From Mobula hypostoma (taxonomy: Eukaryota): a stretch of DNA of 64,000 nt. The notes below the pieces were generated by a model that was given only the letters and a program-made list of their open reading frames with translations, did not search any database and was not told the DNA's origin. Shown in pieces: positions 1 through 64,000 of this stretch. The stretch's first letter is position 1. Each line of letters begins with the position of its first letter. Both the position numbers and the translations under genes were made by a program. Where the stretch lies: assembly GCF_963921235.1 (NCBI RefSeq), contig NC_086108.1, forward strand, positions 18,476,001-18,540,000. The letters are read 5' to 3'.

Positions 1-1180
1 AAAAAACCTATTTAAGATCTCCCCCATTTCCTTTGGTTCCGCACATAGCCGACCATTCTGATCTTCAAGAGGACTAATTTTATCCCTTACAATCCTTTTC
101 CTCTTAATATACCTGTAAAAGCTCTTTGGATTATCCTTCACTTTGACTACCAAGGCAACCTCATGTCTTCTTTTAGCCCTCCTGATTTCTTTCTTAAGTA
201 CTTTCTTGCACTTCTTATACTCCTCAAGCACCTTATTTACTCTCTGCTTCTTATACATGTCATACAACTCCCTCTTCTTCTTTATCAGAGTTGTAATATC
301 CCTTGAGAACCGAGGTTCCTTATTCCTATTCCCCTTGCCTTTAATCCTGACAGGAACATACAAATTCTGCACTCTCAAAATTTCTGCTTTGAAGGCTTCC
401 CACCTACCGATCACATCCATGCCAGAGAACAACCTGTCCCAATCCACGCTTTTTAGATCCTTTCTCATTTCTTCAAATTTGGCCTTCTTCCAGTTAAGAA
501 CCTTAACCCTAGGACCAGATCTATCCTTGTCCATGATCAAGTTGAAACTAATGGTGTTATGATCACTGGAACCAAAGTGCTCCCTTATACAGACTTCTGT
601 CACTTGTCCTAACTCGTTTCCTAACAGGAGATCCAATATTGCCTCCCCTCTAGTTGGTCCCTCTATATATTGATTAGGAAACTTTCCTGAACACATTTTA
701 CAAACTCTAAACCATCTAGACCCCTAACAGTATGGGAGACCCAATCAATATATGGAAAATTAAAATCCCCTACCACCACAACTTTATGTTTCCTGCAGTT
801 GCCTGCTATCTCTCTACAGATTTGCACTTCCAATTCTCTTTGACTATTGGGCGGTCTGTAATACAATCCCACTAATGTGGCCATACCTTTCCTGTTTCTC
901 AGCTCCACCCATAAGGACTCAACAGACAAGCCCTCTAATCTGTCCTGCCTGAGCACTGCTGTAATATTTTCCCTAACAAGCAATGCCACTCCCCCACCTT
1001 TCATTCCTCTGCCTCGATCACATCTGAAACATCGGAACCCTGGAATATTAAGCTGCCAGTCCTGCCCCTCCTGTAGCCAAGTTTCACTAATTGCTACAAC
1101 GTCATAATTCCACGTGTCAATCCACGCCCTCAACTCATCCGCCTTACCCCTAGCATTGAAATATATACGCCTCAGAAGAT
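1..1180 (-). mobile_element. CR1 LINE fragment, ORF2 APE endonuclease region
   Basis: ORF 663..1133(-) has YDVVAISETWL, GGGVALLV, YYRPPN and VGDFNFP motifs; frame is disrupted and the element runs off the left edge. Confidence 0.9.
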
Positions 1181-1199
1181 TTTTACCACCACTCCCCTT

Positions 1200-2582
1200 A
1201 TTCTAAATTCCAATTGTACAGGCTTAGAGCTATCAATCACTCCTTTCATTCCCTGAATCATTCTTGCGAACCTCCTCTGAACCCTCTCCAATCCCAGGTA
1301 TCCTTTTTTAGATAAGGGACTGAAAACTGCTCACAATACTCCAAGTGAGGCTTCACCAATGCATTATAAAGCCTCAACATTACAGCCTTGCTTTTATATT
1401 CTGGTCCTCTCAAAATGGATGTTAATGTTGCATTTGCCTTCCTCACCACAGCCTCAACCTGCAAGTTAATCTTTAGGGAATCCAAGGGTCCCTTTGCACC
1501 TTGGGTTTTTGAATTTTTTACTCATTTAGAAAATAATTCTATGCTTTTGTTCCTCCTACCAAAGTGCATAACCATACATTTCCGACACTGTACTCCATCT
1601 GCCACTTCTTTTCCCAGTCTTCTAATCTAACTCCTTCTGTAGCTTCCCTGCTTCCTCAACACTACCTACCCCTCCAACTATGTTCATATCGTCTGCAAAT
1701 ATGGCCACAAAGCCACCAATTCCATCATCCAAATCATTGACATATAATGTAAAAAGAAGTGGACCCAACACAGGCCCCTATGGAACACCACCAGCATCCA
1801 ACCAGAAAAGGCTCCCTTTGTTCCCACTCTTTGCCTCCTGCCAATCAGCCAATGCTTTATCCATGCTAGAATCTTTCCTGTAATACATGGGCTGTTATCT
1901 TGTTAACTAACCTTGTCAAAGGCCTTCTGAAAATCCAAGTACACAATATCCTCCTTTATCTAAGGCAACACTCACAAACTGCTGGAGGAACTCGGCAGAT
2001 CAGGCAGCATCTATGGAAAGGAATAAACAGTTGACGTTTTGGGGCAAGACACTTCATCAGGACTCCTTTATCTTCTTTATCTATCCTGCTTGATATTTCT
2101 TCAAAGAATTTGAACACATTTGCTAGGCAAGATTTTCCCTTATGCTGACTTTGGCCTATTTTATCATGTGTCTCCAAGTACACTGAGACCTCAGCCTTAA
2201 GGATCAATTCTAACATCTTCCCAACCAGCGAGCTCAGGCTAACTGGCCTATCATTTCTGTTCTTCTGCCTTTCTCCATTCTTGAAGAGTAGAGTGACATT
2301 TGCAATTTTCCAGTCCTCCAGAATCATGCCAGAACCTAGTGATTCTTGAAGGAGCATTACCAATGCCTCCACAACCTCTTCAAATACCTCCTTCAGAACT
2401 CTGGGGTGTAGTCTATTTGATTCAGGTGACTTATCTATCTTCAGACCTTACAGCTTCTCAAGCACCTTTCCCCTAATAATAGCAAGTGCCCTCCCTTCAG
2501 CCCTTTGACACTGCCAAACATCTGGCATACTGCTAGTGTCTTCCACAGTGAAGACTGATGTAAAATGTCTGCCATTTCTTGT
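1200..2582 (-). mobile_element. Degenerate CR1 LINE, RT and 3' region
   Basis: Fragments EDWKIANVT, RPVSLSSLVGKMLE and LVKPHLEYC; many deletions. Confidence 0.85.
1962..2062 (-). mobile_element. ~100 bp PLE terminal fragment with decayed hammerhead motif, inserted in CR1
   Basis: Flanked by 11-bp TSD CTCCTTTATCT (1951-1961 and 2063-2073). Reverse complement reads AGTC-CTGATGA-AGTGTCTTGCCCC-AAAACGTC-AACTG. Confidence 0.8.
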
Positions 2583-2948
2583 CATGTTATGTTCTAAGTA
2601 AATACAACTGGGCATGGGTTTACACTAGAACATTATATTACTGAACTGCTGTTCAATCCTGAGAATGATCTCACACATCATTTCTCACTGCTAACACCTT
2701 TTGTACTCATGTAGTCTCTTTCTCAGTCATGCACAGTATTCATTTACTCTCCTTGTTGAGTCCTCGCGTTGACTTCTGACACCAGGTAAGCATCTGAGCC
2801 CCTCAAAGACATCAGCATCATTTAATGCCGTGGTTAGGCAGATTAGTAGACACACTTACATGAGTTTGAACTATTCTGTTTATGTTCGCCTTTAAACAAG
2901 TAAAAAAAAAATGTAACTTATGTTAAGGCATAATATGAATAATATGAC

Positions 2949-3176
2949 TCATAATATTGAGTGACCCCAGCTTCTGAGACTTGAATCAATGCAATCAAAG
3001 AAATTCCATCTATCAGATCGATGTACTTTAACTGCTTCTTTACAAATATGATCAGCCAACTTAGTTATATCTTCAGATTCATCAAGTAAGTAAAACTCTT
3101 TTTGCCTATAACTGCACATAACCCTCCCCCCCACCTTAACTGTTAAGTGAAGATCTAATGCCATTCTATTTTGAAG
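2949..3176 (-). pseudogene. env: Endogenous retrovirus env TM remnant (immunosuppressive domain and downstream)
   Basis: Minus strand from 3176 translates [11 protein letters not shown]...GG...DESEDITKLADHI...WNFF...SWG. LQNRxxLD is the class I retroviral ISD signature. Confidence 0.8.
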
Positions 3177-3178
3177 GA

Positions 3179-4203
3179 CCCTGTGACTAGTGATGTGCTA
3201 CAGGGATCAGTGCTGGGTCCATTGTTATTTGTCATCTATATCAATGATCTGGATGATAATGTGGTAAATTGGATCAGCAAATTTGCTGATGATACAAAGA
3301 TTGGAGGTGTAGTGGACAGTGAAGAAGGTTTTCAAAGCTTGCAGAGGGATTTGGACCAGCTGGAAAAATGGGCTGAAAGATGGTAGATGGAGTTTAATAC
3401 AGACAAGTGTGAGGTATTGCTCTTTGGAAGGACAAACCAAGGTAGAACATACAAGGTAAATGGTAGGGCACTGAGGAATGCAGTAGAACAGAGGGATCTG
3501 GGAATACAGATACAAAATTCCCTAAAAGTGGAGTCACAGGTAGATAGGGTCGTAAAGAGAACTTTTGGTACATTGGCCTTTATTAATCAAAGTATTGAGT
3601 ATAAGAGTTGCAATGTTATGATGAGGTTGTATAAGGTATTGGTGAGGCTGAATTGGAGTATTGTGTACAGTTTTGGTCACCAAATTACAGGAAAGATATT
3701 AACAAAGTTGAAGGAGTGCAGAGAAGGTTTACAAGGATGTTGCCGGGACTTGAGAAACTGAGTTACAGAGAAAGGTTGAATAGGTTAGGACTTTATTCCC
3801 TGGATCATAGAAGACAGAGGGGAAATTTGATGGAGGTATATAAAATTATGATGAGTATAGATAGAGTGAATGCAAGCAGGCTTTTTCCATTGAGGCTAGG
3901 GGAGAAAAAACCCAGAGGACGTGGGTTAAGGGTGAAGGGGGAAAAGTTTAAAGGGAACATTAGCGGGGCTTCTTCACACAGGGAGTCGTGGGAGTGTGGA
4001 ATGAGCTTCCAGATGAAGTGGTAAATGCGGGCTCACTTTTAACATTTAAGAAAAACTTGGACAGGTACATGGATGAGAGGTGTATGAAGGGATATGGTCC
4101 AGGTGCAGGTCAGTGGGACTAGGCAGAAAAATGGTTCGGCACAGCCAAGAAGGGACAAAAGGCCTGTTTCTGTGCTGTAATGTTCTATGGTTCTATGTTC
4201 TGT
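3179..4203 (+). mobile_element. 5'-truncated CR1 LINE interrupting env
   Basis: [17 protein letters not shown] and MEFNTDKC motifs; 3' tail TTCTATGGTTCTATGTTCT. Confidence 0.92.
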
Positions 4204-4295
4204 GGATCATTTTATGCATGGCAACCATTTCTGTTGTTACTTTCCCCAAGGCTTCAGCAGTGTCATTGCTTACTCTTTCTATGGCTGCAACAACA
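4204..4295 (-). pseudogene. env: ERV env TM heptad repeat, upstream half
   Basis: AAIERVSNDTAEALGKVTTEMVAMHKMI joins in frame to LQNRMALDL when the CR1 is removed. Confidence 0.75.
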
Positions 4296-4899
4296 AATAA
4301 TATAAGAATAAAATTCATAATGCCCAGTAGTTGGTGACTTGCTGAAGTTTCCTGGCTGGTTAGTGATTTGCTCACTGTAGCCCAGCAGAACAGGTACTGT
4401 GACCAAGAAGTCATTAGCACATTAACCACAGCCCTATTGTCCTCGTTGGATATTAGTTTATCGTGCTTGCGGTGGCTGGCACGTATCCATTTACTTTTCC
4501 CTTCTACTTTCACCACTGAGTTGATGATTAACAGCATTTGATGAGGACTTTCCCATCCAGCAGCCGGTGGATCCTCATGTGGATTTTGAATCAGGACCCA
4601 TTCAGCAGGAATCAGGGTGTGTCCTCCTATGTTGAATCACTCTATGTGGATGAAATCTGTTGAGAAGCAAACTGACCAGCTTGGGTTTATTTCACAAAAT
4701 TGTAAACTGTCTACAATTTGTGGATATCAGCCTCTCTGAGATCAAGGCCTCCCAGCAGTAACATAGGACATCCTGTTACCACCTCAAATGAATTTAGTTT
4801 ATTTTTCTTGTTTGGGGTTACTCTGATGCTGCACAAGATCATAGGATCATAGGCCATCGTACGCATTCATCATAATACTTAGTCAATCACTCTTTGTTG

Positions 4900-5800
4900 A
4901 TTCCATTCATTCATTCGACTTGTTCTGATGACTCTGTGTGATGTGGAAAATAAAAAGACCATTATGTTGACCATTCATCAGTCAACATAATTCCTGAGGA
5001 ACACTCCTAGTGAAATGTGTTCCTTGGTCAGAGTCAATGTGACATGGCAATCCCCAATCTGGGAATGTAGTCCTTGATCAGAGTTTTTCCTCTGTGTGTG
5101 CCAGTGGTATTTACATTTTAAGACAGCAACTTCTGTTGACAGTTGTATCCTCAAGTTCTTGCACCAGCTGGTCATTTCTGATTAGGGTTCCTACAAGTGT
5201 AAGAAATCCTCTTTGTCTCCATAAGTTTCCAAAGTCATGAACAACTCATAAAGCATAGTGAGAATCAGCATAAATATTAGCTGATCTTTCTTCTGCAAAT
5301 TCACATGTTTCAATTAAAACATGGGTTTCCAATTTGTTTTATGTCATACTCCAATACCATTAAGCAAGGAGGTCCATGGATCCCAGGTTGGGAACCACTG
5401 AATTAAAGCTTTTAGTTCTGCCTGGTGTGCAGAGGTACCAGGAGCCATGCTTCCTGATGCCAGTATTTCAGTTTCAGAAACAACCGTTCAAATTTCTCTC
5501 TCAATCATTGAGTATCAGTATGTAGGATCGGATCTTTGGCAGAGTAATAAACCATCAGGATGCTGTTGGTTTCCATGTTCTTGAATTAAGACTGCGATCA
5601 TGTGCTTCACACTGGGGTGAATTGTCTACTTGTATCAGTGATTCCTAATGCAAGTGTAGTCACAATGTCACCTTAAAAGTTTGAAATGCTTTCAGTTGTT
5701 CTTTATCAAGAGTCATAGGATTGTCCGAGCACTTACTGTCCTTCAGTAGAGGGTGAGTAGTTGAGCAATAGTTGATGGATCTGCCATTAGCTTTTCAATA
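4900..5800 (-). pseudogene. pol: Decayed ERV pol (RT connection/RNase H-like region and integrase core)
   Basis: Frameshifted minus-strand peptides KEQLKAFQTFK, ALGITDTSRQFT, AVLIQEHGNQQHP..YYSAKDP, LIKDYIPRLG and DSDQGTHFT. Confidence 0.7.
5320..5400 (+). mobile_element. ~80 bp hAT-type MITE
   Basis: Degenerate CAGGGG..CCCAA-type TIRs; 8-bp TSD AATTAAAA/AATTAAAG; homologous to 12545-12625. Confidence 0.75.
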
Positions 5801-8800
5801 CATTAATTAACAATGGCTTCACCTTCACTCCCTTGCTCATAGCTGTCAATCTTAATTGTTTCATCACTGCTATCTCCACTTGAGTCACTAGAGGCCGCAG
5901 TAGATTCCATGTCATGTCCGTTTGTAAATCTCTGGAGTTCAGATGGTGTCACTGTCTCAGGGACTGTCTGGTGTGAGCTGTATTTCCTCAGGTGGAACTT
6001 CAGAAGTAGGTGATTCCCAGGGGCAGAGCACCAGTAGTGCCAGCATCACTAGCAGCATCACTCGCAGCATCACTTGCAGGACTGCCACCTGAAGTCATGG
6101 CTGCAGTTTTTTACATTGTTTCAATTCACTTCAAAACTCCATACAATTCACTTCAATTGAATAACTGTGTTGTTCTTTCACCAATTCAGTTAATGCAAAG
6201 ATTTGCTCTTTAGACATTATATTGTCTCTATCTGCTGTTTTTGTAATTTATCACAAGTTCTGTATTGCTTTCAATTAGTAAAAGGCTTTACTCATCCAGT
6301 TAACTCTTTCAATCGCTCACAAATTCAATCCACCTGACCACGTGGTCTTACCTCTAAATCATGAACAGCCACTTCCTTTCCCGCAGGCATTTTCTGGATC
6401 TTAATAAACATAACATTGTTGGTATATTTCATTGGGATTTTTCATTAACGGGACAGAGGTCTATTACTTGAAAGGAGAAACTAAAGATTGTGCCAAGAAT
6501 AAAACAGCTATTTCTATACCCAAAAATGAATTCCATTCAAATCCATAGCTAATAATTAACCAATTAGAAAGTACTAAGACCAGACTGCAGTAAAAAATAA
6601 CAAAAGAGAAAACACTTATTCACTTAATGCAGAACAAAGAAGTTTCCAGAATTTAGCTTTGTATAACAAGAAACACATTAAATTGTTACATAGAACATAA
6701 AATAGTACAGCACAGTACAGGCCCTTCGGCCCACAATGTTGTGCTGACTCTTAAACCCTGCCTCCCATATAACCCCCACCTTAAATTCCTCCATATACCT
6801 GTCTAGTAGTCCCTTAAATTTCCCTAGTGTATCTGCTTCCATCACTGACTCAGGCAGTGCATTCCACGCACCAACCACTCTCTGAGTAAAAAGCCTTCCT
6901 CTAATATCCCACCTGAACTTCCCACCCCTTACCTTAAAGCCTTGTCCTCTTGTATTGAGCAGTGGTGCCCTGGGGAAGAGGTGCTGGCTGTCCACTCTAT
7001 CTATTCCTCTTAATATCTTGTATACCTCTATCATGTCTCCCCTCATCCTCCTTCTCTCCAGAGAGTAAAGTCCTAGCTCCCTTAATATCTGATAATAATG
7101 ATCATAATCTCTCTAAACCAGGCAGCATCCTGGAAAATCTCTTCTGTACCCTTTCCAATGCTTCCACATCCTTCCAATAGTGAGGCAACCAGAACTGGAC
7201 ACAATACTCCAAGTGTGTCCTCACCAGGGTTTTATAGAGCTGCATCATTACCCCGCGACTCTTAAACTCCATCCCTCGACTTACGAAAGCTAACACCCCA
7301 TAAGCTTTCTTAACTACCCTATCTACCTGTGAGGCAACTTTCAGGGATCTGTGGACATGTAACCCCAGATCCCTCTGCTCCTCCACACTACCAAGTCTCC
7401 TGCCATTTACTTTGTTCTCTGCCTTGGAGTTAGTCCTTCCAAAGTGTACCACCTCACACTTCTCTAGTTTGAACTCCATCTGCCAAATCTCAGCCCAGTT
7501 CTGCATCCTATCAATGTCTCCCTGCAATCTTCGACAATCCTCTACCCTATCCACAACACCACCAACCTTTGTGTAGTCTGCAAACTTGTCATCCTACCCT
7601 TCTACCACCACATACAGGTCGTTATTAAAAATTACAAAAAGCAGAGGTCCCAGAACGATCCTTGTGGGACACCACTAGTCATAACCCTCCAATCCAATGT
7701 ACTCCCTCCACCATCACACTCTGCCTTCTGCAGGCAAGCCAATTCTGAATTCACCTGGCCAAACCCCCCTAGATCCCATGCCTTCTGACTTTCTGAATAA
7801 GCTTACTGTGTGGAACCTTGTCAAATGCCTTACTAAAATCCATGTGGATCACATCCACTGCACTACGCTCATCTATATGCCTGGTCACCTCCTCAAAGAA
7901 CTCTATCAGGCTTGTTAGACACGATCTGCCCTTCACAAAGCTATGCTGACTGCCCCTGATCAGACCATGATTCTCTAAATGCCCACAGATCCTATCTCTG
8001 AGAATCTTTTCCAACAGCTTTCCCACCACAGACGTAAGGCTCACTGATCTATAATTACTCGGACTATCCCTACTACCTTTTTTGAACAAGGGGACAACAT
8101 TCGCCTACTTCCAATCCTCTGGTACCATTCCCGTGGACAAGGAGGACATAAAGATCCTAGCCAGAGGCTCAACAATCTCTTCCCTCGCCTCGTGGAGCAG
8201 CCTGGGGAATATTCCATCAGTCCCCAGGGACTTATCTGTCCTAATGTATTTTAACAACTCCAACACCTCCTCTCCCTTGATATCAACATGCTCCAGAACA
8301 TCAACCTCACTCATATTGTCCTCACCGTCATCAAGTTCCCTCTCATTGGTGAATACCGAAGAGAAGTATTCACTGAGGACCTTGCTGCACAGTCTCCAGG
8401 CACATCTTCCCACCTTTATCTCTAATCGGTCCTATCTTCACTCCTGTCATCCTTTTGTTCTTCACATAATTGAAGAATGCCTCGGGGTTTTCCTTTACCC
8501 TATTCGCCAAGGCCCCCTTCTTGCTCTCCTCAGCCCCTTCTTAAGCTCTTTTCTAGCTACCCTATATTCCTCAATAGAGCCATCTGATCCTTGCTTCCTA
8601 AGCCTCATGTATGCTGCCTTCTTCCACCTAACTAGATTCTCCACCTCACTCATGGTTCCTTCGCCCTACCATTCTTTATCTTCCTCACCGGGACAAATTT
8701 ATCCCTAACATCCTGCAAGAGATCCCCAAACATTGACCACATGTCCATAGTACATTTCCCTGCAAAAACATCATCCCAATTCACACCCGCAAGTTCTAGC

Positions 8801-9182
8801 CTTATAGCCTCATAATTTGCCCTTCCCCAATTAAAAATTTTTCTGTCCTCTCTGATTCTATCCTTTTCCATGATAATGTTAAAGGCCAGGGAGCAGTGGT
8901 CACTGTCCCCCAGATGCTCACCCACTGAGAGATCTGTGACCTGACCCGGTTCATTACCTAATACTAGATCTAGTATGGCATTCCCCCTTGTTGGCCTGTC
9001 AACATACTGTGACAGGAATCCGTCCTGGACACACCTAACAAAATCTGCCCCATCTAAACCATTGGAACTAATTAGGTGCCAATCAATATTAGGGAAGTTA
9101 AAGTCACACATGATAACAACCCTACACACATCAAAGTTGCTGGTGAACGCAGCAGGCCAGGCAGGATCTCTAGGAAGAGGTA

Positions 9183-9224
9183 CAGTTGACGTTTCGGGCC
9201 GAGACCCTTCGTCAGGACTAACTG
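9183..9224 (-). ncRNA. Minimal type I hammerhead ribozyme motif (PLE inverted arm)
   Basis: Reverse complement CAGTTAGTC-CTGACGA-A-GGG(TCTCGG)CCC-GAAACGTC-AACTG; core intact, stem I altered. Confidence 0.75.
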
Positions 9225-9875
9225 AAGGAAGAGCTAGTCAGAGATTTGAAAGTGGGAGGGGGAGGGGGAGATCCAAAATGATAGGAGAAGACAGGAAGGG
9301 GAGGGATGGAGCCAAGAGTTGGACAGGTGATTGGCAAAAGGGATATGAGAGGAACATGGGACAGGAGGCCCAGGGAGAAAGAAAAGGGGGAGGGGTGGAA
9401 AAACCAGCAGGATCTCCCAGTGGCCATACATTTTAATTCCACATCCCATTCCCATTCTGATATGTCTATCCACGGCCTCCTCTACTGTAAGGATGAAGCC
9501 ACACTCAGGTTGGAGGAACAACACCTTATATTCCATCTGGGTAGCCTTTAACCTGATGGCATGAACATTGACTTCTCTAACTTCCGCTAATGCCCCACCT
9601 CCCCCTCGTACCCCATCCATTATTTATTTATATACACACATTCTTTCTCTCTCTCCTTTTTCTCCCTCTGTCCCTCTCACTATACCCCTGCCCATCCTCT
9701 GGGTTTTCCCCACCTCCCCCTATTCCTTCTCCCTGGGCCTCTTGTCCCATGCTCCTCTCATATCCCTTTTGACAATCACCTGTCCAGCTCTTGGCTCCAT
9801 CCCTCCCCCTCCTGTCTTCTCCTATCATTTTGGATCTCCCCCTCCCCCTTTCAAATCTCTTACTAGCTCTTCCTT

Positions 9876-9917
9876 CAGTTAGTCCTGACGAAGGGTCTCG
9901 GCCCAAAACGTCGACTG
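9876..9917 (+). ncRNA. Hammerhead motif, probably inactivated (GAAA changed to AAAA)
   Basis: CAGTTAGTC-CTGACGA-AGGGTCTCGGCCC-AAAACGTC-GACTG. Confidence 0.7.
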
Positions 9918-10426
9918 TATCTCTTCCTAGAGATGCTGGCTGGCCTGCTGTGTTCACCAGCAACTTTGATGTGTGTTGCTTGAATTTCCAGTGTCTGCAG
10001 AATTCCTCGTGTTTGCATGATAACAACCCTGTTATTTTTGCACCTTCCCAAAATCTGCCTCCCAATCTGCTCCTCGGTATCTCTGCTGTTACCAGGGGGC
10101 CTATAGAATACTTCCAATAGAGTAACTGCTCCCTTCTTGTTCCTGACTTCTACCCATACTGACTCAAAAGAGGATCCTGTCACATTACCCACCCTTTCTG
10201 TAGCTGTAATAGTATCCCTGACCAGTAATGTCACCCCTCCTCCCCTTCCACCCCCCATCCCTTTTAAAGCACTGAAATCCAGGAATATTGAGAATCCATT
10301 CCTGCCCTGGTGCCAGCCAAGTCTCTGCAATGGCCACTACATCATAATTCCATGTATGTGTCCAAGCACTCAGTTCATCACCTTTGTTCCTGATGCTTCT
10401 TGCATTGAAGTACATGTACTTTAGCC

Positions 10427-11629
10427 CAGCGGTCCCAACCTTTTTTGCACTGCGGACCAGTTTAATATTGACAATAATCTTGCGGACCGGCCGATCCGGG
10501 GGGGCGTAGGGTTGCCAACGGACGAGAGTAGCAGTCAAATACGTTGAGCTTACCCCGAGAAAGACTACAATGACCACGAAGCCTTGCGTGGGCACCAGTG
10601 CACATGCGTGACTAGCGAATGCGTGTATGTGCCGATTTTTCTCTACAAATCGTTTATGGCGATTCTGTCGGGAGGGGGGTTAATCACGACCAGAATATAG
10701 ATGATAAGGTGCTAATACACTCAATTTCGTTTCTAAAAGGGTTTATCTAACAAATTTAACATTAAACACACAACGCATATTTTCCTCGCATGAATATAGT
10801 GGAATTATATTCAATTATCAGGGGAGGACAGGGGAGCTTGAAGTAAGTGTTGAACGAACTTCCAGTAGAAGTGGTCGAGCCAGGTTCGATATTATCATTT
10901 AAAGAAAAATTGGATAGGTATATGGACAGGAAAGAAATAGAGGGTTATGGGCTGAGTGCAGGTCGGTGGGACTAGGTGAGAGTAGCGTTCGGCACGGACT
11001 AGAAGGGCCGAGATGGCCTGTTTCCGTGCTGTGAATGTTATATGGTTATATAAGTCACTTATAATTCAAAAGCATCATCACATTTTAAGTAACATTTGGA
11101 TATTAAACACACAGCACATATTTTCCCGGTATGAACATATAAAATCATTGCAACGCACCTATATCACTGAATCAGTGGGAGCCCTGGGCTTGTTTCCCTG
11201 CAACAAGCCCGTCCCATCGAGGGGTGATGGGAGACAGCGATACTCGAAGGGGGTTCTTTATGTCCAGTCTATTCCGCGATTTAGTTTTCGTTGCATTCAT
11301 TGCAGAAATATGTTGGAAATGGAAGTAGCATTTTCAGTGCTTTCGTGGCTATCTCAGGATATTCAGCCTTGACTTTGATCCAGAATGCCGGCAGAGATGT
11401 TATGTCAAACATACTTTTCAGCCCGCCGTCATTTGCAAGCTCGAGGAGTTGATCTCCTTCCCGCGCTGACATGGGATGACGCGCGGGTAATGACCTCGAG
11501 TGTGTTCAAGCTCAACAGTGGGCGTGACAGGGAATGAGGAAAGGTGCAGCTGACTCATGTCGCCAAATCATATCGTTTCCTAGCGGCCCGGTAGCTCCTG
11601 CTTTGCGGCCCGGTGGTTGGGGACCGCTG
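10427..11629 (-). mobile_element. Non-autonomous hAT (Charlie/Buster-like) transposon
   Basis: TIRs CAGCGGTCCC(C)AACC; exact 8-bp TSD CTTTAGCC (10419-10426 and 11630-11637); transposase dimerisation-domain remnant FWIKVKAEYPEIATKALKMLLPFPTY (11281-11472). Confidence 0.92.
10818..11050 (+). mobile_element. CR1 3'-end fragment inside the hAT
   Basis: Resembles the CR1 3' ends elsewhere in the window (TGGATAGGTATATGGAC...GGCCTGTTTCCGTGCTGT). Confidence 0.75.
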
Positions 11630-12254
11630 CTTTAGCCCTTCTACCTGCTTCTCTTTCCTCAAAGCCTCTTTATATGTTAGATCTGGCTTTACTCCATGCA
11701 CTATACTTGCAGTTCTCGCATGACCTTTATCCTCCTTACATGCATACTATAGCCACTGGGAATCATAGTTATTTGTATGTAAGTATTAAACAAAATACAA
11801 GCAGATAATTAATTGTTAAGCCACAAAGAAAATGACAGTTCAACAGTCTAATTGGAGAATTAAACAGTCAGATACAACAACAGCCAAGGCACTGAGGACA
11901 ATTCCTGTGCAGTGTGGAGAGTACTGAAGGAGTCTGTTCATCCGCATGTATCTGCTAGGAGGATGTTCCAATTCTCTTGTCTCTCCCCAAACTTCTGAAG
12001 GACCTTTGCATTGAGAGCAAATGTACTTGCGCTTTGAAGTTATTATTGAATATTAACAAGTCCTGGTCCCCCAGCCTGCAGTTTATCAACATGAGGACCT
12101 CATAATTGCCAGCAGCACTGTACACACTCCCTGAAGAACAGGTGTGTCAACCCCTGTGCTGATTCATTGATGCCTCTCTAGAAAACATAGGTATCTTAGT
12201 CTGGCTGGCATGAAAGTTAAGGTACTTGACCTGCAGCCACTTTTAACTTGGAGG

Positions 12255-12690
12255 GTAGGAGACTGAAGGGTGTTTTTACAGAGATGCATAAAATCATGTG
12301 GGATATAGACATGGTGAGTGCACTCAGTTGCTCAGTTTTTTTTACACAGGTCTGGGGAAATCAAGAACAAGAGGGCAAAGCTTTGAGGTGAGCGGAGAGA
12401 GATTTATTTGGAACTTGAAAAGCAAATTTTTAACACAAGGTGTGGTCCATATGTAGAATGCACTGCCAGAAGAAGGGTTGAGCCAGATACAATAAGTACA
12501 TTCGAAAACATTCAGACAGGTACATGAATAGGAAAGGCTTAAAGCAGGGTTTCTCAACCTTTTTTTATGCTATGGATCCCTATCATTAGCCAAGGGGTCT
12601 GTGGACCCCAGGTTGGGAACCCCAGGCTTAAAGGAACAAGGGTCAGGTTGGCATTAGCTTGGATGACTGTCTTGGATGGTTGTCTCCCAG
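12255..12690 (+). mobile_element. Old CR1 3' fragment
   Basis: Similar to other CR1 3' ends; hosts a MITE. Confidence 0.7.
12545..12625 (+). mobile_element. ~80 bp hAT-type MITE
   Basis: TIR CAGGGTTTCTCAACCT / AGGTTGGGAACCCCAG; exact 8-bp TSD GCTTAAAG (12537-12544 and 12626-12633). Confidence 0.88.
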
Positions 12691-12744
12691 CAGTGGGAGA
12701 CCAAGAGTTATTACTTCATGTTGACATCCTTTCAATGAGATCAC

Positions 12745-13575
12745 AACCTGAAACTGGCACTTATCCTTGGAAGCGGAACAAGTGCTACACATGCTCTTAC
12801 ACTTCCTCCCACACTACCATTCAGGGCCCCAGACAGTCCTTCCAGGTGAGGTGACACTTCACCTGTGAGTCAGCTGGGGTGATATACTGCATCCGGTGCT
12901 CCCGATATGGCCTTCTATATATTGGCGAGACCCGACACAGACTGGGAGATCGTTTTGCTGAACACCTACGCTCTGTCGGCCAGGGAAAGCAGGATCTCCC
13001 AGTGGCCACACATTTTAATTCCACATCCCATTCCCATTCTGATATGTCTATCCATAGCCTCCTCTACCGTAAAGATGAAGCCACACTCAGGTTGGAGGAA
13101 CAACACCTTATATTCCATCTGGGTAGCCTCCAACCTGATGGCATGAACATTGACTTCTCAAACTTCTGCTAATACCTCACCTCCCCCCTCGTACCCCATC
13201 CGTTATTCATTTATATACATACATTCTTTCCCTCTCTCTCCTTTTTCTCCCTCTGTCCCTCTGACTATACCCCTTGCCCATCCTCTGGGTTTTTTTCCCC
13301 CTCTCCCCCTTTTCCTTCTCCCTGGGCCTCCTGTCCCATGATCCTCTCATATCCCTTTTGCCAATCACCTGTCTAGCTCTTGGCTCCATCCCTCCCCCTC
13401 CTGTCTTCTCCTATCATTTTGGATCTCCCCCTCCCCCTCCCACTTTCAAATCTCTTACTAGCTCTTCCTTCAGTTAGTCCTGACGAAGGGTCTCGGCCCG
13501 AAACGTCGACTGTACCTCTTCCTAGAGATGCTGCCTGGCCTGCTGCGTTCACCAGCAACTTTGATGTGTGTTGCT
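12745..13575 (+). mobile_element. Penelope-like element 3' part (GIY-YIG endonuclease and terminal repeat)
   Basis: ORF 12879..13172 IYCIRCSR..LYIGETRHRL..RFAEH is a GIY-YIG with Cys/His insert. Confidence 0.92.
13471..13512 (+). ncRNA. Minimal type I hammerhead ribozyme motif, intact
   Basis: AGTC-CTGACGA-A-GGG(TCTCGG)CCC-GAA-ACGT-C^GACT; stem I AGTC/GACT, stem II GGG/CCC, predicted GUC cleavage triplet. Confidence 0.85.
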
Positions 13576-13662
13576 GAAATATTACCTGTTTTCTCTCTCT
13601 GCCAACATTGCCTAACTTGCTGAAAGTTTCCAGTTTTTCTCAGTTTTCTCTCTTCATTACTT

Positions 13663-13935
13663 AGTTTATTTATTTATTGTGATACTGCACAGAATAGGCC
13701 CTTCCAGCCTTTCAAGCCACATCACTCAGCAGTCCCAATTTACCCTTAGCTTAATCATGGGACAATTTACAATGTTCAATTAACCTACCATCTGGTATGT
13801 TTTGGGCTGTTGGAGGAAACTGGAGCACCCAGAGAAAACCTACGCTGTCACAGAGAGAATGCACAAATTCCTTATAAACAGCAATGGGAATTGAACCTGG
13901 GCCAATGGCACTGTAAAGCTTTGTGCTACTGTGCT
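13663..13935 (-). mobile_element. tRNA-derived SINE
   Basis: B-box-like GGTTCAATTCCC on the minus strand near 13890; (AAAT)n tail. Confidence 0.6.
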
Positions 13936-13984
13936 GCTTCCAGGCACTAACTGCTAGGCATCTCAGACATACGGCAAGTCACCG

Positions 13985-14350
13985 AAACCTCCAGCCACTG
14001 TGCTCAGTAGGTTACCCTGCACAATTTCTGCCAGCCTCAGAGAAGTTCCACTCAACCTCCCCTCTCTATCCTCTAATGATGACCTACTCTTTCACAGCCA
14101 CTGACTGCTTCCCACCCCAGGATGTGCAACATGTGTCTGTTCATCTCTTCCCTGTCCGCCCATCATCTCAGGACCCACACAGTCTTTCCAGGTAAAGCAG
14201 CGATTCATTTCCATACTCTAGAGTACTGCGTTCAAAGGTCACAATGTTGTCTCTTCTGCATGGGAGAAACCAGATGCAGATTGGGTGACCACTGTGTGGA
14301 ACACCTCCATTTACCCACAAGGTCCTATTAATCAGAGCTTTAATTCCTCA
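13985..14350 (+). mobile_element. Old degenerate PLE GIY-YIG fragment
   Basis: YCVQRSQCCLFCMGETRCRLGDHCVEHL. Confidence 0.7.
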
Positions 14351-14389
14351 TCCACTCTCACCTTCTTGTTTGTGGTGTCCTGTACTGTC

Positions 14390-14805
14390 ATTCTGTATAC
14401 AGTCCCAATCCAGCCCCCTGAACAGCTCAATTGTATTCCAGACTTTAACTCACTCCTGGGTATATGTAACTACTCCCATGCCCCCAAACTGCTTGATTCA
14501 ATTCTAGCCTGAGGGTCACTCCTGCACATCCATTATCCGATATACTATGTAATCATCCCCAAAATCACTCAACTATATTCCAGTTATGTAACTTAGTCCT
14601 GGATATGTTATTCTCTGTATACCCCAAGCCCCTTGATTAGACTTCAACTTGTAACCCATTCCTGGGTTTTAAATAAAAATCTCCAAATGCCTTCAACATG
14701 ATTCTTATGTTTAACTCATCTGAGGATGTCTGTTATTCTATATATAAACTCCAACTCCTTGATTAAATTCCAGCCTATAACTTATTCCTGGATATCTGAT
14801 ATTGA
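14390..14805. repeat. Degenerate tandem repeat, unit about 60-65 bp
   Basis: Recurrent CCCCAA..CTTGATT.ATTCCAG..TAACT.A.TCCTGG.TAT.TG motif, roughly 6-7 copies. Confidence 0.6.
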
Positions 14806-14814
14806 ATTAAATCA

Positions 14815-15610
14815 AAGCAGCTGCTCAGGTTGACTCTGTGGTTAAGAAGGCGTATAGTGTATTGGCCTTCATCAATCGTGGAATTGAATTTAGGAGCCGA
14901 GAGGTAATGTTGCTATATAGGACCCTGGTCAGACCCCATATGGAGTACTGTGCTCAGATCTGGTCGCCTCACTATAGGAAGGATGTGGAAACCGTAGAAA
15001 GGGTGCAGAGGAGATTTACAAGGATGTTGCCTGGATTGGGAAGCATGCCCTATCAGGATAGGTTGAGTGAACTTGGCCTTTTCTTCTTGGAGCGATGGAG
15101 GAGAGGTGACCTGATACAGGTGTATAAGAGGCATTGATCGTGTGGATAGTCAGAGGCTTTTTCCCAAGGGCTGAAATGGTTGCCACAAGAGGACACAGGT
15201 TTAAGTTGCTAGGGAGTAGGTACAGAGGAGATGTCAGGGGTAAGTTTTTTACTCAGAGAGTGGTGAGTGCATGGAATGGGCTGCCAGCAATGGTGGTGGA
15301 GGTGGATACGATAGGGTCTTTTAAGAGACTTTTGGATAGATACATGGAGCTTAGAAAAATAGAGGGCTATAGGTAAGCCCAGTAATTTCTAAGGTAGAAT
15401 ATTCGGCACAGCTTTGTGGGCCGAAGGGCCTGTATTGTGCTGTAGGTTTTCTATGTTCCAGCAACACACATCAAAGTTGCTGGTGAACGCAGCAGGCCAG
15501 GCAGCATCTCTAGGAAGAGGTACAGTTGACGTTTCAGGCCGAGACCCTTCGTCCAGCAGCATCTGCAGAATTCCTGTTGTTTGAGGTTTTCTATGTTTCT
15601 GTGTTTCTAT
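14815..15610 (+). mobile_element. CR1 3' fragment
   Basis: LVRPHMEYC, VQRRFTRMLPG and FFTQRVV motifs; TTCTATG tail. Confidence 0.9.
15458..15583. mobile_element. 126-bp PLE mini-insertion (inverted arm plus sense tip)
   Basis: 14-bp TSD AGGTTTTCTATGTT (15444-15457 and 15584-15597). The antisense terminus with a truncated hammerhead is joined to the sense end CAGCATCTGCAGAATTCCTGTTGTTT. Confidence 0.85.
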
Positions 15611-15611
15611 G

Positions 15612-15915
15612 ACTTTATTTCTTACATCCTTCACATACACGAGGAGTAAAAATCTTTACGTTACGTCTAAATGTGCAATGTGCAATCATAGAACAGTCAA
15701 TGTAACATAAAAATACACTCAAATCAGCATGGGTTCATCAGTCTGATGGCCTGGTGGAAGAAGCTGTCCCGGAGCCTGTTGGTCCTGGCTTTTATGCTGC
15801 GGTACTGTTTCTCTGATGGTAGCAGCTGGAATAGATTGTGGATGGGGTGACTCGGGTCCCCAATGATCCTTCAGGCACTTTATTCACACCTGTCTTTATA
15901 AATGTTCTGAATCAT
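15612..15915 (-). mobile_element. Rex1/Babar-type LINE 3' fragment
   Basis: Minus-strand ACCAACAGGCTCCGGGACAGCTTCTTCCACCAGGCCATCAGA (TNRLRDSFFHQAIR). Confidence 0.7.
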
Positions 15916-16384
15916 GAAACCCCATATTGAACAGTCTTGTGCTTTGGTTACAGTGTGCTGTGACCCATTCCTGTGTATCTGTCATTCCTTAATATGGTCC
16001 ATTATGTCCCTGAGATGGCTGGCAGACAGGTGACAGTCAGAGAGAGGCTGACTGCACAGACAACAGAAATATTGGCCTTCGAGTAATGCTGTGAAGGAGG
16101 TACAAACTCTGACGCCTTTCTGATTTTTTCTCTGAATTTTTGTTGATTTCACCAGATTCAGACATAATTGCCAATAAATCACTCCTCAGTAGAGAGAGAA
16201 AAAAAGTTTAAAAATCCTTGACAGATTGGGGAGCCCATGGAGAGGTATTTAATTGATGGCTGGAAGGCAGAAGAGCATTGGAGACAGGCTCTCTCACTGG
16301 TATCAGTGCCAATCCTGCCCTCATGTGGTGAAATGGCAGAATGGCAAGTGTCTGGAATACCTGACTGGTCAATGGGGAAATCTG

Positions 16385-17060
16385 AATGAAATGAATGAAA
16401 TATCTTTATTGTCATTGCATAGTACAATTTGTCATGCGAAAATGAGTTTGCAACTCTCGTACTCAATGTTATAAAATAACAAATAAAATAAATAAACAAT
16501 AAAATCAAGTAACCAGCCAGTAAAATGTCCAGCAGTACAAAAGCACAACTCAGATGCATGACAGCCATAAAACCAGTATTAAAAGTAGCAATATAACAAT
16601 TTATGGATGATGCATGATCGATTGGTCCAGAGCAATTATAGTTCTGGGGAAAAAGCTATTTTTCTGTCTAGAAGTGCGGGCATAGAAAATCTTATAACGT
16701 CTGCCAGATGGAAGAAGTTCAAACAGATGAATGTATGGGTGTGTATTGTCCTTACAGATGCTTGTAGCTTTCCTTAGGCAGCGTGAGCTGTAGGTGTCCT
16801 CTAGGGCTGGAAGCTGTATCCCAATGATCTTCTGTGCGTTAGAGACGACCCGCTGAAGTGCTTTCCAATCAGCTGCTGTACAACCAGCTCACTAAGTTCT
16901 GTACCTCCGCTCTGTGAGCTGATTCATCTCTGTTGGAGATCAACCTGATAACTGTTGTATCATCTGCGAATCTGACGATGGTATTGGTGTTAAATGCAGG
17001 TACACAGTCTTAAGTGAAGAGGAAGTAGAGTATGGGACTCAATACACAACCTTGTGGTCT
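16385..17060 (-). mobile_element. Rex1/Babar-type LINE 3' fragment
   Basis: Minus-strand PQGCVLSPILYS and FADDT motifs; (TGAAA)n tail. Confidence 0.7.
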
Positions 17061-17204
17061 ATTGCCTTGTGGGGCAGCCCTGTTTTCAGCTGCTTAAGTG
17101 AATTTGTAGTTACACGGGTAGGGAAGTCAGACACTGCAGTTATATTCGGCTGTGCTTGATAAGTGAGAATTCCAGCATTTTGTTGTATCCTTGTGAATAA
17201 CTAA

Positions 17205-17735
17205 GATTCTATGCACCTTAACATTCATGAATACCTTCAGCCCTGGCAGTGCGTTCCACACCCCAACCATTTTCTGTGTAAAAAAATCTGCCATCCCTCG
17301 TATACATCCCTCCAAATCACCTTCAAGTTATGCCTTCTTGTGTTAGCCATTTACACCCCAGGAAAATCTCCATGGCTCTCCAGTCTATCTATGCCTCTAT
17401 CAAGTCACCTCTCGTCCTTATTCACTCTAAAGAGAAAAACTCTAACGCACTCAACCTAGACATGTTCTTTAATCTAGGTGGCATCCTGGTAAATCTCCAC
17501 TGTACCCTTCTACAACTTCACCATCTTTCCTATCACAAGGCAACCAGAACTGAGCTAATATTACAAGTGAAGTCTGACCAGAGTTGTATTAGACAGCAAC
17601 ATTGCCACATGGTTCTTAAACTCAATCCCCCAACTAATGAGGCCAAACACACCATACGCCTTCTTAACCATCCTATCACTTTCTGCTGCAACTTTGAGGG
17701 ATCTATGGACATCAACCCCAAGATCTCTCTGTTCC
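17205..17735 (-). mobile_element. Old CR1 3' fragment
   Basis: FFTQKMVGVWNALP and related DNA similarity. Confidence 0.75.
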
Positions 17736-17739
17736 TCCA

Positions 17740-19330
17740 AGGACTTCTGGTGAGAGGGGATCCAAGCAGGGCCAGGGAGATGCAGTCACTTCCTTCTGCA
17801 TAACTTTACCCTGTTCAGTGCTTGGCTGGAGAGAACCTGGTGATCAACAGCCTCAGCTTCCAAGGACACAAATCACAGAGGTATATTTGTAGGTGATCTC
17901 TGTGAAGAAGAAGGAATACAACAGTGATTCTGCTTTCAGGTGGCTGCCTGACAAGGCACTACCCTGGGTCGATCCTGATGCTGACTAGAAGCCAATTTAA
18001 TGTCTCAGTCCTAACCACCCAGCTCCATCAGGGTGGCTGTAGTGACAGGTGCCTTGGGAAGAAGATGGGAGATTTGAAGTACTGTTAAGTGGTAGTGAAG
18101 TTCCTCAGTGAGGAAAGCCCCTTCATCATGACCTCTTTACCCAGGAGGTCCTGCTGGAGTGCTGGGATATCAGAAGGTGCTGCAGTATTTTCAGGCTTCA
18201 TTGTCACTGCTGAAGGCACAACCACTCCTCCCCACCAGAAGGAGCGCGAGGTAATGATACACATGCGTAACCCACATGAGACCATGGAGGATGTCCTCAT
18301 CCTGCCTCGTTATGTCCAGGAAGCAGGAAGCTGTGTGGAGATCAAGAGGTGTTTTTGATCTGGACCAGAAAGCACCAGGTGAAGATCAGGCTAAAGGTGG
18401 ATGAGATAGAGCTATTACCCACTCATACTCTGTATTCACCACCAGAGGCAACCGTAGGTACATGTGATATGCAAAACAACCCAGACTGGGTTGTCGTAAC
18501 TGCTACAGACCCAGGCAAGTAGCACCCAATGCAATTCAGTCATCTGCAAGAATTGCGAGTGGAAAAGCTACCAAACCACGGACCGCGGGGAACAAAGATG
18601 AACAATTAACAGTGTTCAGAGAAAGGCTGACACACACCCTAACAATGTAGATCCCCTAGGTCAGACTGAGACTAGAAGATGAGGAAAGATAAACTGCCTT
18701 GAGCTCCCAAACCCTAGCCATAGGGGGGAGTCAATGGAAGAGGGGAGGGCAGAAAGGCAAGAAGCAGAATGGTGGGTGGAGAAAAGGAAGATAAACACCA
18801 CCTCTGACAATGGGCATCTGAGAGTGAAAGTATTAGGAAGAAAAGCGTAGTGCTACAGACAGACATCAGCAACCTTTCCTCACCTGGAGATGAAATTGAC
18901 AAAACAGACAGAGGAAGCATCAGAACCGAGGTGATAAAGAGGAGGAGGGAAGTTTGCAGACAAACCCAAGTGATGAAAGGAGTTTGCCCTCCACTCCTCA
19001 GCTCTGGGAGACCAGGAGAAGCACCAAGTCTAACATACCCCAGCTCTAGAAGATGGCGGGTACTGAGGCCAGGACAGGTACACAGAATAATCCCCCCCAC
19101 CCACCTCGCTTTGAAAGCAGCAGCATCACCAGAAGGGACCACACATCCTGCGGAGTTCATTCCCAAAAACTGAGCCCGAAAATGGTGCGGTGGTTCACCA
19201 AGGCTACTGACACAAGGGCCCAGGCTGATAGACAATGGACTGCATTTGTCAACCCTGTACTTGAAAGTAATTATGAAGATAAAACTAGCCTCAGTAAATA
19301 TCTGCAGTGTGAAGAGTGATGTGTTAACAC
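17740..19330. mobile_element. Highly decayed, possibly Tx1/L1-like LINE fragments
   Basis: Endonuclease/RT-like patches only; no clean motifs. Confidence 0.35.
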
Positions 19331-19359
19331 TTTGCAGGACCTGGCCTAGGTCAAAATAC

Positions 19360-22040
19360 ATCAGAATCAGAATCAGGTTTAATATCACCAACATATGTTG
19401 TGAAATATGTTGTCTTTGCTACAGCAGTACATGCAATACATAATAACAGGGAAAAATGTGAATTACAGTAAGTACACCCTATCCTCTTTATATGCGAGGG
19501 ATACGTTCCTCTAAGTTGACGCACAATGTGACATCGCATAATGTCAATAATTATTTAAATAGAGAGGGCTTCAGAGGACTTCCTAAATATGTTTTATCTG
19601 TAATTTATTCACATTTTTATACCAATATGACACAAAAGCAGTACTACAAGACAATATTTATATTATATTTAATCAATTTAAGGTAATATTAAATGTAATA
19701 AATCATAGAAAGTTAACATCCTCTGGTGTACAGTACTCACCAACAGTGGCAGGTGTGTTCGCTCTGGGAGATGAGTGGTTGTTGTGGTGTCGGGCAGCTT
19801 TACACGGATAAGGTGGATGGTTGTGGTCGTCAGGATCATATCAAGCACAGCAAGGGGTGAAGGAAGACTCACAGAACTCTTAGAACTGCCAGCAGCAGAA
19901 GATTACAGTGATTTGCGTAAAAATGGTGAGGATTGTTTGCTTGGCAGCATTTTGTTTTTCAGCATAAATTTGCTTGTAGGGAAGAAGGGTTGACGGCAGA
20001 GAACGACTGAAATGCTGACTCCGTTCAAAACTTGGGTCCATGTCCATCGCCATTTGTGCCAAGTGTTCCGACTTCCACCATTCCCTCACTGTTGGCAAAC
20101 TCCTGGGATTTTTAAAATCTTCTGTTGCTTGCAGCATCTGTGAGATAGTTTGCGGTAAAAAAAAAATACGCACGCCTTGAATGTGGATTACACCTTGGTC
20201 GAATGGTTGAATCAGCGATGTTGTGTTAAGCGGCAGGAAACGCACTGTAATGTTAGGATGAATGCTGTCCACATGTTTAGGATGGACTGGCGCATTGTCA
20301 AGCAACAAAAGAACTTTAAAGGCAAGATTCTGTTGCTGGCAGTAGCGTCCCAGAGCTGTGTTACGTTCAGCAGTTTATAATTTCCAACTTTTTTCCAAGT
20401 GTTAAAGCGGTTCTCTGCCGCTCGGCTGACGGCCCAAAACATGACATCGGACGCTTAGGAGGCATAGTTAAATATTTCAAGCACAAAATCACTGCACCAT
20501 AGGTAAAACCAACAGAAGTTTAAGATCGCGCATCCACACCTTGCCAAAACCAATGCGAGAGTGGTGGGAGAGAGATTGTGAGGCGCACACCTGACTTGTA
20601 TTGGCGGGAAAGCGGTGCTTCTCATCCCAACAGAGAGACTGTGAAGTGTGCGCACCTGACTTGTATTGGCGGGAAGGCAGTGCTCCTCGCATAACTGTGA
20701 GTTTTGGACGCATGTAACGAGACGTTGATAGAAATTGGTTCCTCGCGTGACTGTGAATCCGCATAGTCTGAAGATGTATATAACGAGGATAGGGTGTATA
20801 TAGAAATGTATTAAATAGTTAAACTAAATAAGTACTGCAAAAATAAAAATAAAAAACAGTGAGGTGGTGTTTGTGAGTTCAATGTCCATTCAGAAATCGG
20901 ATGGCAGAGGGGAAGAAGCTGTTCCTGAATCGTTGAGTGTGTGCCTTCAGGTACATCTGTAGAAATTGCAAGTGTCTTTGGTGACATACCATATTTCCTC
21001 AAACTCCTTATAGCCACTGTCATGTCTTCTTTGCAGCTGCATCAGTACATCGGATCCAAGATAGATCCTCAGAGATATTGACACCCAGGAACTTGAAATT
21101 GCTCACCTTTCCACTTCTGATCCCTCTATGAGGACAGGAGTGTGTTCCCTCGTCCTACCCTTTTTGAAGTCCACAATCAGTTCTTTGGTCTTACTGACAC
21201 TGAATGCAAGGCTGTTGCTGCAACACCACTCCACTAGCTGGTATATCTCACTCTGAAGTTGGTCACCATCACCATCTGAAATTGGTTGTATTGTCAACAA
21301 ATTTATAGATGGCATTTGAGCTATGCCTATTCCCACAGTCATGGGTGAAGAGAGAGTAGAGCAGTAGGCTAAGCACACATCCTTGTGGTGCGCCAGTGTT
21401 GATTGTCAGCGGGGTGGAGATGTTATTTCCGATCAGCACAGATTGTGGTCTCCCAGTTAGGAAGCTGAGGATCCAGTTGCAGAGGGAGGTACAGAGACAC
21501 AGATTCTGGAGCTTTACAATCAGAACTATGGTGTTAAACACTGAGCTGTAGTCAATAAACAGCATCCTGACATAGGTATTTGTATTGTCCAGATTATCCA
21601 AGATCACATGAAGAACCAATCGGATCACATCAACTGCAAAGTTATTGTGATGATAGACAAATTGCAGTGGATCCAGGTCCTTGCTGAGACAGGAGTTAAC
21701 TCTAGCCATAACCAACTTCTCAAAGCATTTCATCACCATAGATCTGAGTGTTAGTGGATGATAGTCATTATGACAGCTCACCCTGCTCTTCTTGGGCATT
21801 TGTATGATTGTTGCCCTTTTGAATCAGGTGGGAACTTCTGACCGTAGCAGTGGGAGATTGAAAAAGTGTTTGAACACCCCCGCCAGTTGGTTGGCACAGG
21901 TTTGCAGACCCTTACCAGGTACTCCACTGTTACCTTACAAGGGTTCACCCTCTTGAAAAACAGCTTGACATTGGCCTCCGAGACAGAGACCACAGGGTCA
22001 TCAGGTACTGCAGGGATCCTCACAGCTGTAGATTTATTCT
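19360..22040 (-). mobile_element. Rex1/Babar-type LINE (RT to 3' tail) interrupted by Tigger
   Basis: ORF 21269..21799: [36 protein letters not shown]; (TCAGAA)n tail at about 19361. Confidence 0.88.
19475..20796 (-). mobile_element. Deleted pogo/Tigger-like DNA transposon
   Basis: 19-bp TIR CACCCTATCCTC(T/G)TTATAT; TA TSD; DDE remnant LLDNAPVHP..FLPLNTTSLIQPFDQGVI (19880-20308). Confidence 0.92.
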
Positions 22041-25000
22041 CTAACTGGACGCTCCACTTGACCCTAACTGGCTGCTCCGCTTGACCTGAACTGGATGCTC
22101 CGCTTCACCCTAACTGGATGCTTCGCTTCACCCAAACTGGACGCTTCACTTGACCCTAACTGGTCACACAGCTTCACCCAAATGGGTGATCCATTTGACC
22201 CTAACTGGATACTCCGCTTGACCCAAACTGGACACTTTGCTTGACCCTAACTGGACGCACTGCTTCACCCTAATAGGTGCTCCGTTTGACCCTACACGGA
22301 CAATTTGCTTGATCCATACTCTATTACTGGCACATTCCAAAAACGGCCGCTCCACTTGACCCTAACTGGACACTCTGCTTGACCCTAACTGGATGCTTCA
22401 CTTGACCCTAACTGGATGCACAACTTGACCCTAACTGGACACTTTGCTTGACCAAAACTGGATGCTTCACTTGACCCTAACTGGGGGTCCGCTTGATCCT
22501 AATGGCCACTCCACTTGACCCTAACTGGACACTCCACTTGACCCAAACTGGATGCTTCACTTGACCCTAACTGGGGGTCCGCTTGATACTAATGGCCACT
22601 CCACTTGACCCTAACTGGACACTTTGCTTGACCCATACTCTATTACTGGCACATTCAAACAACGGCCACTCCACTTGAACCTAGCAGGACGCTCCACTTG
22701 ACCACAACTGGCTGCCACGCATGACCCTAACTGGACACTCCACTTGACCCAAACCAGATGCTTCACTTGACCCTAACTGGGGGTCCGCTTGATACTAATG
22801 GTCACTCCACTTGACCCTAACTGGACACTTTGCTTGACCCATACTCTATTACTGGCACATTCAAACAACGGCCACTCCACTTGAACCTAGCAGGACGCTC
22901 CACTTGACCACAACTGGCTGCCACGCATGACCCTAACTGGACACTCCACTTGACCCAAACCGGATGCTTCACTTGACCCTAACTGGGGGTCCGCTTGATA
23001 CTAATGGTCACTCCACTTGACCCTAACTGGCCGCTCCACTTGCCCCTAACTGCACGCTCTGCTTGCCCCTAACTGGATGCTCCACCTGACCCTAACTGGA
23101 TGCTCCGCTTGACCCAAACTGGACACCGCTTGACCCTAACTGGACGCTTCACTTGACCCATACTCTTTTACTGGCACATTCTAACAATGGCCGCTCCATT
23201 TAACCCTAACTGAACACTCCACTTGTCCCTATCTGGCTGCCATGCTTGACCCTAACTGGCTGCTCCGCTTGACCCTAACCGACTGCTCGGCTTGAGACTA
23301 ACTGGATGCTCCGCTTGACCCTAACTGGATGCTTCATTTGACCCATACTCTATTACTGGCACATTCAAACAATGGCCGCTCCACTTGACCCTAACTGGCT
23401 GTTCCGCTTGACCCTAACAGGACACTCCAGCTTGACTGTAACTGGATGCTCCACCTGACCCTAACTGGATGCTTTACTTGACCCTAACTGGATGCTTTGC
23501 TTAACCCATATTCTATTACTGGCACATTCAATCAACAGCTGCTCCACTTGACTCTAACTGGACGCTCCACTTGACCCTAACAGGACGCTCCACTTGACCA
23601 CAACTGGCCGCCACACTTGACCTTAACTGAATGCTCTGCTTGACCCAAACCGGATGCTTCGCTTGACCCTAACTGGGCGTCCGCTTGACCCTAATGGCCA
23701 CTCCACTTGACCCTAACTGGACACTTTGCTTGACCCATACTCTATTACAGGCACTTTTAAACAACAGCCGCTCCACTTGACTCTAACTGGACGCTCTGCT
23801 TGATCCTAACTGCACGCTCCACTTGCCCCTAACTGGATGCTCCACCTGACCCTAACTGGATGCTCCGCTTGACCCAAACTGGACGCTTTGCTTGACCCTA
23901 ACTGGATGCACAGCTTCACCCTAATGGGTGCTTATTTGACCCTAACTGGACACGCCGCTTGACCCAAACTGGACACCGCTTGACCCTAACTGGACCCTCT
24001 GCTTGACCCTAACTGGACGCTTCACTTGACCCATACTCTTTTACTGGCACATTCTAACAATGGCCGCTCCATTTGACCCTAACTGAATGCTCCACTTGTC
24101 CCTATCTGGCTGCCACGCTTGACCCTAACTGGCTGCTCCGCTTGACCCTAACTGAATGCTCGGCTTGACCCTAACTGGCTGTTCCGCTTGACCCTAACAG
24201 GACACTCCGGCTTGAATGTAACTGGATGCTCCACCTGACCCTAACTGGATGTTTTACTTGACCCTAACTGGACGCTTCGCTTAACCCATATTCTATTACT
24301 GGCACATTCAAACAACAGCCACTCCACTTGACTCTAACTGGACGCTCCACTTGACCCTAACAGGATGCTCCACTTGACCAGAACTGGCCGCCACGCTTGA
24401 CCTTAACTGGATGCTCCGCTGGACCCTAACTGGATGCTTTGCTTGACCCATACTCTTTTACTGGCACATTCAAACAACGGCTGTTCCACTTGACCCTAAC
24501 TGGACACCCCGCTTGATCCAAACCGGATGCTTCGCTTGACCCTAACTGGGGGTCCGCTTCACTCTAATGGTCACTCCACTTGACCCTAACCGGACACCTT
24601 GCTTGACGCATACTCTATTACTGGCACATTCAAACAATGGCCACTCCACTTGACTCTAACTGGACGCTCCACTTGCCCTTAACTAGATGCTGAACTTTAC
24701 CTTAACTGGATGCTCCACTTGACCCTAACTGGATGCTTCGCTTGACACATCCTCTATTACTGGCATACTTAATCAACGGCTTTTCAACTTGACCCTATCT
24801 GGACACTCTACTTGACCCAAACTGGACACTTTGCGTGACCCATACTCTATTACTGGCACATTCAAACAACGGCCACTCCACTTCAGTCTAACTGGACACT
24901 CCGCTTGACCCATTCTCTATTACTGGCACATTCAAACAACAGCTGTTCCACTTGACCCAAATGGCCACTCCGCTTGACCCTAACTGGATGCACAGCTTCA

Positions 25001-28000
25001 CTCTAATGGGTGCTCCATTTGACCCTAACTGGACACTCTGCTTGACCCAAACTGAATGCTTCGCTTGACCCTAACTGGACGCACCACTTCATCCCAATGG
25101 CTGCTCCATTTGAACCTACGTGGACCATTTGCTTGACCCATAGACTATTACTGGCACATGCAAACAACGGCTGCTCCACTTGACCTTAACTGGACACTCC
25201 GCTTGACCCAAACTAGATGCTGCACTTGACCCTAACTGGATGCTCCGCTTGACACTAACCGGACGCTTCGCTTGACCCTAACTGGACGCAAGACTTGACC
25301 CTAACTGGACTCTTTGCTTGACACTAACTGGATGCTTCGCTTCACATTCAAACAACAGCCGCTCCACTTGACCCTAACTAGATGCTCCACTTGGCCCTAA
25401 CTGGACGCTTGACCCTAACTGGATGCTACGCTTGACCCTAGCTGAATGCTTCGCTTGACCCATACTCTATTACTGGCACATTCAGACAACGACCGCTCCA
25501 CTTCACCCTAACTGGACGCTCCACTTGACCCGAACTGGATGCTCCACTTGACCCAAACTGGATGTTTTGCTTGCCCCTAACTGGCCATTCCACTTGCCCC
25601 TAACTGGCTGCTTCGCTTGACCCTAACTGGCCTCTCTGCTTGACCCTAACTGGCCTGTCCGCTTGACCCTAACTGGATGCTCTGCTTGACACTAAATGGT
25701 TGCTTCGCTTGACCCATACTCTATTACTGGCACATTCAGACAATGGCTGCTCCACTTGACCCTAACTGGATGCTGCACTTGACCCTAAATGGACACTCCA
25801 TTTGACCTGAACTGGACACTCTGCTTGACCCTAACTGGATGCTCCACTTGCCCCTAACTGGATGCTTCGCTTGACCCTAACTGTCCTCTCCGCTTGACCA
25901 TAACTATGGACACTCCGATTGACTGTAACTTGATGCTCCACCTGACCCTAACTGGATGCTCCGCTTGACCCTAACTGGTTGCTCCGTTTGACCCTAACTG
26001 AATGCTCAGCTTGACCCTAACTGGATGCTTCGCTTGACCCTAACTGAATGCTTCACTTGACCCATACTCTATTACTGGCACATTCAGGCAACGGCCGCTC
26101 CACTTGTCCCTAACTGGATGCTCCACTTGCCCCTAACTGGATGTTTTGCTTGCCCCTAACTGGCCATTCCACTTGCCCCTAACTGGATGCTTCGCTTGAC
26201 CCTAACTGGATGCTCTGCTTGACACTAAATGGTTGCTTCGCTTGACCCATACTCTATTACTGACACATTCAGACAATGGCTGCTCCACTTGACCCGAACT
26301 GGATGCTGCACTTGACCCTAAATGGACACTCCATTTGACCTGAACTGGACACTCTGCTTGCCCCTAACTGGATGCTTCGCTTGACCCTAACTGTCCTCTC
26401 CGCTTGACCATAACTATGGACACTCCGATTGACTGTAACTTGATGCTCCACCTGACCCTAACTGGATGCTCCGCTTGACCCTAACTGGTTGCTCCATTTG
26501 ACCCTATCTGGCCGTCACGCTTGACCATAACTGGTTGCTCCGTTTGACCCTAACTGAATGCTCAGTTTGACCCTAACTGAATGCTCAGCTTGACCCTAAC
26601 TGGATGCTTCACTTGACCCTAACTGAATGCTTCGCTTGACCCATACTCTATTACTGGCACATTCAGGCAACGGCCGCTCCACTTGTCCTTTACTGGATGC
26701 TCCACTTGCCCCTAACTGGATGTTTTGCTTGCCCCTAACTGGCCATTCCACTTGCCCCTAACTGGATGCTTCGCTCGACCCTAACTGGCCTCTCTGCTTG
26801 ACCCTAATGGGCCTGTCCGCTTAACCCTAACTGGATGCTCTGCTTGACACTAAATGGTTGCTTTGCTTGACCCATACTCTATTACTGGCACATTCAGACA
26901 ATGGCTACTCCACTTGACCCTAACTGGATGCTGCACTTGACCCTAAATGGACACTCCATTTGACCTGAACTGGACGCTCTGCTTGACCCTAACTGGATGC
27001 TCCACTTGCCCCTAACTGGATGCTTTGCTTGACCCTAACTGTCCTCTCCGCTTGACCATAACTATCCTCTCCGTTTGACCCTAACTGGATGCTCCGATTG
27101 ACTGTAACTGGATGCTCCACCTGACTTTAACTGGATGCTCTGCTTGACCCAAACTGGAAAATTCACTTGACCCTACCTGGACGCACTGGTTGACGCTAAT
27201 GGCTGATCCATTTGACCCTAACTGGACACTCCATTTGATCAAAAAGGATGGTTCGCTTGACCCTAATTGGACGCATCACTTGACCCTAAATGGATGCTCC
27301 GCTTGACTGTAACTAGATGCTTCGCTTGACCCAAAAAGGACGGTTCGCTTGACCCTAATTGGACGCACCACTTGACACTAACTGGATGCTCTGCTTGACC
27401 CAAAATGGATGCTTCGCTTGACCCTAACTGGACGCTCCGCTTGATCCTAACTGGACGCACAGCTTCACCCTAATGGGTGCTCTGTTTGACCCTAACTGGA
27501 CATTCTGCTTGACCCAAACTGGAGACTTTGCTTGACCCTAACTGGACGCACTGGTTCAACCTAATGGCTGCTCCATTTGACGTTACATGGGCAATTTGCT
27601 TGACCCATACTCTATTACTGGCACAAGCAAACAACGGCCGCTCCACTTGACCTTAACTGGACACTCTGCTTGACCCTAACTGGACACTTCACTTGACCCT
27701 AACTGGGCACACCACTTGACCCTAAATGAACACTTTGCTTGACCCTAACTGGATGCTTTGCTTGACCCATACTCTTTTACTGGCGCATTAAAACAACGGC
27801 AGCTCTATTGACCCTAACTGGACACTCTACTTGACCCCAACTAGATGCTGCATGTGACCTTAACTGGACGCTTTGCTTGTCCCTAAATGGGGGTCCGCTT
27901 GACCCTAATGGCTACGCCACTTGACCCTAAATAAACACTTTGCTTGACCCTAACTGGATGCTTTGCTTGACCAATACTCTTTTACTGGCACATTAAAACA

Positions 28001-31000
28001 ACGGCCGCTCCATTCACCCTAACTGGACACTCTACTTGCCCCTAACTGGATGTTTCGCTTGCCCTGAACTGGTCATCCCGCTTGACCCTAACTGGACACT
28101 CCAGCTTGACTGTAACTGGATGCTCCACCTGACCCTAACTGGATGGTTAACTTGACCCTAACTGGACACTCCACTTGCCCCTAACTTGATGCTTCACTTG
28201 ACCCTAACTGGCCTCTCTGCTTGACCCTAACTGGCCTGTCCGCTTGACCCTAACTGGATGCTCTGCTTGACACTAAATGGTTGCTTCACTTGACCCATAC
28301 TCTATTACTGGCACATTCAGACAATGGCTGCTCCACTTGACCCTAAATGGACACTCCACTTGCCCCTAACTGGATGCTTTGCTTGACCCTAACCGTCCTA
28401 TCCGCTTGACCATAACTATCCTCTCCGTTTGACCCTAACTGGATGCTCCGATTGACTGTAACTGGATGCTCTACCTGACCCTAACTGGATGCTCCGCTTG
28501 ACCCTATCTGGCCGCCACACTTGACCCTAACTGGCTGCTCCGCTTGACCCTAAATGGACGCTTTGCTTGACCCTAACTGGACATTTTGCTTGACAATAAC
28601 TGGATGCTTCCCTTGACCCATACTTTATTACCGGCACATTCAAACAACGGCTGTTCCACTTGACCCTAACTGGATTCTCCATTTGACCCTAACGGGACAC
28701 TCCACTTGACCCTAACAGGATGCTCAACTTGCCCCTAACTGGACACTCCACCTGACCCTAACTTGATGCTTTGTTGACCCATACTCTATTACTAGCACAT
28801 TCAAACAACGGCCGCTCCACTTGATCGTAGTGTCCACTCCACTTAACCCTAACTGGCCATTCTGCTTGCCCCTAACTGGATGCTCCACCTGACCCTAACT
28901 GGATGCTTCGCTTGACTCTAACTGGCTTGTCTGCTTGACCCTAACTGGCCTCTCCACTTGACCCTAACTGGATGCTCTGCTTGACACTAACTGGTTGCTT
29001 CGCTTGACCCATACTCAATTACTGGCACATTCAGACAACAGCCACTCCACTTGACCCTAACTGGATTCTCCTTTTGACCCAAACTGGAAGCTTCTCTTGA
29101 CCCTACTGGATGCACTGGTTGACCCTAATGGCTGCTCCATTTGACCCTAACTGGACACTCCGCTTGACCCAAAAAGGACAGTTTGCTTGACCCTAACTGG
29201 ACACACCACTTGACCCTAACTGGAGGCTCCGCTTGACCCTAACTGGATGCTTCTCTTGACCCATACTCTCTTACTGGCACAATCAAACAATGGCCGTTCC
29301 ATTTGACACTAACTGTTTGACCCAAAATGGATGTTCCGCTTGACCCTAACTAGATGCTCCGCTTGAGCCGAACTGAACGCACAACTTCACACTAATGGGT
29401 GCTCTGTTTGACCCGACATGGACAATTTGCTTGACCCATACTCTATTACTGGCACAAGCAAACAACGGCCATTCCACTTGACCTTAACTGGACACTCTGC
29501 TTGACCCTAACTGGACGCTTCACTTGATCCTAACTGGACACACCACTTGACCCTAAATGGACACTTTGCTTGACCCTAACTGGGGGTCTGATTGACCCTA
29601 ATGGCTATGCCACTTGACTCTAACTGGACATTTTGCTTGACCCTAACTGGGGGTCCGCTTGACCCTAATGGCTATGCCACTTGACCCTAACTGGACACAT
29701 TGCTTGACCCATACTCTATTGCTGGCACATTCAAACAACGGCCACCCCTCTTGACTCTAACTGGATGCTCCACTTGACCTTAACTAGATGCTCCACTTGC
29801 CCCTAACTGGACTCTTTGCTTGACCCTAAATGGATGCTTCGCTTGACCCTAACTGGATGCTTCACTTGACCCATACTCTTATCACTGGCACATTGAAACA
29901 ACGGCCGCTCCACTTGACCCTAACTGGATGCTCCATTTGACCCTAACTTGACGCTCCACTTGACCATAACTGGATGCTCCACTTGCCCCTAATTGGATGC
30001 ACTGCTTTACCCTAACTGGATGCTTTGCTTGACCCATACTCTATTACTGGCACATTCAAACAACGGCCGCTCCACCTGATCGTAATGTCCGCTCCACTTA
30101 ACCCTAACTGGACACTCCAGCTTGACCATAACTGTCCTCTCCGTTTGACCCTAACTGGAAGCTTCTCTTGACCCTACATGGATGCACTGGTTGACCCTAC
30201 TGGCTGCTCCATTTGACCCTAACTGGACACTCCGCTTGTCCCTAAAAGGACGGTTCGCTTGACCCTAACTGGACACACCACTTGACCCTAACTGGATGCT
30301 CCGCTTGACCCTAACTGGATGCTTCTCTTGACCCATACTCTCTTACTGGCACAATCAAACAATGGCCGTTCCATTTGACACTAACTGTTTGACCCAAAAT
30401 GGATGCTTCGCTTGACCCTAACTGGATGCTCTGGTTGACCTGAATGGCCGTTCCACTTGACCCTAACTGGATGCTCCGCTTGAGCCGAACTGAACGCACA
30501 GCTTCACCCTAATGGGTGCTCCGTTTGACCCTACATGGACAATTTGCTTGACCCATACTCTATTACTGGCACATTCCAAAAATGGCCGCTCCACTTGACC
30601 TTAACTGGACACTCTGCTTGACCCTAACTGGACACTTCACTTGACTCTAACTGGACACACCACTTGACCCTAAATGGACACTTTGCTTGTCCCTAACTGG
30701 ATGCTTTGCTTGATCCATACTCTTCTACTGGCACATTAAAACAATGGCCATTCCATTGACCCTAACTGGATACTCTACTTGACCCTAACTGGATGCTGCA
30801 CTTGACCCTAACTGGGGGTCCGCTTGACCCTAATGGCTATGCCACTTGACCCTAACTGGACACTTTGCTTGACCTATACTCTATTGCTGGCACATGCAAA
30901 CAACGGCCGCTCCTCTTGACCCTAACTGGACACTTTGCTTGACCCTAACTGGGGGTCCGCTTGACCCTAATAGCTACGCCACTTGACCCTAACTGGACAT

Positions 31001-32849
31001 TTTGCTTGACCCATACTCTATTGCTGGCACATTCAAACAACGGCCGCTCCTCTTGACTCTAACTGGACGCTCCACTTGACCTTAACTAGATGCGGCACTT
31101 GACCCTAACTGGATGCTTCGCTTGATCCTAACTGGATGCTTCGCTTGACCCATACTCTATTACTGGCACAGTCAAACAACGGCCGCTCCACTTGATCGTA
31201 ATGTCCGCTCCACTTCACCCCAACTGGATGCTCCGCATGCCCCTAACTGGCCATTCCGCTTGACTCAAACTGGACGCTCCAGCTTGACTGTAACTGGATG
31301 CTCCACCTGACCCTAATTGGATGGTTAACTTGACCCTAACTGGATGCTCCATTTGCCCCTAACTGGATGCTTCGCTTGACCCTAACTGTCCTCTCCGCTT
31401 GATCCTAAATGGATGCTCCGATTGACTGTAACTGGATGCTCCATCTGACCCTAACTGGATGCACCACTTGACCCAAACTGGAAGCTTCGCTTGACCCTAC
31501 CTGGACGCACTGGTTGACGCTAGTGGCTGATCCATTTGACCCTAACTTGACACTCCGCTTGACCCAAAAAGGACGGTTCACTTGACCCTAACTGGACGCA
31601 CCACTTGACCCTAACTGGATGCTCCGCTTGACCATAACTAGATGCTTCGCGTGACCCATATTCTCTTACTGGCACAATCAAACAATGGCCGCTCCATTTG
31701 ACACTAACTGGATGCTCTGCTTGACCCAAAATGGATGCTTCGCTTGACCCTAACTAGACGCTCCGCTTGACCCTAACTGGACGCACAGCTTCACCCTAAT
31801 GGGTGCTCTGTTTGACCCTAACTGGACACTCCGCTTGACCCTAACTGGACACTTTGCTTGACCCTAACTGGATGCACCGGTTCACCCTAATGGCTGCTCC
31901 ATTTGACCCTACATGGACAATTTGCTTGACCCATACTCTATTACTGGCACAAGCAAACAACAGCTGCTCCACTTGACCTTAACTGGACACTCTGCTTGAC
32001 CCTAACTGGACGCTTCACTTGACCCTAACTGGGCACACCACTTGACCCTAAATGAACACTTTGCTTGACCCTAACTGGATGCTTTGCTTGACCAATACTC
32101 TTTTACTGGCACATTAAAACAATGGCTGCTCCATTCACCCTAACTGGACACTCTACTTGACCCTAACTGGATGTTCCACTTGCCCCTAACTGGATGCTCC
32201 GCGTGCCCCTAACTGGTCATTCCGCTTGACCCTAACTGGACGCTCCAACTTGACTGTAACTGGATGCTCCACCTGACCCTAACTGGATGGTTAACTTGAC
32301 CCTAACTGGACGCTCCACTTGCCCCAAACGGGACGCTTCGCTTGACCCTAAATGACCTCTCCACTTGAACCTAACTGGATGCTGCGCTTGACCCTAACTG
32401 GACACTCCAATTGACCCAAACCGGACACTTCACTTGACCCTAACTGGATGCTCCACTTGACCCTAACGGGATGCTCCGCCTGACACTAACTTGAATCTTT
32501 GTTGACCCATACTCTATTACTGGCACATTCAAACAACGGCCGCTCCACTTGATCGTAGTGTCCGCTCCACTTAACCCTAACTGGACGCTCCGCTTGCCCC
32601 TAACTGGACGCTCCAGCTTGACTGTAACTAGATGCTCCACCTGACCCTAACTGGATGGTTAACTTGACCCGAACTGGATGCTCCACTTGCCCCTAACTGG
32701 ATGCTTCGCATGACCCTATCTGGCCTGTTCACTTGACCCTAACTGGATGCTCTGCTTGACACTAACTGGTTGCTTTGCTTGACCCATATTCTATGACTGG
32801 CACATTCAGACAACGGCCACTCCACTTGATCCAAACTGGACGCTCCACT

Positions 32850-33532
32850 TATATATTGGCGAGACCCGACGCAGACTGGGAGACAGCTTTGTTGAACACC
32901 TATGCTCTGTCCGCCAGAGAAAGTAGGATCTCCCAGTGGCCACACATTTTAATTCCACATCCCATTCCCATTCTGACATGTCTATCCACGGCCTCCTCTA
33001 CTGTAAAGATGAAGCCACACTCAGGTTGGAGGAACAACACCTTATATTCCGTCTGGGTAGCTTCCAACCTGATGGCATGAACATCGACTTCTCTAACTTC
33101 CGCTAATGCCCCACCTCCCCCTTGTACCCCATCTGTTACTTATTTTTATACACACATTCTTTCTCTCACTCTCCTTTTTCTCCCTCTGTCCCTCTGAACA
33201 TACCCCTTGCCCATCCTCTGGGTTCCCCCCCCACCATCTTTCTTCCCGGACCTCCTGTCCCATGATCCTCTCGTATCCCTTTTGCCAATCACCTGTCCAG
33301 TTCTTGGCTCCATCCCTCCCCCTCCTGTCTTCTCCTATCATTTTGGATCTCCCCCTCCCCCTCCAACTTTCAAATCTCTTACTCACTCTTCCTTCAGTTA
33401 GTCCTGACGAAGGGTCTCGGCCTGAAACGTCGACTGCACCTCTTCCTAGAGATGCTGCCTGGCCTGCTGCGTTCACCAGCAACTTTGATGTGTGTTGCTT
33501 GAATTTCCAGCATCAGCAGAATTCCTGTTGTT
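32850..33532 (+). mobile_element. PLE 3' fragment inserted in the satellite
   Basis: YIGET..RLEEQHLIFRLGS coding remnant and the same terminus as 9406-10015. Confidence 0.92.
33395..33436 (+). ncRNA. Minimal hammerhead motif (stem II variant)
   Basis: AGTC-CTGACGA-AGGGTCTCGGCCT-GAAACGTC-GACTG. Confidence 0.78.
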
Positions 33533-35089
33533 CACCCTAATGTCTGCTCCGTTTGACCCTACATGGACAATTTGCTTGACCCATACTCTATTACTCACAC
33601 ATGTAAACAACGGCAGCTCCACTTGACCCTAACTGGACACTCTGCTTGACCCTAACTGGATGCTTTACTTGACTTATACTCTTTTACTGGCACATTCAAA
33701 GAACGGCTGCTCCACTTGACCCTAACTGGACGCTCCACTTGCTCCTAACTGGATGCTTCACTTGACCTTAACTGGATGCTCTGCTTCACCCTAACTGGAT
33801 GCTCCACCTGACCCAAACTGGATGCTTCTCTTGACCCTAACTGGACACTCCAGTTGACTCTAATGGCTTCTCCACTTGACCCTAACAGGACACTCTGCTT
33901 GACCCAAACTGGACGCTTCACTTGATCCTAATGGGATGCACCACTTGACCCTAACTGGGCACTTTGCTTGACCCTAACTGGTTGCTCTGCTTCACCCAAA
34001 CTGGAAGCTTCTCTTCACCCCAACCAGACGCTCCGGTTGACCCTAATGGCCACTCCACTTGCCCCTAACTGGAAGCTTCACTTGCCCCTAACTGGCCGTT
34101 CCGCTTGACCCTAACTGGACACTCCAGCTTGACTGTAACTGGATGCTCCACCTGACCCTAACTGGATGGTGAACTTGACCTTAACTGGACGCTCCACTTG
34201 CCCCTAACGGGATGCTTCGCTTGACCCTAACTGACCTCTCCACTTGAACCTAACTGACCTCTCCACTTGAACCTAACTGGACGCTCCGCTTGACCCTAAC
34301 TGGATGCTCTGCTTGACCCTAACTGGATGCTTTGCTTGACCCATACTCTATTACTGACACATTCAGACAACGGCCGCTCCACATGACCCTAACTGGACAC
34401 TCCATTTGACCCGAACTGGACGCTCTGCTTGACCCTAACTGGATACTCCACTTGCCCCTAACTGGATGCTTCGCTTGACCCTAACTGGCCTCTCTGCTTG
34501 ACCATAACTGTCCTCTCCGTTTGACCCTAACTGGATGCTCTGATTGACTGTAACTGGATGCTCCACTTGACCCAAACTGGAAGCTTCTCTTCACCCCAAC
34601 CGGACACTCCGGTTGACCCTAATGGCCGCTCCACTTGACCCTAACTGGATGCTTCGCTTGTCCCATACTCTATTATTGTCAAATTCAAATAACAGCCGCT
34701 CCACTTGACCCTAACTGGACGGTCTACTTGACTCGAACTAGCTGCTGCACTTGATCCTAACTGGATGCTCCATTTGACCCTAACTGGATGCTTTGCTTCA
34801 CCCATTCTCTATTACTGGCACATTCAAACATCGGCTGCTCCACTTGACCCTAACTGGACACTCCGCTTGACCCTAACTGGATGCTTCACTTAACCTAAAC
34901 TGGACACTCCACTTGTCCCTAACTTCCTTTTATTTGCTACTGAGTTTAGGCCTCCAACATCGGCACTTACTGCGCCTGTGCAGCTGGAAAAAAAATGGCC
35001 TTACCCGAAGCTGCATCTTTTTAACACCTCTCTCTCCTGACCTTTGGTAGGGCTCTTACACCAAAACTTTCTGCTTCTGAGCCATTGAT

Positions 35090-35780
35090 AAAAGACCAGA
35101 TTTACCCAAATCTTCTCCTTTTATAGAGACATTTCAAGCTGGCCCGGTTAAAATCCCCCAAAATGATAGGGAAGGCATCAGGATGAGCTGTTTTATGCCC
35201 ATTTATTATATCCCTCAGTTTGTCTAGAGTCTGTTTTACACTGGCCTGAGGTGGGATGTACACCACTACCAAGATGATCACTTAAATCTTCCATGGCAAG
35301 TAAAATGAACGGCACTTTATCACAAGATGTTCGGGGCTGGGAGAGCAGACTGGGACAGTACCACAATGCTGATCACCACATGGAGTTGATCATAAAGCAT
35401 GCTCCACCTCCTCTGCCTTTGAAAGATTCAGCAGCCCTATTTTGATGGCGTACTGTGAAATCCTCAAGCTGTATTTCTGTATCTGGAATGGCGAGGGATA
35501 ACTAAGATTCTGTGAAACAAAAATGCAACAGCTTTTATTGTCCCTCTGGAACAGCAGTCTAGCTCTGAGATCTTCAACTTTATTTACCAGAGACTGTACG
35601 TTTGCCAGTAAGATGGCCGGTATTGGGAGCTGAAAGCCACACTTCCTTAGACGAACTTTTAAACCAGAGCGGCAACCTCTCTTCTGCTGCCATAAAGGGG
35701 AATTACTCCAACGGGCAGAGTCCATTCGGGTTTCATCAACTTTGAGTAGCAATAGAGTATTTTAATCATCTTAAAAAGAT
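35090..35780 (-). mobile_element. Rex1/Babar-type LINE 5' and endonuclease fragment
   Basis: KRGCRSG..IPAILLANVQSLVNKVEDLRARL; downstream GDF motif. Confidence 0.8.
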
Positions 35781-36379
35781 GTTACTAACTGTACAGACCT
35801 TAGACGTAGCTGTGGTTCTCAGCTGTGGCAGACTGAAATGGCAATATATGATGGTATCCATCAGAGCTGCTCGCATGAATCACCTTCTTGATGGCACCCC
35901 GGAAGTACAGGATCTGATTTTCCTACAGGAGTATGGGCTCTCACATCTACCAGGTGTGAGAGGTGGTCACAATGGAGGCCCAGCGATTGTCTGTATTATC
36001 AGGGTGCGGTGGAGGAAATAATTGTAGAGCATCCAGGCTGGGGATTCTGCTGCAGGGAGGCAACTTCTCAGTTACTGAAGTCAAAGAGTTAGTGGTCAGG
36101 GGTCAGCATCTTGTGGCAAATTTAAAATGCCATAACACTCCATTCTGGTGAATCAATGTGTACTCATAGTGCACGCTGAGCAAGGGGCTAGCCATCTTCC
36201 AGCAGCTCCCACTATTGCTGGTGACATCCCTACAAGTTGTTCTGGCTGAGACATCAACTGCATCATCGATTCATCTGGACAATCAGACAGTGCTGACAGG
36301 AGCTGAACAACAGCTCCAAATTGCCAACAAAAATGGTTAAAGGTGCATGGCTGTGTGATACCTTCAGCACCCCTGTCGG

Positions 36380-37585
36380 TGTCATAAGGCGTTGGCTGGG
36401 AACGGACCCAAGTGCAAGACGCAGACACTGAAGTACTAGGGACAGGACTAGGATACAGGGCGATGGCAAGGACATGGACAGGAAAACCGAGAACCCAGAA
36501 CAGGACAGGACAAAAGAGCTAGGAGCCCAGGCTTGGACTCCGAGCCAGAGACTGGACAAGGACCCAGTACCTGGGTCTTGCCTCTGGTTCAGACCCCAGA
36601 ACCAGGCAAGGGTGAGGCTTGGCAAGAGGCAGGAGACTTGAGGCGAGGCTTGGCAGGAGGGAGGAGACTTGAGGTGAGGCTTGGCAGGAGGCAGGAGACG
36701 AGGCGAGGCTTGGCAGGAGGCAGGAGGCTGGAGTCTTCAGGCTTGAAGCTAGAGGCTAGAGACCTGAGGCGAGGCTAGAGGCTAGGCAGGAGGCTGGAGT
36801 TTTCAGGTTTGAGGCTAGGCCGGAGGCTGGAGCCTTTAGGCTTGAGGCTAGGCAGGAGGCTGGAGTCTTCAGGCTTGAGGCTAGGTAGGAGGCTGGAGTC
36901 TTTAGGCTTGAGGCTAGGCAGAAGGCTGGAGTCCTCAGGCTTGAGGCTAAGCAGGAGGCTGGAGTCTTCAGGCTTGAGGCTAGGCAGGCTCCTCCGGGGC
37001 AGGGTGCAGTTCACCTGGGCAGGGCACGGTTCTCCTGGGCAGGGTACAGATCACTTGGGCAGGGACGGGAAGGGACAGAACCAACCGCTGGTAACGGCGA
37101 GATGGCCTGGCTTACCCGATGGAGGCAAGGGACAGGAAGGGACAGAACCAACTGCAGGTAACAGCGAGACGGCCTGGCTTACCCGATGGAGGCAAGGGAC
37201 AGGAAGGGAGCTAGGTACAGGGTGGCTCCAGGACAGGACTGCAGGCGAGACGAGGCGAGAGTTACCAGCAAGACAAGGCAAGGCTTCCAGCAAAGCAAGG
37301 CGAGACGAGAACTTCAGGCGAGGCAAGAGTTACCGGCAAGACAAGGCAGGGCTTCAGGCGAGGAAACAGAAGGCAAAGGAAGGGATACAAGGAGTAAGGA
37401 CAAGAACAATCCAGCAACCACACCCTGGTCTCTGGAGGTATTTATGCAGCCAGCCCCAATGAGCATCAGCTGCTTCAATTAGAGCTAAACATGAATAGAA
37501 ACAGGGTAAACAGGATAACTTGGAGCAAGGGTCGATGGACCGGACCGTGAACCGGAATAGAGACTTCACGGACCGGACCACGACA
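36380..37585 (-). mobile_element. LTR-like element related to 48801-50064
   Basis: TGTC...GACA ends; shares GGACCCAA.TGCAAGAC, GGACTCCGAGCCAG..GGGTCTTGCCTC and CCGGACCA.GACA blocks; no TSD found. Confidence 0.65.
36610..36990. repeat. 33-bp tandem repeat inside the LTR-like element
   Basis: GGCTAGGCAGGAGGCTGGAGTCTTCAGGCTTGA repeated about 7 times, preceded by a related shorter unit. Confidence 0.9.
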
Positions 37586-38454
37586 GCTGATTGAGGTTGG
37601 ATGGCTCAGTACAGTCCCAGATAGGCTTCCTCTTCCTGTTGAAGACCGTTACAGTAAGATTCACTTATTAATGTTCTGCTCTGACCACTGCCTCCTTTGT
37701 GCCTCTTGTCACCTTCAGGAAGACCAGAAGGCAGGCAGGGGGACATGGAGGTTGAATTGCTGACCCAAGAGACATGGAGAAACTAAAGAGAGATTACACA
37801 AGTTAGAGAACCAAGGGATTCATTGGTCCGAAGCAACCAAGAGATTCTTCATCCTCAAAATTGTTCTGACAGTCAGGGGGAATTGTGCCAACTCCATATA
37901 GACTTGCAGAAATTTCTCCTGTCATCTAGGGGGTGGGTGTGAGAGAACTCTGAGAGGTGGCAAGCCAGCAAGCTGCATCCTTTGCCTTTGAATCCTCCAA
38001 GATCATCTTCAGGTTCAGGGTCTGCACTGTGGAAAAGGATAAGACATGCTCATGCCTCTTCATCCAAAACATTCACAAGGGAAGCTCTGTGACCCACGGC
38101 CTCGAGGAAGACAACAGCTCAGTCGCATCCTCACAGGCAGACGTACTGAGGATATTCATATCTGTGTGAGAGAAAGACTACAGAGAGCACAAAGGTAAAA
38201 CAAAAAATGCATAATTAGAAATAGTGCTCCTTGTTAATAACTGGGAGAATCAGGTACGATATATCTCAGTGTTGCTGTACTTGGTACAGGCATGGTCTGT
38301 TCTCCATTCCTCTGCTTCAGTATTCGACTGAAATGACTTCCAATTCAACAGGTTCAAAATGGAGGAAGCCCAGTGGATTAGCATGCACAAATCCGCAGAG
38401 AATGGAGGCAAAAGCGTATCTAGCATTGTATTCACCTGGTGATCGCTTTCATTG

Positions 38455-40035
38455 TTACTAAGGAAAAGGTGCTTGGGAAGCTGAAAGGACTGAAGGTAGA
38501 TAAGTCACCTGGACAAGATGGATCCATAGTTCTGAAAGAGGTAACTGAAAAGATTGTGGAGATCTTTAAAGAATCACTAGAGGCAGAAATGGTTTCAGAA
38601 GGCTAGAAAATCGCAAATGTCACCCCACTCTTTAAGTAGGGCAGGAGATAGAAGACAGGGAATTATAGGCCGGTTAGTCTGACTTCAGTGGTTGGAGTCC
38701 ATTATTAAAGTTGAGGTTTCGGTACTTGGAGGCACATGAAAAAAAAAAGGCCAAAGTCATAATTGTTTCCTTAAGGGAAAGCCTTGCTTGACAAATCTGT
38801 TTGAATTGAGGTAATAACAGGCAGGGTAGACAAAGGAGAGTCGGTGGATGCTGCTTATTTGGATTTTCAGAAGACATTTGACAAGGTGCCACACTTGTGG
38901 CTGCTTAACAAGATAAGAGCTCATGGTAATACTAGAAAGATACTAGCATGGATAAGAGATTGGCTGACTGGCAAGAGGCAAAGAGTGAGAAGAAACCAGT
39001 TCTCTGGTGACTAGCAATGTTTCACATGTGTCTGTATTGGGACCAATTCTTTTTATGTTATACATCAACGATTTAGATGATGGAATTGATGGATTGATGG
39101 CCAAGTTTGTGAAGAATATGAAGATAGATGGAGGGATAGATAGTGTTGAGGAATCTGGGAGTTTGCAGAAGGACTTGGACAGATTAGGAGAATAGGCAAA
39201 TAAGTGGCAGATGGAGTGCAGTGTTGATAAGTGTATGGTCATGCACTTTGATAGAAGGAATAGAAGCGTAAACTATTTTATAAATAGGGAACAAGTTCAG
39301 AAATTGGAGGTGCAAAGGGACTGGAGTCCATGTGCAGGACTCCTTAAAGGTTAATTTGCAGGTTGAGTTGGTGGCAAGGAAGGCAAATGCAATGCTAGCA
39401 TCCATTTTGAGAGGACTAGATTATAAAAGTAAGGATTTAATGCTAAGGTTTTTTAAGGCATTGGTGAGACCATACTTGGAATATTGTGAGCAGTTTTAGG
39501 CCCCTTATCTCAGAAAGGATATGCTGGTACTTGACGGAGTCCAGAGGAGGTTCACAAAAGTGATGCTGGGAGTGAAAAGGTTAATGTATGAGAAGCATTT
39601 GAGGGCTCTAGTCCTGTCCCCACTGGAACTTAAAAGAATGGGGTGGAGGGTTCTTATTGGAACTTACTGAATATTGAAAGGCTTCAAAAGAGTGGATGTG
39701 GAGAGAATGTTTCCTTTAGTGAAGGAGTCTAACACATCAGGCTCAGCCTCAGAGTACTAGGACATCTCTTTAGAGGAAGTGAAATTTCTTTAGCCAGAGG
39801 GGGGTGAATCTGTGGAATTCATTGTCGCATTCGGCTGTGGAGTCCAAGTCATTGGGTATAATTAAAGCAGAGTTTGATAGGTTCTTGATTGGAAAGGGCA
39901 GCAAAGGTTACAGGGAGAAGGTGGGAGAATAGAGTCTGGTGAGATAATAAGCCAGCCATGATGGAATGGCAGAGCAGGCTCAACAGGCAAAATGGCATAA
40001 TTCTGCTCCTGCTATACATCTTATGGTCTTATGGT
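38455..40035 (+). mobile_element. Degenerate CR1 LINE, RT to 3' tail
   Basis: DKSPG, SVLGPILFMLYINDL and HLEYCEQF remnants; CTTATGGTCTTATGG tail. Confidence 0.85.
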
Positions 40036-40321
40036 GTAGGCTGTATTAGTCAGTGTGTGGACCCATAGTACATGGCCACCACGTGTCACAATGTACTGAG
40101 GTTCTGCTATGGAAGATTGGCCTGGATCCTCTACCATATAACACCACAGTCAGCTGGACATTACTGCACTACTTGTCCTCTGTGGAAGAATTCTTCTAAA
40201 TACTTTTGATCACATGAATCAGATAGTGGTCAGCGCAGAATGTAGAACAGACACTGCGAGACAGGGACACTATGAATACATCAGGGTAGTTTCCTAAACA
40301 ACCTGTCCAAATCATCAGGCA

Positions 40322-40573
40322 CGAGGAATTCTGCAGATGCTGGAAATTCAAGCAACACACATCATAGTTGCTGGTGAACGCAGCAGGCCTCCTGTCCCAT
40401 GATCCTCTCATATCCCTTTTGCCAATCACCTGTCCAGCTCTTGGCTCCGTCCCTCCCCCTCCCACTTTTAAATCTCTTACTAGCTCTTCCTTCAGTTAGT
40501 CCTGACGAAGGGTCTCGGCCCGAAACGTCGACTGTACCTCTTCCTAGAGATGCTGCCTGGCCTGCTGCATTCA
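40322..40573 (-). mobile_element. PLE mini-insertion with inverted arms
   Basis: 15-bp TSD CCAAATCATCAGGCA (40307-40321 and 40574-40588). Orientation switches near 40386. Confidence 0.9.
40493..40534 (+). ncRNA. Minimal type I hammerhead ribozyme motif, intact
   Basis: Identical to 13471-13512. Confidence 0.85.
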
Positions 40574-40588
40574 CCAAATCATCAGGCA

Positions 40589-41020
40589 GAATGGTTATAT
40601 GGTTATAGAATGCAAATATCACCAACAAGTACCAAGACCTTCCTTGGCTAGTTGTGAAAAGGGTCACCTTTACAGACAACTTCTCATCCCCAATGCAAAC
40701 TGCAGCGGAATGGCTACAGTAAGAAGAAATAGTCACCCACCTCTTTGCAGACTGTGGGTTTACTAGGAGATTGTGGAGACAGATGCAAGGGTCCATATCC
40801 CAGTTCATCCCCAGCAGCTGCATAACAGAAGACGCCCTGATCCCAGGGACCCACACTGAGACAGACATCAGGTGCTGCTGGAAGGTCATCAACATGGTCT
40901 TCTGCATAGTGAGATGTCTGTGAAGAATGCATCCGACTGGCACAGCCAAGGTTGCAGGACTATGTACTACGGCTCTGTGGTGAAGGACAACAATTCAGGT
41001 TCCTTCCATTACTGCACATG
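40589..41020 (+). mobile_element. Possible Tx1/L1-like ORF2 C-terminal remnant
   Basis: EIVTHLFADC resembles the CCHC zinc-binding end of non-LTR ORF2. Confidence 0.45.
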
Positions 41021-41129
41021 AAAAGGTGGATCTGGGTGGGGAAGTCCCTCAAACAATGGAAGTGTATATTACCCCAGGAGGTGACCTAGTTGGAATAATG
41101 CTATGGTTTTTTAAAAAAGAGAAACCCAC

Positions 41130-41415
41130 CTTCCAGACCCACAACCACTAGCATCTAGAAGGTCAAGAACAACAGATACCTGAGAACACCACCACTTGGA
41201 AATCCTCCTCCAAGTCACTCACCAACCTGACTTGGAAATATATCACCATTCCTTCATTGTCACTGGATCAAAATCATGCAATTCCCTCCTTAACAGCACT
41301 GTGGGTCACCTGAGGGACTGCAGCGGTTCAAGAAGGCAGCTCATCACCACCTTCTCAAGGGCAGCTAGGGATGGGCAATAAGTGCTGGCTTAGCTGGAGA
41401 TGCTCACATCCAGTA
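41130..41415 (+). mobile_element. LINE 3' end fragment (CR1/L2 group)
   Basis: GGTTCAAGAAGGCAGCTCATCACCACCTTCTCAAGGGCA..GGGATGGGCAATAA terminal sequence. Confidence 0.55.
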
Positions 41416-42449
41416 AATTAACAATTTTTAAAAAATTATCAGTACTGGATGTAATCGTCATGAATATAAAAGTTTTGCACTTTTTTGGTATTTAATTTTT
41501 ATGATGAATGAAGTCTACTTTTTAAAATTAATAAAGGACATTCCCAATGTAAAAGAACATAGAACATCATTAAACACACTGTAGAGTAATTAGTAAATCT
41601 TCTCGAGGGGTGCAATGGATTCCCAGTAAAAGGAGTGGGAAATCCCGCTAGGAGAAAACTATCGAACCAAACTTCCACTTTGCGCCAAACTGAACTTACC
41701 ACGGTCCAGAGAAGTCTTGCTGCACCTCTCTAACCTCAAGTGACCTTCTCCACAGCCAGACACTGGCTAGCACTCTACTTAACGCTGGGATCAAGGCCCT
41801 CGAACCACATTTACCTGCTCTGGTTGTTGGGTGGAATACCCCTATCCTTAAATACATGTCTGAGTGGCTCAAGTGGTAGTGTTTCCATGCTCTAGAGAAT
41901 AAAGTTCTAACTTATTTAATCTTTCCTTATAACTCAGGTCATTCAGTCCCAGCAACATCTTTGCATTTTTTTTCTGTACTCGTTCAACCATCTTGGCTGT
42001 AGGTAGTTGACCAAAATTGCACTCAATACTCCAAATGTCTCTGTGAATGGAATACAACCACCAGAGTGAAGATTTTGTTTCCCTTGTGCTGTTATTTTGG
42101 GAGTATTTCAGATTTCTACGAGTTTTTTCGGGGAAAGAGCACTCCTGACATCTCTAAGCACCAGAAGTCTAATTGTAGGCTCATTTTCCCTTGTTCTTGA
42201 GGTAAACACCAGTCAGATTCCAATTGTTCTTCAATTCCTTCAGTCTTCAATATCTCAATGAGATACTGGCTTAATAATTTATATACTCAGGAGAAATTAC
42301 GCAAATATGCTAACAAAAAGTTAATATTTTTGATCTGGCATGGAATGTGACCGGGATATGGAAGAAGCTGCCAGAAGAAGTTGTAGAAGTAGGTAAAATG
42401 TCAGTGGAGAAGACATTCGGACAGATACATAGAGAGGAATTGTTTAGAA

Positions 42450-42519
42450 CTGGGGTTTACAACCTAGGGTCCATGGATCCCTTGCATAATGGCATTTAAA
42501 AAAATGTTGTGAACCCCTG
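42450..42519 (-). mobile_element. hAT-type MITE within an old CR1 3' fragment (about 42340-42630)
   Basis: TSD GTTTAGAA/GTTTAGAG; reverse-complement homolog of 12545-12625. Confidence 0.8.
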
Positions 42520-42654
42520 GTTTAGAGGGATACAGACAGTTGCAAGTAAATGGGACTAGCTCAGTTGGGCACCTCAATCAGAAAGGACAAGTTAATCTGA
42601 AAGGATTGTTTATATGCTGAGTAACTACTGTATATGAATCTATAATTACAATTT

Positions 42655-42675
42655 GTGTGTGTGAGAGAAGAGTGA

Positions 42676-42706
<31 letters not shown>

Positions 42707-42770
42707 TGAATAGAGGAGATGGACAGAGAGAAGAGAGAAGGAGAGGAGAAAGAGAAAGAGAGAGAGAGAT
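42655..42770. repeat. GA-rich microsatellite
   Basis: (GA)n and variants. Confidence 0.95.
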
Positions 42771-43860
42771 AAAGCGCCATGGTGGAGCAATCTCATGCAT
42801 TCTCTTAGAACACAACTGGGAGTTCAGCATTGAGGAATTAACCCTCTAGAGAGTGCGCAAGAGAAGGAAAATGATGCAACTGATGCAGGAAAGACAAAAT
42901 GGCCATGGTGATGGGATACTGGAGCACTGTCTTATAGATGTGAACGAAAGTTAAAGACCAAACCTTAAAGTTGTACCAAAAATCCTCAGGCAAAAGCATA
43001 AACTATCCACTTCCTGAAGACTCAATCACTTTCTGACCAAACAGAAGCGTTCCCTCTTGACCAAAAGGTATGGACAGAGGGACATGGAATAAAGTGGGGA
43101 CAATCAGGTTTGTTTCTGTGAGGAAGAAGGATGGAAGTAAATGTTAAGGAGCAGTGAAGTGCGGGTGGGATCCCAACTCTTTGAGCAGAGTTCTTCAGTC
43201 AGTATCCTCAAAGTGGGCTCTAGTTAAAACTACAGGATTAAGTGGAAACAGCAGTGTCTGTGGAGATTTTCGGGATTCTGCCCACAGATTGGCATATCAG
43301 ATGAAAAGATACAAGTAGGCCAAAGTCTGTCCAGCTGGGCTGATTGTCATCCTGTTCTCTCAAAATAATCAGCTGGCTGGCATCCATAAGCAACAAAGTG
43401 ATACTTCCAATGATTCCACAATGAAACAAAGTGCCATCCAGCCGGGGAGATTAGTGTTCTTGCTGTTGATTCCAGCTGGTACTTCATCTGTTTTTCAAAT
43501 GTAATGAGGTAAATGTCACAGTGAATTAGACAGTGTGTCCACTGACTAATGACCAGGCTCGTAATAACATCATTTGGAAACCTTCTGGTTAGATTCAGCA
43601 ACAAGAGAAGAGGGTGGTCTCTTCCTATCATTGTCACCAACATTGCCTTTACCAACGGGTTTCTGTTCTCAGCAATGAACAAATTTAATGTGCTTAGTTG
43701 TAGGGAAACCCCAGTGTACTGTGGAGCTCAAAAGAAGGGGTGACAGTTCCTTCTGACGTGACACTGGTCCAATCATTGTCTGTGTCAGGACCAGTCAGGG
43801 GACTGGAACCAAATTGTGGTAATATTTTCTGCTTCAGTTAGAATCCTGAAGCATAACACG

Positions 43861-44636
43861 AGTGTGTGACAGAATAAGTACGAGCCACGTGCTCTCTAAA
43901 ACAATGATGAGTGTCTGATGGGTTCAGTACAGTCCGCGTGCTCTCTAAAACAATGACAGGTGTGTGACAAGATCAGTACGGTCCACGTGCTCTCAAAAAC
44001 AATGACAGGTGTGTGACAGGATCAGTACGGTCCATGTGCTCTCTAAAACAATAACAGGTGTGTGACAGAATCAGTACGATCCGCGTGCTCTCTAAAACAC
44101 AAACGTGTATCTGACAGGATCAGTACGGTCAGCGTGCTCTCCAAAACAACGACGAGTGTCTGATGGGATCAGTACAGTCTGCATGCTCTCTAAAACAATG
44201 ACTAGTGTCTGACGGGATTAGTACGGTCCACGTGCTCTCAAAAACAATGATGGATGTGTGACAGTATCAGAACGGTCCGCGTGCTCTCTAAAACAATGAC
44301 AAGTGTGTGACAGGATCAGTACAGTCCGCGTGCTCTCTAAAACAATGACAAGTGTGTGACAGTATCAGTACAGTCCGCGTGCTCTCTAAAACAATGACAA
44401 GTGTGTGACAGTATCAGTACGGTCCGCGTGCTCTCTAAAACAATGACAAGTGTGTGACAGGATCAGTACAGTCCGCGTGCTCTCTAAAACAATGACAAGT
44501 GTGTGACAGTATCAGAACAGTCCGCATGCTCTCTGAAACAATGACGAGTGTCTGACAGAATCAGTACGGTCTGCGTGCTCTCTAAAACAATGACAGGTGT
44601 ATGACAGGATCAGTACAGTCCGCCAGCTCTCTAAAA
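43861..44636. repeat. 49-bp minisatellite, about 16 copies
   Basis: GTGCTCTCTAAAACAATGACAAGTGTGTGACAGGATCAGTACAGTCCGC; unit starts at 44281 and 44330. Confidence 0.95.
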
Positions 44637-44912
44637 TAAAGGCTAATTATAGCTCAGTAGAATGGTACCCAGGACCTCAGGTGAATCACGTAGATGGACC
44701 TTGGTAATAGGAGAAAGATGTCTAACCTGAAACCATAAAAAGAATTGATGAGAAGTTGGCAGAGAACTGTTTATCAAGTAGATAATGAAAATCAAATAAC
44801 ATTTTCACACCAAGGGATAAGAAAATAACAAGGAATCTCCAGCCGGAAACATTAACTCCATTTCTCCTCCCACAGATGCAACCTGACTTGCTTAGTGTAT
44901 CCTGTATCTTCT

Positions 44913-45200
44913 GGGTGCATAGTGGTTAGCGCGACGCTATTACATTTCAGAGTGTTCAGGATTCTGGAGTTCAGTTCCAGCACCATACTGTAACGAGTCT
45001 CTGTACATCCTCTCTATAGAATGCAGTGGTTTTCTGTGGGTTCCCCAGTTTCCTCCCACAGAACAAAGATGCATTGTGTAGGTAAACTGGCCCATGATTC
45101 GGTTAAGGTTAATTAGGATTGTTTGGGTTGTTGGGGTGGTGCGGCTCGAAGGGCCGGGAGAGCCTACTCCACATTGTGTCACTAAATAAATAAATAAAAA
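44913..45200 (+). mobile_element. tRNA-derived SINE
   Basis: A-box-like TAGTGGTTAG (44920), B-box-like GAGTTCAGTTCC (44967), (TAAA)n tail. Confidence 0.75.
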
Positions 45201-45496
45201 TTAGTTTTTGCTTTAGAGAATGTAGTTCAGAGTGGAGCAGTGATTCAATAAATCTTCCTCAGCACTACCTCCTAAATCCACAAATGAAGATGAAGTGAAG
45301 CAGATGATTCATCTGGATAGTATGTTGACTCTGGTGTCAGGATCAGGGATGGCTTGGCTCAGGCCCATAGCATTCTCAAGGACAAGGGTGAGCAGCTAAA
45401 AGTCTTGGTACATATTGGCACCAATGACAAAGGTAGACAAGGTGCGGAGGTCCCGAAGAGGGATTTTAGGGAGGTCCAGGTAGTAATCTCTGGATT

Positions 45497-46492
45497 ACTT
45501 CGGCCCTCACCCCATCCTCCCACCACCACAACAGGAACAGAGTTCCCCTCGTCCTCACCTACCACCCCACCAGCCTCCGGATCCAGCACATTATCCTCTG
45601 CAACTTCCATCAATTTCAACAGGACCCCACCACTAAGCACATCTTTCCCTCTCCACCCCTCTCTGCTTTCCGCAGGGATTGGTCCCTCCGCGACTCCCTG
45701 ATCCACACGTCCCTCCGCACGGATCTCCCACCAGTACTTATCCCTATAAGCGTAAGTGCTACACCTGTCCCTACACCTCCTCTCTTGCCACCATTCAGGG
45801 CCCCAAACAGTCCTTCCAGGTGAGGCAACACTTCACTTGTGAGTCTGTTGGGGTCATCTATTGCATCCGGTGCTCCCGATGCGGCCTCCTCTACATCGGT
45901 GAAACTCGACACAGATTGGGGGACCACTTCGTCGAGCACCTCCGCTCCATCCACCACAACAGACAGGATCTCCCGGTAGCCACCCACTTCAACTCTGCTT
46001 CACATTCCTGTTCGGATATGTCCATACATGGCCTCCTCTACTACCATGGTGAGGCTAAACTCAGGTTGGAGGAGCAACACCTCATATACCATCTAGGTAG
46101 TCTCCAGCTCCTTGGTATGAACATAGAATTCTCCAACTTCCAGTAATTCCCTCCCCCTCCCTTCCCCTATCCCACTCTGTCCCCTCCCCCAGCTGCCTAT
46201 CACCTCCCTCATGGTTCTGTCTCCTTCTACTACCCGTTGTGTTTTCCCCTATTCTTTCTTCACCTTTCCTGCCTATCATCTTCCTGCTTCCCCTCCCCCA
46301 CCCCTTTAACTTTCCCCTTACTGGTTTTTCACCTGGAACCTACCAGCCTTCTCCTTCCCACCCTCCCCCACCTTCTTTATAGGGCCTCTGCCCCTTCCCT
46401 CTTCAGTCCTGATGAAGGGTTCCAGCCCGAAACGTTGACTGATCATTTCCATGGATGCTGCCCGACCTGCTGAGTTCCTCCAGCGTGTTGTG
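45497..46492 (+). mobile_element. Penelope-like element, second subfamily
   Basis: ORF 45679..46146 GVIYCIRCSRCGLLYIGET; 15-bp TSD AGTAATCTCTGGATT (45482-45496 and 46493-46507). Confidence 0.93.
46403..46442 (+). ncRNA. Minimal hammerhead motif, second subfamily
   Basis: TCAGTC-CTGATGA-A-GGG(TTCCAG)CCC-GAA-ACGT-T-GACTGA; 6-bp stem I, different loop II, GUU triplet. Confidence 0.82.
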
Positions 46493-46938
46493 AGTAATCT
46501 CTGGATTGCTCCCTGCGCCCTGTGCCAGTGAATGTAAGAATGGGATGATTTGGCAGGTGAATGCATGGCTGAGGACACGGTGCAGGGGGCAGGGGTTCAG
46601 ATTTATGGATCATGAGATCTTTCTCGGGAAGGTAGAAACCTCTAAAAAAGGATCAGCTACACCTGAACCTGAGGGGTTCCAGTATCCTTTTGGGCAGGTT
46701 TGGCTAGCGTTGTCCAGGTGGGTTTAATCTAATTTGGCAGTGGAATGGGAGCTAGAGTGATCATGCTGAAGATGAGATAGTTGGTTTAAAAGCAAAGGCA
46801 ATGTGTAATGAGACTTCTAGCAATAAGAGGCCAATGATAGGGAAAAATTGCCATCAACAAGAGTATGCAGTGTAAAAGGTGGACAAAATCAAAAAGGGCA
46901 AGTACAGGGCTGAAGGTGTTATGTTTGAATGTGTGCAT

Positions 46939-47773
46939 TGTTATGTACCCCGTAACTGGGTTGCCAAACGAGCAGAAATGGATCACTCAGTTGGAGTCTG
47001 GATTACTAGAACTAAGAAAGTTTTATTAAAGAAACAAGCAACACAGTAATCGAAAGGATAATAAATGCAACAGTTCAGCAATGATAAACACATATGTGCA
47101 CAGAATTAAGATAACAGCATCAATCAAGCTCTATCGTTGTCTAGGGGTAAATGACCAAATTTCAAAGTGACACAAAAGTTCAGTCCAATTTAGTTCAGTT
47201 CGCAGTAATCGTTGCCATGGCGATGGACAACGTGGGGGGAGGGAGAGAGAGAACGACTGATCATTCAGAAACGTCTTCCACTCACAGACTGGCGATATTG
47301 CTCACAAGCAGCTTTTGGGCGGGTCCTTTGTGATGTCACCTGAGGTCACCGACTGTGACCCCTCCTCCAGATGCAGTCGATCCTCTGCAGTGAACCCGGC
47401 ACCCAAGCGAGGGTGGACACACTCCGGGTTCCCGCTGATTGTACCTTTCCACCCTGTGCGTTTAAGGTCCGGTACTTCCCATCGACTCGTGAGAGGCGCA
47501 CTGCTTCCAGGGTCTCGTTACTCGGGTGTCGTGTGTGTCGCCTTAGCGAACCTGTCCCTTTTTATCCCCCTGCTGGGGTATCGCCTGTCCATCACTTCAA
47601 ACAGTTCAGGGTTCAAAGGGGGAGCCGCTCTAGACAGCTCTCTCTCCCGTCCCTTCATTACACATCTCCAGATGCTGCTTCATTGTTCCTTATCTCTCCT
47701 TCCCCTGAGGACAGGTGGCAGACCAACTGCTGATCTCACAGGACAGCTAACATCTATGTGAATTCTTGTCACA
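46939..47773 (-). mobile_element. Solo LTR
   Basis: TGT...ACA termini; 4-bp TSD GCAT; AATAAA on the minus strand near 47022. Confidence 0.82.
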
Positions 47774-48800
47774 GCATCGAACGGAATAAGGTAGATGAAC
47801 TTCCAGCACAGTTGCAGATGTGAACTGAATCATAACTGAAAGAAGATTATAGCTGGGAGTTTAATGTCCAAGAATACACATTGTATCAAAAGGACAGACA
47901 GGAAGGCAGAGGGGTTGGCATTACTCTGTTGGTAAAAAAATGAAATCAAATCATCAGCAGAGCAGCAATGGCTGGAATTTCAGGTAGCAAATTGGGAGGC
48001 ACAGGATATAGACATCCCAAAGAGGAAGAAGTATTCTAAAGGCAAGATGACATAACTGTGGCTAACAAGAGAAATCAAAGCCAACATAAAAGCCTAAGTG
48101 AGGGCAAATAATTGAGCAAAAATTACTGGGAAGTTAGAGGATTGAGAGGTTTTCAAATACCAGCAGAAGGCAACCAAAAGAAGTCATTAAGAAAGTAAAG
48201 ATGGAATATGAAAGTAAGCTAGCCAATAATATTAAAGAGGATACCTAAAGTTTCTTCAGATACATAAAGTATAAAAGAGAGGTGAGAGTGGATATTGGAC
48301 TGCTGGAAAATGATGCTGGAGAAGTAGTAATGGGGGACAAGGAAATGGTGGACAAACAGAATATTTTGTATCAGTCTTCATTGTGGAAGACACCAGCAGT
48401 ATGGTGGAAGTTCCAGGTGTTAGATGTCATGAAGTGTGTGAAGTTACTAGGGAGAAGGTTCTCCGGAAACTGAAAGGTCTGATGGTAGATAAGTCACCTG
48501 GGCCAAATGGTGTACAACCCAGGGTTCTGAAGGAAGTGGCTGAAAAGATTGTGGAGGCATTCGTAATGATGAAAATTGCAAATGTCACTCCTCTCTTGAA
48601 GAAGGGAGAGAGGCAGAAAAAAAAGGAAATTATAGGCCAGTTAGTCTGACCTTAGTGGTTGGGAAGATGTTGGAGTCAACTGTTAAGGATGTGGTTTGGG
48701 ACTACTTGGAGGCACATGATAATATGAGCCATAGACAGCATGGTTTCCTCAAGTGAAAATCTTGCCTGATAAATCTGCTGGAATTCTTTGAAGGTATAGC

Positions 48801-50064
48801 TGTCACAAGGGGCCGGGGGGGGGGTGGTATAGGGAGCAAGAGTGGACCCAAATGCAAGACACATCTTGTGAGGTTAAGTAAATTGAGTTTATTGTTTGAT
48901 ATCAGGAGAGCAAAGCAGAAGCAGGAATAGCAAACTGGGCAAGGACTCAGGACTACGACTAGGCTGGGACAAGGGTCTGGGCTAGGACTCGGAATCGGAT
49001 CCCAGTAGAGGCGACATGAAGAGGTTACGGTATGGACTCCGAGCCAGGGACTGGGCAAGGACCCAGTAGCTGGGTCTTGCCTCGGGCTCGGACCCCAGAA
49101 CCAGGCATGGACATGACATGGGCTAGGGAGAGGAGGAACATGGAAAAACAGAGCCTCGGTCTCGGGAGAGCAGGTACTTGGAACCATGGACACATACACA
49201 GAACACAGAGTCGGGACCCCTCCTTGGGTACAGGTCCTAGGGCTGGGACTCACACACAGAACAGAGAGCCGGGACCCCTCCTTGGGTACAGGACATAGGG
49301 CCGGGACTCATGACCCCCTGCGGGACAACAGCAAGACAGCCTGACTTACCCCACGGAGATGAGGACAAGACAAGACCAACACGAAAGAACACCAGACAGT
49401 ACCTATCTAGCTCCGGCGATAGAACTAGACCGAAGTGCAGGCAAGGGCTGCATCTGAGGGCTAGAGGCGAGAGGGGCAGAGAAGGGATTCAGACAGCAGG
49501 GTAGGACAGGAATCACAGACCGCCAGGGCCTAGACTTGACTCGGTACTTGGATGCCGCCAGGGACGGGACTTGACTCGGTACGAGACTTGACTCGGTACG
49601 AGGATGCCGCCAGGGCCGGGACTTGACTTGGAGCCTCCGGGTAGTGGCGAGCTCTCGACTCGGTCCAGGAACAGTAGACAGCGGTTCTTGATTCCCTCTG
49701 GCGGGTTAACTGACGGACCCACCTTGGTGAGGAAACTTTGCAGGCTCGCTTTGGCGAGGTAACTTGACAGGGTTGCTCTGGTGAGGAAAGGCGAATTACT
49801 GGCACTCGCTTCGGGCGGAGACCAGGCTTGCTCCGGCCAGATGACATTGGCATGCAGTACCTTGGTGACTTTGCAACCGCTCTCGCTCGAACAGCTGAAA
49901 GCCGGAGACTATAAACTACCGGTTCAGCCGAGAGTAAATTGCCTCTAATCACCAAGGCCGAAGGACACGGGAAAACAGGGAACCAAAGGGAAACAGGGAG
50001 TCAACGGTCCGGATCGTAACATAAACAAAGTAAATTTAAAGAGACCCCGATCCGGACCATGACA
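48801..50064 (-). mobile_element. Solo LTR (1264 bp)
   Basis: TGTCA...TGACA termini; 5-bp TSD ATAGC; minus-strand AATAAA near 48890; internal short repeats. Confidence 0.85.
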
Positions 50065-50206
50065 ATAGCAAGCAATATAGACAAAGGAGAATTGGTTGAT
50101 GCTGTGTACCTGGATTTTCAGAAGGCCCTTGACAAGGTACTACATATGAGGCTGCTTAACAAGCTATGAGCCCATGGTATTACAGGAAAGATTCTAGCAT
50201 GGATGG

Positions 50207-50447
50207 GGCCTGCTGTCCCAGCACACAACAGCAAACATGATCACGTTGGCCACCACAGACTCGTAGAACATCCTCAGCATTGTCTGACAGATGTTAAAAG
50301 ACCTCAGTCTCCTCAGGAAATAGAGATGGCTCTGACCCTTCTTGTAGACAGCCTCAGTGTTCTTTGACCAGTCCAGTTTATTGTCAGTTCGTATCCCCAG
50401 GTATTTGTAATCCTCCACCATGTACACACTGGCCCCCTGGATGGAAA
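50207..50447 (-). mobile_element. Rex1/Babar-type fragment within CR1
   Basis: YKYLG..DNKLDWSKNT..HLYFLRRLRSF. Confidence 0.85.
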
Positions 50448-51149
50448 CAAAAATGTTGAGACTTTAAGCACTGGGGAGGCCTCACTTGGAGTATTGTGAA
50501 TAGATTTGGGCCCTTCATCTTAGAAAGGATGTGCTGAAATTGGAGAGGCTTCAAAGGAGGTTCACAAAAATGATTCCAGGATTGAACTGCTTGTCATATA
50601 AAGAGTGTTTGATGTCTCTGGGCCTGTATTCACTAGAATTCAGAAGAATTAGGGGTGACCTTATTGAAACCTATCAAATGGTGACAGGCTTTGATACAGT
50701 GGGTGTAGAGAGGATGTTTCCTATAGTAAGAGAGTCTAAGACCAGAGGACACAGCCTGAGAATAGATGATCATCCTTTTAGAATGGAGATGAAGAGGAAT
50801 TTCTTTAGCTAGAAAGTGGTGAATCTGGAATTTGTTGCCACGAGCGGCTGTGGAAGGCAAGTCATTATGTATATTTAATGCAGAGGTAGGAAGATTCTTG
50901 ATTAGTCAGGGCATGAAGGGATACAGGGGGAAGGCAGGAGTTTGGGGTTGATAGGAAAAATAGATCAGCCATGGTGAAATGGCAGAGCAGATTTGATGGG
51001 CCAAATGGCCTGATTCTGCTCCTATATCTTCTGGTCTTATTATGGTCTTATGCTTGGAGCCAACATCACTTGCTAGTTCCCTTCTACTTTACACGTCAAA
51101 TTTACTTAGCCTATGGGCCCACATCCTGAGAGAGAATATAAAAGGGATA

Positions 51150-51545
51150 CACACGCACTGGCCACTTTATTAGGTATGCCTGTACACCTGCTCATTAATG
51201 CATATTTCTAATCAGCCAATGACATGGCAGCATGAAACGTCTGATCTCCTGGGATAATCACGCACCAGTCTCTAGAGTTTACATAGAATGGTGTGAGAAA
51301 CAAAAACATCCAGTGAATGGCAGTTCTGTGGGTGAAAATGCCTTGTTAATGAGAGACATCGGAGGAGAATGGCCAGACTGTTTCAAGCTGAGAAAAAGGT
51401 GACCAGTAACTCAAGTAACCATGTGTTGCAGCAGTGGTGTGCAGAAGAGCATCCCTGAATGCATGGCACATCAAACTTTGAAGTGGATGGGCTACAGCAA
51501 CAGAAGGCCTCAAACACACACTCTGTGGCCTCTTTGTCAGCTACA
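51150..51545 (+). mobile_element. Degenerate Tc1-like non-autonomous element
   Basis: Begins TACAC..TGGCCACTTTATTAGGTA; a similar motif recurs near 51520. Confidence 0.5.
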
Positions 51546-52068
51546 GGAAATAACCGATAAATTGGTTGAATTGCAGCTAAAATGGGGATGAGATACAAGA
51601 AATAGAGAGGGTAAACTTTGTGCAGAGAAACAAAACATGTCCTTTCCATACTGTACAACAACAACCCTTTTGGATCTCAGGGTCCATATCATCACCTATC
51701 TATACTCATTGTACATTAATCCCATTCTCCCCTTATTCCCATTCACTACCTGCGGATTCTATCAGTCACTGGGGGAAATTACAGCAGATGACTAACCTAC
51801 CAATCTGGATGCCTTTGGGATGGGGAAGGAAACCAGAGTAAACTCACCAGCATGCCAACACCATGACAACTGCAGTCAAGGTCAGGACTGGGTCTCTAGC
51901 GTTGCAAAGCTGCACCTCTTCTAGCTGTGCCGAAGTTCCAGTAGAAAGGAAATCTGTAGCTACTACTCTGAAACACTAAGATTCTCCTAGCTGTGTCTTA
52001 ATACACCTTTCAGATGTCGGTACTTTGGAGAAATGCTCATGCACTTCTCTGTATTAAAATCTATCTGT

Positions 52069-52972
52069 CTATAAATGTAGTTGATCTATATCCCACTGCA
52101 GTCTTTGATAGTCCTTAACACTGCCCACAGCTCCACTAATCTCAGTATCATCCTCAAACTTGCTCATCCACCCATCTACATTTTCATCCAAATCATTGAT
52201 CACTTTCAACTTGATCCTGCCCACTTTCAATGACTGGTGTATAATGACACCCAGGTCTCGTTGCACCTCCCCTTTTCCTGATCGGCCACCATTCAGATAA
52301 TAATCTGTTTTCCTATTTTTGCCACCAAAGTGGAGAACTTCACATTTATCCACATTAAATTGCATCTGCCATGAATTTGCCCACTCACCCAACCTATACA
52401 AGTCACCCTGCATCCTCTTAGCATCCTCCTCACAGCTAACACTGCCGCCCAGCTTCGTGTCATCCGCAAACTTGGAGATGCTGCATTTAATTCCCTCATC
52501 CAAGTCATTAATATATATTGTAAACAACTGGGGTTCCAGCACTGAACCTTGCGGTACCCCACGAGTCACTGCCTGCCATTCTGAAAAGGTCCCGTTTATC
52601 CCCACTCTTTGCTTCCTGTCTGCTAACCAATTCTCTATCCACATCAATACCTTACCCCCAATACCATGTGCTTTAAGTTTGCACACTAATCTCCTGTGTG
52701 GGACCTTGTCAAAAGCCTTTTGAAAATCCAAATATACCACATCCACTGGTTCTCCCCTATCCACTCTACTAGTTACATTCTCAAAAAATTCTATGAGATT
52801 CGTCAGACATGATTTTTCTTTCACAAATCCATGCTGACTTTGTCCGATGATTTCACCGCTTTCCAAATGTGCTGTTATCACATCTTTGATAACTGACTCC
52901 AGCAGTTTCCCCACCACCGACATTAGGCTAACCGGTCTATAATTCCCCGGTTTCTCTCTCCCTCCTTTTTTA
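52069..52972 (-). mobile_element. CR1 RT internal fragment with an open frame, fused to an older CR1 piece
   Basis: 303-aa [32 protein letters not shown], then a second INDLDE..KFEDDTE segment. Confidence 0.9.
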
Positions 52973-53964
52973 ATGTTCAAAGTTCAAAGAACATTTATTA
53001 TCAAAGTATGTATAATATATACAACCTTGAGATTCGTCTCCTTACAGGCAGCCATAACACAAAGAAACACAACAAAACCCATTTAAAAAGAGAATGCTAA
53101 AAACCCCATTGTGTAGAAAACAAATCATGCAAACAATAAGTGTAAGCAAATAACGTTCAGAACAGAAGTTCACTAAAGTGAGTCGAGAGCCAGAAAGCCA
53201 GTCATCACTGCAGCCGATCTGAGACCAATTATCTGCAGGACACAGCCTCAGTTCAGTGCAGAGATGAGTAAACCTCGCAGAGCAGTCAGCTGAACCAAGC
53301 CATCCCTCACCTCCAGCCCTGACACCCTGGCCTTTTCATTCTGACCCGGGCCCTGCTACTTAGACATACTCTCAGGACTGGGTCTTGCCACTTCTATTTG
53401 GCCATACCCAACTTTTCCAATTTGGCCCAGCACTTAAATCAATCAAACTTCGGGTCTTTCTCATTGTCGGGCCTGGGTCACGGCCCAGCCACCTCAACTC
53501 TGCCTCAACTCCACTCACCTTGCCTCAATTCTTCTGCATTGAATCACCTTCAAGTCCACTCCAGAAATGGCCAAACATTGGCTCATTCCCTACTTTCAGG
53601 CACGGGTCCCACCGTCTCAGCTCTGCCCATACCTGCCACACCACAACTGTCCTGCACCTTCAAGACTTCAGGTGGTGCAGGGGATACAAAACCTCAACTC
53701 TGAAAGGGCAGTTACAGGCTCTATTGATTGCAGTGATTAATACAATCATTTGTAGTTTTATTTGTTTTGATTGCTACCAGTTATTTGTTGCTGCACCTCA
53801 CCAGCGCCATCTTAAACAGAAACGTGTGCCATGACCAGCGCTTCAAAGCACTTCATGATGGTGAATGTCAGAACTACCAGCTGATTGTTATTAAGGCACT
53901 TTACTGTGTTATTCTTCGGTACTTGAATGATAGTGATCCTCTTAAAGACGTCAGATAAGTCCTC

Positions 53965-55488
53965 GGGGCCAGGCTGCTCCACGAGGTGAGGGAAGAGATT
54001 GCTGAGCCTCTGGCTAGGATCTTTATGTCCTCGTTGTCCACAGGAATGGTATTGGAGGATTGGAGGGAGGCAAATGTAGTCCCCTTCTTCAAAAAAGGTA
54101 GTAGGGATAGTCCAGGTAACTATAGACCAGTGAGCCTTACATCTGTGGTGGGAAAGCTGTTGGAAAAGATTCTTAGAGATAGGATCAATGGGCATTTAGA
54201 GAATTATGGTCTGATCAGGGACAGTCAGCATGGCTTTGTGAAGGGCAGATCATGTCTAACAAGCCTGACAGAACTCTTTGAGGAGGTGACCAGGCATATA
54301 GATGAGGGTAGTGCCGTGGATGTGATCTACATGGCTTTTAGTAAGGCATTTGACAAGGTTCCACACTGTAGGCTTATTCAGAAAGTCAGACGGCGTGGGA
54401 TCCGGGGGGGAGTTTGGCCGGGTGGATTCAGAATTGGCTTGCCTGCAGAAAGCAGAGGGTCATGGTGGAGGGAGTACATTCAGATTGGAGGGTTGTGACT
54501 AGTGGTGTCCCACAAGGATCGGTTCTGGGACCTCTACTTTTCGTGATTTTTATTAACGACCTAGATGTGGGGGTAGAAGGGTAGGTTGGCAAGTTTGCAG
54601 ACGACACAAAGGTTGGTGGTGTTCTGGAAAGTGTAGAGGATTGTCAAAGATTTCAGAGAGACATTGATAGGTTGCAGAAGTGGGCTGAGAAGTGGCAGAT
54701 GGAGTTCAAACCGGAGAAGTGTGAGGTAGTACACTTTGGAACGACAAGCTCCAAGGCAGAGTACAAAGTAAATGACAGGATACATGGTAGTGTGGAGGAG
54801 CAGAGGGATCTGGGGGTACATGTTCATAGATCCCTGAAAGTTGCCTCACAGGTAGATAGGGTAGTCAAGAAAGCTTATGGGTGTTAGCTTTCATAAGTCG
54901 AGGAATAGAGTTTAAGAGTCGCGAGGTAATTTTGCAGCTCTGTAAAACTCTGGTTAGGCCACACTTGGAGTAGTGTCCATTCCTGGTCACCTCACTATAG
55001 GAAGGATGTGGAAGCATTGGAAAGGGTACAGAGGAGATTTACCAGGATGCTGCCCGGTTTAGAGAGTATGCATTATGATCAGAGATTAAGGGAGCTAGGG
55101 CTTTACTCTTTGGAGAGAAGGAGGATGAGAGGAGACATGACAGAGGTATACAAGATATTAAGAGGAATAGATAAAGTGGACAGCCAGTGCCTCTTCCCCA
55201 GGGCACCACTGGTCAATACAAGAGGACATGGTTTTAAGGTAAGGGGTGGGAGGTTCAAGGGGGATATTAGAGGATTGTTTTTTACTCAGAGAGTGGTTGG
55301 TGCGTTGAATGCACTGCCTGAGTCAGTGGTGGAGGCAGATACACTAGTGAAATTTAAGAGACTACTTGACAGGTAAATGGAGGAATTTAAGGTGGGGCTT
55401 TATATGGGAGGCAGGGTTTAAGGGTGGGCACAACATTGTGGGCTGAAGGGTCTGTACTGTGCTGTATTATTCTATGTTCTATGTTCTA
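53965..55488 (+). mobile_element. 5'-truncated CR1, same family as 6688-11760, inserted in a Rex1-type fragment
   Basis: RT ORF fragments; TTCTATG tail; minus-strand Rex1-like sequence on both sides (about 53820-53960 and 55490-55850). Confidence 0.92.
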
Positions 55489-56559
55489 TTAAAGTAGGCT
55501 GAAGCAGGAGAAGGTTAAAAATGTCTACAAATATTCCAACCAGCTGATGTGCATAGAATGTAAGGACATGGCCAGGGACACTCTCTGGGCCAGTTGCTTT
55601 CTGCAAGTTCACTCCCTTAAGACTGATCCTATGTCCATGATGATGACTGTGGGTTCAGATGTTTTGGATGTTGTCAGGGTGGCTGGTGATACACCAATGC
55701 CCCTCTCCCCAAAGCATATACACAATGTGCTAAGTTCATCGGGAAGTGATGGACTGTTGTCAATAATGCTGCCTGATTTATTTTTGTATCCTATTTTAGC
55801 ATGTAAGCCCTGCCACAACTAAGAGCTGGACTGGGACTTGATTTTTGGCTGATACTGTCTCTTGGAACTGTAAGACCAGACAGTCAGCGCCTGGGTTTTA
55901 TTGAGTGACCTCTCACTGGTGCTCCTATCTTCTCACATTTCAGGATGCCAAATTGCTGTAAGCTACACACCTTCAGCTCTGAGGGAAAGACAACTGACAG
56001 GAACATAGTCATCATTCATGTCTCAGCAATTCAAAAAATCTTATTACTTCACTGTTTCAAGCTGATCGAGTTTGATTGTCGTGCTTTGTGAATTGGAATC
56101 ATTTTTAGAGCACTCCATTCCATGTTTTATGTGTTTCTGGTATCTGGTTACATCTTTTTTTTAATTGTTATTTTGTGTTATTTTGATCGAGGCAGACTGA
56201 CTCTGTGGCCTGCTGTCAACGAATAAGACAGTGCTTAGTTGAACTGAACTGAAGTGAACATTTCTAGACTGTTTCAAGGACTCTGGGGTTTGATGCTTAA
56301 TATTCTGTGTGTTATTCACTCAATTTTTGATGTTTGTGTGATTTGTTCTTTTTTTGTGAGTGTTGGATGTTTGATGTTTTCGTTTTGGTGTTTCTTTACT
56401 TTGTGGCTGCTGGTGGGAGGACGAACCTCAGGGTTGTACCCTGCATACATAGTTTGATAATTAATGTACTGTAAACCTTTGATGTCCATGTTAGCAGAAA
56501 CATCTCTAGATTCATCATGCTGAGCAGCAGTGACCCAGTACCAGCAATGCTGCTCACAT

Positions 56560-57000
56560 AATTGACGCATGGCTGCACTGCTAGATCCTGCTCAAACCAA
56601 ATCATTAACGCAGTGGCTGGCCTCATCAACAATGAACATGAAACTGCATGCAGAGAGGAAGTAGAGCATCTGGTAGAATGGTGTGAGCACAACAGCATGA
56701 GTCTCAATGTGGACAAGACTAAAGAGATGTTTGTGGACTTTCAGAGGGTGCAAGCTGGACACTTCACTGCACATAAAAAGCACCTCTGTGGAGGAAGATA
56801 GGAGCACCAAGTTTCTGAGAGTGCACATAACAGACTATCTATCTGCTCCCTCAACACCACACCTTTAGGCATAACAGCGCCTTCACTTCCTGAGCAGATT
56901 AAATTGAGCAAGGCTTAACCGTGCCCCCCCCCGCACGATTCTAACCAATTTTTACAGGAGCACCATTGAGAGTGTCCTGACCAGCTGCATCACCATTTTA
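56560..57000 (+). mobile_element. Rex1/Babar-type fragment
   Basis: EEVEHLVEWCEHNSMSLNVDKTKEMFVDF. Confidence 0.75.
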
Positions 57001-57624
57001 GATTATGAGAGCACTCAGTCCTCCTTTATTGTCATTTAGAAATGCATACATGCATTAAGAAATGATACAATGTTCCTCCAGAGTGATATCACAGAAAAAC
57101 AGGACAAACTAAAGACTAACGCTGTCAGAACCACATAATTATAACATCTCAAAGTCCCGAGTCAATCGACTCCCGAGTCCCCGATAGCAAGCGGCAAAGG
57201 GAGAAACTCCCTGCCATAAACCTCCAGGCACCGACAACTGCCGATGCATTGGAAGCACCCGACCACAGCCGACACTGAGTCCGTCCATCCAAAAACTTCG
57301 AGCCTCCGACTAGCCCCTCTGATACAGCCTTCCAAGCGCCATCGTCTGCCAAGCGCCTTCTACCTCGCCCGGCCGCCAAAACAAGCAAAGCCGAGGATTA
57401 GGGACCTTCTCCTCCAGAGATTCCGGACCTCACAGTAACAGTGGCAGCAAAGCGGGCATTTCAGAAGTTTCTGTCACGTACTCTCATGTCTGTCTCCATC
57501 AAATCAGAATTGTGCACGGTCCCCAACTTGACAAATAACAGACATCACCACCGAAGTGGCCGCGCGCGCTGCATCACGCCGCCATCTCCTCCTCCATTTG
57601 GCACAGGAATTGCAAGGCATCTGA

Positions 57625-58370
57625 CCATAAGACCCTATAAAGAATTGTGAGGATTGCTGAGAGGGTTCTTTTAAGCCCACTCCAAGATAAACCTTCCCTC
57701 CCATATAGCTCTCTGTTTTCTTTCATCCATTTGTCTATCTAAATGTCTATCTTAAATGTTGCTAATGTATCCACTTCTATTGCCACCCCTGGCAGGGGGC
57801 GCATCTACAACTCTCTGTGTAAAATCCCCCCACACCTTCCTCCAAATATCTTAAAATTATGCCTTATCATATTAGCTACTTCTGCCCTCAGAAAGAGTGG
57901 CTGGCTGTCCACTCTGTTTATGTCTGTTATCATTTAATACACCTCTACCATTATCTCTTGCACTTCTTCACTCCAAAAAGAAAAGCCCTAGCTTACTCAA
58001 ACCGTCCTCATAAGGCATGCTCCTCATCAAGGCAGCTTGCTGGTAAATCTCCTCTGTACCCTCTCTAAAACTTCCACATCCTTCCTATAATGATGTGAAC
58101 AGAACCGAACACAATGTGGTCTAACCAGGGTTTTATAGAGCTGCAACATTACCTTGTGGCTCTTTAACTCGATCCTCCAAGTATAGTAACGAGGATCAGC
58201 GCAACTTTTTAACCTTACAATCAAACAGCGTCACAGCTTTGAAGGATCTATGGACGTGGACCCCAAGATCCCTCTATTCCTCTCCACTGCTAAGAATCCT
58301 GACATGAACACTGTACTCTGCCTTCAAGTTCGACCTTCCAAAGTGTATCACTTCACACTTTTCTGGATCC
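57625..58370 (-). mobile_element. Old CR1 3' fragment
   Basis: LYKTLVRPH..ERVQRRFT. Confidence 0.8.
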
Positions 58371-58754
58371 AACTTACCCCACACTGACTGATGGGCAATG
58401 AAGCCAGTATTAACTCAATTGATTTCACCTCTCCATCACATCCACAGAAGCCAAATTAAGCAATCAGCTGGTTCCCTAGCCAAGTTCACCAGACTCAGCA
58501 TGGACCACCTATTGGCTCTGGCAGATTCTAGGCTTGCTCAGCCATTGAACTTGAATTCCTCCTCAGGAGTGCAGTAAACAGAATTTCCATGTATCCTAGA
58601 AGACCCAACTGCCATAAGAACTATGAACAGTCTAAAGATCAGAAGAATCGTGAAGAATATATCCTGGCTGTAATAGCTCGCAGCTTGAATGTGATACTAT
58701 TGCTCTTCAAGTTGCAGTATCCTTTCCCATGGCTTTATATGCTTTTAGTTAAAT

Positions 58755-59152
58755 GACCATAAGACCATAAGACAAAGGAGCAGAAGTAGGCCATTCGGCC
58801 CATCGAGTCTGCTCCGCCATTTTATCATGAGCTGATCCATTTTATCCTATTTAGTCCCACTGCCCCGCCTTCTCACCATAACCTTTGATGCCCTGGCTAC
58901 TCAGATACCTATCAATCTCTGCCTTAAAGACACCCAATGACTTGGCCTCCACTGCTGCCCGTGGCAACAAATTCCATAGATTCACCACTCTCTGACTAAA
59001 AAAATTTTTTCGCATTTCTGTTCTGAAAGGGCGCCCTTCAATCCTGAAGTCATGCCCTCTCGTACTAGACTCCCCCATCATGGGAAACAACTTTGCCACA
59101 TCCACTCTGTCCATGCCTTTTAACATTCGAAATGTTTCTATGAGGTCTCCCC
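58755..59152 (-). mobile_element. CR1 3' fragment
   Basis: RGDLIETFRMLKG..FFSQRVVNLWN; (GACCATAA)n tail. Confidence 0.9.
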
Positions 59153-59429
59153 TCTGTAGTATATATACTACAGTATATAGTATATATATAGCTGTAGTAT
59201 ATATACATAACATTTTCCTTTGCTCCTTCTTCAGGGATTATTTGCTTCCGATCTCTTATGCTTCTTCAGTTTGTTTAGCTCCAAGTGCTTATCATTGCTG
59301 ACACCATTTGATGGCATCTTGTGGCGCTGACAAGAGAACAGAAATCTTCCTGTGGCTATTTTCCTATCTGCTCCAATGAATAATAAACAGAGCAATGGCT
59401 CTAATGGCTCTAAGGCTGCAGACTCAGCC

Positions 59430-59905
59430 CCCTGCTCTACTTCCTATGCACTCAACTGCCTGACTAAATTCTATTCTAACTCCATGCTTAAGTTTGCAGA
59501 TGACTCAGCTGATGTGGGCTAAATGACAAATAAGGGGGAGTCAGAGTACAGGAAGGAAATAGAGAGCCCAGTGACATGGTTTCATGACAACAACCTTTCC
59601 CTCAGTGTCAGTAAAACAAAAGAGCTGGTCATTGACTTCAGGAAGTAGGGCTTGCAAAAGGTCCTGTTTTTACCAATGTGCTGAGATGGAATTAGTTGAG
59701 AGCTTCAAGCATCTAGGTGTAAGTTTCTCCAACAAAATATCCTGGCCCAACTACGTAGACGACATGGCCAAGAATGTTTACCCAACACCTCTGCTTCATG
59801 TCTGCCTGAGACTGCAAGAAAATGCAGAACTGTGGATATAGCTTGGCACACCATGAAGACCAACCTCTTCTCTATGAACTCTGTCTACTCCTCACTGCCT
59901 CAGGA
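59430..59905 (+). mobile_element. Degenerate Rex1/Babar-type fragment
   Basis: KFADD, LSVSKTKELVIDFRK and VESFKHLG remnants. Confidence 0.7.
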
Positions 59906-60105
59906 AAGCAGAAACAGACTCATGACTGCTTTGAGTCAGTAGACAGGTTCAAAGAATGCTCAAAGACTCAGCTTCTAGCCTAGATGAATATGTTACCTCC
60001 ATCACACACTTTATCAGCAAGTATGTGGACCTAAGAGGACAATACAGGTGCTCCAAAACCGGAAACCATGGATGAAACAGGAGATCCATTCCCTGAAGAA
60101 GTCTA

Positions 60106-60172
60106 CGGTACTGTGCAAAAGTCTTAGGCACAGATACATAGCTAGAGTGCCTAAGACTTTTACACAATACTG
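60106..60172. mobile_element. Tc1-type MITE (almost entirely TIR)
   Basis: CGGTACTGTGCAAAAGTCTTAGGCAC / GTGCCTAAGACTTTTACACAATACTG flanked by TA. Confidence 0.85.
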
Positions 60173-60442
60173 TAGTAATTTTATGTATTGCACTGTACTG
60201 CTGCTAATACAAAAAAAATTTCATGACATATGTGAGTGATTCTGATATGGGTTTTTATTGTGGACCAAAAGTGGAAGGGAGAGGTGAATCCTGGTTGGGA
60301 AAAGGGGAAGGGAAAGAGGAGGGAGCAGGAAACACCAGAAAGACATTCTGCAATGATCAATAAACCAATTGCTTGCAATCAATTGCCTGGTGTCTCAGAG
60401 ATGGGTGTGTCTGCACCCATGCCATCTACTGCCACTGGCACT

Positions 60443-60702
60443 CCTTCTCTCCCACCTGCCCCACAGCCCTCCTGCAGCACTTCACCCTCACTATTCCCAA
60501 CATCCTTCTCTCCCACCTGCCCCACAGCCCTCCTGCAGCACTTCACCCTCACTATTCCCAACATCCTTCTCTCCCACCTGCCCCACAGCCCTCCTGCAGC
60601 ACTTCACCCTCACTATTCCCAACATCCTTCTTCTCTCCCACCTGCCCCACAGCCCTCCTGCAGCACTTCACCCTCACTATTCCCAACATCCTTCTCTCCC
60701 AC
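60443..60702. repeat. 61-bp minisatellite, about 4 near-identical copies
   Basis: CCACAGCCC at 60461, 60522, 60583 and 60647. Confidence 0.95.
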
Positions 60703-60740
60703 CAGACTTAAACTCAGTGTCCACTCCATGTTGCCAAATA

Positions 60741-60806
60741 CAGTACTGTGAAAAAGTCTTAGGCAACCCAACTAGATATATGTGGCTAAGACTTTTACAC
60801 AGTTCA
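60741..60806. mobile_element. Second copy of the Tc1-type MITE
   Basis: CAGTACTGTGAAAAAGTCTTAGGCA..CTAAGACTTTTACACAGT. Confidence 0.75.
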
Positions 60807-61149
60807 CTAGGTTTGTAATATTCAAATCAGGTTACATGAAATTTAGATACAACCTCTATAAGGCTATCAGAGACAGTATCAGGCAGTGAGAGGCCATGGA
60901 GTAAAGTCTCCCTGCTCACTGGTGCTGATTCTGCCCATGATAAAATCCCAGCATATGAATCTTTATTCAACTGCTCAGAAAGGTCAGTGCAAATGGAAGA
61001 AAGTTTTTGTGTCAACCATAAACAAATTTATCAATTTAAAAGCAATTCACCAATTTACATTAACCCTCAATCTTTTCATTAACTATTTCCTCACTCAGCT
61101 CCTATCCTACATTGACTGATTCAGAACCACAGACGTGGCAATGCTTACC

Positions 61150-61815
61150 CAGACGTCCCACCCTGCAAAAACTCATTTCAGGGAGGTAGCATCAATTTGC
61201 GGGAGACTTCCGGGAGAGGTGGGATGTCTGCAATAGAGTAGCTTGTTAGCAGCTGGCCAGCTAGTTTAAATAATGTTAGCTATGCTAATGAACGAATGAC
61301 ACCTGTTAAACTCACCTCAATACGTCTTTTACAGTCTTAACCCACCATGGGCAATAGAAAAGTCATTGGTGCAAACAGTGCTGCGAGCAACACTGTCATT
61401 ATTTTGACCTCTATTAGGCAGGGATACACTTTAGTGTAGTCTGGGGTGATGTAAGTTTTATATTTTTTTGGAACACTCTGCCATGGCGCGCTCTTGCTCG
61501 CGCTCTCTCTCTCTCTCTCTCGTGGTCGCTCGCGGGCTCTCAAGCACTCTCGCTTGCTTTCTCTCTCTCTCTCTCGCTTGCTCTCTCTCTCACCCGCTCT
61601 CTCTCTCGCTCGAGTGCTCTCGCTTGCTTTCACTCTTGCTCGCGCGTTCTCTCTCGCTCTCTCGCTTGTTTGCTCGCTCTCGCGCTCTCTCTTGCTTCTC
61701 TCGTTCGCTGTCAAAAAATTGATTTCTGTGATATGGTATATAATTTGCGGGCATCAGGGAGCCACTATTAATATGCGGGAGACTCCCGGAACTTCCGGGA
61801 GAGGTGGGATGTCTG
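61150..61815. mobile_element. Non-autonomous TIR element with 6-bp TSD
   Basis: TIR CAGAC(G/A)TCCCACC; TSD CTTACC (61144-61149 and 61816-61821); internal CT/CG-rich low-complexity tract at about 61485-61710. Confidence 0.8.
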
Positions 61816-61824
61816 CTTACCTTA

Positions 61825-64000
61825 TAGACAATAGACAATAGACAATAGGTGCAGAAGTAGACCATTTGGCCCTTCAAGCCTGCACCGCCATTCTGAGATC
61901 ATGGCTGATCATCTACTATCAGTACCCGGTTCCTGCCTTGTCCACATAACCCTTGATTCCCCTATCCATAAGATAGCTATCTAGCTCCTTCTTGAAAGCA
62001 TCCAGAGAATTGGCCTCCACTGCCTTCTGAATCAGCGTGTTCCACACCTCCACAACTCTTTGGGAGAAGAAGTTCCTCCTCAACTCTGTCCTAAATGACC
62101 TACCCCTTATTCTTAAACCATGCTCTCTGGTACTGGACTCTCCTAGCATCTGGATCATATTTCCTGCCTCTATCTTGTCCAATCCCTTAATAATCTTATA
62201 TGTCTCAATCAGATCCCCCCTCAATCTCCTTAATTCCAGCGTGTACAAGCCCAGTCTCTCTAACCTCTTTGTGTAAGACAGTCCGGACATCCCAGGAATT
62301 AACCTAGTGAACCTACGCTGCACCTCCTCCACAGCCAGGATGTCCTTCCTTAAGCCTGGAGACCAAAACTGCACACAATACTCCAGGTGTGGTCTCACCA
62401 GGGCCCTGTACAAATGCAAAAGGATTTCCTTGCTCTTGTACTCAATTCCCTTTGTAATAAAGGCCAACATTCCATTAGCCTTCTTCACTGCCTGTTGCAC
62501 TTGCTCATTCACCTTCAGAGACTGATGAACAAGTACTCCTGTATCTCTTTGTATTTCTCCCTTACCTAACTCCACACCATTCAGATAATAATCTGCCTTC
62601 CTGCTCTTGCTCCCAAAGTGAATAACCTCACACTTATTCACATTAAACGCCATCTGCCAAGTTTCTGCCCACTCACCCAGCCTATCCAAGTCACCTTGAA
62701 TTCTCCTAACATCCTCATCACATGTCACACTGCCACCCAGCTTAGTATCATCAGCAAACTTGCTGATGTTATTCACAATGCCTTCCTCTAAATCATTGAC
62801 ATAAATCGTAAACAGCTGGGGTCCCAATACGGAGCCCTGTGGCACCCCACTAGTCACCACCTGCCATTCCGAGAAACACCCATTCACTGCTACCCTTTGC
62901 TTTCTATCTGCCAACCAGTTTTCTATCCATGTCAATATCCTCCCCCCAATGCCATGAGCTCTGATTTTACCCACCAATCTCCTATGTGGAACCTTATCGA
63001 ATGCCTTCTGAAAGTCAAGGTACACCACATCCACTGGATCTCCCGCGTCTATCTTCCTGGTTACATCCTCGAAAAACTCCAATAGATTAGTCAAGCATGA
63101 TTTGCTCTTGGTAAATCCATGCTGGCTCGGCCCAATCCTATCACTGCTATCAAGATATGCCGCTATTTCATCTTTAATAATGGACTCTAGCATCTTCCCC
63201 ACTACTGATGTTCTCTGTTTTCTCCCTCCCTCCTTTCTTAAAAAGTGGGATAACATTAGCCAGTTGCCAATCCTCAGGAACTGATCCTGAATCTAAGGAA
63301 CATTGGAAAATGATCACCAATGCATCCGCAATTTCCAAAGCCACCTCCTTTAGTACCCTAGGATGCAGACCATCTGGACCTGGGGATTTGTTAGCCTTCA
63401 GTTCCATCAGTCTACTCATCGCCGTTTCCTTCCTAATGTCAATCTGTTTCAGTTCCTCTGTTACCCTATGTCCTTGGCCCATCCATACATCTGGGAGATT
63501 GCTTGTGTCTTCCCTAGTGAAGTCAGATCCAAAGTACTTATTAAATTCGTCTGCCATTTCTCTGTTTCCCATAACAATTTCTCCCAATTCATTCTTCGAG
63601 GGCCCAACATTGTTCTTAACTATCTTCCTTCTCTTCACATACCTAAAAAAACTTTTGCTATCCTCCTTTATATTCCTAGCTAGCTTGTGTTCATACCTCA
63701 TTTTTTCTCCCCGTATTGCCTTTTTAGTTAAGTTCTGTTGCTCCTTAAAAATTTCCCAATCATCCGTCTTCCCACTCACCTTAACTCTGTTATATTTCTT
63801 CTTTTTTAATGCTATGCCATCTCTGACTTCCTTTGTCAAACACTGTGGCCACTTTTCCCCCTTTGAATCCTTCCTTCTCTGGGGTATAAACTGATTTTTC
63901 ACCTTGTGCATTATTCCCAAGAATACCTGCCATTGCTGTTCCACTGTCTTTTCTGCTAGGATATCTGACCAGTCAACTTTGGCCAGCTCCTCCCTCATGG
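61825..64000 (-). mobile_element. Young CR1 LINE ORF2 (RT) with 3' tail, running off the right edge
   Basis: 274-aa and 445-aa overlapping ORFs with all RT motifs; (CAATAGA)n tail. Confidence 0.95.

What the first reader, a model, noticed from the sequence alone, without database searches (positions are those of the whole stretch)
13471..13512. Family of minimal hammerhead ribozymes in the termini of Penelope-like elements
Seen in sequence: the PLE termini carry stem I-CUGAYGA-A-GGG(loop6)CCC-GAA-ACGU-H-stem I. Intact cores lie at 13471-13512, 40493-40534, 33395-33436, 46403-46442 and 9183-9224(-). Damaged copies lie at 9876-9917, about 2028-2064(-) and about 15523-15553(-). The two subfamilies differ in loop II and N7 but keep the core and helices, as expected under structural conservation. 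Established: PLEs are known to encode minimal type I hammerheads. Inference: stem III is only the palindrome ACGU, too short to fold alone, so cleavage would need a dimer. The extra A after A9 is a non-canonical insertion. Whether this lineage's variant has been described cannot be judged here.
Basis: partly seen in the sequence, partly recalled or inferred. Interest (0 to 1): 0.8.

Follow-up and report, generated by a model that had tools for sequence, protein, structure and literature searches.

The report
Penelope-element minimal hammerhead ribozyme relics
The repeated motif is the small "minimal hammerhead" RNA-cutting motif that Penelope-like jumping genes carry near their tail ends. It is a known kind of element, present here in tens of thousands of copies, and it is predicted, not shown, to cut the element's RNA.

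Summary
The motif stem I-CUGAYGA-A-GGG(loop)CCC-GAAACGU-H-stem I occurs 4 times exactly and 7 times with up to 3 mismatches in the window. None is expected by chance. An eighth, decayed copy lies at about 2028-2064(-).

Every copy lies 68 nt before the 3' end of a 5'-truncated fragment of one retroelement family. Natural full copies elsewhere in the genome are 3,512-bp units with a 1,043-codon RT plus GIY-YIG frame. Two direct motifs 3,512-3,514 bp apart flank that frame.

All sequence hallmarks of the published minimal hammerheads of Penelope-like elements are met, including the extra base after A9 (Cervera & de la Pena 2014).

- The genome holds 23,498 exact CCC-form motifs and 60,635 CCU-form motifs.
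- Across subfamilies the motif is a conserved island: 81% identity, against chance level in the 3' UTR.
- The helices show no covariation.
- Rfam finds nothing.
- Cleavage and the need for a dimer remain untested.

Earlier agents of this scan reached the same reading on other DNA of this genome. Verdict: a new member of a known kind, of low interest. The one twist is that the dominant lineage, which holds the copies with open frames, carries G10.1-U11.1.

The parts
12754..13575 (+). 5'-truncated copy of the Penelope-like element (unit positions 2703-3512 of a 3,512-bp natural copy)
   Evidence: BLAST of a natural full unit (L066) against the window, 90.3% over 823 bp; self-BLAST
12855..13172 (+). 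Remnant of the GIY-YIG endonuclease domain, the C-terminal end of the element's frame, preceded by a cysteine linker in the frame 12543-12854
   Evidence: Pfam PF01541, E 7.5e-06, 26.6 bits, above the cut-off of 22.6; translation
13475..13512 (+). Minimal type I hammerhead motif. Helix I 13475-13479 with 13508-13512; core C3-A9 13480-13486; extra A 13487; helix II 13488-13491 with 13496-13499; loop 13492-13495; G12-A14 13500-13502; palindrome ACGU 13503-13506; C17 13507. Predicted cut between 13507 and 13508.
   Evidence: Sequence; pattern counts; pairing counts
13513..13575 (+). Tail of the element between the motif and the 3' end. It holds a block (GATGCTGCC..CCTGCTG) that is also conserved between subfamilies.
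   Evidence: Alignment of the two subfamilies; end of homology at 13575
9124..9390 (-). Inverted 5'-truncated copy (unit 3241-3508), the left arm of a head-to-head pair. Motif at 9183-9224(-) with an intact core and G1.1 changed to A.
9406..9980 (+). 5'-truncated copy (unit 2937-3512), the right arm of the head-to-head pair. Motif at 9876-9917 with G12 changed to A. Homology runs on past 9980 into the start of the next unit.
15460..15553 (-). 94-bp copy (unit 3419-3512) truncated inside the motif; it lacks C3, U4 and the 5' strand of helix I
32849..33532 (+). 5'-truncated copy (unit 2864-3512) followed by a 33-nt extension equal to unit positions 1-33. Motif at 33395-33436 in the CCU (U11.1) form.
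40351..40576 (.). Head-to-head pair: a tail-only inverted piece at 40351-40389(-) (unit 3474-3512) and a copy at 40388-40576(+) (unit 3263-3491, 75.5% to L066). Exact motif at 40493-40534(+).
45497..46492 (+). 996-bp 5'-truncated copy of a second subfamily (77.6% to unit 2458-3138), flanked by a 15-bp direct repeat at 45482-45496 and 46493-46507. Weak GIY-YIG hit in the frame 45637-46146. Motif at 46400-46442 (N7 = U, loop UUCCAG, U17).
1965..2064 (-). Decayed copy of motif plus tail (G10.2 to T, G12 to A, G1.1 to A), with a tail like that of the second subfamily

Best explanation
These are minimal type I hammerhead motifs carried in the terminal repeat of one very abundant family of Penelope-like retroelements, and they are predicted, not shown, to cut the element's RNA after GUC.

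Shown here:
- A natural full copy is a 3,512-bp unit with a 1,043-codon RT plus GIY-YIG frame.
- The motif lies about 300 nt after the stop codon and 68 nt before the unit's end.
- In tandem or repeat-flanked copies, two motifs one unit apart flank the frame.
- All eight window copies are dead, 5'-truncated tail fragments of 94 to 996 bp. Two pairs lie head to head.

Inferred:
- In a transcript of a full copy the two motifs would pair through the palindrome ACGU to build the missing helix III, or would be helped by the element's own protein.
- They would cut after C17 and release a unit-length RNA with 5'-OH and 2',3'-cyclic phosphate ends and a 5' leader of about 138 nt before the first conserved Met.
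- Genomic copies run 68 to about 100 nt past the cut site. The RNA that is reverse transcribed would therefore be uncut at its 3' motif, or re-ligated into a circle.
For: Motif and chance:
- 4 exact and 7 near-exact matches in the window, against 0 in 100 shuffles.
- In the genome, 23,498 CCC-form and 60,635 CCU-form matches, against 0 for the reversed patterns.
- 26,041 copies were found through flank anchors alone.

Element:
- GIY-YIG above the Pfam cut-off just upstream in the window.
- The frame in L034 has RVT_1 at E 2.7e-06.
- Natural copies L066 and L068 have a 1,043-codon open frame with RVT_1 (E 2.1e-05) and GIY-YIG (E 0.0024) in that order, flanked by two direct motifs 3,512 and 3,514 bp apart.

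Unbiased sample:
- Of 29 loci picked by RT similarity, 28 carry the motif downstream.

Conservation:
- Between the two subfamilies the 3' UTR is at chance level (0.533 against 0.531 +/- 0.014 for shuffles).
- The motif is 34 of 42 identical.
- Motif plus tail scores 0.679 against 0.466 +/- 0.032, maximum 0.546.
- Within the family, the non-CpG minor-base fraction is 0.013 in the motif (0.007 in the core), against 0.033 upstream and 0.043 downstream.

Literature:
- All four hallmarks of Cervera & de la Pena 2014 are present: a base between 9 and 10.1, G10.1-C11.1, palindromic 15.2-16.2, and a short helix I of 4-5 bp. So are their 'dual motifs on opposite strands 100-700 bp apart' (main text).
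Against: - There is no direct evidence of cleavage. No run is on record as RNA and all runs are contigs, which cannot show RNA ends.
- The helices do not covary. 93.3% of cells pair, the same as in shuffles (93.3 +/- 0.3). Two pairs have a change on both sides, against 0.6 expected, reached by 54 of 500 shuffles.
- Rfam gives no hammerhead match, at gathering score or at E up to 10.
- The fold of the motif region is no more stable than shuffles (z -0.57).
- The monomer's lowest-energy fold pairs core bases G5-G8 with 15.2-17.
- The catalytic dimer scores -17.9 kcal/mol, against -28.2 for two free monomers and -36.5 for the best dimer.
- The most abundant lineage, which includes the open-frame copies L066 and L068, has U at 11.1. 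That weakens the otherwise near-invariant G10.1-C11.1 pair.
- For the related lizard element PAc, hammerhead mutants did not affect insertion in vitro, cleavage needed the protein, and no RNA-seq ends were seen at the site (PMC11167929, passages).
Confidence: 0.87

Rival explanations
1. The motif is kept as a folded RNA or protein-binding element of the 3' region, for example as part of what the RT recognises together with the conserved tail, and not for efficient self-cleavage. Its hammerhead form would then be an inherited scaffold with little or no catalysis in this lineage.
For: - The dominant lineage, which includes open-frame copies, carries G10.1-U11.1.
- The tail block downstream is conserved along with the motif.
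- The energy model disfavours the active dimer.
- PAc hammerhead mutants insert normally in vitro.
- Published in vitro activity of these minimal motifs is low even as dimers.
Against: - Every catalytic core base is kept in all sampled lineages. Core non-CpG variation is the lowest of all segments, at 0.007.
- CpGs at G8, 15.2/16.2 and C17/G1.1 survive in the source lineages although CpG decays fast in dead copies.
- Plant, fungal and protist Penelope-like elements carry fully active hammerheads.
- PAc RNA is cut at the site when the protein is added, and C3/G8 mutants behave as expected for a hammerhead.
Confidence: 0.1
2. The copies are retrozyme-type non-autonomous elements: short non-coding hammerhead units that spread through small circular RNAs, rather than fragments of the autonomous element.
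For: - Many very short copies and tight inverted pairs exist in the genome, with motifs 35-84 bp apart in the listing.
- A 2026 preprint links animal retrozymes to the terminal repeats of Penelope-like elements (abstract and passages).
Against: - No two same-strand motifs in the window lie closer than 3.6 kb.
- The longer copies carry GIY-YIG coding remnants and are colinear with the 3' part of the full unit. They share a 3' end and have variable 5' ends, the signature of 5' truncation.
- The close pairs are inverted, not tandem.
Confidence: 0.02
3. The motif is a chance resemblance that hitch-hikes in a repeat.
For: - No covariation.
- No Rfam match.
- Unremarkable folding energy.
Against: - All conserved core positions sit in the right order, with helices I and II in register.
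- The location is the one published for this element class.
- The motif is a conservation island while the neighbouring 3' UTR has diverged to chance level.
Confidence: 0.01

Closest known systems
Minimal hammerheads (min-HHR) in the terminal repeats of metazoan Penelope-like elements, including fish Xena, Poseidon and Neptune (Cervera & de la Pena 2014, PMC4209133; main text read)
   Same: - Type I layout with no helix III hairpin.
- Palindromic 15.2-16.2 (here ACGU).
- An unpaired base between A9 and G10.1.
- G10.1-C11.1 in the window's exact copies.
- A short helix I of 5 bp.
- Location in the terminal repeat of an RT plus GIY-YIG element.
- Thousands of dispersed single motifs from truncated copies.
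- Inverted pairs 100-700 bp apart.
   Different: - Helix II is short here (4 bp with a U-G closing pair), against 6-8 bp in their trematode and Drosophila examples.
- Copy number is far higher (at least 84,000 exact motifs, against about 4,000 in coelacanth and 9,000 in Xenopus).
- The motifs found with the two descriptors used here form one sequence family without covarying sub-families.
- The dominant lineage has U11.1.
PAc, a Poseidon-type element of Anolis carolinensis, and its hammerhead (Frangieh et al. 2024, PMC11167929; passages only)
   Same: - A repeat-frame-repeat unit with a hammerhead in the repeat.
- Insertions end at a defined place, with a short 'tail' beyond it.
- Cleavage is not needed to explain the 3' ends of insertions.
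   Different: In PAc the frame starts at helix II and the cut lies 26 bp after the start codon. Here the first conserved Met lies about 138 nt after the predicted cut (4 of 4 long frames). Protein assistance is untested here.
Canonical type I hammerheads of newt satellite 2 and Schistosoma Sm-alpha, which act as double hammerheads (Forster et al. 1988, as cited; not read)
   Same: Helix III is too weak in the monomer, so two motifs would build it together.
   Different: Those motifs keep a 1-2 bp helix III with a loop, have loop-loop tertiary contacts, and sit in short tandem repeats. Here there is no loop III at all, and partner motifs lie 3.5 kb apart or on other RNAs.
Viroid hammerhead with an extra base after A9 (De la Pena & Flores 2001, cited; not read. 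The viroid's name, CChMVd, is recalled.)
   Same: One extra unpaired base between A9 and G10.1.
   Different: It is a type III hammerhead of a plant viroid with a full helix III, and has no link to retroelements.

Membership tests
PLE minimal hammerhead (Cervera & de la Pena 2014) | Catalytic core C3 U4 G5 A6 N7 G8 A9 ... G12 A13 A14 A15.1 ... U16.1 H17, in this order | tested here: met
   Exact in 4 window copies, and in a fifth that differs only at 11.1. Core columns are invariant in 48 distinct copies, although the regex that picked those copies required the core.
PLE minimal hammerhead (Cervera & de la Pena 2014) | Type I topology: helix I is formed by the flanks and helix II is closed by a loop | tested here: met
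   Helix I is 5 bp, with 89.2% of cells paired. Helix II is 4 bp, with 98.4% paired. Sliding the partner strand drops pairing to 12-45%.
PLE minimal hammerhead (Cervera & de la Pena 2014) | No helix III hairpin; palindromic positions 15.2-16.2 | tested here: met
   GAA-ACGU-C, with 15.2-16.2 = CG.
PLE minimal hammerhead (Cervera & de la Pena 2014) | One unpaired base between A9 and G10.1 | tested here: met
   A at 13487, invariant in alignment A2. The alternative register that pairs this A is less stable: -5.5 against -9.5 kcal/mol for CCC, and -6.3 against -7.7 for CCU.
PLE minimal hammerhead (Cervera & de la Pena 2014) | G10.1-C11.1 closing pair | tested here: inconclusive
   Met in the copies at 13480, 40502, 9189(-) and 46409. 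Replaced by G-U at 33404 and in most of the family: 60,635 CCU against 23,498 CCC motifs, and 26 of 28 RT-selected copies.
PLE minimal hammerhead (Cervera & de la Pena 2014) | Lies in the terminal repeat of an element whose single frame encodes RT followed by GIY-YIG | tested here: met
   Both Pfam hits on the full frame are below Pfam's own cut-offs (24.8 against 29.6 bits; 18.6 against 22.6). The window's GIY-YIG remnant is above its cut-off.
PLE minimal hammerhead (Cervera & de la Pena 2014) | Families with covariation and compensatory changes in the helices | tested here: inconclusive
   No excess over shuffles. A search for other helix II sequences returned decayed members of the same family (3,533 hits against 356 for the control).
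PLE minimal hammerhead (Cervera & de la Pena 2014) | Self-cleavage after H17, as a dimer or with helper factors | not testable with these tools
   No RNA reads are available. The energy model neither shows nor excludes it.
Rfam Hammerhead_1 (RF00163; accession recalled) and the other Rfam hammerhead models | A score at or above the family's gathering threshold | tested here: not met
   0 matches in the window at gathering score. No hammerhead match at E up to 10 on 13400-13580. This is expected if the models require helix III, which is my inference.
Non-LTR retrozymes | Short non-coding units in head-to-tail tandem, each with a type I hammerhead | tested here: not met
   Same-strand motifs in the window are at least 3.6 kb apart. 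The copies are colinear with the coding element.

The most novel reading that the evidence does not exclude
The lineage that expanded most has swapped the near-universal G10.1-C11.1 pair for G10.1-U11.1 and kept every other CpG of the motif. It holds 60,635 exact CCU motifs against 23,498 CCC, 26 of 28 RT-selected copies, and the open 1,043-codon frames of L066 and L068. All diverged subfamilies keep CCC, so CCU looks derived. This is a natural experiment. Either the minimal hammerhead tolerates a wobble at the A9/G10.1 metal site, or efficient self-cleavage is dispensable for, or even slows, retrotransposition of Penelope-like elements.
Probability: 0.25. Interest if true: 0.4.

Novelty: new member of a known kind. 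Interest (0 to 1): 0.15.

Why it matters
The finding is ordinary as biology. Minimal hammerheads in the terminal repeats of Penelope-like elements have been in print since 2014, and this scan has already noted them elsewhere in this genome. The finding has three modest uses.

- Annotation. At least 84,000 ribozyme-like motifs in this genome are invisible to Rfam.
- Element biology. The family looks recently active. Open frames of up to 1,058 codons occur among the 149 matches scored out of 41,135 candidates. It would therefore suit tests of what the hammerhead does for these elements.
- A built-in comparison. The CCC and CCU lineages offer a ready-made contrast for cleavage assays.

Tried and rejected
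- **Rfam.** The gathering-score scan of the window gave 0 hits. The permissive scan of 13400-13580 gave only three chance matches to unrelated families.
- **RNA evidence.** No RNA holder is listed. All 23 runs are Logan contigs and none is on record as RNA. Contigs of X1, X3, X9 and X13 cover the stretch but cannot show RNA ends, strand or expression. The second read-laying run was not used.
- **A mis-set pattern.** One search used a gap of 40-44 nt, where the true spacing is 45. It therefore returned only the 373 copies with deletions. One search corrected this.
- **Covariation.** There is no excess over shuffles.
- **Other hammerhead families in the genome.** The pattern with 10.2 not G returned decayed members of the same family.
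- **Thermodynamic support.** The motif region scores z -0.57 and the tail z -1.53. Cofolding does not produce the double hammerhead.
- **Full-length copy in the window.** None was found. The RVT_1 frames at 21269-21823(-), 52069-52983(-), 53959-54498(+) and 61919-63292(-) did not match the natural Penelope-like unit.
- **Papers.** Lunse et al. 2017 is not held, so I know it only through a review's passages. A search for Penelope + hammerhead ribozyme + shark found one paper, where 'shark' refers to the motif's shape. A search on G10.1/C11.1 mutations gave nothing usable on G-U.
- **Clade.** The element's clade (Poseidon, Neptune or other) was not determined. I ran no homology search or tree.

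Full report
**Observation**

The stretch 13471-13512 reads CAGTTAGTC-CTGACGA-A-GGGTCTCGGCCC-GAAACGTC-GACTG. The pattern CTGAYGAAGGG-N4-8-CCCGAAACGT matches 4 times in the window: 9189(-), 13480(+), 40502(+) and 46409(+). None was found in 100 dinucleotide-preserving shuffles. With up to 3 mismatches there are 7 matches, which adds 9885(+), 15529(-) and 33404(+), again with none expected. Self-BLAST and an 8-way alignment add a decayed copy at about 2028-2064(-).

Some details need refining.
- The copy at 9183-9224(-) has G1.1 changed to A.
- The copy at 33395-33436 has U at 11.1.
- The copy at 9876-9917 has G12 changed to A.
- The copy at 15523-15553(-) is not mutated. It is truncated inside the motif.

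**What the motif sits in**

Each motif lies in the same repeat, which ends 68 nt after C17, at 13575 in the reference copy. Upstream of the 13480 copy, the frame 12855-13172 is a GIY-YIG domain (Pfam E 7.5e-06, 26.6 bits against a cut-off of 22.6). A cysteine linker precedes it. Longer copies elsewhere in the genome continue upstream into a reverse transcriptase.

I searched the genome with a 255-residue RT piece. That gave 41,135 first-look candidates, of which 149 were scored. All 149 had E below 1e-140, and their open frames reach 1,058 codons. Four long-frame copies were fetched, with these layouts.
- L066 has a 485-bp partial unit, then a full 3,512-bp unit with a 1,043-codon open frame, then a 34-nt extension. 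Its two direct motifs lie 3,512 bp apart.
- L068 is a head-to-tail tandem with motifs 3,514 bp apart.
- L067 keeps the downstream motif only.
- L065 has an open frame, but both of its motifs are damaged.

The L066 frame hits RVT_1 (E 2.1e-05) and GIY-YIG (E 0.0024), in that order. Both scores are below Pfam's own cut-offs. One frame with RT followed by GIY-YIG, flanked by direct repeats, is the defining layout of Penelope-like elements (established knowledge).

Mapped on the L066 unit, the window holds only 3'-terminal fragments of 94 to 996 bp. Two pairs lie head to head, at 9124-9390(-)/9406-9980(+) and at 40351-40389(-)/40388-40576(+). The second-subfamily copy at 45497-46492 is flanked by a 15-bp direct repeat.

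**Abundance**

The genome is 3.48 Gb. It holds 23,498 exact CCC-form motifs and 60,635 exact CCU-form motifs. The reversed-pattern controls gave 0. Flank anchors that say nothing about the motif find 26,041 copies with the exact 45-nt spacing.

**Is the motif conserved beyond its surroundings?**

Between the two window subfamilies, the 3' UTR from the stop codon to the motif aligns at 0.533 identity. Shuffled sequence gives the same value, 0.531 +/- 0.014. The motif itself is 34 of 42 identical. Motif plus tail scores 0.679, against 0.466 +/- 0.032 for shuffles (maximum 0.546).

In a sample chosen by RT similarity, and so blind to the motif, 28 of 29 loci carry the downstream motif. Over 29 copies that cover at least 140 of 156 nt, the non-CpG minor-base fractions are as follows.

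| Segment | Non-CpG minor-base fraction |
|---|---|
| Upstream flank | 0.033 |
| Motif | 0.013 |
| Catalytic core | 0.007 |
| Tail | 0.043 |

In contigs of four coded runs, the variants inside the motif that reach a 10% share are 13484 C>T, 13495 G>A, 13499 C>T, 13500 G>A, 13505 G>A and 13511 T>A. The first five are CpG transitions. Many contigs match only 13477-13512 and diverge on both sides of it. That test is not met, so the motif passes.

**Results against the reading**

- Covariation is absent. On 48 distinct copies, 93.3% of cells pair, the same as in shuffles. Two pairs have a change on both sides, a count reached by 54 of 500 shuffles. The helices vary only on one side: U-G/C-G at 2.5-1.5, G-C/G-U at 10.1-11.1, and U-G/U-A at 10.4-11.4.
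- A search for motifs with a different helix II found 3,533 hits against 356 for the control. Nearly all of the 100 listed rows are decayed members of the same family. With these descriptors the genome therefore shows one motif sequence family.
- Rfam finds no hammerhead.
- The fold is no more stable than shuffles (z -0.57). The lowest-energy monomer pairs G5-G8 with 15.2-17.
- The double-hammerhead dimer scores -17.9 kcal/mol for CCC and -12.9 for CCU. Two free monomers score -28.2 and -24.4.
- No RNA run was usable.

**Comparison with what is known**

Cervera & de la Pena 2014 (main text read) describe minimal hammerheads in the terminal repeats of all Penelope-like elements then known. They found thousands of dispersed copies in fish, coelacanth and frog. 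Their hallmarks are:
- a conserved base between 9 and 10.1;
- G10.1-C11.1;
- palindromic 15.2-16.2;
- a helix I of 4-5 bp;
- pairs on opposite strands 100-700 bp apart;
- no activity as monomers and low activity as dimers.

All the sequence hallmarks are present here. The 'extra A' is therefore the rule for this class.

A review (passages) cites Lunse et al. for cleavage as dimers. I could not read that paper. Frangieh et al. 2024 (passages) report three things for a lizard element: cleavage needs the element's protein, hammerhead mutants still insert in vitro, and reverse transcription starts inside the RNA. The last point fits the insertions here, which run 68 nt past the cut site and often carry a further 32-38 nt of the next unit.

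Unlike that element, the first conserved Met here lies about 138 nt after the predicted cut (4 of 4 long frames).

Earlier agents of this scan reached the same reading on other DNA of this genome. My conclusions rest on my own calls.

**The one twist**

The CCU form has U at 11.1.
- It is 2.6 times as common as CCC.
- It holds 26 of 28 RT-selected copies.
- It is the form in the open-frame copies L066 and L068.
- By my hand count of the two listings, 77 of the first 100 CCU rows are one identical 27-mer, against 43 of 100 CCC rows. That suggests a younger burst.
- All diverged subfamilies in the sample keep CCC, so CCU looks derived.

Whether the wobble weakens catalysis is untested. That the G10.1-C11.1 pair matters for activity is recalled knowledge, not taken from any call here.

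**Verdict**

The family is real and far beyond chance. It is a new member of a known kind. All window copies are dead tail fragments. Interest is low.

Noticed in passing
Genome-wide; window 33395-33436; loci L066, L068: The U11.1 (CCU) form of the motif outnumbers the canonical CCC form, 60,635 to 23,498. It is the form found next to open 1,043-codon frames. It is linked to GACTGCACC just downstream, whereas CCC copies mostly have GACTGTACC.
   Followed up: partly
window 45321-45701 and 46494-46727 (+): The second-subfamily copy (45497-46492, 15-bp direct repeat) splits an older open frame whose two halves both read ..VISGLL.. at the junction. The frame contains HIGTND, which I recall as typical of SGNH/GDSL-type esterase domains of some LINE-like elements. 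I ran no family scan on it.
   Followed up: no
window 9124-9980 and 40351-40576; many places: Head-to-head (fold-back) pairs of 5'-truncated copies joined at their truncated ends. In the genome listing, some pairs have their motifs only 35-84 bp apart on opposite strands. The same arrangement is mentioned for trematodes in Cervera & de la Pena 2014.
   Followed up: partly
window 33500-33532; L066, L068, L065: Many insertions continue 32-38 nt past the unit's end into the first bases of the next unit (a 'tail'). Others, such as 13575, stop at the unit's end. There are therefore two preferred 3' ends.
   Followed up: partly
window 13528-13553 and 13549-13580: A block in the tail (GATGCTGCC..CCTGCTG) is conserved between subfamilies. 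A 6-bp hairpin (AGCAAC/GUUGCU) spans the unit's 3' end. The fold of the tail is not significantly stable (z -1.53). It may relate to where reverse transcription starts, but that is speculation.
   Followed up: partly
window 13482-13485 with 13504-13507: G5-A6-C7-G8 is complementary to C15.2-G16.2-U16.1-C17. The predicted lowest-energy monomer is therefore an inactive hairpin that buries the core and the cut site.
   Followed up: partly
window 663-1202(-), 8650-9237(-), 21269-21823(-), 52069-52983(-), 53959-54498(+), 61919-63292(-): Frames of other retroelements, with Exo_endo_phos endonuclease and RVT_1 domains (LINE-like). They did not match the natural Penelope-like unit in BLAST.
   Followed up: no
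runs X1-X23 (coded): Contigs of runs labelled as 11 different coded organisms (A-K, 9 studies) hold 22-57% of the sampled words of 12900-13600. Near-identical copies of this element family therefore occur in several organisms' data.
   Followed up: partly
genome: Among the 149 matches scored, of 41,135 first-look candidates, many copies keep open frames of 700-1,058 codons at 85-87% identity to a decayed query. The family may still be active, or was active recently.
   Followed up: partly
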